From NCBI GenBank assembly GCA_036172245.1, contig JAYWIR010000008.1, positions 3,224,001 to 3,288,000 of the forward strand: a stretch of 64,000 nucleotides of DNA, read 5' to 3'. The notes under the pieces are model-generated. The model was not told where the DNA came from. It made no database searches and worked only from the letters and a program-made list of their open reading frames with translations. Position 1 is the stretch's first letter. The number at the start of each line of letters is the position of its first letter. Shown in pieces: positions 1 through 64,000 of the stretch. The position numbers were made by a program, and so were the translations under genes. The stretch comes from Raillietiella orientalis (Eukaryota).

Positions 1-779
1 TCTGATGATCAGATGGCATCTGCCTGCTTATAAAACCTGCGGGTGATATTCATTGAATCTGCCAACAGTAACATTAATAATCACAAACTGTGATGGGATA
101 ATGCAGGAGCTACTATTACTGCGATTGCTTCTAGGAAACTGGCATATCGAATGACCTGTGCGTAAGCAGTATCTATGAGTACTCGCTACAGCAAGGTCAG
201 ATTTTTCTCTGCTTTCGACACGTCCGGTCCCATCCCTTAGTGCCTGCATTGTTTTTTTTTTGGTTACCCCCGGAGATCCATGTGCTTCCTTTCCCTATAA
301 GGGCCAATCGAAAAATCCAGGGGTCTTCCGGACGCACCTGTTCTCGCGGAAGGAAAACAAAAAACGAAATGCGAACATCATCATCTTTTTTTTTCATCTT
401 TCCCTCTAAAAGGCAACATTTTCGCTTCTTTCTTCTTCCTTAGTTATTTGCATAACTCCGACGAAAGGAACCCGGTCCTTTGAAACGCGTTGAACAAGGA
501 CATCGGGCTCTTTTTAGGGATGACGAAAAGACAAAACCAATTATTTTAAAAAATAGTACTGGAAAGAAGGAGGTCTACTTTTTTTGCCTTTTTTTTTTTT
601 TTTGATAATGGAAAGGAAGAATGATGATGAATGTGCGTCAGGATTCACAGGACAAGCCGCTTTTTGTCCATCGGGACGCCCTTGGGTATCAAGAAACTCC
701 AGAAGACTTCAAGGCAGATTGCACTTTACCTGAACGCTAAAAAATTTTTGAAGTCAAAGATGAACTCATCGCAGGGGTT

Positions 780-2700
780 TACCAATGAGGGAAGCACTCG
801 TTGGTAAGCTCCTGCGATGAGCTTGCTTCGGCTCAGTTGATCATTTCGCAAGCATTTTTGAGAAACCCAGAAATCTCTTCGTCCTTCGCTCTCCGAGTTC
901 CCCAGAAATTGATTGCACTTGAAGTCGGGTGTTCCCTGGAAATCAGGCAACAACAGCTTGGGATGTTTGGTAATTTTCTCAATAAAATCCGACCTGGATA
1001 AGAGAAAATCCCAACTATCACAACGAGAGCCCGGAGCCGAGATAGGTTCGCACAGCATTCGCCCACATAAATCACAAATGAGTAGGGGGACGAAGATTAC
1101 TCTTGTTCAGAAGGAAGGAGACTTTCCTCACAATAGAATAAGAGAGAAAACCACTTTCAGTCATTGAGGGTTCCGAAGATCTGTTGGGTCTGAATCCACG
1201 TTTGTTCCCATTCTGGATTCTTAATAGCAGCTGGCTTATCTGCCCGTGTTTGGAGTTCGATGAAACTCAACTTTGCTTCATGTTTCCTGGAACTTTATGT
1301 GACTTGCATCCGTTCGTCATCTCTGCAGAGTTTTCTTAGAATGAAGGCATTCCTCTCTGGCAGAACTAAGTTCCGTTCCTTTTCCTAGTAGTATTAAGAA
1401 CTCCTTGCATGCTCGGCTCATTTGAGTCACTCTACTATTAGAAATGATATCAAGGAGACATTTTGCAGCTGACACTTTTTTTTCCTTTTGTGATGAGGTT
1501 GTTTTCATACTATCAGAATTTCACTAGCATTCCATTGAGTCAGATTGAATCGCAGTTCTGGCTTCTTAGAGACAACCTTCAAAGTTTCACTGCCAGAGCA
1601 CACATGTGTTTTTTCTTAATTTTCTTACTTCATTGCAGATTTCCATGTCGTGGAACGCATGTTTGATGATAGGACGAAAATATATATTGCCTTTTTTTTT
1701 TAAAAAAACAACAACAACAACAACTGAAAACCTAAAGCTTTAAACGAATTTTAAATCCTGCCTATTTTGGAAAGGTGCCTTGATAATACTGCCGGCGCCA
1801 TGTTGCAAAGGCAACAATACTTTGATGTTTGTGTAGGGCAGCTTTCCGCTCTCTGCGAATGTTTTCATTTCATTTTAGATTTTCGGTAGCTTTCTCGACT
1901 TTTGTTCTGTTTTTTTTTTTCCTTTTTTTTTCTGTGAAAAATCCATTTCGAGTTCTGCTGTTTCCCGCCCGGGTGCACCGGGGCGTTTATTACCAAACTA
2001 TCCGGGAACAGAGTTCCCGGACAAAGGACACAGAAAAACGAAGGAGGGGGGGGTTCCGACACGCAGGTCGGTAAAGTCAGTTCGAGTTCTGCTGTTGTGA
2101 TGGTTGGAATACTCACTCTTCGATTTCATCATTTGGAAATATACACTCTTGAAAAAGCTTCAAGGTGCTTTGCATGGTGGAGTGGAGTGGAATTCTTTTG
2201 GAAAGAAAGATCCAAGAATCTGCTTGTTTATTTATTTTCGGGGGAGGGGTCCATGTTGGCGCCTAAGCACTAAGCACAGTTTCGAAGTTCGTTGAGCTTG
2301 AAGAAAATACCACGTCCCTCAAAGCGTCCTTGTTAATTTTAATTGCGCTGGCTCACGCTCTTTAATTAGTGATCTTCATAGTTAAGGATAGACCGAGAAA
2401 AGCTGGTAAAGTGGGAAAAGACCTGGTAAAGTCTTTTTGCGCGATCGTTCCTCAAAAGACCCGCCAAAAAGGAGATGATGCTTTCAACGGATGGGGAATT
2501 GGTCTTCCGAAAATGAAGCCATTTTCCTGTAGTAAGCAAGCCATCTAATTCCTTCGCCGGAGCCTGCAAGTGTCCCTCTTCCTGCAACGCCACATTTAGA
2601 TTTTGCACAGTTGCGACCTACGTATTCCGTCACATCAAACGACTTATGCCGGTGATTGGGAAGATCGATCAACGCTGCTTCAGCTAGAAATTATCACCCG
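780..2700 (-). mobile_element. Highly decayed Penelope-like retroelement (RT plus GIY-YIG remnants), interrupted at about 1690-2080
   Basis: Frameshifted minus-strand fragments in Penelope order: ..FPIR/IISFLAGLL, DVVFSSSSTN, PELRF, LLDIISN..EECLHSKKTLQ, G.K.GFRPNRS, IYVGE, PDF..QFL..E..RR. Recognised by eye only. Confidence 0.45.
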
Positions 2701-5384
2701 CATCTCCCGAGCTGCAAAAGTGAGAAGATGATTCCTCTTCCAAGGCTATTGATTCTGCGAAGTCTCGGTTTTTCAGAACAAGTGCAACAATTCTTCCCTT
2801 TTTCTGTGTGTGTTTTAAAAAAAAGAAAAAAGGAGCTGCTACCAGGACGGCAGTCATCAATTTCGGGGGAGAGCACGCCACTCAGCATCAGGAACGCCAG
2901 TACCAGCTGAAGAAACCGGAAAAACGGACGTTTCCTACCAAGGAAAACAGCTCGGAGTTCCGCACTTTCGAATGGCGAAAACAGAGATGCCAACTTTTTG
3001 TTGCTGTCTATTCTTATTTTTATTTTTCGTCCTCTCTCGCGACAACGCGAGGATTACTTCCAGCGGGCGAAGAAAAGAAAAGAAAAAATCTTACAGGTAA
3101 TCGAATTCGGTGAATAGAAAGCCTTTTCTCTATAAATCCGAGAATGGATTATTACCCATAAGGATCAGGCAAGCAGTTTGGAAAAGATCAACGACAAAAG
3201 AACATTTGAACGTTTAAAAATTTCACATCCTTTTGCCTCCGTCCTTTATTTTCCGAAACGATTCTCAATTTTGCGACGATCTGAGGAAGGACGCGTCACC
3301 TGAGCTTCCATTGAATTCCCAACGCCAGCTGGCATGGATTCGCGGATGCCACCAGACCAGTGGATGTTGCGCAATCGAAGAAACGCATCCTGGCATCGAA
3401 GGCAGCTGGAATGACCCGAAGAACAGCAGCCGCTCCACTGCGGTTGAGCCAGCCTGATGCGTTTTTCCGGTTCTCTTCCGCCTCGGGTCATCCGCGGAGC
3501 TGTGGTGCGCCCACCTCCCAGAGGTTTCTGCTGCTCGGGTGAAGAATCCACGGCTGCCACTCCGTCGCGTTTTCGCAGTGAGCTGATCAGAATCTCCTAG
3601 CAATGCACCTCGCAACTCGAAAAACAGTCCAACCGACACTTTTCCGGGAACCCGAGTTCAGGTATGCAATTGGAGGAAACTGCAAACAGTTGCTGGAGTG
3701 TCTTTCCCTGTTGCCTTCGCTTCTACTTGATAGATACTGCCGTTTCAGAAGGAATCAGAGGAAACACGGAACCTCTAATGAGTTCAGGGACTCTGCAACT
3801 ATCCGTCAATGGTCTGTGGTTGTTGAAGACGAAGGATGTAGGGGGTCTCTCCTTTTTTTCCTCCGAGACGGTGTCACCGAAATCAACAACCACGGTCTTG
3901 TGGAACACAGAGGCGCGTCCATGCGTACGCGCACCTATCTTTCCTTATGCGCATCAGTCGTTAGGGGTATCGTTGAGGATGGAGGGAAAAAGCATTCGGT
4001 TTCTTCGAAGAAAAAGGGGGTGGTGGGAGACGAATCCAAAAAGCGCGTCCCAGGAAGCCATCGCAACGGTTTCGCGCTTTCTTGTGCCTCCATCGACAGA
4101 TCGTTTCTTGAAGAGGGAGGAACGACAGAAGGCCGGAACTTCTCTCACATTCTATCGAGACTTGACAGCAGCCACGGATGATTTGCGTGTCCTCTCGGGT
4201 CACTTCAAAGAATTTCAGGGGAGAAAGCGAGCATCTGGATTCTTGAACACTCGGGAGGAGGCGTGAATCGTACGAAGTTTGAGTTTCCTGGAGACCTCGC
4301 CAGAAAAATTCACCTTCATGTTTCGGATCGTGGATTGCAAAAAAACTGAGTTTACTACCACATGCGACAAGCTCCGGAGCATACTCGCGGGCGACCGTCC
4401 GTTTCTGGTGGTCACAGACGCGGGGGATTCCACTCGGAGCAACTAGGCGCGTTCTTGCGATCGACTGCGATGCAGCGCAGGCGTGGTCGCCGTGGGGATG
4501 GCGCTCCTCAGCCCAGCAAACAGCTCCCTCGCCTGGTCCCCCCTCAATGGGGTGGTTGACGTCTTCGTGGCTGCCAGCTCGCCGCAACTCCGAAGCTTCT
4601 TCCCTCTTACCTCCTGCCCTCTCTGCCTCGGCACCTGTTCGCTTGGAGCCGCAGCGCTCAAAGCCGCAGCAGCGTCGGATTGCCCTCCGCTGCTGCCCTT
4701 CTCTCCTGGAGGCGAAAGAACGGGGCAGCTCGCAGGAACGGTCATCCCTCCTGCCGCCTGACGTGGTCCACCGACTCACCCCGTGGCGCGGCTCCCCTCG
4801 TGACGAGCGCATCCGCCACTTGAGCCAGGGATGCCAGGCCAGCCGGATGTCTCCTGGGATGCTCCTCGGGAAGCGGAAGGGTCAACCTTTGGGGCTCTCT
4901 GCGCCTCGAGCCTCCCCACCAGTCACCCCTTAAGGATGTTCCCCTTCCTCTCGATGTGGAACGGACGGGGCAATGCCATCTGCAGTGGCCTCCCGTCCCC
5001 ACGAAACGACACGGCTCATCCCGAACGAGCAAAGGGGAAGATGTCGATCCGTTTCGCCGGTTCGGCCTCGCTCTTCGAAGGTGAAGAAACGGCTGACCCG
5101 GTCATCCCGGTAGACCAGCCAACTGGAATACCCGTCGTACACTATATGATTTATGTACAAATGGGAAACATCAGTCACAGGTGCTTTTTCCGCTCTTTGC
5201 GTGACCTTCAGTCATCACGAAATGTGCTTTTGCTGTCCGTTTCCGATCCTTCGTGTATTGAAGAATGCTGCTCGCCCATTCTGAGCACGCACGGTGGGCA
5301 CCTGAATTTCTGCACCCAATTTCTGCTTGCATCGGCGGTCGTGTGGCTGCGGTCTCCGCGCGTGGTGCTGAGCGCTGAGGGTTT

Positions 5385-6110
5385 GAACTCCGCCCAGGGA
5401 GAAAAGGATCGACGCCAAGGAATGTAGGATGGGTCGTGGAATTCGAGTCTCCCCGGCAAGATGACTCTGATTGACCTGTAGGCTTCGAGTGCAGCACTGG
5501 TGGAAGCTGGAAACCTCCGGATGCCCCCGTTGACCGCTAACTGGTCGGGATTGGAAGTCGACCCTCCGGGGTCCTTCCAGGAACCAAGGAGACGCTTCCC
5601 TTAGGGGTTCCCCACCGGTTCTGAAAAGGGAACCGTCCCTTTCCTCGGTAGAAGGACCCTCCATCGCGTACCATGAAGCTAGATGGTGACTCCCTTTGAG
5701 GGGACGCCTCTCCAGAGTATCAGAAGCGCGCTGCTCCCTTAGGGGGAGCTCCCTCGTGAGAAATGGAGAAGCATCCCTTCGGAAGCTCCTCTTCAGAGGA
5801 GCAGCAAGGAGCACATCCTTTCCGGGAAATCCCTCTGGAGAAGAAACTCCAAGAATGTATCCTTCGAGGTTCCCTTCCCAACCAGGGCGAGGATGTGATC
5901 CCTTCGGGGTTCCCTCCCAAGCGTGAAAGAAAGGAACTCCCTTCCTACGGAGCCACCTTCCTGGATTCATGGGGTGGTCCCTCCGAGGTTGTGCCCTTAT
6001 AGGCCTGAAGAGCTCCACGCACCGGTTCTTCAGCACTCTTCGAGGTCCTCCCTCCCCCAAAAGAACAAGAAGCTGGAAGAGAAACAGAGGAAGCAGAAAA
6101 AAGAAGCCAA
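5385..6110 (+). mobile_element. SINE-like dispersed repeat family A, copy 1
   Basis: Alignable with copies at ~23425, ~48872 and ~52635 (shared ctctccagagt, gctgctccctt, ttcctggattc, cttcagcact). T-arm-like ggtcgtggaattcgagtctcccc near the 5' end and an A/G-rich 3' tail. Confidence 0.7.
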
Positions 6111-6928
6111 CATGATTTTCATCATCCTTGGCCAACAGCCCCCGTGTATCCGACGCCAGCACTCAAAGCATCTGTCCTGGCCAAGGGTGCCGCCAGCACA
6201 TCTCGTTGAGTAACGGTGAATTCTCACCGTACGATATACATAACGTGAAAGCCGGAGGAAGGCAGGGGCAAGAAGGCGGGTGCTGCCAGCCACGACCGAG
6301 GTGACCTGGACTCGACAATGGGCGGAAACTCGGGAGCACCTCAGCTTCTGGCTCGTCAGCTGAAATTTTCCCGAGCGAAGGGGCGGGCGGCCGTGCGGGG
6401 GTGGAGGCCGGAAATAGTCGGTCGCGAGAGCACATGGGGCACGGGAAGAAATTCGGACCACGTGGGCGCAGAGGACGTGTCTGCTGCCTCTGACCTCATT
6501 CGCGCGAGTGGAAACCCCCAGCTAGATGCGCGGCGGTCGAGCCTTGGTCCCCACCTCATGGGCTCGTCCCCCTCTCGAGCGCCATCTTTTTTTCTCTCTG
6601 GAGTGGGCGCGCGGCGCACGTGCCGGGGATCCAAGATTGCCTCCTCCCCGTGGCGAAGATCCGGAGCTGGCGGATACTCCCTCCCCGAGATCCAGCAGTC
6701 CGCGGATCGCATCGGGACCGCAGCCAGGGTTTCTCCCTGAGGACACCCGCCCACTCGAAAGCCTCAGCGCGCATGCGCAGGCGGAAAGAAGGAATGGTTT
6801 CCCCAGCTCGCGCAAAATTCCAAGCGCCTGTAGCGATGCGTCCAGCCATCCCTGTTTCGAATCGTGGGAGCCTACCCACGCTTCCCTGTTGATTGCGAAG
6901 GCATACTGACGGACCTGTCTCGTTCCAG

Positions 6929-6979
6929 GCTGCAGACTGGATAACCGGGTGTGCTCCAGAGATGAGAGGTGCTTCAATG
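6929..6979 (+). CDS. IA-2: IA-2 exon, start of RESP18-homology region: (G)CRLDNRVCSRDERCFN(D)
   Basis: Acceptor ttccag and donor gtgagc; 51 nt, phase 1-1. Cys spacing matches the IA-2 GC-x6-C-x5-C pattern, and it joins DNVFGEC in the next exon. Confidence 0.85.
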
Positions 6980-8948
6980 GTGAGCCATTTTTCCCCACCC
7001 CGCTCCACCTCTCCGCCCTTCGAGTAGCTCGCTGCACTCTTCGGGTCGCGGAGTGGGGTTCACCCGACCCTCCCTCAGCGACGAATCGATACGCGCGCCA
7101 TCTGCCGTCAGCTTCGGGAACTCGGTCCGTTCCTCAGCTCCGAGCTTTCCGGAACAGCCCTCGTCTTGCCGGCGCTGCCGCTGTTACATTTCCTGCTAAG
7201 GGGAGGGGTGAGGATGGAGTGTCCCTCTTCTCGAGTCCTGGACGTCCGGCTGCCGACCGCGGCAGCGCTTTTTTGCGCCTCCCCCTCAGGAGGAGGGTAC
7301 ACGGCCGCTGGCAGCTCTCCGTCCGTCATTACCCGGCAGAGAACCATTGCACCAGGGTTCGGCTTCGACTCCTTTCCTCCCCACAGGAGGGATGCGATGC
7401 TGCGACGTCCCCTGTGGGTGAAGAGCTTCCGGTAGCGGCTAAGGGGAACGCGTGCGTTGCCTGGAGTCTTCCCAAAGGTCTCGAATGTTCCGGACAACTC
7501 TCGATGCAGCGCCAAGCCACATCGAGGGGTGCAGCCGTCTCCATCAGCCGAGAGGTCTCCCCCTTCCCCCTTTTTCGTGGGTCTCGCCCTCCCAGGCGTG
7601 CATCGTCCGCCTCTTAGATTCCGTAAGTTTCCTTCCGGAGTCTGCGAGGATTTCCGGAATCTGTGCCCACTCTCGAGGCATCTCGAGGTTCCCTCCTTCC
7701 TAAGACTCCGCGTTCCTCCCCCCCCCCCACCTTCCCCTCACAACCCCAAGGTCCCTGGCGCGCCTACAAAGGGTTATTCCTGCCGAAACGCCGCTTGGGG
7801 AGCTGCCATTTCTGAGCACGGGCAGTCAGGACGGGGAGAAGGAAGGCGGAGACGATGCGGCTGTGGTCTCCAGAAAGTCGACGGCACAGAGGCAACGATC
7901 TGGAGGGCCATGCAGCTGTTCAGGATAGGGGGAAAGGGTGGCGTCTCGGTTGGGCAAGGGCAGTCAGAGAGCACGGCCACTCGCTAGGAGAACCGAACAG
8001 GAAAGGAAGAAAACGGTAGGTGTCATCCATGCGCTCGCGGCAAGGAGGACGCCTCAAGGGCAGGGGATCAGCTCGATTCCTTGCATGGAGACGACCACTG
8101 CCATGCGAGAGGCAAGGACGCGTCTGATGGGGCATCGAGGAGATCTTCGGGTTACGTCCGGCTGATCCCAGGTCTTCCGTGTTCCTCACCCCCTTTCCCC
8201 CCAAGGTCACTGCAATCCTTCGGGAGAATTTGTTTTTCGTGACCCCTCATTGTCTCCCACTGCACTCCTTTCTTTTCCCTCCGAAGAAAGGATGAGGTGG
8301 ACCTCTGTTCTCTTTCGACCTGAATCCATTGGGAAGCTGCAGGTGGACTCCTCCGCAAGGTCAGGTTGGAGCCTCCCCAGGCGGTTGGGAAGGGAAGTTG
8401 GAAGACCGCTGTTACCTGGAGACGGGAAGCACGCAGGGGCCTTGCGTACTTCCCAACTCCAGGAGGAGAGCGAGGCGGGGGGACGCCTCCGCGACTGACA
8501 CGCGGGTTGGGAAAACTCTTGGTCTTGTGACCGTGCCTCCAACCCCCGCGTCCCCCGGGTCCCGAGGGCACTCGGGAGAAGCCTGTGGTGGCTCCAGCCG
8601 AGGAGATCCCCTTGCATCCTGTCGCCCTAGGGTCGAGCCGGGGTAGCTCTCATACGCTTCTCGAACTGCGCTGCCAGGGAACTGTGAGAGGATACCCGGC
8701 TGCAGCAGGGCGTACAGGAAACGAACGGACACTTTCCGCGCGGAGGAGCGATTTCTACTGGAAACCTCCACGGCAAAGGATGCGAGATGGACGTGCATCC
8801 TCCAGGATGACCTCACGTCTCCCTTCCCCACCCCTGCTCCCCTCTCAGAGCTTGCAGTGCTCACTCCAAAGGGTGTTTCGAAGGGGTCGGCCTCCAGCCA
8901 AATGCCGCCGTTCCCGTTACTTTGGCGATCTTTTCTCCGGTTTCCTAG

Positions 8949-9144
8949 ACAACGTCTTCGGGGAGTGCCTCAGTCTTTCGAACTTTGGAGACGCCCAAAG
9001 CATCTGGCTCAGCCCCGACGACAAGAAGCAGATCCTGAAGCTTCTGTGGAAGCAGCTGAACCTCCTGAGGAGCGGAGGGCACTCCCTGGCCGATCCCCTC
9101 TCCCAGTGCGTACTGAGGAACATCCTGACGTCCATCCGAATTGG
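8949..9144 (+). CDS. IA-2: IA-2 exon, RESP18-homology region: DNVFGECLSL...LADPLSQCVLRNILTSIRIG
   Basis: Acceptor tttcctag and donor gtaagt; 196 nt, phase 1-2. Contains the DxxFGxC and L...G.S..D..SQCVL motifs and GC3-rich codons. Confidence 0.9.
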
Positions 9145-10699
9145 GTAAGTTGGCGCGTTGTGGCGCTTGTGGTCGCCTCCGGCAAGGGTCGAGAGGGAGC
9201 ATTCCCTGGAAGACGAGGAGGAAAAGCAGCTGGAACGCTGGTTCAGGAAACCGCCGCTCCGGGTCGCTTAGACTGCGGACTGGCGGTTCTCCTCTAATTC
9301 TTCTTTGAAAGCGGCTGCCAGGAAAGCACCTATCCTTCCTTCAAGAAGAGACTCCGACGCGTGGAGACGTCCTGCTTCCGAGCCCGACGGGTGCTGGCGC
9401 GCTCGAGGAAGTCCCTTCCGCTCGGGCCTACGAGGTTCCCTCATGGATCTGTCTTTCCGCCGGGGTTTCCAGAGCCAGTCTTGGTTCCGGTCGCTCCCTC
9501 CCCCTCATCTGCTTGGAAACGAGCCGCAAGAGATCTTCGCCGAGCCAAGGCGAAAACTCTTGGTTACCAGGACGATGACCAGTGCCGCGAATGCCCGTGC
9601 GAGGGTTCCCGTCGTCGTTCAGGACAATCAAGTGGTGCAGAACGCCCGCCCGCGTTGATCCTATGGGAAACTCCGGGTTCCGACGGAGGCGGCGCCAGAG
9701 GTGGCGGGGGACAGGAAATGGAGGAATGGAATGCATTCCGCGCCTCACCGCGACCGCCAGGCGGCTCCTCCAGGCAGTCCGCCCAGGCGCGCGCACCCAC
9801 CCGGTGCTCGGTGGACACACACGGGCTTTTCTTGTGCGTCCATCTGCGCTCCCACTTTGCCGTCGCAAATGCGAGGGTGGCTCGTTGGGTTCATTCGAGA
9901 AGTCACGTGGGGTGGTGGAGTGGGGTGGTTACCCAAGCTCCTTCCAAACCCCCCCTTGAAAAATGAGGAAACTCTCCGGCAACGCTCTTCGGTAGTCTCC
10001 GGCTGCGTAGGTAGCCATGGGCTCTGTCTCTACGGAAGCCCCCACAGGTCTTCTGATTTACCGCCGCGTACTCGCTGCTTTGGTGGCGACGTGCCGCCAC
10101 TTCTGTTTTGCACCCTTCTGCACGCACGTAGAGTTCTTCCCCTCCTGGCCACCGCGCCACCGCAAACGCGCCCCCGTTCCACAGCGGTGTTCCGTGTCGG
10201 GAACTCCAATCGGCCTTCCGTACACTGCGAGAATCTTCTTGGTCTTAGGTCGCCACCTCCTCATCCTTGAGGATCGCACTCATCCGGCTCCCCGAACCCC
10301 TACGGAAAGCTCGTTGTGGCTTTCGTTCCATTCTCAGCTCCCTAATGAACGTCGAGAAAGCTTTTGCGGTTGCAACCATGCAGGCATCGTCGTGTCCATC
10401 GTCGCTGGGGTCAGGGGTCTCCTTCCTGCCCCACCCAGGAATACGTTGGCTGCGAGATGGTGTTGGACATCTCGCCTGAGGTATCTTGTGAATCCACTGG
10501 AAGCACCCCACATGTTGATCTGAATGTGCCCTCCATCTTTCTTCCTTGTGACAAAAGCGCCCTTTCTGTCTCAGCATCCGTTTCGAGGGCAGGGACAGAC
10601 ATTTATTGGGAGGTACGGAGGAATCGCAGGCAACGAAGGGAGGCTTCACAATCCTCATCATCTTCATCTCCATGTCTCTTCCATCTCTCCGTTTCGGGT

Positions 10700-11400
10700 G
10701 CGTAAGGTTGCGGAGTCTCTTCTAAATAGCCTCCATCCACATCCGGTTAGTACCGGTGCCTCTCGGGAATCAGTGTTCTGGGTGTTCCTTCATTGGGAAG
10801 ATGTTCCGTTTTATGGATCCAGTAGGTGTTGTGGCCATGCTAGATGCTAGGTGCAACCACAGGACTGTCGGGGTAGCTTTTTGCAGAGGAGGCTGCACTT
10901 GAATCAGCTCACCTCTTCATTGAGGGACTCCCAAGATCTCGGAAAACCGACCAGTGAGTCCCCCACGGTCACCTGAGCTTCCGCGGTCGACGAGGTGGCA
11001 GAGGTCTTTGTGTTTGGTCTCCTTCCTTCCTCGAGCGCATCCGAACGCACCAATGGGCTCTCGAAAGGGCGGGCTGGACTTCGCCCGCCCTTTCGAGATT
11101 TCCCCTCGGGCACTGCCAGATCAGGACGGGAGTGGTTTTTCCTCGCTGATACCTACCGGTTCCTTCCGCAGGCTCCGGTCAGTTGACTGAATGATTCGAA
11201 AATTTCTTTGAGTGCCATCACCGCTGGCTGCCGTTCCTGGAGAATCGAGCTGTTCCAGGAGGTCCCGGGGAATGCTCGCCTCGTAGCTGGCAGTAGGAAA
11301 ATTCTCCATCGAGGCCAACCAGAAGGAGAAACCGCTGAAGGCGCAGTTCCGTCGAGGTCACGGTTTGCTCTGCGAGCGCGCCTTGACCTTGAAAGTCCTT
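10700..11400 (-). mobile_element. Decayed non-LTR retrotransposon RT fragment
   Basis: Minus strand reads L.DR..AQVTVGDSL...GVPQ(*) preceded by NLERA (DLEKA-like), across frameshifts. Confidence 0.4.
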
Positions 11401-11829
11401 TCCTCTCACAGTTCCTCTTTTCGAGATGAGAACTCGTGAAGCCGTTTGCGAGAAAAGCGTTCCAGACAGACGCCCCGAATTTATTTTTTTCCTTTTCCCC
11501 CTCTTTCCTCCCAGTCAGAGAGCGTCCTTAGGAAATGTCTGGGATTATCAATAGGGGTGAAAGCAGGCATAACTCAGAGATGCGAAAACGATTTAAGGAA
11601 GAGTGCACCCTGCGGAACCGAGCTCAAGAATGGACCAATCTTTCCGTCAGGCCGTTCCAGACTTTCGTATCTCCCCTGAGATCTTTCGTCCTCCGGCGCA
11701 GCGTTCCAGACCGAGAACGCAAGTGACTCTGTGCCTCCATGCAACGCACGCGCTCCGCCTGCTAACGGATCGGAGTGTTCCCTGGCATTCAAAAGAGTGA
11801 GGGCTCCCTCGGAATCCCCATCCAAAGCT

Positions 11830-13100
11830 TCTCCTGAACCCCTCCGGGATTACGGTGTATCTGGGAAACCGACGGGGCTCGGAAAGGAAGGAAATTTAGA
11901 TTTGATACGACTGCACAGAGGTCTCACAACAAGCGAGTCCTCGGCTAAAACAGGACATCGAATCGGTAGCAGCAGTTCTTCTTCTACCTGAAACACCAGA
12001 CGGGTTCCGTAGAGAGAAACACGTCCTCGGGGTGCAGCTCGGGAGGCAAAAGATGTAAAGAAATGGAATCATCAGTTTTCGGTTCCTTCCAACACATATG
12101 GAATAGTAACCATGCTGCTGACAAACAAATCATGGCACAGAAGGAAGGACTCCTTAGAATGCCGGGAAAAAGGCGTCAACAAGGAGATCATGCGAGCACT
12201 TGGAAACGCAGCCGTTCTAGAGGGAAGAGGGGGATACTCGAATAAGAAACCCCTGATATTCTATTCATTGGCTCGCTCGGATCTTAAGGACAGAACAACA
12301 GCAGCCTTTCAACTGAACGCTTGCAAGGGGATGGTCTCTGGAAACCACTCAAGCAGCTGGCGTTGAGATCTTACTGAGAGGGTTGAGGTCTAGACGGCTT
12401 TTCCGATTCTGGAAGGAAACTCAGCATGCATGCAGCCAGAACTGAAAACCCTTTCGTCTCCCATCTGTAGGCCGAAGAAGCGCCAGCAAAGAGCTTCCGA
12501 TTGAAGCCCTGAGAACAAAGCGCCTCCTTGCGCACCAGCGAAAAGATCCGGTCAGGGCCTTCGAGGAACCTCCACCACTGGACTTCTGGCTCGCGCGTTC
12601 GCTGCTGCAGAAGAGTAGGGAGAAATGCGAGGCACAGCGGAGAAGAGGCAAAGAGTATCCAGAACATCAAAATCCACGTTCATTCGAAGAATGCCATTGG
12701 ATAGTTGACCACGTCATAGGTGGAAGGAAGGTGCTGCTACCCTTCTGTCCCCACTATCAGTAATCTCCATCGCTGTTTTCATCTCGAGGAGGGTGCATTG
12801 GTAAGATCGCTCTAATCGCATCCTCCGATGGAGTGCTCTGAACGTTTCCCGCTTCCCACTGAGATTGTATATCTGCTCGGCAGCTGAGGCGGAGATTGCC
12901 AGAGGTGGAAGGTTGCTTTGGAAGCTGTTGTGCTTCTTCTCTCCGTCCGTTCTGAGAAGTTCCTCTTCCATTCAAGAGGGAGATGCGAGAGGGATCACGT
13001 TTCCTCAGGAGAAGTGCTTGCAAGCTGACGATCTTAGGAGCAATCTAAATGCTCATCGAGTGCCACGCCCTAGAAGAAGGAGGCTCCGCAGAGTCCCAGA
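11830..13100 (+). mobile_element. Decayed LINE ORF2 fragment (post-RT region, possible RNase H)
   Basis: RLHRGLTTSESSAK, YGIVTMLLTNKSW and LEGRGGYSNKKPLIFYSLARSDL resemble the I/Nimb-group post-RT block. SAAEAEIA..FFSPS resembles RNase H. Confidence 0.4.
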
Positions 13101-14972
13101 AGGTTTGCGCAAACGAAAGAGCTTCGCGAGTGGGCTGGCTGCCAGCTTAAGACGTCTACGTCCTTCGGGACGCGTTCCTGCCCTCCTCCTCCTCTTTGCT
13201 GCTTTTTCCGTGCATCGCATCGAAACTGCAGCACTGCTGCGGTTTCCGATTGTCTTGCGCACCCTGGGGAAGAGCTGGAGCAGAGGGAGGCTCGCAGGCG
13301 GGGGAAGGACTCGGCTCAGAGCCTCTGCCGGCTCGTTCCCGAAGTCCAGCTCGTCCAGGGTCAGGATCGCCGGATGCGAGCCGAGCCCGGGGGACAGGTG
13401 ACTAAACTGTTTGCGAAGGTTTGTTGAGAACTCTTCCTGGGGTTCCTGGGATCTTCCAACACAGAGACCGAACCTCCAGGATGAAATCCTTTGAGTCTCC
13501 GCATTCCACTTCCTCTGCCACTGCTACAAACCAGAACGGTGCTCAGGGAGTGCACTCCCTCAGATGGGCAGCAGCTTCTCCCGAACTTGAACCATCAAAC
13601 TGACTACCAAATAATGAGTTTTGTTACCCCCTCCCTCCCCCCTTCTTTCCTACTCCTGCCCCGTGCAGCGATCAGAAGCATTCGAGGGCGAGAATTCGTC
13701 CTCAACCAGCTTCCCTCCCTAATTGCTAGCTGATCCCCTCTTTCCTCGCGGGTGAATCAGGCAGCGACCTGATGTGGTCTTGCAAACGGGGTGAGAAACA
13801 TCAGATTTCCCTAGAGGGCTCCAGGTTTTCTTCTCAAAGTCAAAATCTCCTCCACTCGCCCCGGGCCGATCTCCCTTACAGATTCCCTCGACTTGCATCT
13901 TCACTTTGACCAAAGAGAAACGTGCGTTCTGGCCTACCTTGACCTTGAGGCGGGACGAGTGGCTGTCTGATTTTTTTTTCTTCTTCTTCGCCCTTCTTGC
14001 TCTGCACCACAGCAATAAGTCTCTTTCTGGAAATTTCTACCACGGGGATGCGTGGAAACCTTTCTAAGGGAGATGTGCTGCAACGGAAAGTTCCCTTGGA
14101 TGGGATTTCCCGGAACAGGGGTCGTCCGAAACTCGGAAACCGCTCGCCTCGCCTCTTTCTGAAGATCAGGGACTTCGCATTGGATTGTTTCTGAACCCAC
14201 CAAGGGAGGACGCACTCTGCTGTTACTTGTGGGACGATTCAAGGTCGCGGCCGGCCTCGGAACCGTCCGAGGCGAGTTGAAATTTAACAGAGGGAGGGGA
14301 GGAGGTCTTCCAAGGGGAGCAGTCCAGCATTCCCGACCTTGGTTCATTCGACAACCACGTCCGGTCTGGTGCCTCCGCGTTCGCATTCTATCACGAGCTG
14401 ACCCTTTTGTCTGAGGGCGCGGGCGGGTAGTTTTTTGCTCTTCGGGGTCGAACACCAAACGCAGCAGCGGGAAACGCGTTCCCCTTCACTTTGGGAGGGG
14501 TCATCTTTCCCTGAGGCCATTCCTTCAGCTCTCGCGCGAACCAACGTTCGTCTTCCAGCGAAACGACAAAGAAGGCCAACTCTTCCAGAGCGATGAGCTC
14601 TTTCTTTCGCTGAAGAGAATCGTGTGGCCTCCGGTTCGAATTTCCAAGCACCATCCAATCCTGCGCACCCCTACCCCCTTTCTCTCGTCGTCCCCGACCG
14701 CCTCCCGGGATCCCTGCTTGCCATCCGAGTGGCTGCTGCTGCACGAGAAAACGAGGCCCCCACTCCCTTTTTTTTCGGGCAGCCGGACTCCGTTTCCATT
14801 CCGTTTCCGAGGACCCGAATGCCCAAAAAGCAAAGGGAAAGTCAGCAAAGAGCGGACGAAACGTCGCCAACTCTGGATGGGGAATTCTTGCACCGGAACC
14901 TCCCCTCCTCCTTTTCATTCCCCATCCCTCGAGAAGCCGCTGTCGCCATAATTTCCTTTATCCGACCGACAG

Positions 14973-15142
14973 AGTGAGATACAACGGAGCTGCCTGCGAT
15001 GACCACACAGGGATCCGGGCGTTTCCTGAGACACCTTTGCCTCGACTCTCTGCCAGACAAGCAGCAAACGAGAAGCAGCAGCAGCAACAACAGCTGTATA
15101 GCGGCCTGCAATACCATCACCTCCTGCAACCAAATCCAGCAG
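14973..15142 (+). CDS. IA-2: IA-2 exon: VRYNGAAC...QQQQQQLYSGLQYHHLLQPNPA
   Basis: Acceptor after atttcctttatccgaccgacag and donor gtgagt; 170 nt, phase 2-1, fitting both neighbours. Carries a further Cys and a short polyQ. Confidence 0.75.
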
Positions 15143-18100
15143 GTGAGTCCTCTCTCCACTCTTTCTGCCTCCTCCGGTTCGGTCGGCGCCGGAAAGTTTT
15201 TGGAAGGAGAAAAGGGGTCTGGTGGAAGGCGCCGAATTCTGGTCCTCCCCCTACCCCCTATTCTACCGATGCGCGTGGCCATGTCCCCGAGTGGTCCCCA
15301 GCCGAAGGCACAGGGTCCCCCTTGCTGCCTCTCTAGCCGGTTGCGTCGGCACAGAGCGTTGCTGTTTCCCCGACCTGGGGACATCGGCGAGTTGCCTCAG
15401 GCGTGCGCCCGTTTCCCCCGCGGTCGTTTCCGGGAAGCTGCTCCTGGTCGCCCACGCTCCCCTAACAGCTCAGCTCCCCGTCGACGAGAGCGAGCAGGCG
15501 GCGACCGAAGACTGGGAGACCAGTGAAGAGCCGCCGACTCCGCGTGCCTCCGCGAGGGCCGGTTCGCAGCCATGGAAGAGCGTGAGACGCCCGCCAGCCA
15601 CGAAAGAGGACGCGAGCGGTATGGAAACCGCGCCCGCCCATTCTTGTGCTCACTGTCCGCCCCGAATCCGCGCCCGCCACTCCAGCAGGGGCGACTCCAA
15701 CCCTTCCATCTGGAGGGGAAACGCGTCCCTCCATCGGGCGGTGTTCGGCACGGGGACTCCCTGAGGCGAGGCTTCCTGCTGCCGTCAGCTGACCCCCCTC
15801 CGCGTCCCCCCCGTCCGGGCCTCTTCCCCCCTCCAGGCGATCCGGATAAGCCGACCGATGGAGCTCCTCGCGTAGCTGCTGTACCGACGAGATCGCGATG
15901 GTTCTTGGCGCTCTTCACGCCTCTCTCGACTCCCCGCCGTGCCTTGCCGCAGAGAGAGGTGTGTGTCCCCTGTTTTCGGGCTCTGCGTGCCGGCGTCAGA
16001 CGGACGCCGAGCAGTGCATCGGGTCCAGAGGCTGGTCTCCCGGAATCCTTGGTGATATATCCTTGGTGGAGGAAGAAAGAGGGGAAGAAAAGGACTCTGG
16101 ATGGAAAATTCTTTTATCAGAGTTTTCTTCTTTTCTTTCCTGCCTTTCCTTTCCGTGATTCCTTAGATTCCCTCCCGAATACCGGCAATTTTTCCTCAAT
16201 CTTCCGCCTGGAATTCCCTCCTCTTGCAGAGGAGAGCCCGGCGGGAGCGCAGCCTCGAAAGTAGGGACGACGTCGACAAGGTGACTCGAGCGGTCCCTTC
16301 GCTCCCTCAGCAACCTCCTTCGGGAGCACTGGGGGTGCAGAAATAGCCCCGGCACGAGTCGCCCGGTATCGCACCGCGCGCGGATTTGCCATCCCCTCTG
16401 TTCCGCATTCCCATGAGGACATCTCAAGGAGATCGATTGACGCTCCCGAAGCACGATGACGCGGTGGGCATTTTGGAAACCGACCGCACCAGCCACGCTT
16501 CCAGAATGGGATGACAAAGGTGCGCGCTTATTCTTCTCGAAGATGACGCTGTCAGTTTGCCGGGGGAGGATGGATGGATTGGCGCGAAAGAAAGGGTAGG
16601 ACCGGCCCTCCCTCAGACCTCTCTTTTGGGAGAGTAGGGCGCCTTCCGCGAATTTGTGGGGAAAGGGGAGAGACTGCCGTTAGGTTGGGTGACAGAGGGA
16701 GATTCGTCGATCCCAGGGTAGTCGCTGTCACAAGGCAACTTCTTGAGGGCAAAACACGGGGAACCTCAGGTGAAGGGAGCCGTTCGGGATCGTTCCCGAA
16801 TGCATCCCTCGATTTCCAGAGGATCGATGGAAGCGGTTTCCTTGGCTTCCGAACTTCCGCTTCCTCCCGTCTTTTCGGTTTCCGCGAGTGCAGGGAACGC
16901 GAGGCGTGGCGCTTTCCCTCCATCCTGCTTACCATGTTTGCTGTGGGGCTCAGCGCATGCCTTCCAGTAAGGGGAAAGGATGGCTAAAGCATCCCTCCTG
17001 TGCCCCGCCCCCCGACGCCCCTCTTGCGGAAGTGCGCCGTGTCGCACTGAAGAGCTCCTCCCAAGTGGTCCACGAGGTTGCTCCTCAAGGTCGAGTTCTT
17101 TCCGCTTCGCGGGAGAGGATCTTCGAGGAGGGCGGCGCTCTTCGGCTCACGGCCCAGGCGGAACCGACCGCCTTGCCACAACCGGCCTCCCTCTACCCCC
17201 CTTTCTGAGTTCAAGCGCGCACCGTACCGGCTCCGGACAGGATGCTGCCCTCGGAGGGATGTCTCTCTTACAGTATGCTCCTCTCCTGTGAACGCTCTGG
17301 AAGAACGGTCGCCCCGGCGGAGGTCTGGGAGAAGGGGGGGAGGGAATGGGCTGCGCCCACGGAGATAGATGGCCGCTCGAAGACCAATCGCCGTCGTTGT
17401 GTGCCGCGGGAGCCACGCCGGCCCTCATCCAGCAACGCAGGTGCGAAATAGGAAATTCCCCTGAGGAAGGGGGAAACAGGCAACAAGGGGAGCTGGACAT
17501 ACTACCGACCATGCCAGAAAATGCTGACAAATGGCCAGCGCAGCGTCCTGGAAAATAACATGAGGCTACATCCCAAGGAATCGGAGTTTCCCTAGGACAA
17601 GTCATTCAGAAGTCGGCTGGCGGGGTTCAGAGGGGGGGGGAAAGATTTGAAACTTGTGGAGCGCGGAAGAGCCTTGATGGTGGAAAGTAAGGGAGGGAAA
17701 GGTTAAACTGAACGAAGAGACTTCAGCAATGAGGGAGCAGGACGAACGGCTGTCGGAGGCATCTCCGCACCAGAAACGCAGTCTTCGTCAGCAGATTGAA
17801 AGAAGCGCAAGCGAAAGCAGCATCCTGCTCAGGCAGCTGCTACCAGCATGCCACAGCGCAGGAGGCCATCGTCAAAACGGGAGTGGAACAGAGATCCCTT
17901 CCACTGCAGTCTTTCGCTGCCTTTGGCGACGTCAGGCGAGGCTGCATCTGTGCATCCAGCTTCACGGATTTTATCCACAGATGCGCGCCTTCACGACATT
18001 TCCAAGAGACGCAGCCTTACGCTGCCGAGCAAACATCCGCGCGTCCTTTCCAAGAGAGCAACAGCTGCAGGGTTTTCCCACCAGTTCCAGCGGCATCGAG

Positions 18101-18279
18101 CAAATGTGTTGCCTCTTTCTTATCTGCGGTAATCCCCGAAGGCTCGCCTGTTGAATGCGGCTCCGGGAACGGGTCAGGCAAATCAACACGGATGGTCAAC
18201 GGGGACACCGCACGACATCCGTCTCGCAGTGCCAGGCGTGCACTCGACCTTAACGCGCGCGCTTCCGGGACTCTGAGCC

Positions 18280-18608
18280 ATTCCGCATCCTGCCGGCTTC
18301 GTGCTGCAGAGCGTGGTTGTCCCCGTCGTGTCCCAGGAGAACCCACGTCTGTTTTGCACGAGAAGTCTCCATTATTCGAAAGGATTTTTCCGTTGCCGGA
18401 GTTTCGATGGATCACCTTGCGGATATTTTCCATGACTGTGCAACGAATCCCTACTTGGAAGATGTGCACGAGGCGATCCATCAAAACCCCGGCAACAGAA
18501 AAATCCTTTGAAATCATGGAGGCTCCTCGTACCAAACAGACGTGGGCTCGCCTGGGACGCGACGGGGACAGCGACGCTTTGCAACGGGACGCTGACGGGA
18601 TTCTGAAT
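18280..18608. repeat. Long imperfect palindrome (arms 130-150 bp, 23-nt loop)
   Basis: 18303-18432 aligns without gaps to the reverse complement of 18456-18585, with about 23 mismatches by manual count. Weaker pairing extends to 18280/18608. Confidence 0.9.
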
Positions 18609-20329
18609 CCTGAAAGAGTTGAATCATCCACTTCCGACGTTGCTTCATTAGGAGGCTTGCTGAGTTCGGCTGCGTTGTGCTTAATCATTTTCGGTAGATG
18701 ATTACTGAGTCCCGATCCGTCACCCGAGATGACACTGTCAGGTCCATAGCTTGCAGCTCCGCTTTCAATTATCCACCCATATCATCATCATCTCCTTTGG
18801 CAATAATGATACGTATATTCTCCTAAATTGCCACCTTTTTTAAAACTACCCTTATATTTTTAATTTCTTTAATAGTAATGCCATCAGCTACTACATGACT
18901 GTCATCGTGTAGGTTAATTTTTAACCGTGTCTGTTCTTTACTCCCTGTCTACTTCTTCTTAAGATTAATTTTACCTTGCCAACTGCTTACGTGACCCTCC
19001 GCGTTGTGAGTCGCAAGTAATTACTGTTTCATCAATCTCCGGTAGTTTACTGGGTGATTTATATGATCTACGTGCTCTGTTTGCTCATCTCTGTGATAGG
19101 TTTTGAGTTTACATCAACAGACGGATTCTCGGGAAACGCTGAGGCACGGGACCCATTTTTCCTGCTGTTTCGCTTGATTCTGGAGTCTTCCGAGGTTCCC
19201 GACGAAACTGAAGTGGGACCTAAAGCAGTTCCTAATTGTGCCTTTGGTTTCATCGTTCTCACCAAGTATAAGTTTCGGAAGATTACAGAAGATATCGGTC
19301 GCTGAATTATTGATCGATTTTTCCAACTTGCCACCCAATACCACCGTACCTTCGGTCGCATCCGTTTCCGATGCACTTGCACCAGTGCTGTCGTCATCAT
19401 CCGTTGCTCAGAGTGAGTCTCGTCCATACTTCCGCTAATAGCAATGTGGCACTCTCGTGGGAGTGAATTGCATTTGATGGACCAAAGGTCTGGCGGCCAT
19501 CATCATCTTTTTCACCAGCGTCTTCTGCTTCACTCTTTCCACCCGCTGAGGTCGGTTGCACTGTTCTTTCCTGTTCGTGTCCGGCAATCTCATCTCAAGT
19601 TCTCGTGTACGAGTTCTATGCACACGCATGCAGCACGATTCGATCGATGGCGGGATGTTCTGTACAGTTCCGTCCAGCCCGAACAGAAGCACCGATAAGA
19701 AGCGAGTGGGCAGCTCGTACCTGGCAGTTGCACTCTTTCTCACCCATGGCCAGCTCGGGACGAACGAGTGGCCGTCGAAGAACCTACGACCGGCAGAAAC
19801 CTGAAGGCGCCTCTTCAGGCGTAGCGGAAACCAGGACCGTTCGGTGGTCCATCATCACGTGATGTTGCACTTTCCCCTTTCGCTCAATAGTTCGGGTGCC
19901 AGCAAGTTGGCGAAACCCTTTTTTTTTTTTTTTTTGCTTCCCCCGCCTCATTGAATGAAAGTTCCCCCCTCGCCCGCTGATTTTGGACCCTGTTCCGAAA
20001 ATCCTCCCGAAAATTCCCCCCCACTTTACTATTTAACCCATCCCTCGACAGACCGGCACGCCCTACGATTTTCACGGAACCCCCGCCGCCACCCCAACAG
20101 CGCGGGAATTCCGTGTAGGCCTTTTGGTGTTAAATGAAGGAACCGGTTTCCCCGATTCCACGGGGGCCGCTCACTCCCATCCCAGAGGGATCTTAAGGGC
20201 CGGAACCCGATGATGACCAAGGTTTTTTTTTCGAAACGTGTTCGGCTCCTGCAACACTTCTAGCCTGTGCCTGTGCGGTGTCTCCTGCCCAGCCCCTGCG
20301 TCCGCTCTGCGGTTTTTGCAGCGCCCACC

Positions 20330-20950
20330 GAATAAAAATAAATACACGTCACATGTGTTCATACATAGCATGGATGTACGTGAAATGAATATGAAAGTAT
20401 CGAATTATGAACGCACGTACCTATGGAACGATCGAAATGCCGAAAATAAAATTCCTCCATTGTTGAGGAAGTTTCGTTTCCTGGGCGCCGGAAACGACAG
20501 CATGAGGAAATGCCAAATTCCCCTTAAATTTTTTTTACGTTGTTTTGCTTTTTTAATTTTTTTTCCCCACTATATTTAATCGTCACCATTGTTTGTCATT
20601 TTTTTATAATTCGACAGTTATACATTCCTTTAATATATATTTATTACATACATTTACGACATAATAAACAAATGTATTTATTTTTATGACCTTTAATACC
20701 TATTATTAATTATGTTAATAATGTTTATGTTAATAAACATGAATCAATGTATGTCTTAAAATAATATTAATATAAATACATACGTGTCTGAAAATAATTT
20801 TTTTATTATAATCTATATACGAATGTACATAATAAGCATATATGTTCATTTTTTTGGATAATTTCATAGCGTACATTAATCAATCCACATGTGAGCTTAC
20901 ATATTATTATATAAAATAAACACATGTATTTATTTTTAAGACCTTTCAGG
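20330..20950. mobile_element. AT-rich foldback/MITE-like element, copy 1
   Basis: 20400-20740 aligns directly with 28780-29130, and 20830-20940 is the reverse complement of 28475-28580. Confidence 0.6.
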
Positions 20951-20959
20951 ATTTTGAAC

Positions 20960-22850
20960 CGAACCTGTTTTTGACACCAATTAGTTTCCGCTTTACTTTG
21001 TGGGAATCTTCTCGTTCATCCAAGTTCACTTGTTAATCACGAACTTTTTTAACGTCCTTTCTCCCCCCTCTAAACAGACAAATCGGTCTGTCCTCTTTCT
21101 TCCTTCCTGACCGAGAAGCATAGTTACAACGATAAAGGATGGATTTTCCGCTTATCTTTTTCCGATACCCATTCAATAGCTCCGTGTAAAAGTAACGGTC
21201 ATGCACAATTACGATTCCAGTTTACCTTGTGTGCTTGAAAACAGTCTCCAAGACACGGAGCAGTATTTGAATGATCTGTAGGTTCAATGAAAGATAATGC
21301 ATCAGATTTTCCTGGTCAAAGCTCACGTGATGCAACTTCCGCTGCTATTCTTTTTTGCCCATTGCAGAGCAAGCACAACCATCTGATATTTCTATACATT
21401 TATTCTTTGTCGTAACTCCGCTTGTATGCTTTAAAAGTTCCCACATCCCTCATTACTATTGACTATGCAGTTCAACATCCCATTTTCATCACTGAATTCT
21501 TCTTCTGACGTTGCTCGATTCCCCGTTATCAAACGCACCTTCGTTACTGTTAAGAACGCGCTCCCGTGGTGAGTAGACAACCCGAATTCCAAGAGCCATA
21601 AAGGTCGCTACCTCGAAGCTTCCACAGACATCTGCCGCCACTCTAAGAAGGGTGGACTTTCCCTGACCTATCATTCCAGGTTCAGCTGGAGGTAAGGGTG
21701 AAAGTTCCTTCCATAATTTGCTCAGCATGGACTGCTTTACTCTTGCTGTACAAACACACTGGCGTGACACGCAGTCCACACATGAGTAAAACAGATCGAA
21801 CCCTACTAATGGGACGCGTGGGTAATTCCATCTAGAAAACCAAAAGCCTGTCGTTTTGCAAAATGCCGAATGTGGTTTCGATCCTACGGTTGAGGTTCCA
21901 AGAGTGGTTCCAAGGTTGCGTCTTGCTTTCCACAAGGAATGGTTCGGGGAACCTGTTGGTCCAAGCAACCGTGCAAACACCAACTTACCTTCGAGTGAGA
22001 ACACTGGATGTACGAAATCCCGGCACCATGGTACATTGATTAGTGAGGTGACGTTGGCAAGAAGCAGCAATCTAATAGAAAATCAAGGGCACTTGTCTAA
22101 TGACGGAACAGAAATATCTATGCTCGCTCCCCACCCCCACCCCAGCTGGCTGCAACAGCCCGGAAGGCATAAATAGGGCACCCACCTCTCTTCTTGGTCA
22201 CACACTAAATTGGAAAAAGCATTCCTTCCACATTTTAGAGATGCAGTGTTTATGGACCGGTTCGAAGATCTTGCTTATAACGAGCACATAGTTACAAGTG
22301 ATCTCGCTGTGGATTTGACTCATTGGCATTCTAAGATTATGGGGGTTTTGCAATCAAAAATTTGACAAATTACTCGTTCGTTCTTTCAGCTGACCACTGA
22401 AACCATTACTAGCAATCCCCACCGGTCAATAAACCGACTCATTTACGAATATTTCCATCTCATCATTATTTTAGATGCAAATGTTTTGACCAGTTAGTCG
22501 ACCTGTCCTGTTCGGGAAAAAAAAAGAAAAAAGGCCCACCAGCAGCCATTCAAAAATTTGCCCACTTTTCTCACGAATAATATTTCTGGTATTAGAAGCC
22601 GGTTTTTTGACTGGATTGGGATGCTGTGCCGGTCCCTGATTGATGCACTTGTTTCACTGGAAGGACAGGAGAAAGATCTTCAACAGCTCCTTGCGCGAAC
22701 TCTCTCTGGGATCTAATCATCTAATTTTCGGGGAAGAAACGAGGAATCTCCATGAACCGCTGTCGGCTCGCATCAAGCTCTTCTTCCACCGTTGTTCTCC
22801 TGTTCGATCAGCAATGATGTGCTGATAATGTGCTGGCCATAAATTCACTC
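20960..22850 (-). mobile_element. Decayed Penelope-like retroelement RT region
   Basis: Minus-strand motifs in order: YPRVPLVG, LSKLWKELSPL, DVCGSFEVATF (SFDV motif), MYR.ISDGCA..MG, LGDCF (degenerate YxDD), GYRKKISGKSIL. AT-richer than the flanks and ends against the foldback element at 20950. Confidence 0.55.
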
Positions 22851-23424
22851 TTGCATTATCTCGCTTAAGATAACATTCCTAACAGCACCTGCCAGCTAAG
22901 GTCAGGAGTATCTTCACCACCTTTTCCATCCCGCGTTGATTAAAACGGTTATCGGCTTAATAGCATCCATTCTTTCAGTTTCTCAACTGTTCCTCCAATA
23001 GAACCAGGAGGCCACTTTTATTACGTCGATGAGCCATCTCTGGGAATTAAAATTGAGCTCTCCGCGTCCATAAGATTACACGAGGACGGGAACAGGGCTA
23101 CAGCCACATCCTGGTCGCGTGCAATAGAATCGGGAAGCCAATCTTCTTGGCTTCGCGTAGCCACTCCACATGCATGGAAAGGGGCGCATGAATTTCAAGG
23201 GCTGCCGTGAGTCAGATGCCTCCACGGGGATTATGGTCTACTTTATTGTTTCTGGACTTCTACGTGGAATTCCCAATGAACGACCACTCCCTCGTGCTTG
23301 CGCCTCCGGACGTGCACTACACCCAGGGTAATTGCCACCCGTGCCCTCTGATGAACGGATCGTTCAGCTAGGAGGAACGCCGGGCGGCGAACCGTGGAAG
23401 CGAAGCTAGGCGGAGAAGAACACT

Positions 23425-24105
23425 TCTGTTGGGATGCTGCGCCCCAGCACCATGAAGTTGTCCTGTAGGCTTCAGGTGCAGGAAACTGGTGGAAGCAGAC
23501 GGAAAACCCCCAATATCCCCGTTGACAGGCAGGGATCGGAACCTCCAGGGTTCCCTTCCGGTTGTGAGAATGGAGTTCTCCATAGAGTACCACGGAGCTG
23601 GTTGGTGCCTCTCCAGAGTGTAAGAAGCAGCGCGCTGCTCCCTTCGGAAAGCGACCCTTCAGGGAAATTGGGAAGCATCCGTTCGGGGTTCTCTTCAGAG
23701 GAGGAGGAAACAGGAAGCAGATCCTTTCCGGGGGGCCCTCCGGAAAAGAAATTCCAGGAGCGGATCTTCCGGGTTCCCTTCGGAGAAGAAATGCGTAGTT
23801 CATCCCATTTCGGGGAGAATAAGAAAGAGGAGATTCCCTTCGGAATTCTCTTTGGAGACAACCAGGGTGGAGGGTTCCCTCCCAAGCGCAACCTCCATTT
23901 GGAGCCCTTCCTGGATTCATAGGGTGATCCCTTCGAGGTTATTCCCATGTAACTTGAAGAGTTGCTGCATGCACCCTCGAATGGAGCACCCTTTGTGTCC
24001 CCCCCCCCCTTCCCCACAGAGGCGAACGGCCCTTCAGCACTCCCTGAGAACCAAGGAAAGAAAGAAAGAAAACCTGAAAGAAAGGGAAGAAAGGAAAAAA
24101 AATCT
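23425..24105 (+). mobile_element. SINE-like dispersed repeat family A, copy 2
   Basis: Same body, with ~40-bp internal subrepeats (..ttcccttcggagaagaaat..) and an A-rich tail at 24050-24102. Confidence 0.7.
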
Positions 24106-25189
24106 TAAGGAAACCAGAACCCCGAAGGATTCCCTATCACTCTGAGATCCATGCCGGCACCGAGAAGGGTCCCGGTGCCAAAGAAACCCCGGCCAAAGTC
24201 TCCGAGATCCGGAAGATGGAACGAGTCATGACGCGGCAGTCCGGAGAGCAGAACACAGGTGGCTCGAGGATGGACGGAAGAGGATCCAGGCGAGGGCGGA
24301 AGCAACGAGCAGAGACGATGCGACCTGCCCCCGTCGCCCCGAGCTCGTCTGAGGATTGCGATCTCCGGCCGCGAGTCGCGCCCGCAGAAGGACTGATCCC
24401 AAGTAGCACCATCAGCACCATCCCGAGGGAACTTTCCCGGCGATCATCGGGATGCCTTCGAAAGAGCCGTCCGGCCGAACGGAATCTCGGCCCACGTGCG
24501 CGCGCAGAGTTGATCAGCCGCGGGGGCTGCTCGACCGCAGGATGCCGCCCTGCAGAGTCCGAACGGCCTTCCTTGACGGCAGACGAGGAAGAAGGTGAGA
24601 CTGACCATCCCCCCCAGCGCAGAACGGAGGTGCGCTCCAAAGGGGAGGGGGAAACTCCCTTGACAGTACGACGTCATTGCCATGGCCCCACGACATTCAT
24701 TCTGCATCCCTGGGTCGCAGATTTAGAAAGCGTACAGGAACAGTTCCGGAAGCGGCGGTTTCACTTCCGGATTCGTAGTCCGCACAACGCTGGGGGTTCA
24801 GCGAATGCTCCCAGCGACGCCCCTCTTCTGCGTGCTTCCTCGAGAAGAAACCAACGCCCCACCACCGAGTTTCTTCGCTCCGATTGCCACAGGGGGCTCT
24901 TCAGTCGATCTCACTTCTCCTCTTCTCCGCTGCTGGTCGTCACCCTCGGCTTCTGGCAAGCACTCCTTCGCTCGGACAAACGGACTGGGCGTTTATGAGC
25001 CGTCCCCCACTTGTTCCCATCTCTCACCATCCTCCCGCCGAGCTTCTCCACCGGGAAGGCCCTCGAAGGAAAAGCGGCATCCGGGACCACCCTTTCTTGG
25101 CCATCTTGGCCTCCGTATCATCTCCGTCTTGCGTTCATGACTGACGGAAGTAAGACGGTGCGTGGAAGGGGGGGGGGGGGAAACGGAAG

Positions 25190-25773
25190 GGGAAGAACGA
25201 GGGTGTTGGACGGGAAGGGAGAGCGAAGGAGGGGCTCGCAGAGGAGCCCCAGTTCCGAGAAGCGCCGGCAGCGGCGCTGCGAAACACAAGGTGCTTCGCA
25301 GAGGCCCGCCGGTCTCCGAAGACGGGCGGGAAAAGTCGCCGGAGGCTCCCGTGGGGGCGGGCCGTCGACTTGCGAGAGAGGGGGAGCAACTGAGGAAGAG
25401 GAGGAAGGGGAGGAGAGGGTTCTGCGGAGAAGCACGGCGGCCCTTCGCGCGGCACGCGGGAGCGCGGAAAATACGCGCGCCGACCCCCGCAGCCGGGTCG
25501 TGGAACGCAAATCTCGAGGGCACCACGTCCGGAAGGCGAAGAGGGACGCCGGGGTCCAAGCAGGCGCGCGTTGCGCGCACGCTCCACCGCGGACGCGAGC
25601 GTCGGCGTCTCCCCCGTCTCTCCGGTGGCGGCGGTCAGGGATCGTCGGCGTCCAGCCGGGAACGGTGGGGCGAGGCGACTCTACGGACGAGAAGGGGAGG
25701 TCAGAGACGGAGGGACGGCAGCAGCGAACGCGCATCCCGGGGAGGCGTTCGCCCCAGAGCTGATCCGCGACCC
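25190..25773 (+). repeat. Left arm of ~580-bp GC-rich inverted repeat pair
   Basis: Reverse complement of 32690-33272; 25416-25672 appears identical to the reverse complement of 32790-33046. Confidence 0.95.
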
Positions 25774-25994
25774 CACCAGGGGGCGGAACCAAGCTCCGTC
25801 CCGCGACCAACAGCACCCACTCCTTGGTCGTGGGTGCTGCAGCAACTTCTCGGACAGTCTGGAGATCTGCTCGCCAGCTGAGACATCTTGACCTCGGTAG
25901 CAACACGCCTCGAGACGCGCTCTCAGGGAGGTCACGGAACACTTCCCGTTCTTCTTCAGCAACATCGGTTTCTCTGAGCATCTTTTGTCCCCAG

Positions 25995-26111
25995 TGCCCA
26001 TGCAACACCGCACAGAGGGATGGATCGAGAAGCAGAGAGGTCCGTCAGACCTGCATGATGACCCCGGAGGAAAAGGAGCCAGGAACCCCCTCCAGCGCGA
26101 GAAGACGCAGG
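25995..26111 (+). CDS. IA-2: Probable IA-2 pro-region exon: VPMQHRTEGWIEKQRGPSDLHDDPGGKGARNPLQREKTQ
   Basis: Strong acceptor tcttttgtccccag and donor gtgagg; 117 nt, phase 1-1, open. No conserved motif, so the call rests on splice signals and phase. Confidence 0.6.
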
Positions 26112-26296
26112 GTGAGGCTTACGTGCACAACAAGAACACTCGCTCCTGGCCGCACCTGGCCTACGGAAGGATGAGGCTGGAATCCCGGAGACCCAACCCG
26201 TTCTCCCTGAATCGCCATGGCAATGTTCCGGCGATACGCCCCACAACAGGACTTGGGATAGATCGCGTTAGTATCCCGCGGATCGGTGTCGAATAG

Positions 26297-26443
26297 CTGA
26301 AAGGCAGTTTCGTTCATTCGATGACTACCTGGACTACGACGGAGTCAACCAGCAGCTGATCGCCCGATTGCTGTCGAGGAACGCCGCTTCCGAAACGGAC
26401 CCGGACTACGAGGAAGAATACAAGGAGGATGACAGCAGCAGAG
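26297..26443 (+). CDS. IA-2: Probable IA-2 acidic pro-region exon: AERQFRSFDDYLDYDGVNQQLIARLLSRNAASETDPDYEEEYKEDDSSR
   Basis: Donor gtgagc; 147 nt, phase 1-1, with strongly coding-like GC3 codons. The acceptor (gtgtcgaatag) is weak. Confidence 0.7.
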
Positions 26444-28474
26444 GTGAGCCCTGGACTCTTTCCCGCTTCGCGTTCCCTTCCGCCGTCTGGAGCTGCCTTC
26501 CAGGTCCGGTCACCGTTCGCTCGAGCAAAGGATGCTGCGCGATTCGAGACTTGAGCTCTAGCTGCGTTCTGTAAAGGGGGAGTTTCCGAGTGCGAGGAAG
26601 GAAGAGAGAGAAGGGGGGGGGGGATAGTAAGCTTTGCCAAGTTTACTTCCTTCTCTCCTCTTTCCTCTTCTCGGAGGATAACAGCCGTGGAGATGATGCC
26701 GGGGAAGACTTTGGTTCTTCTTTTCCTCCGACCTCAGGCCTGGAATGAATCTTCGGCGGCTCCTCGCAAGCATCGGTCTCAACTAGCACGGTTGTTCAGA
26801 CTCAAGCGCCACGCGAACATCGATCCGCGTGGCGCTTGTGGAGACCATCACCGGCTCGGTCGGGTCACGAGCGATGTCCGGCTGTCTGGACGCGCAGCTG
26901 ACCACATTCGGATCGATCGGCAGACCAACCCAATTCCCGTCGCGAATCGACTTCCGGTCGCAGAACAGCGCCCTCGGTGCCCCCGTTCTTTCTCTCTCAC
27001 CATGCGATTTCCACCTTCCGATCGGGAGGACCCTCCGCCCCGGCAACCTCGCCCCGGGTGGTCCTTGCGGGGCTGGACAGTTCCTAGGACGCCGGCTAGT
27101 GTGGACCCGGAAGCAGTCAGAAGCCCTCCGTGTCCCGGGACAGGAGGCAAGCAATCAGCTTCATGCACCGCGGACAGAGGTCGCGAGACCACCACCCAGC
27201 TGCGAGGCTTCCCCACCAAGTGCTGGGAGAGAACGGACTCGTGCCTCCGGAACTTTCCTGGAGCTGTGTAGCCGCGCGTCTTGCGCCGCGCCGGCCACCA
27301 CCAGGTGCGCAGACCACCTCCGTTTCTTCCTGCGGACTTGTCAGGTCACTTCCGGGTCCCCGGAAAAACTTTTCTTCCCTCAGCGCCCTCCTGGAAGATT
27401 CCCTTTTCGCTTCCTTCCTGTTCTCGTGTTCCCTACCCGCCCCTCCGCCTCTCAGCTGCATCACGGCGGGCGCCGCCGCCTCTGCGGCGCAGATTTCGTT
27501 ATCGCCAGAGGGGCTCACCGTCCCCGCAGCCGAACCGTCCAAGTGTTTCCGTGCTTCCTCGCCTCGTTGCCCCCTCTTCACCTGGAGATTTTCGAGGTCA
27601 TCCGTTTCCCAACATGTGCTAAACGACCTTCATCTAGATCTGAGCCTACTTTTCTTTTCCCCCTCCCCCTCTCTTCCTATAGATGGGAGAAGTATCTGCT
27701 TTGATCTTTGGGTTTGCATAGGCGTGTTCCGCTCCCGACCCACGGTTTTCCACGGTCCGGTCCCCGTGTCACCTAGTCGTGGATTCATCGCCGTCAGAAA
27801 ATACATTCCCGGACACTTGCTCCACCTGTTGAGCTTGCGGCCAGCACTCCCTCCCCTCTGCCTTCATTCGGGAAGCGGGAAGAGGGCAGAAGCAGGCGAT
27901 GCCCTCTGATTGTCTTCTTGCCTTGAGGGGTGCCCTGCGACCTCGCGGCCTTCCGTTTTCCGAAAACGTTACCACCGGGCAGAAGTGCCACCTCTTTCGT
28001 TTCAAAACGAGGCTCCTGCCTGAGAAGAGCGGAAGTCACCAAAAGTGGAAGCGCTTCGAGGAAGCGCCCACCGTCCCGCAAGCGCCGAGGGAGCACCATC
28101 CTGGCGTTTGGCGGGATAGGGAGCTGCGCCCAAGCTTGCGCTGAACCGCGTTCGCTGCTGCAGCCTAAGGCCAACTTTCCTCCGCGTCCTGGGGACCTGC
28201 CTCGCTTGCGAACTTCCGCCTTCTTTTGCTCCAAGCGTCCTCCGCCTTCTCCTCCTCGTTCCGTGCAGGGATGCAGGGGAAAACCCACACATCCGGCGCA
28301 GGGACGGCGGGAGAGCCGCTGGCCATCCCTGCTGCCTCCGATTCGTTCCTTCCCATCCGTCAAGCATTCCCGAACCTTCCGGTCTGTAGGACTGGGGCGC
28401 CATCCAAAGCGACCCCAGCCGCTTGCTCAGCTTGCCAGCATAGGCCTTCGAGGCGGTGCCCATCAAACTCCAAC

Positions 28475-29220
28475 CATAAAAAATAGATACATCTATTTAT
28501 TTTTATGCTTATTTACGGGTAAATAGGTAGATTAGTATATATTCCAAGGATTATTAAAAATAAACATGTGTGCTTATTATTATCTGAAAACATATTTATA
28601 TAGAGATTGATATACAAATTTATTTTAGCATACATATTTATTAAAAGAATTAGTGATATGCATTGATGTATATTATTGATACATATTTTAAAGATCATAA
28701 AAGATATATGCTTATGTTATATCTTAATTTATATTTATATATATAACAAATATGTATTAATGAATGAATATAAAAATACTGAATTATAAGCACATGTGTT
28801 TATCGAACGATCACAATGCCAAAAATAGAATTCATCAATTGTTGCGGAAGTTCCGTTTGCTGAATGCTGTAAATGACAGGAAAAGGAAATACCAAATCTC
28901 CTTTCTTTTTTTTTTTTTAATTTGGTTGCTTTTTTTCATTTTTTTCCAGTATTTTTGATTCTCACCATTATTTTTCATTTTTTATAACTTGATATTCATA
29001 TATTTGTTTAATACATATTCGTTATATACATAAAAACACATTAATGCACATAAACAAACATATTCATTTTTATGATGTTTTTATATATTATTAATTAAAT
29101 CAATAATGTGTATGTTAAAATACTTATGCATATTAATTTATATGTCGCTATATATATAGATATAGATCAGTGTGCATAATAGGCATGTAGAATTTGTTTT
29201 TTATAATGTTCCGGGATTTT
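28475..29220. mobile_element. AT-rich foldback/MITE-like element, copy 2
   Basis: Sharp AT island. Imperfect inverted arms built of AATAAACACATGT-like units surround a core shared with copy 1. Confidence 0.6.
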
Positions 29221-29229
29221 GATCGTCTT

Positions 29230-30120
29230 TTGAGGAAGGACCCCTCCTTAAGCAAGGTACAAGAAAACGTCTTCGCAAAGTGTTGCTCCGCACTGGGGGA
29301 ACAGTGCAAAGATATACCCTTAAATGCGCCTCTCAAGTGCAAATTCTCTGGAACCAAGTGCCGCCGAACGCGTGGTGGATCAGCTGCGAGATTCTGAACT
29401 GGGGGAGTGCTGGGAAATCTGGGTTTCTCGGAAGCGTGGCAGGCGAGGTTTCATCCTAGCTGCAGAATGCCGCCAAACGTTTCGTTGCACCCGAGAGACC
29501 TTTGAACTTTTGGAATAATCGGGAAGGGACTTCCAGCATGCAGAATGGGACGGAAGGTGGAGGGAGAAGAAGGGGCTGAGTGAGAACCCTTTTTTATCTC
29601 GCCGTCTGAATGCATAAGGGGATTCTGGGTACACCTGGTTCGAACGATCAACGTCTTGAGTGACCAGCCCGTTGAGAGCAGCTGTCGTCGCTGAGGACTT
29701 CCCAAAGCAATCAGGTGGAGCAACGAGGCTTCGTGGAGCACGCTGCCGTATTCGTTCCGTAGGGAATCCGAGGCCCTTGCATGCAACCTACAATGATGTC
29801 ACGCTTGCGGGATGATGTGCAGCTTCGCATGCAAGATGCGTCTGGCTCCTTCTGGATCGCGAAGCAGAATTCGCTTGTGGAGGTGCCGACAAGCACGCCA
29901 CCAGCAGCAGAGCGCTGCCATTGCTGAAGAGCAGGGCCGTAGAGAACGTTTGCCCTGTGGCTAGAAGCCCTGCTGCGAGCCGGGTTCCAGGGTCACGCGC
30001 TCGGTAGGGAAACCACTTTCGCTTTTGTCCCACCTTCCTGCTACAGGGAAATCTTCTAAGTCCTGTTCAACTCTTGCTTAACTGACGCCGGCTTCGGCGC
30101 TCTCTCGAAGCAAGGCTTGA
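29230..30120 (-). mobile_element. Decayed LINE ORF2 fragment (I/Nimb-like post-RT region)
   Basis: Minus-strand EYGSVLHEASLLHLIALGSPQRRQLLSTGWSLKT resembles the LEYGS..AS..L..LD..Q..LR..TGA.RT block. Confidence 0.5.
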
Positions 30121-31079
30121 GTGACCCTTGCAAGGGCGTCGATGTCATGGGGAGCGCACGGGCAATGTTTGAGCACAACGTTGGGGGGGGGGGGGGGAAC
30201 CAGGATGCTCAGATGCCCAGAATCTGCACGCATATGCACACGCACACACGTGTGCACGTGTTGGTCATTGATACAACGTCTGAATGAGCAGAAAGCTGAG
30301 GCAGCGGACTTTCAAGGGAAACGCTGCTGGGAGTCTGCGTCTGTCCGAAAATCTCTTCTCCTTACGACGCTCATCCTTCTCCAGTCTCCGAGGTTTCGGC
30401 AGGACCCAAAATCTGGCCTCGCGGCTATGCCGCTTCGCTAGATCTCTCCGGTCACGGCTGACTGCCGGAACTCATCTGCGTCCGTCTCTCGCTTCCCTTC
30501 GTCCGGGTGCATCCTGTAAAGTCGTCGGCTTCCCCCCTCCCCTTCGAGCGGGTCAGCTCGCCCTCGAAGCAACCAGGACGTGTCATGCCGGTTCCTCTTC
30601 GTTCCGCCTCGGCAGCGGCTGGGCAGTTCCTCTGCAGACCAGACCGACGTGCGTTGCTTCGGGGGGACTATCGATCGACTTGTGGGCGATGGCGCAGACG
30701 CCAGACCCGTGCCATCTAGTGCCACTACCACCAAATACCCGCAGCCGCCAAACTGATGCAGCCACTATGCCTTCTCGCTTCGGCTTCTCTACACACTTCG
30801 TTTGGTGTTCGAGGTGAGCATGCTCTCTGAGGGACACCGGGACAACCGCTGTATTTACAAGGATAGCGGTTGCCTTGTTGTGTCAATGCTGTCGCCCACT
30901 CGGGACGCTCATCGTTGGCACCCGGTCACGCTGGGGCGTTTATTTATGAAAAAATAAACATACAGGGAAATGGCAGGATGCATGACCTTGTCTCGTCGCA
31001 GAGACATAGGAGGAACCTGCTGAGAACCGGTGTGCAGTCCGGCGAGATTTGCCTCGGCAGCACAGGGGAGGGGGAGACA

Positions 31080-31880
31080 CGCAAAAAGAAAAATAAAAGG
31101 AAATAATATAAAAAATTTGGGGGTTCAGGAATGATGATCGTGCGCTGGAGGGTGTCTGCATGCTTGCAAGGATGCCGGCAATTTCCTGTTGCAATATTGC
31201 CAGATGAGGCCATCTTGACACTGTCCTGATGAAAAGGATAGCAAATAGATGGTGTCCCTGTCGTTCTGTCCTCCTCTGGCATTGCTTCATGCTGCCGCCA
31301 CGGTCCCGCCGCGTGGCAGCAGAGTGCTGCTGGGGATGCGGCCGGCTTGAGGGCGTCGCGCAGGAAGAGGAGTTTCAGAATGTCTCTGGGACTGATCTCG
31401 AGGATCCTCAGGGACGCGGAGAAGCGTTCCCACAGGGGACGGAGGGCAACACAGCCCAGGAGCACTCTTTCTCCGCACCTGCTGCAGTTGGGGCTTACCC
31501 TCTCTCGGGGCCAATGCTGTCGGCGGACGTTGCACGGGAGATCCCAATACCATGTTCCTGCGAGCAATGTTTCCGGTGCAGATCTTGGGAGAGGGAGGCA
31601 CAGGGAGGTGCAGCGAGCTCGGACCTTGCGAACGGCGGCCAAAGGGCTCCCACGGCGAAGAAATGCAGTCGTTTGCGAACTGGGACCGACGCCTCCCAGT
31701 TTCATCCCCCCGGCCGGCCGGATGTGGAGAGCCTTCCGCGGAAGGCTCTGATCGCTGCTTGACCGCTTCGTGGCGGGTAACGGCGCATCTCGCCACGTCG
31801 CACTTGCTGACTCTTGTTCCGGCCCCCATGCTCTTAGCTCGAGGAGGGAGATCCACAGCGCCGGAGGATGGAGAGGGGGG
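31080..31880 (-). mobile_element. 3' end of a LINE (RNase H end, CCHC knuckle, T-rich 3' region), copy 1
   Basis: Minus strand reads VSPNCSRCGE....LWERF..LRI....RDIL. Clearly homologous at nucleotide level to 51880-52330 (shared gccgccacggtcccgccgcgtgg and gagggcgtcgcgcagga). Confidence 0.65.
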
Positions 31881-31932
31881 AATGCGAAGGGACATCCCTT
31901 CCCGAAGATAATGCTCTCCCTTTTTCCCGCAG

Positions 31933-31985
31933 GCAAACCCCAGGAGTTGCAGAAATCGCTGGCAGAGACCACGCCCGCCACAAAG
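31933..31985 (+). CDS. IA-2: Probable IA-2 exon: GKPQELQKSLAETTPATK
   Basis: Strong acceptor ctctccctttttcccgcag and donor gtacgt; 53 nt, phase 1-0. This is the phase change needed between 26443 and 33874. Confidence 0.7.
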
Positions 31986-32689
31986 GTACGTTCTTGTCTC
32001 TTGGCGTCCATTCGCTCGGGCCCGCCGGGCTCGGGAAGGGCGGGGAGGAGACGTGACGGGCGCATGACCCGTCGCTGGGATGAACTCCTGGAACTGGAGC
32101 GTCAGCGGGAAGGAGTTCCGGGGTCAGGTCAGCGGTCCCGTCCCTTTCTCTGTTCCCCTCGAAAGACGCCCGGGCTGGTCCTCCCGCTTCCAAAGAATGG
32201 AAACCTCGACCCACCTCTAACCCAGACCTCAAAGTCGACACCTTAGCGGTGCTCTCTCGCTGCGGCCACGGAGTCGTCCCAAACTCCCGTTGGATGGCCG
32301 GTTGCCCCGGCCATCCAACGGGTTGCCACAGTGCCCCATGCATGGTTGCATAGCTGCCCCGGTGATGCTGCCCATCTCCTCACGGAGGCCTCTTTGCTTC
32401 GCTCGCCCTTACTCCGAGGAGCGGGTGGCTGCTCCGTCCTGGCTGCCCTCATCCGGAGGGAGCTCTGACCTCGCTGACTGGATCCTCGGCGTGTTTCCTC
32501 TTCGGGCGGCCTGGACAGGAACCGAACCTTCCAGGTAGCGCCCGGCTGCGAGGGAAGTGCAAAGCGTGCAGGAAGGCACCGGGAGGAAACACAGCTTGGC
32601 CGTCATCGAATTCGCCAGAGAAGCGCGGAGGCAGCAGGGAGCGGAAGTCCTCCATCGACAGCAACGGAGGGAACTCTTCGAAACGGCTG

Positions 32690-33272
32690 GGTCGCAGACC
32701 GGCTCCGGAGCAAACGCCTCCCCGGGATGCGCGTTCGCTGCTGTCATCCATCCGTCCCTGACCTCCCCTTCTCGTCCTCAGAGCCGTCGCGCCCCACCGT
32801 TCCCGGCTGGACGCCGACGATCCCTGACCGCCGCCACCGGAGAGACGGGGGAGACGCCGACGCTCGCGTCCGCGGTGGAGCGTGCGCGCAACGCGCGCCT
32901 GCTTGGACCCCGGCGTCCCTCTTCGCCTTCCGGACGTGGTGCCCTCGAGATTTGCGTTCCACGACCCGGCTGCGGGGGTCGGCGCGCGTATTTTCCGCGC
33001 TCCCGCGTGCCGCGCGAAGGGCCGCCGTGCTTCTCCGCAGAACCCTTCCCTTCCCTTCCTCCTCTTCCGCAGTTGCTCCCCCTCTCTCGCAAGTCGACGG
33101 CCCGTCCCCACGGGAGCCTCCGGCGACTTTTCCCGCCCGTCTTCGGAGACCGGCGGGCCTCTGCGAAGCACCTTGTGTTTCGCAGCGCCGCTGCCGGCGC
33201 TTCTCGGAACTGGAGCTCCTCTGCGAGCCTCCTCCTCCGCTCTCCCTTCCTGTCCGACGTCCTCCTCCTTCC
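32690..33272 (-). repeat. Right arm of ~580-bp GC-rich inverted repeat pair
   Basis: Mirror of 25190-25773; the ORF track gives the same peptides in several frames on opposite strands. Confidence 0.95.
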
Positions 33273-33873
33273 TTTATCTCTCCCGCCATCGGATCCCCCC
33301 TGGAGAGCAGACCCCGATGGAGGACCTCGGATCGCCTCGCAAGGCTACAGGTTTCGGAAGTCCCCGAGTGGGAGCGTCTCAGGGATCGTCCAGACTGCGG
33401 TGCTGCTCGCTGTGATTCCCAGCCTCGGACGAGGCAACGTATGCTGGAGGCGCCTTCCTGAAGCCCACGATTTCCGACGAGACATTGCATCTAAAAGAGG
33501 AGCCCGCCGTGGCAGCACACCCTGTCACTTTTGCTTCCTCGCTCCCGCGCTGAGGAAGGACCCGTGCACCTTGCTGGACGCTGGGAGAGAGGGGAGGGAA
33601 GGGAGGGAGGTTACTGCCTTGGCCTTCGCGGATGGAGTTGCCACTTGCACGAAAGCTCCCTGCCTCCGGAGCCACCGGGATCGCGGTGATGTGAGAGGCC
33701 CAACAGGGCGCTCCCTGAGGTTTTTGCGCTAGCCTTGCCTCGTGCAGGAAGTGGCCGCTCGAGAACGCTCTCGGACCTTCGCCCCGCGTTTCCCGGGGGG
33801 ATGGTCCTCTCGCCCGCTTTCGGAGCGGTGAACACGGCCGGAGGCGAGGCACTCGGAAGACTCTTTGTTCCAG

Positions 33874-34016
33874 GAAGGAGGACAGCGCGAGGTGCCCAGC
33901 TACCTAGTCGGACGGTCCAGAGGGAACCTGCCAGAAGGATCGGCGGGGCAGAGCATGGACGCGTCTTCCTACGAAATCATCGACACGTCCTACGCCTACG
34001 TCACTCTGGGAAGCAG
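33874..34016 (+). CDS. IA-2: IA-2 exon, start of mature SEA-like ectodomain: EGGQREVP...YEIIDTSYAYVTLGS(R)
   Basis: Acceptor ctctttgttccag and donor gtgcgt; 143 nt, phase 0-2. DTSYAYV corresponds to the first strand of the IA-2 ectodomain (YGYI in vertebrates). Confidence 0.85.
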
Positions 34017-34266
34017 GTGCGTTGGTGGCCAGGGGGCGACCTTCCTCTTCGACCCGGCTGCTCCGCCGCACAGCTGCAAAGCGGCGACCTCCGGCGCTTC
34101 CCAGACGCGCCCGCCACCGCGGCGCGGGCCATCACGTCGCACTTCCGCTCGCCAACGGGAGCGACCCCTCAGACCATCAGACCACATTGACCCCGCGTCT
34201 TTGCCTGCTACCCTCGACCAGGGGCGCAGCCGCTCAGGCTAGGTTCTTCGCACTTATTCCTTCCCA

Positions 34267-35190
34267 ATGATGAGGATGACTGCGATTGTGATTGTGACGG
34301 TGATGGTGATTGTGATGATAATGAAGGCTGCGACTGTGATGATGACTGTGGTGAGAATGATGATCACGATCATGATGATTGTAACGATGATGATTACCAC
34401 AATGATTGTGACGACGCCGATGATCGCAATATTCATGATTGCGATGGTGATTACGATGCTGATGATTGTGGTGATGATTACAATATCAATGATTGTGATG
34501 ATTACGATGTCGACATTGTAATGTTAATGGTGATGACGATTGTAACTGCGATGATTAATAGTACTATCATTATTACATTGATAATGATTGTGACGATGAT
34601 GATGATAGCAGCTATTGCTTCCATTCTCCCCATTCCATTCATATTGCTATTATGGCCAGCATCATTTTTGCAGTCATGATTACGATTGCTATTATTACTT
34701 TAGTTATTATTGCTATTCCTTCTTCTAGCATCATTATCATTGCTATTATTATTACTATTGCTAGGATCATTGATGTTATTGCCAATATTATTACCCTTTT
34801 GAATTGCTACCAATACTATTGATGATAATATTATTACTGCTAATCTCAATATTAACACTGCTGCCACAGTATTATTGTTAACGCTACGATTACTGCTATT
34901 ATTGTTTCTATTAGTAATATTATTTTTACTCCAATTAGTGCTATCATTATGGATTTTTCAGCTACTGTGGTTATTCTTGTTGTTACATTATTAATGCATT
35001 ATTAACATTATTAATGCTATCATTACTATTACTGTTAGTGCTCTTGCGATCATTATTGCTATTAATATTGCTGTTACTATCGATGCTATTTGGGCTACTG
35101 CTTTTAATACTTATTATTTCCATTACCATTACCATTACTACATTGTCGTTACTACTATCGTTATCACTGCACTTTTTCGTATTATTAGCG
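34267..35190. repeat. Degenerate trinucleotide microsatellite ((GAT/GTG/ACG)n then (ATT/ACT/ATC)n)
   Basis: 3-bp periodic low-complexity sequence, directly visible. Confidence 0.9.
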
Positions 35191-38080
35191 TCACCATGGT
35201 GAATAGTGAAAAGCGTAACCATGGCATCGCGGTTCAGCGTTGACTTTCATTGCCGCCGCTTTCAGCGCACGCGGGCGCCGTTGCCACGGTTTCCGCCTCT
35301 GCTGTTCTCCGAGCGGGGGACGCCTGCCCCTCCACCCGCACGACGGCCCCCCTCCGATCCTTCGGGCGACGCCGCTCCGGGGCTCCAGGCGCGCGGTCGA
35401 GTTCTGGAGACGGCCCCTGTAGCTGGAGGATGGCGCCGTCCGCGCGGCACAGCCTCCTCCCTCGTCGCTGCCCCCGGGAGGAAGAACCGAGAGTGGGGTA
35501 TGACGGGTTGCCCTACCTCCACGATCCGGAGGGGCGACTCCGCACTGCCGCCCCACCCTCTTCCTTCCGACAGGCGCTCCGAGGAGGCGAGGACCGGGAG
35601 GTAGGCGGCAGTACTTGCTGGAGAGAGGAAGGGAAGGTCCAGGAAGGAGAGCATCCAGCGCATCCAGAACGCCACCGGACGCGCAGCGCCCGGGCCAGAA
35701 AGTCCTCCGGTATGAGGTCGTTACTGGGGGAGGAGGGAGTGGCTCTAAGGCAGGAAGAGCGGGAGGCGTCGCCGTCGAGAGTCTGTCGCCGGCTGCCTCC
35801 ACCGAGCTCCCCACGCCGGGTGTCGGTGAGGAGTGGAGTAGGCATGCCTGCCCACTCCGGACCTAACAAGCCACGTCGGCAGGCCCCCCGTCCCGCTTCT
35901 CCCGCGGAAGGGCACGCTCGCTGTCCCCACGCGGCCGCGGCGAGAGACGTCACGGATTCCCCTCGAGGGCAAACGAGGGGCAGCGAACCAGGCGCGCCAG
36001 AGGCGACGAGGCAGGACATGGCGGAGCGAGGAGTCGAGACGAGGGGCGGTTGGCCAAGTCCGCTTGTCCAGGGAACCCCCACCATTTCATGAGATCCGAG
36101 GAGGCACCGTGGGGAACGAACAGAAGATGCTGACCAGCGCAGCCATTACTCCTCCCGGAAGGAAGGAACCGCGTTGCCAACATGGCGAACGTGCCCTGTC
36201 CTTCGAGGGCAGAGCGGCAGCGTTCCAGAAGACGCGCGGGTGGGAAGGAGGGGAAACACCGGAGCCACTTCCTTGATTTTTCACCCCCAGATGGCCGAGC
36301 GTCCCTCCATCGGCACCCTGGGATACCCAGGACCTTCTGGAGGAGCTGGGGGATTTCCGGAACTCACGCCATCCCGGCCGATTCTGAGAGAGGAGGGGGG
36401 TTTCCCAGAGCCCAACGCGGTCGGGAATAAGAGGGAAAGTCCAGTCCGGAGAAGACCTCCAAGCCAGCTAGTCTCCGGAACCGCTGGAACTCGAGAGAGA
36501 GCAGCCTCTTGGCATCAACCGGAAACCCCCCGGTGTCGAGAGGAAGGTTGAGGGTTCCTCGCCCCCGCAAGGGAAGCCCGTTTCCTCCGTCAACGAGGGC
36601 GAGACTGGACACGCCTGAAGAATCGCCTTTGGGTGTTCGAAGACGTGAAGGGGGTGGCCCTCCCTCCTGGACAGCAGCGCGGAGCGACGGTGCCGCGGCG
36701 ACCCGCACCCCACAAACCGGGCTGGGACTCGGTTTGGGAGCGTCCGCTGAGCGAAGGCGTCCGCTCTCTCGACTGCGCTCCGCGGGAGGGAGGGCCGCGT
36801 TACGAGCTCGTCATCGTGGCACGGGTCCCGTGAGGCTGTTCGAGCGGAAGGAGGGAACCCGGGCTGCGCCACCCGCATCCCGGGGGCAGACGCTGTCGCG
36901 TCCGCATCAGAAGAACCTGCAGCTCCGGGGGATCTCAGTGGAGCTCCTTGCTGGCAACCGGACCTCCGGGGCGGAGGCGCTTCCGGTGGTAGTCGCGGAT
37001 ACGCTTTCCTGAGAAAAGATGGCGCTGGAAGCGTCCCACCTCGCCGCACGACCGATGCTTCAGCGCCCGGATGCCCTGTTTCGAAAAAACGGCAGGCGGA
37101 CGCAGGGTGCACGTTTCTCCAGGAAGGAGAGCCGGTTCCCGAAGGGCAGCAAGGACTCTGGATGCTGCCTCTTCGTAGGTGGACATGCTGCTCGGAGACA
37201 GCGTCCCGGGCGCTCAACAAGAGGATCATGGGGATGGACAGGAGGCGCCGGAACGCGCTCGCCTTTACGGACTTTAAGCGGTCCTCCCCGCACGGATGGC
37301 TCCTTTCCAGACCAGAAAGTTTGGATCGAGGGGAAGCTGCGTGCCAAGTCCTTGCTGAGAGATGTCTTTCGAGAAGCGCAACTGAAGGATTCGCGTCTTC
37401 TCGTTTCGTACGGCTCCGTCCTTCTCGAGCCCTGTTTCCTGGGATCGGTTGGCTTTGCAGGGCGCCAGCCAAACCGTGGAGCACCCCTTTTCCTGGATGG
37501 GACGGTCTTCGGCATTCGCGCTTGCATGTCCAGTCAGGTCTTTCAAGACCACTAGCCTGCCGGATACGAACATGGGCTTCAGATATTCGCCGCACGATCG
37601 TCTTCCAATGCTCCCACGCACCACTTACGCGCCTCCGAGCAGATGAACGCGGATGACCGCCCATCGATCGCTTTTCGCTTCCTGGAAGCGCGGAGACTTT
37701 CCTTTCTTCTTCTGCTGCGTCGGAAACTGAGGGTCGCGCCTCCTGAAAGTTGTCGTCCTCTTCGGAAGGCGAAGAGGAAGAAGGGGAGGAGGATGGAGGA
37801 AATGAGGAGGCTTTCTCCCGCGGTCCTTCAAGTCGGCTGCCTCCCGCGCGCTCTTCAGATGTCTCTCCAGACTTCTGCTGGATGTCGAGGAGAAGGCGAG
37901 GGAGGGAGGGGGAGGGGAGGAGCCAGCGACTTGCAGCCGGCACGCTCCGCGCGCGCCGATAAAAGACGCACGGAAACGGACGCACATGGCGAGATGCGGG
38001 CAGACGCGGCTCGCAGCCGCCGCGGATTTCTCCGAGAGAGCTCACCGATAGCAGGCTGACGGATCTCTTTCTCTTGCCAG

Positions 38081-38164
38081 GGTGTCCTCCGGCGAAGCCA
38101 CCGGTCTCGTCAGGTACTTCGAGAAGCTCGTCGGACTGCCCGTCGGAACGTTCTCCAACGTCAG
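38081..38164 (+). CDS. IA-2: IA-2 ectodomain exon: VSSGEATGLVRYFEKLVGLPVGTFSNV(R)
   Basis: Acceptor ctctttctcttgccag and donor gtaggc; 84 nt, phase 2-2. Helix plus LP..F pattern of the SEA-like domain. Confidence 0.88.
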
Positions 38165-39257
38165 GTAGGCAGGCGGCGGTCACCCCCACCCCTCTCCCCC
38201 TTTTTTATTTTTCTTGTTTGTTTGTCTTTTCCGTGGCCCCCTCGTTCACCGGCAAGAAAGATGCAGATGCTCGTGGATGCGCATCGCCGCGAGTGACAGG
38301 GGTGCGCGACCATCATGAACGGAGTGAGCGAAGGGGAACCGATGGGGTCCCCTCCTGGTCCAGGGACGTTCGAGAGCTGCTCGGAGATGGCTCTCCACCA
38401 GCTCCGGGGAGTCCGAGAGAGGTCCTCCCCAGACGCACGTGCCCCCGGACAGCAGTAGTTTGGCACTGTTTCCCTTCCGTCGCTCCCATCTTCCCTCGCG
38501 GTCAGCGCTCTTCTGACCTGCCGCCAACGGCGACTACACCTCCCACTTCTCGTTCTGCTTTACTCACGATACGAAAGGAAAGGGGATCGCGCGCGCCTGC
38601 GCGGGAGGGGTGGAGGGTGAAGATAGGACGGGCAGAGCTCCGATGCGGGCGTAGGGGACCAGCCGGCTGTGCTGCTGCACGCCTGGATTCGTTTCCACGA
38701 CAATGGGATGCTATGGAGACAGAGCTCTTCCAGAAAATCGGAGAGTCTCCGTTCCCAGAGGCGTTGGCCCCTCCGCAGTCGTTTCTCCCCAGCAACCGGC
38801 GGGATGACGCACCGGGAACTGAAGCGCCCGGGCGCCGCGAGAGCAGGAGAAAGGGGGGACCTGGAATGAGGCGGAGAGCGGAAGCAGAGGGCCCCCACGG
38901 TCGGGGGACGCGACCCGCGGGGAAGGACGGAAGCCGGCGCTGGGATGCAGAGGTCGCGTGAGCGTGCAAATCTCAGGCAGCAGCGGCGGCTTCCGGGCGA
39001 CCACGGCAAAGAGGGGGAGCGGGGAGAGGAGGTGGGAGAGCATCCGCCAACTTCCCCTCAGCCCCGTCTTCCGGGAGATCCGGCTGCGGTGCGGAGGAGG
39101 AACTGACTGAAATCCTCCAGCGTCGAGAAGTCGGGCACTCTCGGGAGTGGCGAGCGAGGGGATGCAGATCTGCGCCTTCCGAAGGATAGCAATGCTATGG
39201 CTAGTTGTTTCAGCCCATGACTCCTGCTGGGCAGGGGTGGAACAATGCGAGAACACT

Positions 39258-39470
39258 ACCCTTCCTCTTTCCTTCCTCCTCCTCCTCCTCTTCTTTCCTT
39301 CCCCCTCTTTCCTTCCTCCCCTCCTCTTCCTCCCTCCCTTCCTTCCTCCTTCACCTTCCTTCCTCCTTCTCTTCTCTTCTTCCTCCTCTTCTCCCCTTTC
39401 TCTTTCTCTTCTTCCTTTCCTTTATTCTTCATTCTCTTCCTTCTTCCCCCTTCCTCCTGTTCTCCCCTCA
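39258..39470. repeat. Polypyrimidine (CT-rich) tract
   Basis: Almost exclusively C/T on the + strand. Confidence 0.9.
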
Positions 39471-40232
39471 TTGTCTGCGGGGCGGTTTCCAGACTTCAAT
39501 CCTCCTGCCCTGCAGATGAATGGAAAAGAGGAGTGCCTGCTGCATCTGCGTTGACTAGATGCTGCTGCAGCAGCTGAGGAATGAAATCACGAGATTCATC
39601 TTGAGTAGGTCAACTGACTCTCTTGTAAGAAGCTCTCTACGAAGAGGAAGGAAGGGGAGGGACCAGGCAGCCAGTAGCAGCACGGAATGTCTCATGGGAG
39701 GGGGAGCGGGTGCAGAGGGATAAAGTGGAAAGGCTGGAACCACTTCATCTCCTGTGCCGTCGTGAACCACTCCTCCTCCGCGTCTCACCCTTCCGGAGAG
39801 CCTCCGAGCAGACCCCTCGGGGAGGGAGGGAGGGGAATACGAAAATAGAGGATCCCAGGGGAAGGAAAGAATTTGGAAGGGTCGGAAGGGGCGATTCAGG
39901 AAGAGAGGTTGAAAGTCCTCCAGTCATCCTGCATGCTCACGCGGGAGTGCGCGCGCAAGGGCAGCTAACGGACGGCAGGCGTTCATCCCTCCTCGTCCCC
40001 TTCCCCTGGGAGGAGCGTGACGCGGCTGGAGACCGCCTTTCCCTTCTTCCGCGCAAGATAGGGAAGCGGTGGTACCCGGCAGAGTCATCCTCAACCCGAA
40101 CACGCCGTTCTGGGAAGTGAAGACGGACGCTGGTTTTCTGCGACTTTTGATCCTTCTGAGGGAGGTGGGGTGGAAAGGGAAAAGGGAAGGGGCACTCGCA
40201 CGGTTCCCTGCATTCAAAGAATTTCTGTTTAG

Positions 40233-40312
40233 AGTGGAAGACAAGAACGTCATCTTCAAGGTGAACCCCAATGGCAAGAGGCACACGGCGACTTCGGTAG
40301 CCATGCAGCTGG
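40233..40312 (+). CDS. IA-2: IA-2 ectodomain exon: VEDKNVIFKVNPNGKRHTATSVAMQL
   Basis: Acceptor tttctgtttag and donor gtaagt; 80 nt, phase 2-1. Matches the V.FKV..N motif. Confidence 0.9.
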
Positions 40313-42343
40313 GTAAGTGTATCATCACCATCGGTGGTCCCCTCCACTCAGAGGAGACCCTCCGCGGGTGGGGAGTCAGCCGCTGCTTTGCCTGGGCACG
40401 CCCCCTGCTGCCCACGCAAGATAGCGCACTGCGAGCGGCCGCCCCGTCCGGAGGCGGCAGCTCCGAACCGCGGATCGGAGCAGCCCGCCCCCGGGCACCC
40501 GCCCTTCCAGGTGCCCGCGGACGGTTCTCAGGTGAAGCAGCACCAAGGAGCGGGAGGAAGCGCGAACCTTCCCTTCTCGCCCTCCGCCACCCCGCCGCCG
40601 TCTCCCTTTCGCGGAGACCACGCTGTGATGCTCCCCTTTCCCAGAGCGGCGTCGCGGTTTCGGAAAATTCCGCTAGAGGGAAACCTCCCCGCTTTGCGGG
40701 AGAACAGCAGCTAGATGGCGGCGGGGAAGTTTGTCCCAGGTGGCAGCACCTTCCCCGCCCCGCGCGCGCCTCTTTGGAGCCCTCCCGTGAGCCAAGCGGG
40801 CGGCTGCCCCGTTTTGTCTTGCTAGATCGCTCGATTTACCATCACCGGGCACGCCTCGATTACGGGACCTACAGGGAGGGGAAGGAGACGTGGAGCGCGA
40901 GTCCCACGCAGTCAACCTCTGAAAAATCCCCCCGCAACCGCTGCCTGGTGCAACAAGGGGGGAGAAAGGCCACAACGACGATCTCTTCCTGGTCCGCGAC
41001 GCAAGCGAATTCCCCCCCCCCTCTCTCTCTCTCTCTTTCTCCCTCAGTTGCTCGCTTGCTCACGAGAGCGGCGGCCACGTCGCAACTGCAACAGGTGCGG
41101 CCACAGTGACGCAAGAGATAAGGAAAAATCTGCTGCCGACGCGCCACACAGGTGCGGTAAAGGGGGGAGAAGGGAGGGAACAAAGGATTGTCGCTACCCG
41201 ACACCGCGAGTCTCTTCCGGAAGAGGGGAGACCAGGAGAGGAAAGAGGAGCTGCACTGGAGAGAGAGAGAGAGGGCGCGCGCGCCGCCGACGCAGCAGCA
41301 GCAGCAAGTGCTCCCGCTGCAGAGAAGCGTCTGGACCGGTCCGAACTCCTGGTGTGCGCTTCCCCAGGAAGCGACGACTCCCCCCACCTCGGGAACCGAT
41401 CGCAACGCTCGGCAGCGCCTCCTCCTCCCGGAGGCAGCAGGAAGCTGAGGCGGCGAATCGCACGCGCGCGCGCGCCGCCCACATATCCGAGACGAGGCGG
41501 AAGAGGGTAGCGTGGAGCAGCGCTGGACTGGTACGGCATCTGGGAAAACGAGCACCGGAGCGCCTTCGACGGCCAAGCGCGCACCTGCCTCCTGCTACAG
41601 CAGCACGGCCTCCGTCCCTCTCGGTGAGAGCGGCAGACTTCCCTTGCCCTCCCACCACCTTGGATGGCGCGTCCCAGAAGGGAGAAGGGGGGAGTGGAAA
41701 CATCGATCCGTCCGAGGAGGAGCAAAAGCCGGAGAAGTGGCGCGGCGCCCCTCCGCCAGCCGAGTTCAGCGGGAATAACGACGGACGACAGCGCTATCCC
41801 TTCTCCCTCCCAGGGCCGCGGACGCCATGGAGACTCTGAACATCACCGCTTCTGCCCCGCTCCCGAAGATGGGAGGCGCTCCTGCAACACAGCACCGCCT
41901 GCCCGCCAGCGTGGCAGTAGAGCCACGCCACCGGCGGCGCCGGCACCGCGCCTGCCTCGGGAAGCTTCGGGAAGAGGCGCGCGCGCAATCGGAGGCCTTC
42001 CTCGCCCTTCCTTCGCGCGCGCATCCGGAGGATGAAAACGGAGAAAGGAGGGGGAGGAGGGCGGAACACGGCGCTGCTTGACCGCCGCCGGTCGCTCGCG
42101 TTCCGACCACTGCTCCCCTGGAAGTCACATTTCCCTCCCGCGCGCGCGCAAGGACTTCGCTGTTGCTGATTTTTACCAGGAAGGTGATCTCATCCCTTCC
42201 TCCTCCTCTTCTCGCCCCCCTTCTTTTTTCTCCGTTCTCGTTTTCATGGAGGTGACGTCCATGAGGACGTCACCTCCGGGCTGCTGCGGACTGTTCCATG
42301 AGGACGTCACCTCCACTAACAGTCTGTCTCTGCTTCGTTTTAG

Positions 42344-42411
42344 ATGCAGCGAAAGAGAAAATCTCGAGTGAGAAGCAGGTGGTGGTCACCGCCTCGGGCA
42401 TCGGCGACAAG
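42344..42411 (+). CDS. IA-2: IA-2 ectodomain exon: DAAKEKISSEKQVVVTASGIGDK
   Basis: Branch-like ctaac, acceptor tgcttcgttttag and donor gtacgg; 68 nt, phase 1-0. Ends with the G-[IV]-G motif of the domain. Confidence 0.9.
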
Positions 42412-44125
42412 GTACGGTGCTTTCCTTTTCCCTCCTTCCCCGTCCCAGGGGATGAACTCGGTCGCCTTTGGTCTCCGGCTATTCCTCGCCCACCACCCTC
42501 GGAGGATCGAGACCGAGCGGAGGAGAGTAAAGGGAGTGCAGGAGGCAGCTCCCCCCTCCCCCCCGAGGCGGAGTCTGCTGACGACAAGGGTCGCCCAACG
42601 TACCATTCGCCCTTGGGGGACTCGCGGGCTGGAAGCTCCGAGAGGCCACTCTTTTCTTGAGGGTCCCGGAAAGGAGATTGGGGAGGAGGGCAGGCAATGA
42701 CTGCAGTGGACATTCTCTGCGTTGCTGCTGTCTCCCTCACCTCCGCACCGCCGACAGGGTTCGTCAAAAGACCTTTCTTGAACGCGCCTGTTCCAAACGG
42801 AGGTGGTCAGCGAGGTGCGAGCAAAAGGACCCTGAGGGAGCTGTCGACCTCGGTCACCGAGGAACTTTCCCTTTTTCCGTCCTCTTTCCATAGGGATAGG
42901 TCGCCTCCTCCCGAAGGAATCCTGTCTGCCTGAGGACGGAAATCCTGGTTCGGTCTCCCGGAACTCTCGATCGTCAGCACCCCCACGACCCTCCCCCCAT
43001 CGTGGGACGAACGCGCCACTCAGAGGGGCGTCCAGAGTAGAGTCATGTTCTTGGAGCGACCTTCCCGCGGATCCTGAGGCGAAGCGGCACCTTCTCCGGG
43101 ACTCAGGGGTCATTTCCGCTGGAAAGGAAGGAGAGATCGGCACCCAAAAGGAGCGGCCAGCTGTCCGTGCGCGTGGTCCCTCATGCCGATCTCTCCCGCC
43201 TGCAGACAGATCCGGTTGCTCCGGCAACCCGCTCAGCCTGGTTGCAGTCTGCAACAGGCAGCAGCATCCCCCGAGCTTGCGCGGACCTGGAAACGCGAGT
43301 GGACGCTACCATCTAAGGGCCTCGGAACCCCGTGGGCGATGTTCGTGATGGTCACACAGTGTGCTCGAGTGTGCTGGAGGTTCGCAGGTCTCAGGTCGCC
43401 TCGGGCTTGCAGGTCACTCGGTGTCCCCGGGTCACTCCAGGTTCTCAGTTACTTCCTCTGTTTCTTCCTCGGCGTCTTCTGCAGTACAATCGAACTAGAG
43501 GAACGCCGTCGGGCGTGACGAGCTCCAGAGCACCACGGGTCGTGCGGTTGTCGCCGGTCTGGGTAGACAGGGGCGGACGGAGGGCGCGAGCAGCCCGAGG
43601 GTGCCACCCGCTCGCCATCTGGCAACGTTTTCGAGAAGCGCGCGTCAAAGCTGGGGCTTCAGCTACACTTCCGGCGCCCGGGGAGGTGCTGAGGGAGTCT
43701 TCAGGGGAAAGGGGAGGGAGGACGTGACCACTGGGCTTCCTTCGGGTGGACTGAGCGCCCCCCGCTCCTCGGCCTTTCTCCCGCTGCGCTTCGTATGGAG
43801 CCTGTGGAAGGGGCTTCGACCTTGCCGGAGGTAAGGCTCAGCGGGTTACGGTGCGCCCAGGGTCCAGAGGTACTCTCGTCTCCGAAGAGAAGGCGCGACT
43901 TCTTAACTCCCAAGAATAAGCCGCTCTTCTGGCATCAGGAAGGCATCCTTGGAGCCACCTGGAGCAGTCGCGGCGTTCTGCTTGGTTCTCCGAAAGCGGC
44001 AAGGCGCGGATCGCAAAAGCTGTTGCTGACACAGTGTTTCCTTGGGACGTGGCTGTGGGGAGGTTTTTTGGAGTCAGGGGCGGAGGAATAGAGAGGGAGC
44101 CGATAGAAACGGCGGCCAGGAAGAA

Positions 44126-44832
44126 TCAGGTTAAATTAGGTTAGGTGGCTTAGGTCAGGTTAGGCAGGGTGAGACTGGGTGAGTTAGATAGGCTAGACAG
44201 GTTTAGGTTTAATAGGTTAGGTGGAATGAGGTCGGGTGATGTAAGATGAATCAGGTTGGATAGGATTAGGACAGGAAGGTGATCTCCTTCCTTCCTCCTC
44301 TTCCCCTTTCCTCCTCCCTCCCTTCCTCTTCCGCTTCCCCTGCCTCCTCCTCACCTAGCCTGAGACTAGTCTGGCAAGGACGGGATCCGAACTGGTTAGA
44401 TGAGGTCAGGTTGGGTAGGGTTAGAGCAGACTAGATAACTAAGGTTGATTCGGGTCAGGTTAGGTAGGGAGAAGATCGGTATGGCTGGGACAGACTAGGT
44501 AAGGTTAGGTTGAGTAGTGTTAGGTAGGATAGAGTTGGTCGGATCATGTCAGGTGAGGTTAGGTTAGATAGTTCGGATAGATGGGGTCAGACTGGGGGTG
44601 GGGTTAGATTGGGTAGGTTAAATGAGTTAGGATAGGGTGTGGTCAGGTAGGGTTAGGTAGAATGACGTTGGGTAGGTTAGGTTAGGTGAGGTCGGGTTGG
44701 ATAGGTTTAGATCAGGTTATGTCAGGCTCAGCGGCCAGGTTAGGTAGCACTAGGTTAGGTAGAATGAGTTAGACTAGGTCAGGGCGGTTAGATGGTGGGT
44801 TCAGGTTCAGAGGGTTTGGTAGGGTTGGGTGG
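44126..44832 (+). repeat. Degenerate (TTAGG)n pentamer array with a CT-rich insert at ~44272-44352
   Basis: Recurrent ttagg/tcagg/ttggg/gtagg units with 5-bp period. Confidence 0.85.
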
Positions 44833-45572
44833 ATCGTGTGGTCAGCAGTGTCAGTAGGTAGGGAGGAATAGGAGAACGTGAGTAACCAGCGAGCCATGGG
44901 TGATTTGAATGTCATGGAGGGCGACGAGGCCAGGGAGGTGGGAAATTCGAGAAGATTTGGGATGCACGGACGAGGGCGGCGAACAAGGAAGCGGGTGGGG
45001 AGCACGGAGGCGAAGGAGGGAGGGAACTAGGGAGGCGAACTCCCGGGTGGAGTCGCAAGCTCTTGGTTCGGATCCGGTGCGGCGCAGGGCGTCTGCCTCT
45101 TCCCAGCGCGGTCCACCCCTTGGTCGTTTTCCGCCTCACCACGTGCCTGGAGGGGGCGGTCGCGCGCCCATTGTTGCTGGAGTTTCGCCCGTGAAGGTGA
45201 CCATGAGTGTGCGCTATCGAACGGCAGTTCCCCGGAATTGCGAAGCTGTCGCGTTCGTCCCCCTCTTCCGAGGTTCACCGAGTTTCCATGGAGACGCAGG
45301 ATAGCTCCTCTCGGAAAGCTGCGGTTTCAAAGGAGGCAGAGCGTCCCCTTTTTTCGACAGTTACAGCCGCGCGAGCAGGGACGGGGAGCCACAGGGACTC
45401 CCCTGTGTCGTTGAAAGGGTCCCAAGGTCACCCGCCGCGGATGTCCTGAACTTCCTCCAGAGAGGTCGCTTCCTTGTGGCTCACGCATGCATCCCAGAAC
45501 TCACCCTCAGCTGTCCTCCCTATCCCTACTCCCCCTCCCTTTCACGTGTCTGACGTTCCTGCTGCATTCTAG

Positions 45573-45767
45573 TCGCGGTACAGTCCCCTGGTCCTGTCGT
45601 CCAACGGAAACCACCCCAAGATCTACCCGGTCGCCCTAGGCCTCTTCGGGGCCGTCCTGGCCGCGGTCGTCGCCGCCGTGGTGATCTACGCCCTGCGCAG
45701 GCACTCGAGGTCAAAGCGCAACCTCGAAAAGCTGCTGCACCAGGAGGGGAAGAGCCAAGACTACCAG
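45573..45767 (+). CDS. IA-2: IA-2 transmembrane exon: SRYSP...VALGLFGAVLAAVVAAVVIYALRRHSRSK...KSQDYQ
   Basis: Acceptor gcattctag and donor gtaggg; 195 nt, phase 0-0. Hydrophobic helix, basic stop-transfer residues and the conserved DYQ. Confidence 0.92.
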
Positions 45768-47588
45768 GTAGGGAAGACAGACCCCCTGACTCCTGCATGC
45801 GCGAGGCCGCCCCTTGGGCAGCCAAAATGGGCGCTTTCCCGGCGCCGTCGGACGCGAGAGAGGTCCCGCGTACCGCCCGTTCAGGGAAACAAGGGAAAGG
45901 AGGAACCCGCTGACCTCCTGCCCGCTCAGCGGCCCTTAAGTAGTGGAGCATCCTGGAGATCGCCGGCGGCACTGCAAGGCGGCGCCATGCTCGGAAAAGG
46001 CCGTCTTCGGCGAGAAGGTGGAGGCGGCGGTCAAGTGTCCTGTGGCTGGAAGACTCTCGGCGGGTTTCTGCTGGTCTCCGGGCGAGCCTGAGTGCCACAG
46101 CGGTCCGGGGCGTCCCGAGGGAAGCACGCCGCTGATTGACGAGGCCCTCCAGGGACGCCGAAGGGACGCCCCGAGAATCCCCCTAGGAGGGCGTCGGGCG
46201 CCACGAAAGGCCATCTTACGCCTCCATGGGGAGATCGAGACGTGAAGCAGGGGTTGCCGTCGCCATGGCGGGGGAGAAGGGGTCAGAGGAATCCCTTAGC
46301 CAAAAGGAGTCCATGACGACGAGGACTGATCCTTTCCGGAAATGCCGAAGGCGAAAGCTTGAACCCTCTGTTCCGGTGACCTATGCGCTCCCTGGAGGGA
46401 TCGAATCCCGCCTGCCATCCCGCTGTTACGGGAGGGGGGGAATTCTCTCAGGGTCTCGAGATCGGAGAGATGACCTCTGTTGCTTTCCGGATCGGGGAAG
46501 CTCCTGGAAAGATCACCTCAGGGAAGCTTCCGCTTCCGGATGTCGGAGGTCAACCGCTGCGCCAGTGACTTTCTGCGTTCATCCTCGGGGGATGGAGGGG
46601 GTGAGGTCGCCCTCGGGGGGAAGCGGGTATGAGTCCTCATTCGTGTCGAACGCGGGGAGGTGTGCGCCGCCTGTGCGCGGGAATGGAAGTTCGGATTCTC
46701 GAGGGAAGGGACGAGACGACCTTCCGGGTTCTCATCCATTCCCCTCGCCCTTCGGGATTTTGCCTCAGAGACGAACGCCCTCCGGGAAGAGATGAGGGAA
46801 AGGAGAGCGCGCCTCGTTCCCGAACCGCCAGATCCCTCCATCCCTCCCGAGCAGAGCGACTTCCGGAATGCTCGAGGGTCCCTGGACCTCTGCGACCCGG
46901 AAGCGCCGCCTCCGATCCCCTGAGGTCCAACCCGCTCTTCGACCGACGCTTGGGCGAGGATGGAGCGGGAGGGGGGAGGCGAAGCTGCCGATCCCGAGTA
47001 GATGTAGCGGGGCTGCTGCGGACTGTTCCTCGACGCGTCCCGAGTCCAGCGGAGGTTCCTGGCGGCACCTCGAAAGCCTTGCAGCCGCTTCCACATGTTG
47101 CCTCGAGTTCTTCCCTGGTCGCTTCCTTGGCCGAAGAGACCTCGGTTTGATTCCGTTCCGAATGAGGTCATCCGGAGTTACTTCGCCCTTTCCTCTAGCT
47201 CCTGAGGATGATCGTTGACCTTTCCTTCAAGGAGGAAGACGACCAGAAGCGGATCGAGACCGCCGTGCGCACCCGGAGCACCGAACTCTCACAGTAGACG
47301 CTCCGCGGCGCACGCTCGAAGGTAAGGAGACGGCAGCATCACCCATCCCGCAGACAAGAGCGGTTCTTTCCGTCCCTGGTGGACGAGGGAGGAACGGGGA
47401 AGAAGAGAAGGAACGGGCAGGGAAAGAAAGGGAGAGGGGCGTCTCTTAGCCCGGAAGCGCTAAGGAATCCATCCGGGAGAAGCAAACGAACGCCTCCGTC
47501 TTCCTACGAAAAAGAGGCGCGGACCCTTCCGGGCTCGCCTCGCAGCCCTGGCATGGGAGTGACCTGCCTATTCCCAAGCTGACGTGCG

Positions 47589-48056
47589 GATGACATGAAT
47601 TTAATTGAATTCACTAATGAAGAAGGTTATGGAAAATATTTGGATCTCCATGAGTGCTATGAAAAGTATATCAACATGGAAGGTGTAGGCAGAGTGGACT
47701 ACATCACATACCTGACCACCTTTGATCAGCTGCTTGACATTCCAAAGGAAAGAAAGAATGCTCAGTACCGCCAGTATTTGGTTGCCCTCATCGACTACCT
47801 GTCTGACTACCTAGACCGTGTGAAACCTCTTCTAGATCAGTCACTGGAGATTGCAAGTATCAGACAAGAGTGTGAGAAGCAAAACTGGGAAACTGGCATC
47901 TTTCCTGATTGGCCTAAAGAGACGTCACACCGTGGAGCTCACCTAGATTTATCCTCCTTTTCCAGTTGTGAAGAGCTAATGTCGTTGGGATTAGACAGGC
48001 TCTGGGCCTCAAATGTGGGGGCACGTTGGAGGAGAGTGCCCAGCGACTTTGGAACA
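47589..48056 (+). pseudogene. SF3A3: Intronless internal fragment of splicing factor 3A subunit 3 (SF3a60/Prp9), pseudogenised
   Basis: NLIEFTNEEGYGKYLDLHECY..YIN...DYITYL..FDQL.DIPKERKN...RVKPL...GAHLDLS.FSS.EEL.SLGLDRL matches SF3A3. A deletion after LDRL shifts the frame, and GLKCGGTLEE.AQRL continues in another frame. There is also a short in-frame deletion after PKETS. Confidence 0.92.
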
Positions 48057-48871
48057 ATGGATCTACTCTGCCTCTAGCGATGACCCTTTTTCCTCCCTCC
48101 TGACGCAACAGGAAGCAACAACAAAATCGTGGATTTTCTCCTGCTGGATCCCGGCAACCCATGCCACCACCGCTCGACTGCCCTTCCCTGGTCCTGCCGG
48201 TGGCCGATCTTACGCGAATGACCTGCCGACGAAAGGCCGATCCCTTCCTTCCCGAACCGGCGAGTTCGCCGCGACACACGGACCGAGCTGGAAAGGTGGT
48301 CGTGAGAGGTTGCGACTCCTGGCCGAACGCAGCAGAAAGCAGGGAAAGCCGGAAGGGAGGACGGAGAGGACATCAGAGTTGCCGCGGGGCATTCCTTCCT
48401 CCGGAATTTTCACTCGCTCGCAGGGTGCTCTTCGATTGGCACCGAGTGATCCCTCGTTCGTTGCTCTCACCAGCCGCATGGCAGCAACGGAATTGCACGA
48501 GCGACCGTGGGGAGGGCAAGGGCAAAACGGGAAGGGACGCTGGAGGGTTCCGGGAAAAGATAAGCAGACGGAGCCGGCGCCCTTGAATCCCCGGTGAATG
48601 GCGAACCCGGCCAGCGCGCGCCGGAGGGAGGGGCAGTCACCGTAGTGTGACCGAACGCTTGTCACCCCCTGGTGCGCCAACCATCCAGGGAGGAGGACGA
48701 GACTCGAGAGCGAGAAGCATGCCTTGAAGGCTCGTGGATGTCCCGGTGAAGGCGTAGCGAAAGTCGCAGGGACGTGGGTCTGTACAGGATCATCCTTGCA
48801 TAGGAAGGAGGTCGCGATGTCGACATGGACACGATATCTCCTCGCCGTAGACCCTGTGGCTGCGGTCTCTG

Positions 48872-49650
48872 CAAGGTGTGGCTCGCGGGTGAGAATACTC
48901 GTCGAGAATGGGCTCCGAGAGATGGGGGGTGCGTCGGTGGTTCGAGTTCCTCCCGCTAGATGACGCTGGTTGGCCTCTATTGGGTGCGGTTCCGGTAGCA
49001 GTTGAACTCGGATGCCCCGATGAATGGCCGGGATTGGGAGTCGACCCTCTGGGGTCCTTCCAGGAAACTAGATCAAGGAGAGCGGTTCCTTTTGAGGTTC
49101 CCCTCCGGTTATGCAAACGAGCCCTCCCTTCCCTCTTCGAGTGGGATCCTCCGGATCCTACCGTAAAGCTGGTGGATCGTTGGTGCCTCTCCAGTGTGAC
49201 GAACTGTTCCACTCCCTTAAGCGAACCGCCCTTCTGAGAAAATTTGAAGGAGTCCCTTCGGGGTCTTCTTCAGAGGAGGAGAAACAGGGAGCGGTTCCCT
49301 TGCGGGTCCCTTCCGAAGAAGAAATTGCAGGAGCGGACCCTTTCCGGGTTCCCCTCGGAGAAGAAATGAAGAGTGGACAAGAACTCTCCGAAGAGAACCA
49401 GGAAGAGGGTCCCTCTGGGGGTTCCCATCAAGCGTGACAGGAAGGGATCTTTCCTGGATTCACAAGGTGATCCCTCCGGGATCGCCCCCTATAACCTGAG
49501 GAGTTATTGTTACACGCACCCTGGGGTGGCGAGAACGGTGCTAAAGGGTTTCGTGAGCCCCTCACGAGGAGGCGAAGGCTCTTCAGTGATACCCAATACA
49601 ATCGCCCCCTGATACCCAAGGAATAAAGAAAAATCTAGAAGGAAAGCAGC
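48872..49650 (+). mobile_element. SINE-like dispersed repeat family A, copy 3 (best-preserved head)
   Basis: A-box-like tggctcgcggg (48879-48889) and B-box-like ggttcgagttcc (48939-48950), then the family body and an A-rich tail. Confidence 0.7.
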
Positions 49651-50694
49651 GATTCCTGTCATCCAGGGACCTCGTCTTCCTTGCGAGGAGCCAGGACAGA
49701 GCAGGGAAAAGGACGCCGGCCTGGCAGCGACTTCATCCGGGAAGTCCCATGGGAGTGTCCTGGGGCTTGACTCGATCCACGAGAGGTCCAAGAGGCGCAG
49801 GAGCGAACCGCGCTTGTGCGAGCTGAAGCTGCAATCGCGCGCGAGGTCCATCTCCATGCCTGCTTCCTTTTCTCTTTGGAAATCAAGGAAGACGCTGCCT
49901 TGGGTCGCATCCTGCCTCCGGTCCGTTCCTCGAGCACGTTTGGAAGAGGGGGGAAGGGTGGACGTGAGGGGGAGCTTCTAAAGGGGAGATTTCCCCGAGC
50001 TGAGCTGGTCACTGCGTGAGCGCAGCTGGCGTTCGGCCGATCCTCAAGAAACCGGCGCGAACGCGAAGGGTCTGGACGCGAGCGATGCCTGGAAACTGCG
50101 GCATCGGTCATCAGGGCGAGCGGCAGGCGCCCAGGGGTGGCAACCTACGTCAGCTGGGAGAGGGCCGCTCGAAACGAGGAACGGACGGAAGGACGCTCCC
50201 AAAACAGGGTGCTCGCGGAGGCGTGAAAGCGCCGAAGTCCCGCTGCACCTCCGTATCAGAGGCAGCCATCATCCTGGAGATCCCCGATCTCCCCATCCAT
50301 TCTCTCGTGACGACAACGCCTGCCGCCACTGCAAGGCAAACAGAGGCGGCAGGACTCGCCGAAAACGTGAGGACCGAAGGGATGATCATTCGGATCCCCT
50401 GGGGGCAGCACGCGCTGCAAGGCCAGGAAGAATTTCAGACGGCCAAGCAAAGCGAGGAACCTAGGTCGCCGCGGGGCCAAGTCCTTTTTTTTCCGCCGGG
50501 TCCGCGACGACCCCGCGGGGCTGCCCGCGCTCGCGCACCAACGCAGGGTGAGGGTCGGACGCGCCTGCGCAACAGCGGAACCCGCGTACGGAGTCCCGGG
50601 GTCAACCCATACGACGAATCCAGCCCGTACGCTCAAGAGATCGCGCCAGGACGCGAACGGATCCCAGAATTGACGGGGATTCGTGTTTTTCAAG

Positions 50695-50816
50695 GACCTC
50701 TGCAGATTGAGGATGGGTCGGAGCTCGCAGGACCACTTCGACTCCACGGTCATCCACAAGCTCTCTAAGGACAAGGAGAACCGCAGCAACTCTTCCCACT
50801 CGATCGTTCCTCAATG
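50695..50816 (+). CDS. IA-2: IA-2 juxtamembrane exon: DLCRLRMGRSS...SNSSHSIVPQ(W)
   Basis: Acceptor gtgtttttcaag and donor gtgagt; 122 nt, phase 0-2. Completes the YQ-DLCR..M motif. Confidence 0.92.
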
Positions 50817-51879
50817 GTGAGTCTTTTACTGTTTCGCTCCGCTCGAGGCCCGGCTGCAGGAAGGAAACTTCCGCTGTCTAGGCCAAGTCCCGGCTCGCGT
50901 CCGCGGATGTCCCCGTCCCATTCCCTCTTCCTGTCCTTTCCGTGCCACCCTAAGAGGTGCATTCGGCCGAGGAGCGACTCCCCGGAAGCGGAAGGTCTCC
51001 CGCTCATCCAGCTTCTGGAAGCTGCGACGCGCCTCCGTGGCGTCGGCAGGGATCCTGCGTATCGCGGCCTTCGCGGCGAAACGACCCACTAGCGCCCACT
51101 TCTCCCACAGGGGGCGGCCGCGCGAGAGGCCTCAGAAGAAACGAGCCGCCGCTCCTCGGAGTGTCCTTGAGACACTGCTCACCAGCAAGGAAACGGGGTG
51201 TGAAGGAGGCGGGAGTGGGGACGACGCTCGTGTCCTTGGGGTCCAGGGCAGCGGTCTCCCATCCTCCTAAGCGGAGGAGACCCGGTGAACTTTCCAGTGG
51301 CCTGCCTTTCGAACCGCGAAGGGACACGGGAGGGTCTCTGGCACTCGGGAGTTTCCTGGTACGCGGGATGTGCTACCCATCCGTCGTAGAGGCGGAGTCT
51401 ATCGCGATTCCAGGAAGATGCTCGAACCAGCTCCGTTTCCTGAACGACCCGAGGGATTATGCAGGACAAAGGGGGTCGCGATCTCCAATCCCTTCATCGC
51501 TCCAAGGTCCTGTCGTAAGAGCCGCACCCTAAGAGGACGTCCGTTCCCTTCCCCCCTCCCCAAACAACAGCTCGCGGCCGCACGCCCTCGTCAGAGATCC
51601 TGCAAGTTCTGGGAACTTTTCCCCTGGGAAGCTCCGGGAATTTCGTACGAGAGCAACGGGAACTTTGCAGTCCTCCTCGCTGCCGGGGCATACCCGGTGC
51701 CGGTTCAAGCAAGACCGAGCTGAAGAAGTCTAGGACCCAGGTTGGCCGTCGCGGGTTCGAATCCCTCCCGGAGAAGGAAGGACCGAGACGCCGAGAAATG
51801 GCGGTTGCGTCGGGTTTAGGCTCTCCCCAGCAAGATGATGCCTGCCAACCGGCATTACCTTGCTGGGGAAAGTGAGACA

Positions 51880-52580
51880 AACAAAAAGACAAAGAAAACA
51901 AAAAACAAAACAGAAAAATACAGTCAAAAAGACAAAAAGAGGGGGTGGGGGTAGGAAGGGATCACTGGGTGCTGGAGGATGCCGGCAAGTTCCTGTTTCA
52001 AGACTCCCAGATGGGGCCATCTAGACGCTGTCCTCACGAAGAGAACAGCAGAATAAACGGCGTCCCTGTCGTCCTGACCTCCTCTGGTGTTGCTGCTCCA
52101 TGCAGCCGCCACGGTCCCGCCGCGTGGGTAGCAGAGTGCTGTTAGGGACGGGGCCGGCGTGAGGGCGTCGCGCAGGAGGGGACGCTTCAAAACGTCTCTG
52201 GGGTTGCCCTCGGGAATCCGAAGGGACGTGGCGAAGCGTTCCCACATGGGGCACCCACTCCACGAGCAGGTGCGGGAGGGACTCTCTCACACCGCACTTG
52301 CTGTAGTTGGAGCTCACCTCCTCCCCCGGGTCGTCCGCGAGGTCGAGCACTCGGGATCGCAGCGTCAGTGGTCTCGCCCGTTGTCCACTCGCCCAGGCCT
52401 TTTCTCCTTCCGGAGATTTCCACAGCAACCTCCTCCCATCTAGCCGTAAGGCTGCTGCCGCCCATGTGTTCCCTAAGGGAGGGCAGCGCGGCGGCGAGGG
52501 AGGTTCTGCTTGTCCACGCACTCTTCGCGGGATCTTCCAGGATCTCCCGGAGCGTGCAGTTGTTGTTGCGCGCGTATAGG
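51880..52580 (-). mobile_element. 3' end of the same LINE family, copy 2
   Basis: Minus strand reads VSSNYSKCGVRESLPHLLVE...CP.WERF (degenerate CCHC). Alignable with 31120-31510 in the same orientation. Confidence 0.65.
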
Positions 52581-52634
52581 AAACGTCGCACCTGTTCCGC
52601 GCTTGGCTCCTGGATCCTCGCCCACCTGCGAATG

Positions 52635-53250
52635 GTTCCCTGTAGCCAGGCACCAACGTTCGCGGGTGCGGCACCGGTGGAAGCCGGAAACCCCCGGATG
52701 CTCCCTCTGATCGCTAACTGGCCGGGATTAGAAGTCGACCTTCCGAGACCCTTCCAGGAATCAAGGAGCCCTTCGGGGTTCTCCTCCGGTTGTGAGAATG
52801 GAGCCCTCCGTCGCATACCATGGAGCTGGGTTATACTCCCTCTCCCCCCAGGATGTTAGTCTCTCCAGAGTGTCAAGAAGGGCGCTGCTCCCTTCGGGGA
52901 GCGCCCTTCAGAGAGAAATTGGGAAGCTTCCCTTCAAGGTTCTCTTCGGAGGAGGAAACGAGGAGTGCATCCTTTCCGGGGGTCCCTTCGGAGAAGAAAT
53001 TCCAAGAGCATCCTTTCCGCGTTCCCTCCGGAGATAACCGGGACGAGGATGTGTTCCCTTCGGGGTTTCCTCCCAAAATTCAGATCGTGGACTCCTTCCT
53101 CCGGAGCTCTTTCTGGATTCCTAGGGTGGTCCCCTCTCAGGGTACCCCCTATAACTGGAAGAGTGAACACGCACCGCCGGGTGGCGTAGACGGTGCCGAA
53201 GAGCTTCGTGGGCCCTGCATGAGGGGGTGAGTGGTTCTTCAGCACTTTGC
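52635..53250 (+). mobile_element. SINE-like dispersed repeat family A, copy 4
   Basis: Alignable with copy 1 from gcac(c/t)ggtggaagc(c/t)ggaaacc to ggttcttcagcact. Confidence 0.7.
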
Positions 53251-53949
53251 GAAGCGGACGAAAACGCTAAATTTTTCATCAGCTCGCTGCACGCACCTTC
53301 GGCCGCTACCCCTTGGAGGGGCGCAGACTATCGGCTCCCCATGTGCAGCTGGGATCGCTCCCGAAAGCACTTATTATCCCCTGGAGACCCTCCTGTCATC
53401 CATTAGTAATGTTTTAATTCCTCGGGACCCTAATTGGTCTCTTCTTACAAGCCCCCCGTGTCATTAACGTGATGTAGCGAGGCAACTGGGCAGATTTTTC
53501 GTTTCTCGCCAGCGTCTTGCCATCCGGGCTGCACCTTCCAGATCGTTCCAGACCGCTGGGAAGAAACGATCGGATCACTGAGAGCGGGAAACGCTAGAGA
53601 AAAAGGGGGTGGGGGGAAGAGAGAAGGAAATCGTCTGGAGCGACCACCTCTTGCCTGGAAGGCAGGTGTCACTTCGGGTCAATCAGATCGCTCCGTGATG
53701 CGGCCGCGCGCAGGGAGCCATCTGGAGCTTTTGGTTGGCCGAAGGGACAGACACAGATCGTCCCCCGGCCAGCAACTCTCGTGGTGTTCCTGCTCGAGGA
53801 CGTGCACTGGGGCCGTCTCGGTGCAGCCGCCGGCTCGAGTGCGCCTCGAGTGATGCAGCTCTCCCGCCTGCCCTGCCCCGCGCTGCTGCCCGCATCCCAA
53901 CGGCCAAGGGGAGGCACGGCTCGTGTGAAAATGGGATGTAGCGTTTGCA

Positions 53950-56900
53950 CCCTCCCTCTGGCCTCCCGAGCCCACTTTCACTTCTTTCCTGACCCCGGAA
54001 CTCGCTCCGCTCTCCGTCTACTTCGCCGCCGCCGTCGCCAGCAGCGCACACCGGCAGGTGGGCCCGGTTTCCGTACGCGCGGAGCGCGAAAGTGCGCTGT
54101 CTTTCGGGGGCTGTGACCACCCCTCCATATTCCGGTGTGGAATCCGAGGAAGACGTCCGGCAAGGAGTGAATTCATCCAGGCAGCCGCCAATGGGTCTGC
54201 AGCAAGAAGATTGCGGTCTGTTCTTCCTCCGAATTGCACTGCGGGCTCGCTCGCAGCACCAAGGCCCATTCTTTTGGTGCCTACGATAATACACGGTCAT
54301 TTCAGAAGCTTTTGCTGCGACGGCCTTCCTGTTCTTTTCGTCTTTTAGCTTCTACTTCTCCTTCTTCTAATGCAGGCGGGGATCGTATGGGATGTACACA
54401 TCCCTGGTCACACGCGGATCAGTCGTTCCTTGGGCTCCTTCCTCAGCTAACAGCTTCATCTCGTGTTTAATGGCTTTCCGATCCGCTGCTTACGACGTGA
54501 CGCGTCCGTCTTCTACTATCTCCTGAACTCTGCCGGGATCCAAGTTGTGATACCTGCCGTCAGAGGACTCGCTGCCTTCTCTTCGATCGCGCAAAGCGCA
54601 GAGGGAGCGCAGGACCTGGCAGTGCTTTCGGATGGAGGATGCCGTGAATGATGCAGGTGTCTGGGGAAGGATGACTGGAAGAGAGTGGCCTCGAGGCTCC
54701 ACTTCCACAACGCCGAGACTGGCAGAAAGCGCTTCGCGACCTCAAGTGACACCGTGGGAGTCACCAATATGCGGTGTCATCGCGATGTCCACCACCTTCT
54801 GCTTCCGAAGGTCCCTCCCCATTCAACCCTTTCATCTGGTGAGTTCTCCGCCGCTATCCCATTCCCGTTTCCCTTTCTTTGGAAGAAGTCTTGCGTGACC
54901 AACGGGCAGTCGGCCACTCCCCACATCCGGAGCACCCCTTTCGGGACCCCCATCCTCCCGCCAAGGACGCCTCGCTCCGACCCGCGCTCGTCGCGACGGC
55001 GGTTGCTAGGATCTCTCTTTGCAATCCACGGCATCCTGCTTTTGGGTTTTCCCTCGACTGTTCACCGCGAGGTCTGGCGATGCCCCCCAGCTGCCCCATC
55101 ACGTGGTCTTCCCGGAAGAGGACTCTTCCCCGACTTTCCGCTTACCGGTGGGAAGTGCCCTCATTCCCCTCCCCCCTCTCCCGCTGATCCACACCAACAG
55201 AGCCTCGCCTTCCCCGCATCCCGACTCTCCCCAGAGCCCGTGGTCCCCGAGTAGAATCCAGTCTCCTCGGCAACCCCTCCCTCGCCAGTTCTCAGCTCCG
55301 CACGAGGCAGCCGCCCCCTGCAGGGCTTCCCTTCCGTCTCCGTGACGGCGGCGGAGCACGAAGGAAAACCCGTCAAGGGAGGAAAGCCGCTCGGGAGCCG
55401 CGGAGAGGGGGGACGGATGAACTCACTCTCTGCTGCTTGACAACCGTTCCGGAGGCGGAGAAGGAAGAGCGGGCAGCCATCCGCTCTGGCAGGCGGGGAA
55501 GACGAGCCGTCCCATCAAGCCGTCCCATCGTGGCGCAAAGGGAATCGCCGGGAGGTTCAGCCTTCTTCCGATTCTGACGGGAGCTGCCGTTCTATTCCGA
55601 TGTGGCGAAGCGGGTCGCTCCTTCGTCCTCTGAGCTTGCCTCCGTCGCCTGGCAACCGTCACCTAGTACTTCTCGACGACGGACACACCGGGTCGCAGAC
55701 CCAGTGCGTCCATCATCACCGCCGCTGCAAGCAACGGAGGACGTTTTCTCCCGTCCTGTTGGGGGGAAAAGGAGGAGGGACTTTGCAATACTCCTTCCAG
55801 GTGCCACTCCACGGACGGCGTCCATCTTCAGTCCACCAGAACCCTCGTCCTCACTTCACGGCGGGTGGGACTCAGGGCAGGTCTGGGCGCCACCGCGCGA
55901 GTGGCCTCCAGGCTTTCCCGGAAGGGAACGTGAGAACCGTCGGTCGGCAGGGGACGCCAATAGCAGACTCCAGGCAAGGAAAGCCCTCGGCGCCTGTCGG
56001 GTCTTTCCGAATCAGGGAGGATGGCAGGTGCAGAAGTCTTGAAGGGGAGGTACAGCCAGCCTTCCACCACCTCCGCATATCCCTCCCCAGGAAAACCTCC
56101 CCTTAGGGCACAACCTCCCTGCACGTTCCATCTTCGACAGGCGGACGGTCAAGTAGTAGAGGGGAGGGGGAGGCATTTGAAGAAGGAGGGTCCTGCGCAC
56201 TTAGTTTCTGACTAAGCCAGGGGGGCGGCGATCCCATTAGCTGCGCGGGTGTCCATATGGAGGAAATACTTTCCCTTGTCTTGTCCTTCACGATTGAGGG
56301 TGGGAGGAGGAGGTGAGATGCTGGAAGGACCCCTCGAAGACGTCTCCGCAGCGGGCTTCGTTTCGAGCGGGAACGGGGGGGGGCAAGTGCCGGCGGGCCG
56401 ATCGAGAATGAGAGCCCCTCTGGAGTGCCAGGCACCAACCCCTGGACGCTCACGCGCGCCGATCACATTAAATCGCGGTGGCTGGGGTGGCGCGCCGGGC
56501 AAGTGGGACTGCGAGCGCTCTTTGAGAAACGAGGCAGATGGCATCCTCCCCTTCGCCGATCGCAGCCGGACTTTGTTGCAGCGACGTCCTTCTTCCGAGT
56601 CCGGGAGGATCTTCGAGACTCGTTGATCCTCGGCTGTTCGAGGTTGGGTGGAACAAGTGAGGTCGCCCGATGAGGAGGGAACCGTAGGGATGTCCACCTC
56701 GTGGCCTCCGAGCACTCGAACCCAACGGTCACGGAAAACCCAGCGACACCTGGAAGCCAATTCGCTTCTGGAACGCAATCCTATGAGAACGGGACGCGCG
56801 CGTTGTTCCCGTCTAGGGACTTTTTTCAGGCACGGGTCTTCTCGAGCTTTCATCATGAAGCTCGGACTGCGCGTGCGGATTTCCTCTTCTTCTTCTTCTT

Positions 56901-58600
56901 CTTGCCTAACGTCAGTCTGACCCGCCTCGGGAATTGACGGTCAGGGAGCCTCGAACGGCTCGACACCGCGGCGTGCGCCACAGCCCCAGGAGGTCGGTTC
57001 GCTGCTGCAGGCCGACAGCCGGAATTAGCAACGGTCGCTGAGCTGGGAGGGCAAGCGATGGAACATCACGGGACGATGGAGCAGGGTGCCACTGGAGACA
57101 CGAAACCATTAGAAATAATGAAGCAGCCGGAAGAACGTGATGGAGGAAACAGAAAGCGGCAAAGTAAATGACGGCAGAATGATCGGTGGCAGCTGGAAAA
57201 ACGACGAGAACGGGCCGCAGAACATGGAACGATAGAACAAGCAAATTCTGTAGTCTGTTGTTGTTTTGCCGTCCGTCATTCTGCCTACATTGTCCTGTGG
57301 TTCATCGTGGTCGTTGGATCGCCCTGTGATGCAGCGTCGTGGCATTCATTATTCTTTTGCCAGCTGTCGTCTCGCCTGCCATTCAGTCAGCCACTGTTGC
57401 TCAGTTCCTTCCTCCTGGGCGGTTGTCGTGTTCTGTAGAGCCGAGGAGGCATTCTCCAAGGGCAACCAGCTCGAGTGACTTCCTCGGCGGTCGCGGAAAC
57501 GGCCGAGGGTGGCCTCCGCGTGCGATCACCGCAGAAATGAAGATGAGGGGTCGGGTGCTGTCAGAGGCTGCATAGGCGTCGGAGTCGTCTCTGGAGTTCA
57601 TCCGGAGTCGGCCGGGATGGCAGGATCGAGCGCGTCGCTTGCGGGTGGCGAAGTTGCCGTGGGCTCGAACGGGGATCAGGGCGTACGAAAAGCGGTGACC
57701 CAGGTGTCCAGCGGCGGTAACTGCGAAGTCCGTGTCCGCACGCACCAGCTGGCGACGCCGGGGTCCCCTCAATCATGAGAGGCTGTCGTCTTGTCTGATG
57801 GAGCGATGCAAGAGGGCAGCTCACCCTCCGCTTCGCCCCGGATACCACAGATGTCGCCGCCGGATTTTGATCTCCTCAGGCTCGGCTGTCCAGCAGTTCC
57901 GCTGACGCATCTCCCCCTTCGTCCATACTCGGAAGGCTCCCCCGCTCGCAGGCTGCCCCCTTCCAGGCCTTCCGCTTGTCGAGTTTCCCGCTCTCCAATC
58001 CGGAGTGTCGAATCCGCAGCTTACAAAGGCTTGAAGAAGATCCCATCCCCTGGTCTTCCCATCACACCACCACCCGACCCGGAGCTCCGCGAGACCGCTA
58101 CGGGAGACGCAGAGCACTTGAACGCCCTCTCGCGAAGGGAGCGAGCTCTTGGTATGACCGGGCCGCATGCCATTGTGCCCCTTGGGGTGCTCTGCTGCTC
58201 GGCGCGAGAGACAGAGGCAGTTCAAGCCCCTCCCCCTTGACTCCCTATTTCCGTGTGCAGAGCAGCATACCGCACGCCGCTCCCGAAGTCGCTGTCGTGG
58301 AGCCATCAAGGCGGACAGGAGGGTGCCACTCGAGGTACACACACGTGTCGCGCTGCGAAACCTCTTCGCCTTCCTCGTCTGCTCTAGGATCGTCTGGTTT
58401 TCCTCAGAAAAGTTCAGCGCAAGAGGTAACCATGACGGCAAACGCGAGATATCTCGTTCCCTGGTTCCGAAGGAGGGAGAAATGCGATCCAGAACGAGGG
58501 GCGCTTCCAAAAGACAAAGAATCCCATCGACCAGCTTCTCCGCCATTCCATGCTGAATCCCATTCTTCTACCGCCAGCGGCTCATTTGCTCGTCCACAAC
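53950..58600 (-). mobile_element. Long, fragmented RNase H-containing LINE ORF2 remnant
   Basis: Collinear minus-strand blocks: RT (EKLV..LCLLE..VL...F; SSLPSREGVQ) at ~58550-58100, post-RT (R...FLKERSQSHLPGA) at ~56600-56420, RNase H (CIIH..KAL; TWIPA..EIVE) at ~54750-54490. Many frameshifts and insertions. Confidence 0.45.
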
Positions 58601-59620
58601 TCCTCGTCTGTCATTGATCCGGTCCTTCGTTCACCGCTCCTCCATCCATTAGCTTTGCGGACACCCCCATTCGGTGGTCCAGCGTCCATTGTTCTCCTCG
58701 GTCGTTCACCACGCGGCCGTCCACCATTCCTCCGCACTTCCCCGGAGCACATCTGTCTCACCACCCAGTCCTTGTCTTCTCCCTCCGCGAGATGTGCTGC
58801 CCTTTGCGCGAGGTCCCGGGCGGCGCGCGCGGAGCCGTGCTCCCCCTTCTGGCGCGGTCTCCGGACGAGCCGTTGATCGTCCCGGAGCGCTGGAAGCGCG
58901 CCGAGATGAGTACTCTCTCTCCTCCTTCTGCTTCTGGTGTCGCAGATCCACTGCAGGAGCAGAGAATTCCCAGCTTTCTCGCTGCAGCCCGCGACTCTCC
59001 CCTCCGCTATTAATCAGGAGATGGCTGTTTGCACGAGGGGGAGGAGGCGCCTCCTAGCTCCCGCTCTCTCTCGTCCGCCGCCTCCACGACCGAGCAGGAG
59101 TGTTTCACTCCCCCGTCCTTCTCCCCTCCTCCCTTCTTTTCGCCAGCTGAACGACACGCGGCGTCACCTCCGTTCGCGGTTGGCCTCAAGGGAAAATTTT
59201 CATTTCGATGGAGAGCGCTGCAGAGATGCTCCGAGAGGAGGCGTCTATCGATCGCACGAGAGGAGCAGCCGCTGCCACCTGCGCGCTTCCCGTGAGCGGG
59301 ACGGCAGAAACAGCAGCGGGAGCACCAGGAGGGCGTCCCGGAAAGCTAAGCGCTCAAACAGCGAGGGCCGGCGGTGCCGAGTCGGACGCACATGCGAGGC
59401 TGTTGCGGTTCCGAAGGGGAGTCGCCCCACCCTCCTCTTCTTCCTTCCCTTCCCGGCTCCTCCCTCTCCGTCCGCGCGCTCACGCACATGCACCCTTCCT
59501 CACCCCCCCGGCAGAGGGAGGGAAGAGCGCGCGGCCGCGAGGGCGGGAGGGTTCGTCAAGCGGCGGCGGCGGCGGCAGTCCGGAACTCTCCGGCAAGGGA
59601 CTCCTGTGCTTCTCTTTTAG

Positions 59621-59675
59621 GAACGAGGAGCCGGCCCTATCCAGCATGGACATCTCCACCGGGCACGTCGTGCTG
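59621..59675 (+). CDS. IA-2: IA-2 exon: (W)NEEPALSSMDISTGHVVL
   Basis: Acceptor tctcttttag and donor gtgagt; 55 nt, phase 2-0. Contains the hallmark EEP....MDISTGH. Confidence 0.96.
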
Positions 59676-60249
59676 GTGAGTATCCTCCGCTCCCCGCCTT
59701 GCCCGCGCAAGCGCACGCCCCTCCTTCCGGCACCCGCGGAGCAGACTCGCGCAGGAGCCTCGTTAGAACTGAGCGGGCGCGGCGCCGTTGCCTGGTGACC
59801 ACAGCGCGTAAGAGGCAACGGCGGTTTCCGCAGACGCGTCCCTTCCTCTTCCTGCTGCGCGCCGCCCGCTCCCGCGTCAGGAGATGCAGGGAAAACGTTG
59901 GACGGAGAGCTGCCTGGGCGGAGTGGGGCGGCACCTCCTCCCACCTCGCCAAGCCGGGCTGAACCTCCGGGACCGACTCCGTGGCCGTCGTTCCTCCGTC
60001 GCTCTTCCATCCTCGCTCGCAGATGCTCGCTGTCTGCCTTCGGCCCTCTGCTCTCTCCGCACGCCGAAGGGTTTTCCCTTGCCGCCCTGCCGGCGTCTCG
60101 GCAAGAAGCGCTCTCGAGGAACCTGAGAAGAATGGACCATAGATGGAAACTCGCCAGTGGTCTCAACGACGGCGGAGTACTAAGTGGGGAAGGGCATTCG
60201 GAAGCTTTCCTTCTGGTCAGTGACCACTTCGCCGATACTTGGAGGCACC

Positions 60250-60685
60250 TTCTTGTCCTTCCTTCTCCTCTTCTCGTTTCTTTCTTCTCTGACTCCTGCC
60301 TTTGCCTCCTCCTCTTGCCCTTCCTCTTTGTCTTGTTCCTCTTCTTTCCTATGCCTTTCCATTCCTTTTCCTCCCTTGTCCTTCCTCTCTTTTCTTTCCT
60401 TCTCCTCCTGTCCTTCTCCTCCTTCCTACTCCTGTTCTTCCTCTCTTTACCCCTCTCCCCTCTCCTCCTCTTGTTCTTCCTCTTCGTCTTGTTTTTCTTC
60501 TTCCCCTCGTCCTTTTTTAATTCCTTTCCTTCTTGTACCCCTTGTTCCTTCCTTTCTTTTCCCCTCCTTTCTTTCTCCTGTCCTTCCTCTTCGACTTGTT
60601 TGTCTTGGGCCTCACATCTTTCCATTCCTTTTTCCTCCTGTCCTTCCTCATCTTTTCCTTGACTCTTACCCATTCTTCCTCTCCT
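60250..60685. repeat. Polypyrimidine (CT-rich) tract
   Basis: Strong C/T skew; it produces the spurious K/E/R-rich and F/L/S-rich ORFs. Confidence 0.9.
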
Positions 60686-60868
60686 GGCTGGCTCATCTCT
60701 CCGCTCTCCGCCGCAGTCGCTTTCTTCGGGCTACGCAGAATCCCGTCCTTTGGTCCCCTGTCTCCCCCGACATGACCTGTCCTGCTACAGGTCCCAGGAA
60801 GAGACTTCACTCGGTCCTTCCGACGACGAGGCACCAACGCTACACCCCCCTCCCCCATCTCCTTGCAG

Positions 60869-60973
60869 GCGTACATGGAGGATCACATCTGCAACCGTGA
60901 CAGGCTGGAGCGGGAATGGTGTGCCCTTTGCGCCTATGAAGCGGAGCCCAGCAGCACGAAGGTGGCCTCTAAG
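60869..60973 (+). CDS. IA-2: IA-2 exon: AYMEDHICNRDRLEREWCALCAYEAEPSSTKVASK
   Basis: Acceptor ctccttgcag and donor gtgagt; 105 nt, phase 0-0. Hallmark YMEDH..N.DRL..EW.ALC.Y.AEP. Confidence 0.97.
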
Positions 60974-61931
60974 GTGAGTCTCTCGTGCCGTACCCTCGGA
61001 CCTTCTCGGCCCCCGCCGGCCTCCAGGACGGATTCTTCTCCCCTTTCCGGAGAAAACGTCCGTCTTCTCCTCCAGGATGAGACAGGGAAAGGGAAGGGCA
61101 GATTCCTCTCCAAGCTCTTCCCCCCTGCCTCCATTTCCAATGTTCCGCCATCCCTCATTTTACGCCCCTACTCCTATGTGAAGTATTCCTTCCTGGAAGA
61201 AGGAGCAAAGGACCTTCGCACCCACCCTGCAGAGGAAGGGAGGAGACGCTCTCTCTCTCCTCCTCCTGGAACGGAGTGCACCTCTTCAGACCATCTTGAC
61301 CTGGAGTTCCCCTGCCAGGGAACGGATACGGCGGATGGGAAAACGCAGGGGATCCGCTCCCTCACTCCTGTCTCCTTGAAAACGGGCAGCCTTTCGGCTG
61401 GAAGGAGAGGGATCTTCATTCCTCCGTCATCCGCCTCCTCGAGTCGCGTGCAGATAGAGGGGCGAAGGGATGCGTCCAACGTCAAGAGGAGGGACAGAGG
61501 GGAAGGCTCGTAGAGGGATTTTTCTCCTTTCGCCGACCCCTTCCGTCATGGATGGGAGGAAGGAGGAAGAATGGCTCGAGGGACAGGGCCATTCCTCCCT
61601 CCATCCTTGCTCCCCGGACGGACTCTCCCTCCTCCTCCTCCCCGTACCCGTCGAGAACATCACCGGAAGCGGTTCCACCGGTGCCTCGCGCTTCGCATGT
61701 CCCCCCCCCCCTCCACTTTCGGGAAGGGTTTCGCGGGGCTGGTCCTCATGAGCAGAGGAACGCACTGTGGGCCGGTTTCCCTCCCCCCCTTGGGCGGGCC
61801 TTCGGCCTCCAAACTACTGGCCCTACGGATTCCCTTTGAACGCATCTCCCTCCTGAGGATTCTTGGCCGCCGGGCGCAGGCGGCGGAAGGGACCCCACCC
61901 AGCCTCCCTTCTCCTCCGTGTCTTCTTTCAG

Positions 61932-62048
61932 GAGCAGAACCAGAAGAAGAACAGGTACCCCGACATCCTCCCGTACGACCACTCCCGGGTGATCCTCAAC
62001 GCTTCGATGAACCAGAACTCGTCCGACTACATCAATGCGTCCAACATC
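61932..62048 (+). CDS. IA-2: IA-2 exon, start of PTP domain: EQNQKKNRYPDILPYDHSRVILNASMNQNSSDYINASNI
   Basis: Acceptor tcttctttcag and donor gtgagt; 117 nt, phase 0-0. PTP motifs KNRY, PYDHSRV and DYINAS. Confidence 0.97.
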
Positions 62049-64000
62049 GTGAGTAGGGGCGCCGTCCTCCTTCTGACTCCTTCTGGATCTCCTGCTGGGC
62101 TCGGAGTCAAGGCACTCGTAGGGGCGCCGGTTCCCCGCGCCGTCCGCTTCCCTCCGAGTCCAAAAGGAGATCCCCCGCAGCGGTCTCCAAAGAGGCGCCC
62201 TCTTCTCGTCTTCGGACTCGGAGGATGCTGGGAAGTCGTCGTCTGCGGAGAGGGAGCAAAGATGGAAGGGGAAGGTGAGGGGGAAGTGCGAGGAGTTCTT
62301 CCACTCTTCCGCCTTCCTCTTCCTCCTCCCTTCCGGCCCGGTCTGCGCGGAGCCGGAGTCCGCGACCTCGACTACCCTCCAGAAAGAAGGGACGATGGGC
62401 ACCGAGCAGGCGAAATCAAACCCTACCCAGTTGAGGGTACTGGAGGGGCCGGGGAGCTCCATTCCGGAAGAGTAGGGAGGCGGCGTTACCAGAGGAGACC
62501 TCCACGGCAGAGATGGCGGCGGGAGGAGGGCAAAAAAGGGCAAGAGCTTCCGGCGGTCTTGGAACAAGGAAACCAAGGAGGAAGACTCTCACCGCCTCCC
62601 TCCCACAAGGGGACCCCGGGGAAATTGCAGCAATCACCTTTTCCTACTCCCGCAACCTCGACTTCCCGCCTCCGGATCGGCTGCAGGTGATCGCGGTCCC
62701 TCGAGGAGCTCGAGACACTGGAGAGCGTACAGGCGGATCGGGGAGGCAGAGGGGAAAGCAAGGGATGGAGGAGGAGTGAGATAGACCTCTGCTGCCCCGG
62801 CAGGGACGGAGCGCCCTGGTCTTTCAGCGATCCGGAAGAGGCGAGGCGCTCTTCTTCCAAAGTGACTCTGGGGAAGCGAGCAGGAGAGTGAATTGGGGTG
62901 CAAAGCAAAAAACTCCTTTCCTTTCCGCCACACCCCCTCGTATCTCCCATCGCGCCCTGCAACCGTGAAGTCCTCGCCGCTTCGATTCCTATTCTCCTCC
63001 CTGTACAACCTAGAGGATCTCCTGCTCCCCACCTCCCCTACTGCCTCCAAACTGCCTTGATGACTGTTCCACGTTGCTGTCGGGACCATCCTGTAGGCCG
63101 CTCGCCCGTTCGAGACGCCGCGAATAGACCTAGAGACGCGCCCCCCGGGGTCTGCCACGGATGAGCGCGAACCTGGAGCTCTCCCCGATCCCTCTCTACC
63201 GCGAAGCTCCTGCAGCGTCTCTCAGGCCGCTTTTGCTTTACGGCACCAAGCAGGGGTCTCCCCTAGGCGAGCCACTCCTGGATGCTGCCGCAGTCGAGGC
63301 TGTCAGAATGGCAGAGAGAGAGACTCCCTCTCCCCATGATCTGCTTCCCTCCTACCCCCTTTCTCTCACAAAAGTTCCATGGAGACCACCACCTACCCCT
63401 TCTCCATGCCGTCCCACGGACGCGCGCGGTGCCGTGCCCGGAGTTTCCATGGAGACGCCAGACAAGGCGCTGCGGTTGTCGAGTGGCTGTTCCTCCGGTG
63501 GAATGGCGAGGAAGGGAGGGAAATCCCCATTTCATTTATCTTCCACTATTGTATCCCAACAATCTCACTTTCAATCAAAATTACAACATACTAAATATGA
63601 CACCACTACACTCTAAACCATTATGGAACAATCAGTGATACATATTACAATCCTTCTTTAATCAAAAAATATTTCAGCATTCCAATCCTTTCGTACTAAG
63701 AAACCATACCATAATCTAAAGATAGAAACCAATCTGTCTTACGCCGATCTAAACTCAAATCATGTAGGATTTTCTATTCGACTGAAAATAGGGTAGAAGG
63801 CGCGTCCGCCCTCTGTTCCACGCTGAGACCATTCCTCGTCGAGCTTCCCCATTCCTCCCTCGATTCTCTCCCTTCCCCTCTCCCGTTCGAAGCCGCCAGA
63901 ACGGAAGGGAGGATACGCAGGGCTTCTGACATCCCGTCATTCTGGGCGAGTGAACGGGGGGGAACAGCAGCACCTGGGAAGCCCTCAGGATGATCTGGAG

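Follow-up and report, generated by a model that had tools for sequence, protein, structure and literature searches.

Two intron segments of about 0.58 kb in this DNA from Raillietiella orientalis lie in opposite orientation on either side of three small candidate exons. Could their pairing in RNA alter the splicing of these exons, and how did such a pair arise? The window is the whole stretch of DNA analysed, 64,000 nt long. The two segments (arms), their identical stretch and the loop between them were located as follows, without strand.

25191..25773, left arm, situated in the intron that precedes candidate exon A; GC 0.71, CpG o/e 1.18
25417..25673, 257-nt identical stretch of the left arm; its counterpart in the right arm, calculated from the gapless arm pair, is 32789-33045
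25774..32688, loop between the arms, 6915 nt, with the three candidate exons and an internal inverted repeat
32689..33272, right arm, the left arm's reverse complement; lies in the intron that separates candidate exon C from exon D

A repeat search identified the main arm pair at 25233-25773 and 32689-33229 (541 nt, 96% complementary, 6915 nt apart), with an outer 42-nt extension at 25191-25232 and 33231-33272 (83%). These were merged by blastn into a single alignment of 25191-25773 with 33272-32689 (584 columns, 95.03% identity, E = 0). Global alignment placed 29 differences in the 584 columns, namely 28 substitutions and one indel. The arms were reverse complements as originally predicted, with coordinates agreeing within 1 nt. 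Between the left arm and the AG acceptor at 25995 (candidate exon A) lay 221 nt, and between the candidate donor at 31985 and the right arm 703 nt, close to the predicted spacings of about 220 and 700 nt. The bracketing of three small probable exons by near-identical, opposite intron segments was thereby confirmed as genuine.

No third copy of the arm was present within the 64-kb window by blastn, even with word size 7 (E<=1e-3). Self-blast of the window produced 11 other repeat pairs of at least 60 bp, in families of two to four copies each, all 64–81% identical. The prediction that these were far more diverged than the arms was borne out (64–81% versus 95%). One diverged inverted repeat (28550-28760 and 29008-29207, 67%) lay within the loop. 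Homology past the limits of the arms was sought by sensitive blastn of 22–29 kb against 29–37 kb, which returned, besides the arms, only this unrelated in-loop repeat and one 47-nt match at chance level. An exact 45-nt pattern from the core had no match in metagenome contigs, and Rfam gave none at gathering score over the whole window.

Three other identities for the repeat were ruled out. The GC contents by codon position in the arm (0.69/0.70/0.74) showed no codon periodicity, which argued against a coding-derived segment. Folding of the single arms was no better than that of shuffled sequences (z -0.69 and -0.85), which argued against a structured RNA in its own right. An autonomous 8-kb transposon with long terminal repeats was rejected from the lack of any Pfam family in 82 ORFs of at least 70 aa (both strands, 24.5–34 kb), with no transposase in the arms, and from the coding-like host exons inside the unit.

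For the arms to pair, they must be transcribed in the same pre-mRNA. The exons of the host gene were placed as follows.

8942..9139, + strand, N-terminal IA-2 exon, collinear with about residues 24–133 of seven orthologues
15033..15142, + strand, candidate upstream exon with a clear donor (CAG/gtgagt) at 15142 and an uncertain 5' boundary; ends in phase 1; without homology support; GC3-GC2 p=0.15
33874..34016, + strand, exon D, starting in phase 0; its motif ...SSYEIIDTSYAYVTLGS aligns with the mature-ectodomain start of PTPRN2-like orthologues
45606..45767, + strand, transmembrane/juxtamembrane exon of IA-2, by tblastn with orthologues
60869..60973, + strand, AYMEDH...ALCAYEAEP exon, a diagnostic match to PTPRN2 (2qep) and PTPRN (2i1y)
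61932..62049, + strand, first tyrosine-phosphatase-domain exon (Pfam Y_phosphatase, 2.1e-9); the gene continues past the 3' end of the window

The exon at 60869-60973 gave four PDB matches at E<=1. Only the PTPRN2 and PTPRN structures fitted (2qep_A, 1.3e-10; 2i1y_A, 1.9e-10), and the remaining two were unrelated (E>=0.08). This was in agreement with the IA-2-family host named in the original prediction. A library-wide search with the same exon gave 328 matches at E<=1e-3. Ten of the matched clusters were checked, and the five that carried a source name were all PTPRN/PTPRN2-like or uncharacterised arthropod and mollusc proteins. A protein-homologue search with this exon gave one candidate and none at E<=1e-6, a strict threshold for so short a query. 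The phosphatase exon matched positions 1–36 of the Y_phosphatase profile, with the remainder of the domain beyond the window, and its own protein-homologue search returned only generic vertebrate PTPRE-like proteins at 59–72% identity.

PTPRN2-like orthologues gave collinear tblastn matches at 8942-9139 (best E 1e-4), 33946-34005 (E 0.05), 45606-45767, 50689-50817, 59625-59675, 60869-60973 and 61932-62049. No Pfam match to the RESP18-like or Receptor_IA-2 domains was obtained in 237 + strand ORFs of at least 40 aa (33.5–64 kb) and eight exon pieces; this is weak evidence, because these domains are split over exons. Besides the start of Y_phosphatase, Pfam detected only an SF3A3 fragment in the + strand ORFs of 33.5–64 kb. 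Taken together, the matches identified the host as an invertebrate, probably arthropod, IA-2 (PTPRN-like) gene on the + strand, with the arms within its transcription unit. From the IA-2 match at 8942-9139, transcription therefore probably begins upstream of both arms, and since homology-supported + strand exons lie on either side, both arms would be contained in one pre-mRNA.

The three enclosed exons, all bounded by canonical AG/GT, sum to 117+147+53 = 317 nt.

25995..26111, + strand, candidate exon A of 117 nt, between acceptor ...ttttgtccccag and donor gtgagg; its chain frame is open; without a homology match; GC3-GC2 0.21, p=0.068
26297..26443, + strand, candidate exon B of 147 nt, encoding an acidic peptide rich in Tyr; acceptor with a weak polypyrimidine tract, donor gtgagc; GC3-GC2 0.40, p=0.0018
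31933..31985, + strand, candidate exon C of 53 nt, between acceptor ...tttttcccgcag and donor gtacgt; GC3-GC2 p=0.074

An open frame ran from the upstream exon (15033-15142) through A, B and C to D, and the frames agreed at all four consecutive junctions. The GC contents of A–C at the three codon positions were 0.61/0.41/0.72, compared with 0.55/0.40/0.84 in the supported exons. Their combined GC3-GC2 was 0.311, against 0.012 +/- 0.077 in stop-free intronic stretches (p=1.5e-4). Exon B gave the strongest coding signal of the three; A and C were singly short of significance (p=0.068 and 0.074). No homologue of A–C was found by tblastn (best E>2), phmmer (domain i-E >=12) or a word-index search, and a protein-homologue search with exon B gave four candidates, none at E<=0.1. 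Of the earlier claim that three IA-2 exons are enclosed, the coding-like composition and the consistent frame stood; homology to IA-2 did not appear. These results suggested that A–C are probably real exons. A crude exon scan of 9150-33873 found no further strong candidate inside the loop. The same scan pointed to an alternative acceptor for exon B at 26379.

Cofolding of the two arms gave -1355.6 kcal/mol, a gain of -831 kcal/mol over the self-folded arms, with inter-arm pairing predicted for 564 of 583 nt. Five shuffled controls gained only -58 to -83. The long GC-rich stem of the original prediction was reproduced as a predicted duplex of about 564 bp. Formed within one pre-mRNA, this stem would place the donor at 31985 near the acceptor at 25995. 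It should then favour back-splicing to a 317-nt circle, skipping of the three exons to a frameshifted linear RNA, or both. The frame-chain check agreed that omission of the 317 nt shifts the frame, from phase 1 to 0, as had been proposed.

That flanking complementary repeats promote back-splicing and exon skipping, the premise of the original prediction, is described in print (PMC4201285, PMC4617980, PMC8330042). Inverted repeats of 30–40 nt are reported to be enough for circularisation (PMC4201285), and repeats of about 400 nt drive co-transcriptional back-splicing at Drosophila laccase2 (PMC4617980). In mouse Sry, at least 400 complementary nt are reportedly needed (PMC4201285). According to the same reports, many exons that do not circularise are likewise flanked by complementary repeats (PMC4617980), and greater hairpin stability can sometimes inhibit circularisation (PMC4201285), so a stem as strong as this one might fail to yield a circle. 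The geometry of the locus is sound, and it may be regarded as a candidate member of this known kind, any RNA outcome of arm pairing being argued from analogy.

The nearest likeness is to Drosophila laccase2 and PlexA with their DNAREP1_DM repeats, arthropod genes in which complementary intronic repeats closely flank the exon or exons downstream of a long intron (Kramer et al. 2015, PMC4617980). Those repeats are described as transposon copies, 69–75% identical over 106 and 272 nt, around one exon (PMC4617980). The arms here are 95% identical over 584 nt, unique in the window, without transposon features found, and placed around three candidate exons. Joining of a downstream donor to an upstream acceptor by intronic repeat pairing is shared with the human ZKSCAN1, HIPK3 and EPHB4 Alu pairs and with mouse Sry (Liang and Wilusz 2014, PMC4201285), the Alu pairs being about 82% identical over about 290 nt (PMC4201285). 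A circle together with a matching skipped linear RNA, the same two products proposed here, is described for the reverse complementary matches of C. elegans zip-2, where the match is 13 nt long and conserved across nematodes, compared with 584 nt here (Cao 2021, PMC8330042). Should a circle or a skipped isoform occur, few natural cases outside model organisms would be so clean: a neuroendocrine gene would be combined with a near-perfect 0.58-kb repeat, single-copy at least within the window, and a simple deletion would serve as the test. The locus would in that event also illustrate, on a small scale, how gene conversion can keep the arms of an inverted repeat within a gene identical. Should neither RNA occur, it would be an ordinary intronic inverted duplication, still useful as a warning that circularisation is not predicted by strong complementarity alone.

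The differences between the arms were unevenly distributed. Identity dropped toward both edges (84% in 25191-25240, 82–92% in 25641-25773), with eight differences in the outer 43 nt, 15 in the inner 100 nt and six in the central 440 nt. None fell in the 257-nt stretch, the longest identical run in the global alignment. When 29 differences were placed at random, a run of at least 257 nt arose in one of 200,000 trials (p=5e-6). The identical core and the rising divergence of the original prediction were thus recovered, and the uneven spread fits its suggestion of arm-to-arm gene conversion. Recurrent inversion of the loop, also suggested, was judged unlikely to be tolerated, because probable coding exons would be inverted. 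Selection for pairing gained no support. Transitions between the arms were not biased toward base-pair retention (10 pair-preserving G·U versus 13 pair-breaking A·C), so they gave no pointer to such selection, and the analysis gave no sign that selection maintains the repeat.

The pattern fits an old local inverted duplication with a homogenised centre. A segment of about 0.58 kb would have been duplicated in inverted orientation inside the gene, leaving copies before and after the three small exons. Edges 15–19% diverged would make this duplication old. Non-crossover gene conversion between the arms may then have homogenised the central 440 nt or so and produced the identical core. We consider the whole of this explanation, with a stem that possibly favours back-splicing or skipping, moderately probable.

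Other readings differ from it on the fate of the RNA. Exons A–C might not be real, so that the arms would lie in a single very large intron (from about 15143 or 9140 as far as 33873) and the stem would merely loop out 7 kb of it. Such looping would yield no circle or skipped isoform, and could be neutral, aid removal of the long intron or feed the siRNA or editing machinery. The failure of three different searches to find homology for A–C agrees with this, as do the weak acceptor of exon B and the abundance of open frames that comes with GC-rich sequence, the window having 502 + strand stretches that run for 40 aa or more without a stop. But the codon-position GC of A–C resembles that of the supported exons and is rare in stop-free intronic stretches, the frames agree at four junctions, and the roughly 400 residues that orthologues carry between the N-terminal domain and the ectodomain must be encoded within 9.1–33.9 kb. 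We consider this reading unlikely. At Drosophila hpRNA endo-siRNA loci, too, both arms of a long and nearly perfect inverted repeat are transcribed into a single RNA; here the loop is 6.9 kb with host-gene exons, and the arms show no coding periodicity of the sort expected had they derived from a target gene. Alternatively, the repeat could be a selected regulatory module, its pairing kept since a circle, a frameshifting skip or arm-derived small RNAs tune IA-2 in neuroendocrine cells. An identical core in an otherwise diverged duplication, arms near the splice sites, a long upstream intron (10.85 kb, 15143 to 25994) and a host in a neuronal/neuroendocrine gene class said to be circRNA-enriched (PMC8330042) are what it would predict. 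The lack of an excess of pair-preserving changes speaks against it, gene conversion alone explains the core, and most circRNAs are thought to be by-products (bioRxiv 10.1101/2023.11.08.566217); it appears quite improbable. Its fullest form is a conversion-maintained, selected switch in a dense-core-vesicle gene, in which a co-transcriptional stem of about 0.56 kb would divert part of the IA-2 pre-mRNA into the 317-nt three-exon circle and the frameshifted skipped mRNA and so determine the dosage of IA-2 in neuroendocrine cells; both selection for pairing and gene conversion would then be reflected in the identical core. This we regard as still more doubtful.

Two further readings concern the DNA itself. 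A young transposable element of non-autonomous type (MITE- or SINE-like) could have inserted twice, in opposite orientations, and the arms would then affect splicing, if at all, only incidentally, like Alu or DNAREP1_DM pairs. Among the repeats characterised around circRNAs, most are described as transposon-derived (PMC4617980, PMC8516420), and the window does contain several dispersed repeat families. Those families, however, have two to four copies, and the arm has no third in 64 kb. Two independent insertions do not predict the strongly non-uniform divergence, the arms have no coding capacity, and by eye their ends decay gradually in the alignment, with no terminal inverted repeats or target-site duplication. 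The transposon pair is a weak contender, slightly less probable than the single large intron and ahead of the selected module. Lastly, one arm could be a false inverted duplication made in assembly, or the core could have been made by consensus polishing with multi-mapping reads. Identity does peak where the arms are most distant from unique flanking sequence, as polishing would give. But the window contains no N, 29 positions distinguish the arms, and between the two lie 6.9 kb of unique sequence with frame-consistent exons. False assembly duplications are usually much larger than this repeat and near-identical throughout. An artefact seemed the least probable of all.

The proposed duplication with a converted centre has a counterpart in known DNA. 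In inverted repeats and palindrome arms homogenised by gene conversion, the interior is near-identical and the edges, which lack flanking homology, diverge. The arms here show the same near-identical interior and diverging edges, in a repeat far smaller than the classic sex-chromosome palindromes and situated inside the introns of a gene.

A repeat search of 24000-34500 found a single strong inverted pair, 25233-25773 and 32689-33229 (541 nt, 96% complementary, 6915 nt apart), with an outer extension of 42 nt at 83%. Blastn merged both pieces (25191-25773 vs 33272-32689, 584 columns, 95.03% identity, E = 0). When 90-130 nt of flank was added per side, similarity in the MAFFT alignment faded to noise outside this span. 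The GC content of the arms is 71%, and their CpG o/e is 1.18 vs 0.90 for the window. Global alignment of one arm with the other gave 28 substitutions and one indel, in all 29 differences over 584 columns, placed as follows.

Differences between the arms, in left-arm coordinates
25196-25233: 8
25249 and 25358: one at each
25394-25416, GA-rich patch: 4
25417-25673, 257 nt: none
25674-25767: 15

An identical run of at least 257 arose in 1 of 200,000 random placements of 29 differences (p=5e-6). Reverse-complement arms with a 257-nt core and ragged edges had been described in the original prediction, and this distribution and the placement test showed the description to be correct. The repeat observation is confirmed.

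The gene around the arms had been proposed to be IA-2, and this was borne out. Exon 60869-60973 matched PTPRN2 (2qep, 1.3e-10) and PTPRN (2i1y, 1.9e-10), the only matches of note among four PDB sequences at E<=1. It also matched 328 proteins at E<=1e-3 in a representative protein library. Source names were obtained for 5 of 10 clusters looked up among these: PTPRN2-like proteins of Homarus, Procambarus, Battus and Ruditapes, and an unnamed protein of Darwinula. These names make the source organism a protostome, probably an arthropod. Regular-expression and Pfam scans placed the start of the tyrosine-phosphatase domain at 61932-62049 (+; Y_phosphatase, 2.1e-9). Local tblastn, with 19 long orthologues first and a wider set afterwards, gave collinear matches, all on the + strand.

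Orthologue matches by tblastn
6928-6990 and 8942-9139, +: N-terminal region
33946-34005, +: start of the mature ectodomain
45606-45767, +: transmembrane segment
50689-50817, 59625-59675, 60869-60973 and 61932-62049, +: further matches

RESP18 and Receptor_IA-2 were not recognized by Pfam on single exons. Since collinear + strand matches lie on both sides, both arms are placed by homology within the IA-2 transcription unit, regardless of the status of the exons between them. A fragment resembling a splicing factor lies in the intron between 45767 and 50689, at 47583-48100 (+). Pfam recognized SF3A3 (4.8e-19) in ORF 47583-48074, and SDE2_2C carried on at 47972-48100 in a different frame. Among + strand ORFs of 40 aa or more in 33.5-64 kb, no further SF3A3 domain turned up. 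A partial, frameshifted (retro)pseudogene seems likelier here than a nested gene.

Three candidate exons lie between the arms.

Candidate exons in the loop
25995-26111, +: exon A, 117 nt, AG/GT
26297-26443, +: exon B, 147 nt, AG/GT
31933-31985, +: exon C, 53 nt, AG/GT

One open frame ran from a candidate upstream exon (donor 15142, phase 1) through A-B-C to the homology-supported exon 33874-34016 (phase 0). The predicted frame arithmetic agreed with these junction phases: loss of the 317 nt of A-C shifts the frame from phase 1 to 0. No homologues of A-C were found by tblastn (best E>2) or phmmer (domain i-E >=12), and a word-index protein search gave four candidates, none at E<=0.1. Because the orthologues show little conservation in this region, the missing homology counts weakly against the exons.

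The locus is ~58% GC (CpG o/e ~0.9), and its supported IA-2 exons (903 nt) show a very strong codon-position bias, with GC of 0.55/0.40/0.84 by position. This bias can serve to find exons in this genome. In the proposed frame, exons A-C gave 0.61/0.41/0.72, with a GC3-GC2 of 0.311. Of 20,000 length-matched samples drawn from stop-free non-exon stretches (mean 0.012, sd 0.077), 0.015% reached this value. Singly, p was 0.0018 for B, 0.068 for A, 0.074 for C and 0.15 for the upstream exon. This independent composition test supports the coding nature of A-C, and we consider it quite probable that they are real exons. The polypyrimidine tract of exon B is poor, and an alternative acceptor for this exon, at 26379, came from a crude exon scan.

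Cofolded as RNA, the arms had a predicted energy of -1355.6 kcal/mol, 831 kcal/mol better than two self-folds, with 564 of the 583 left-arm nucleotides paired with the right arm. In five controls with a shuffled right arm, the gain was no more than 58-83 kcal/mol. No rival long complement was found elsewhere in the flanking introns by repeat searches and self-blast. The stem, 221 nt from acceptor 25995 and 703 nt from donor 31985, would bring the two together, in agreement with the proposed geometry of arms flanking A-C. The upstream intron is 10.85 kb on the candidate exon model. Selection for pairing, also proposed, was unsupported: of 23 transitions between the arms, 10 give G·U on + strand RNA and 13 A·C, with no sign of filtering on either strand.

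Liang and Wilusz (PMC4201285) report that inverted repeats of 30-40 nt are enough for circularisation, that greater hairpin stability can sometimes inhibit it, and, citing earlier deletion work, that at least 400 complementary nt were suggested for Sry. The Drosophila laccase2 circle requires inverted DNAREP1_DM repeats, according to Kramer et al. (PMC4617980), who describe ~400-nt repeats acting co-transcriptionally and many exons between complementary repeats that do not circularise. Flanking complementary matches are described by Cao (PMC8330042) as promoting circle and skipped linear RNA alike. The defining product of this repeat-flanked-exon kind is a back-splice junction. The IA-2 layout fits the kind well and, in length and identity, lies at its strong end. 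Among the papers listed by a literature search pairing PTPRN2 with circRNA, nothing was specific to an IA-2 circle, and we make no claim of absence. The locus is a candidate for repeat-flanked exons that could give rise to circRNA, skipping or editing.

A less probable origin of the arms is a pair of independent transposon insertions. Such insertions predict evenly spread differences, whereas those observed were uneven. They would probably also predict further copies in this repeat-bearing window, but blastn (word size 7, E<=1e-3) found no third arm copy there. By eye, the MAFFT alignment showed neither terminal inverted repeats nor a target-site duplication, and in it the arm ends fade rather than stop. 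Pfam recognized no family in the 82 ORFs of 70 aa or more from either strand of 24.5-34 kb, and Rfam none in the whole window. The arms lacked codon periodicity (GC 0.69/0.70/0.74), and each alone folded no better than shuffles (z -0.69 and -0.85).

The arm edges are 81-85% identical and the centre 98.6%. The simplest account would be an old inverted duplication, after which non-crossover gene conversion, in one event or a few, covered ~440 nt. The suggestion of arm-to-arm conversion is consistent with the uneven differences. Recurrent inversion, offered beside it, would be unlikely to be tolerated, because a crossover between the arms inverts the loop with its exons. The original interpretation was partly supported: it stood for geometry, host gene, frame arithmetic and gene conversion, but not for selection for pairing or recurrent inversion.

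Self-blast of the window gave 11 further repeat pairs of 60 bp or more, all at 64-81% identity, against which the arms (95.03%) were a clear outlier. A dispersed family has four direct copies (5442-6023, 23542-23975, 48941-49586 and 52663-53242; 64-78%). Two further pairs are 31169-31438 with 51976-52250 (81%) and 20384-20733 with 28763-29118 (74%). The background divergence of the locus is set by these old interspersed repeats. The AT-rich central part of the loop carries a diverged inverted repeat (28550-28760 and 29008-29207, 67%), possibly a decayed foldback or MITE-like element, next to the copy of the 20384-20733 repeat. Upstream of the left arm, the long intron holds a 330-nt palindrome or foldback (18280-18608) that matches its own reverse complement at 76%. 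Directly past exon 33874-34016, an imperfect tandem array (34270-34604, mostly 18-nt period, 11 copies at 60-76%), one frame of which reads as an Asp/Cys-rich peptide, is probably an intronic minisatellite.
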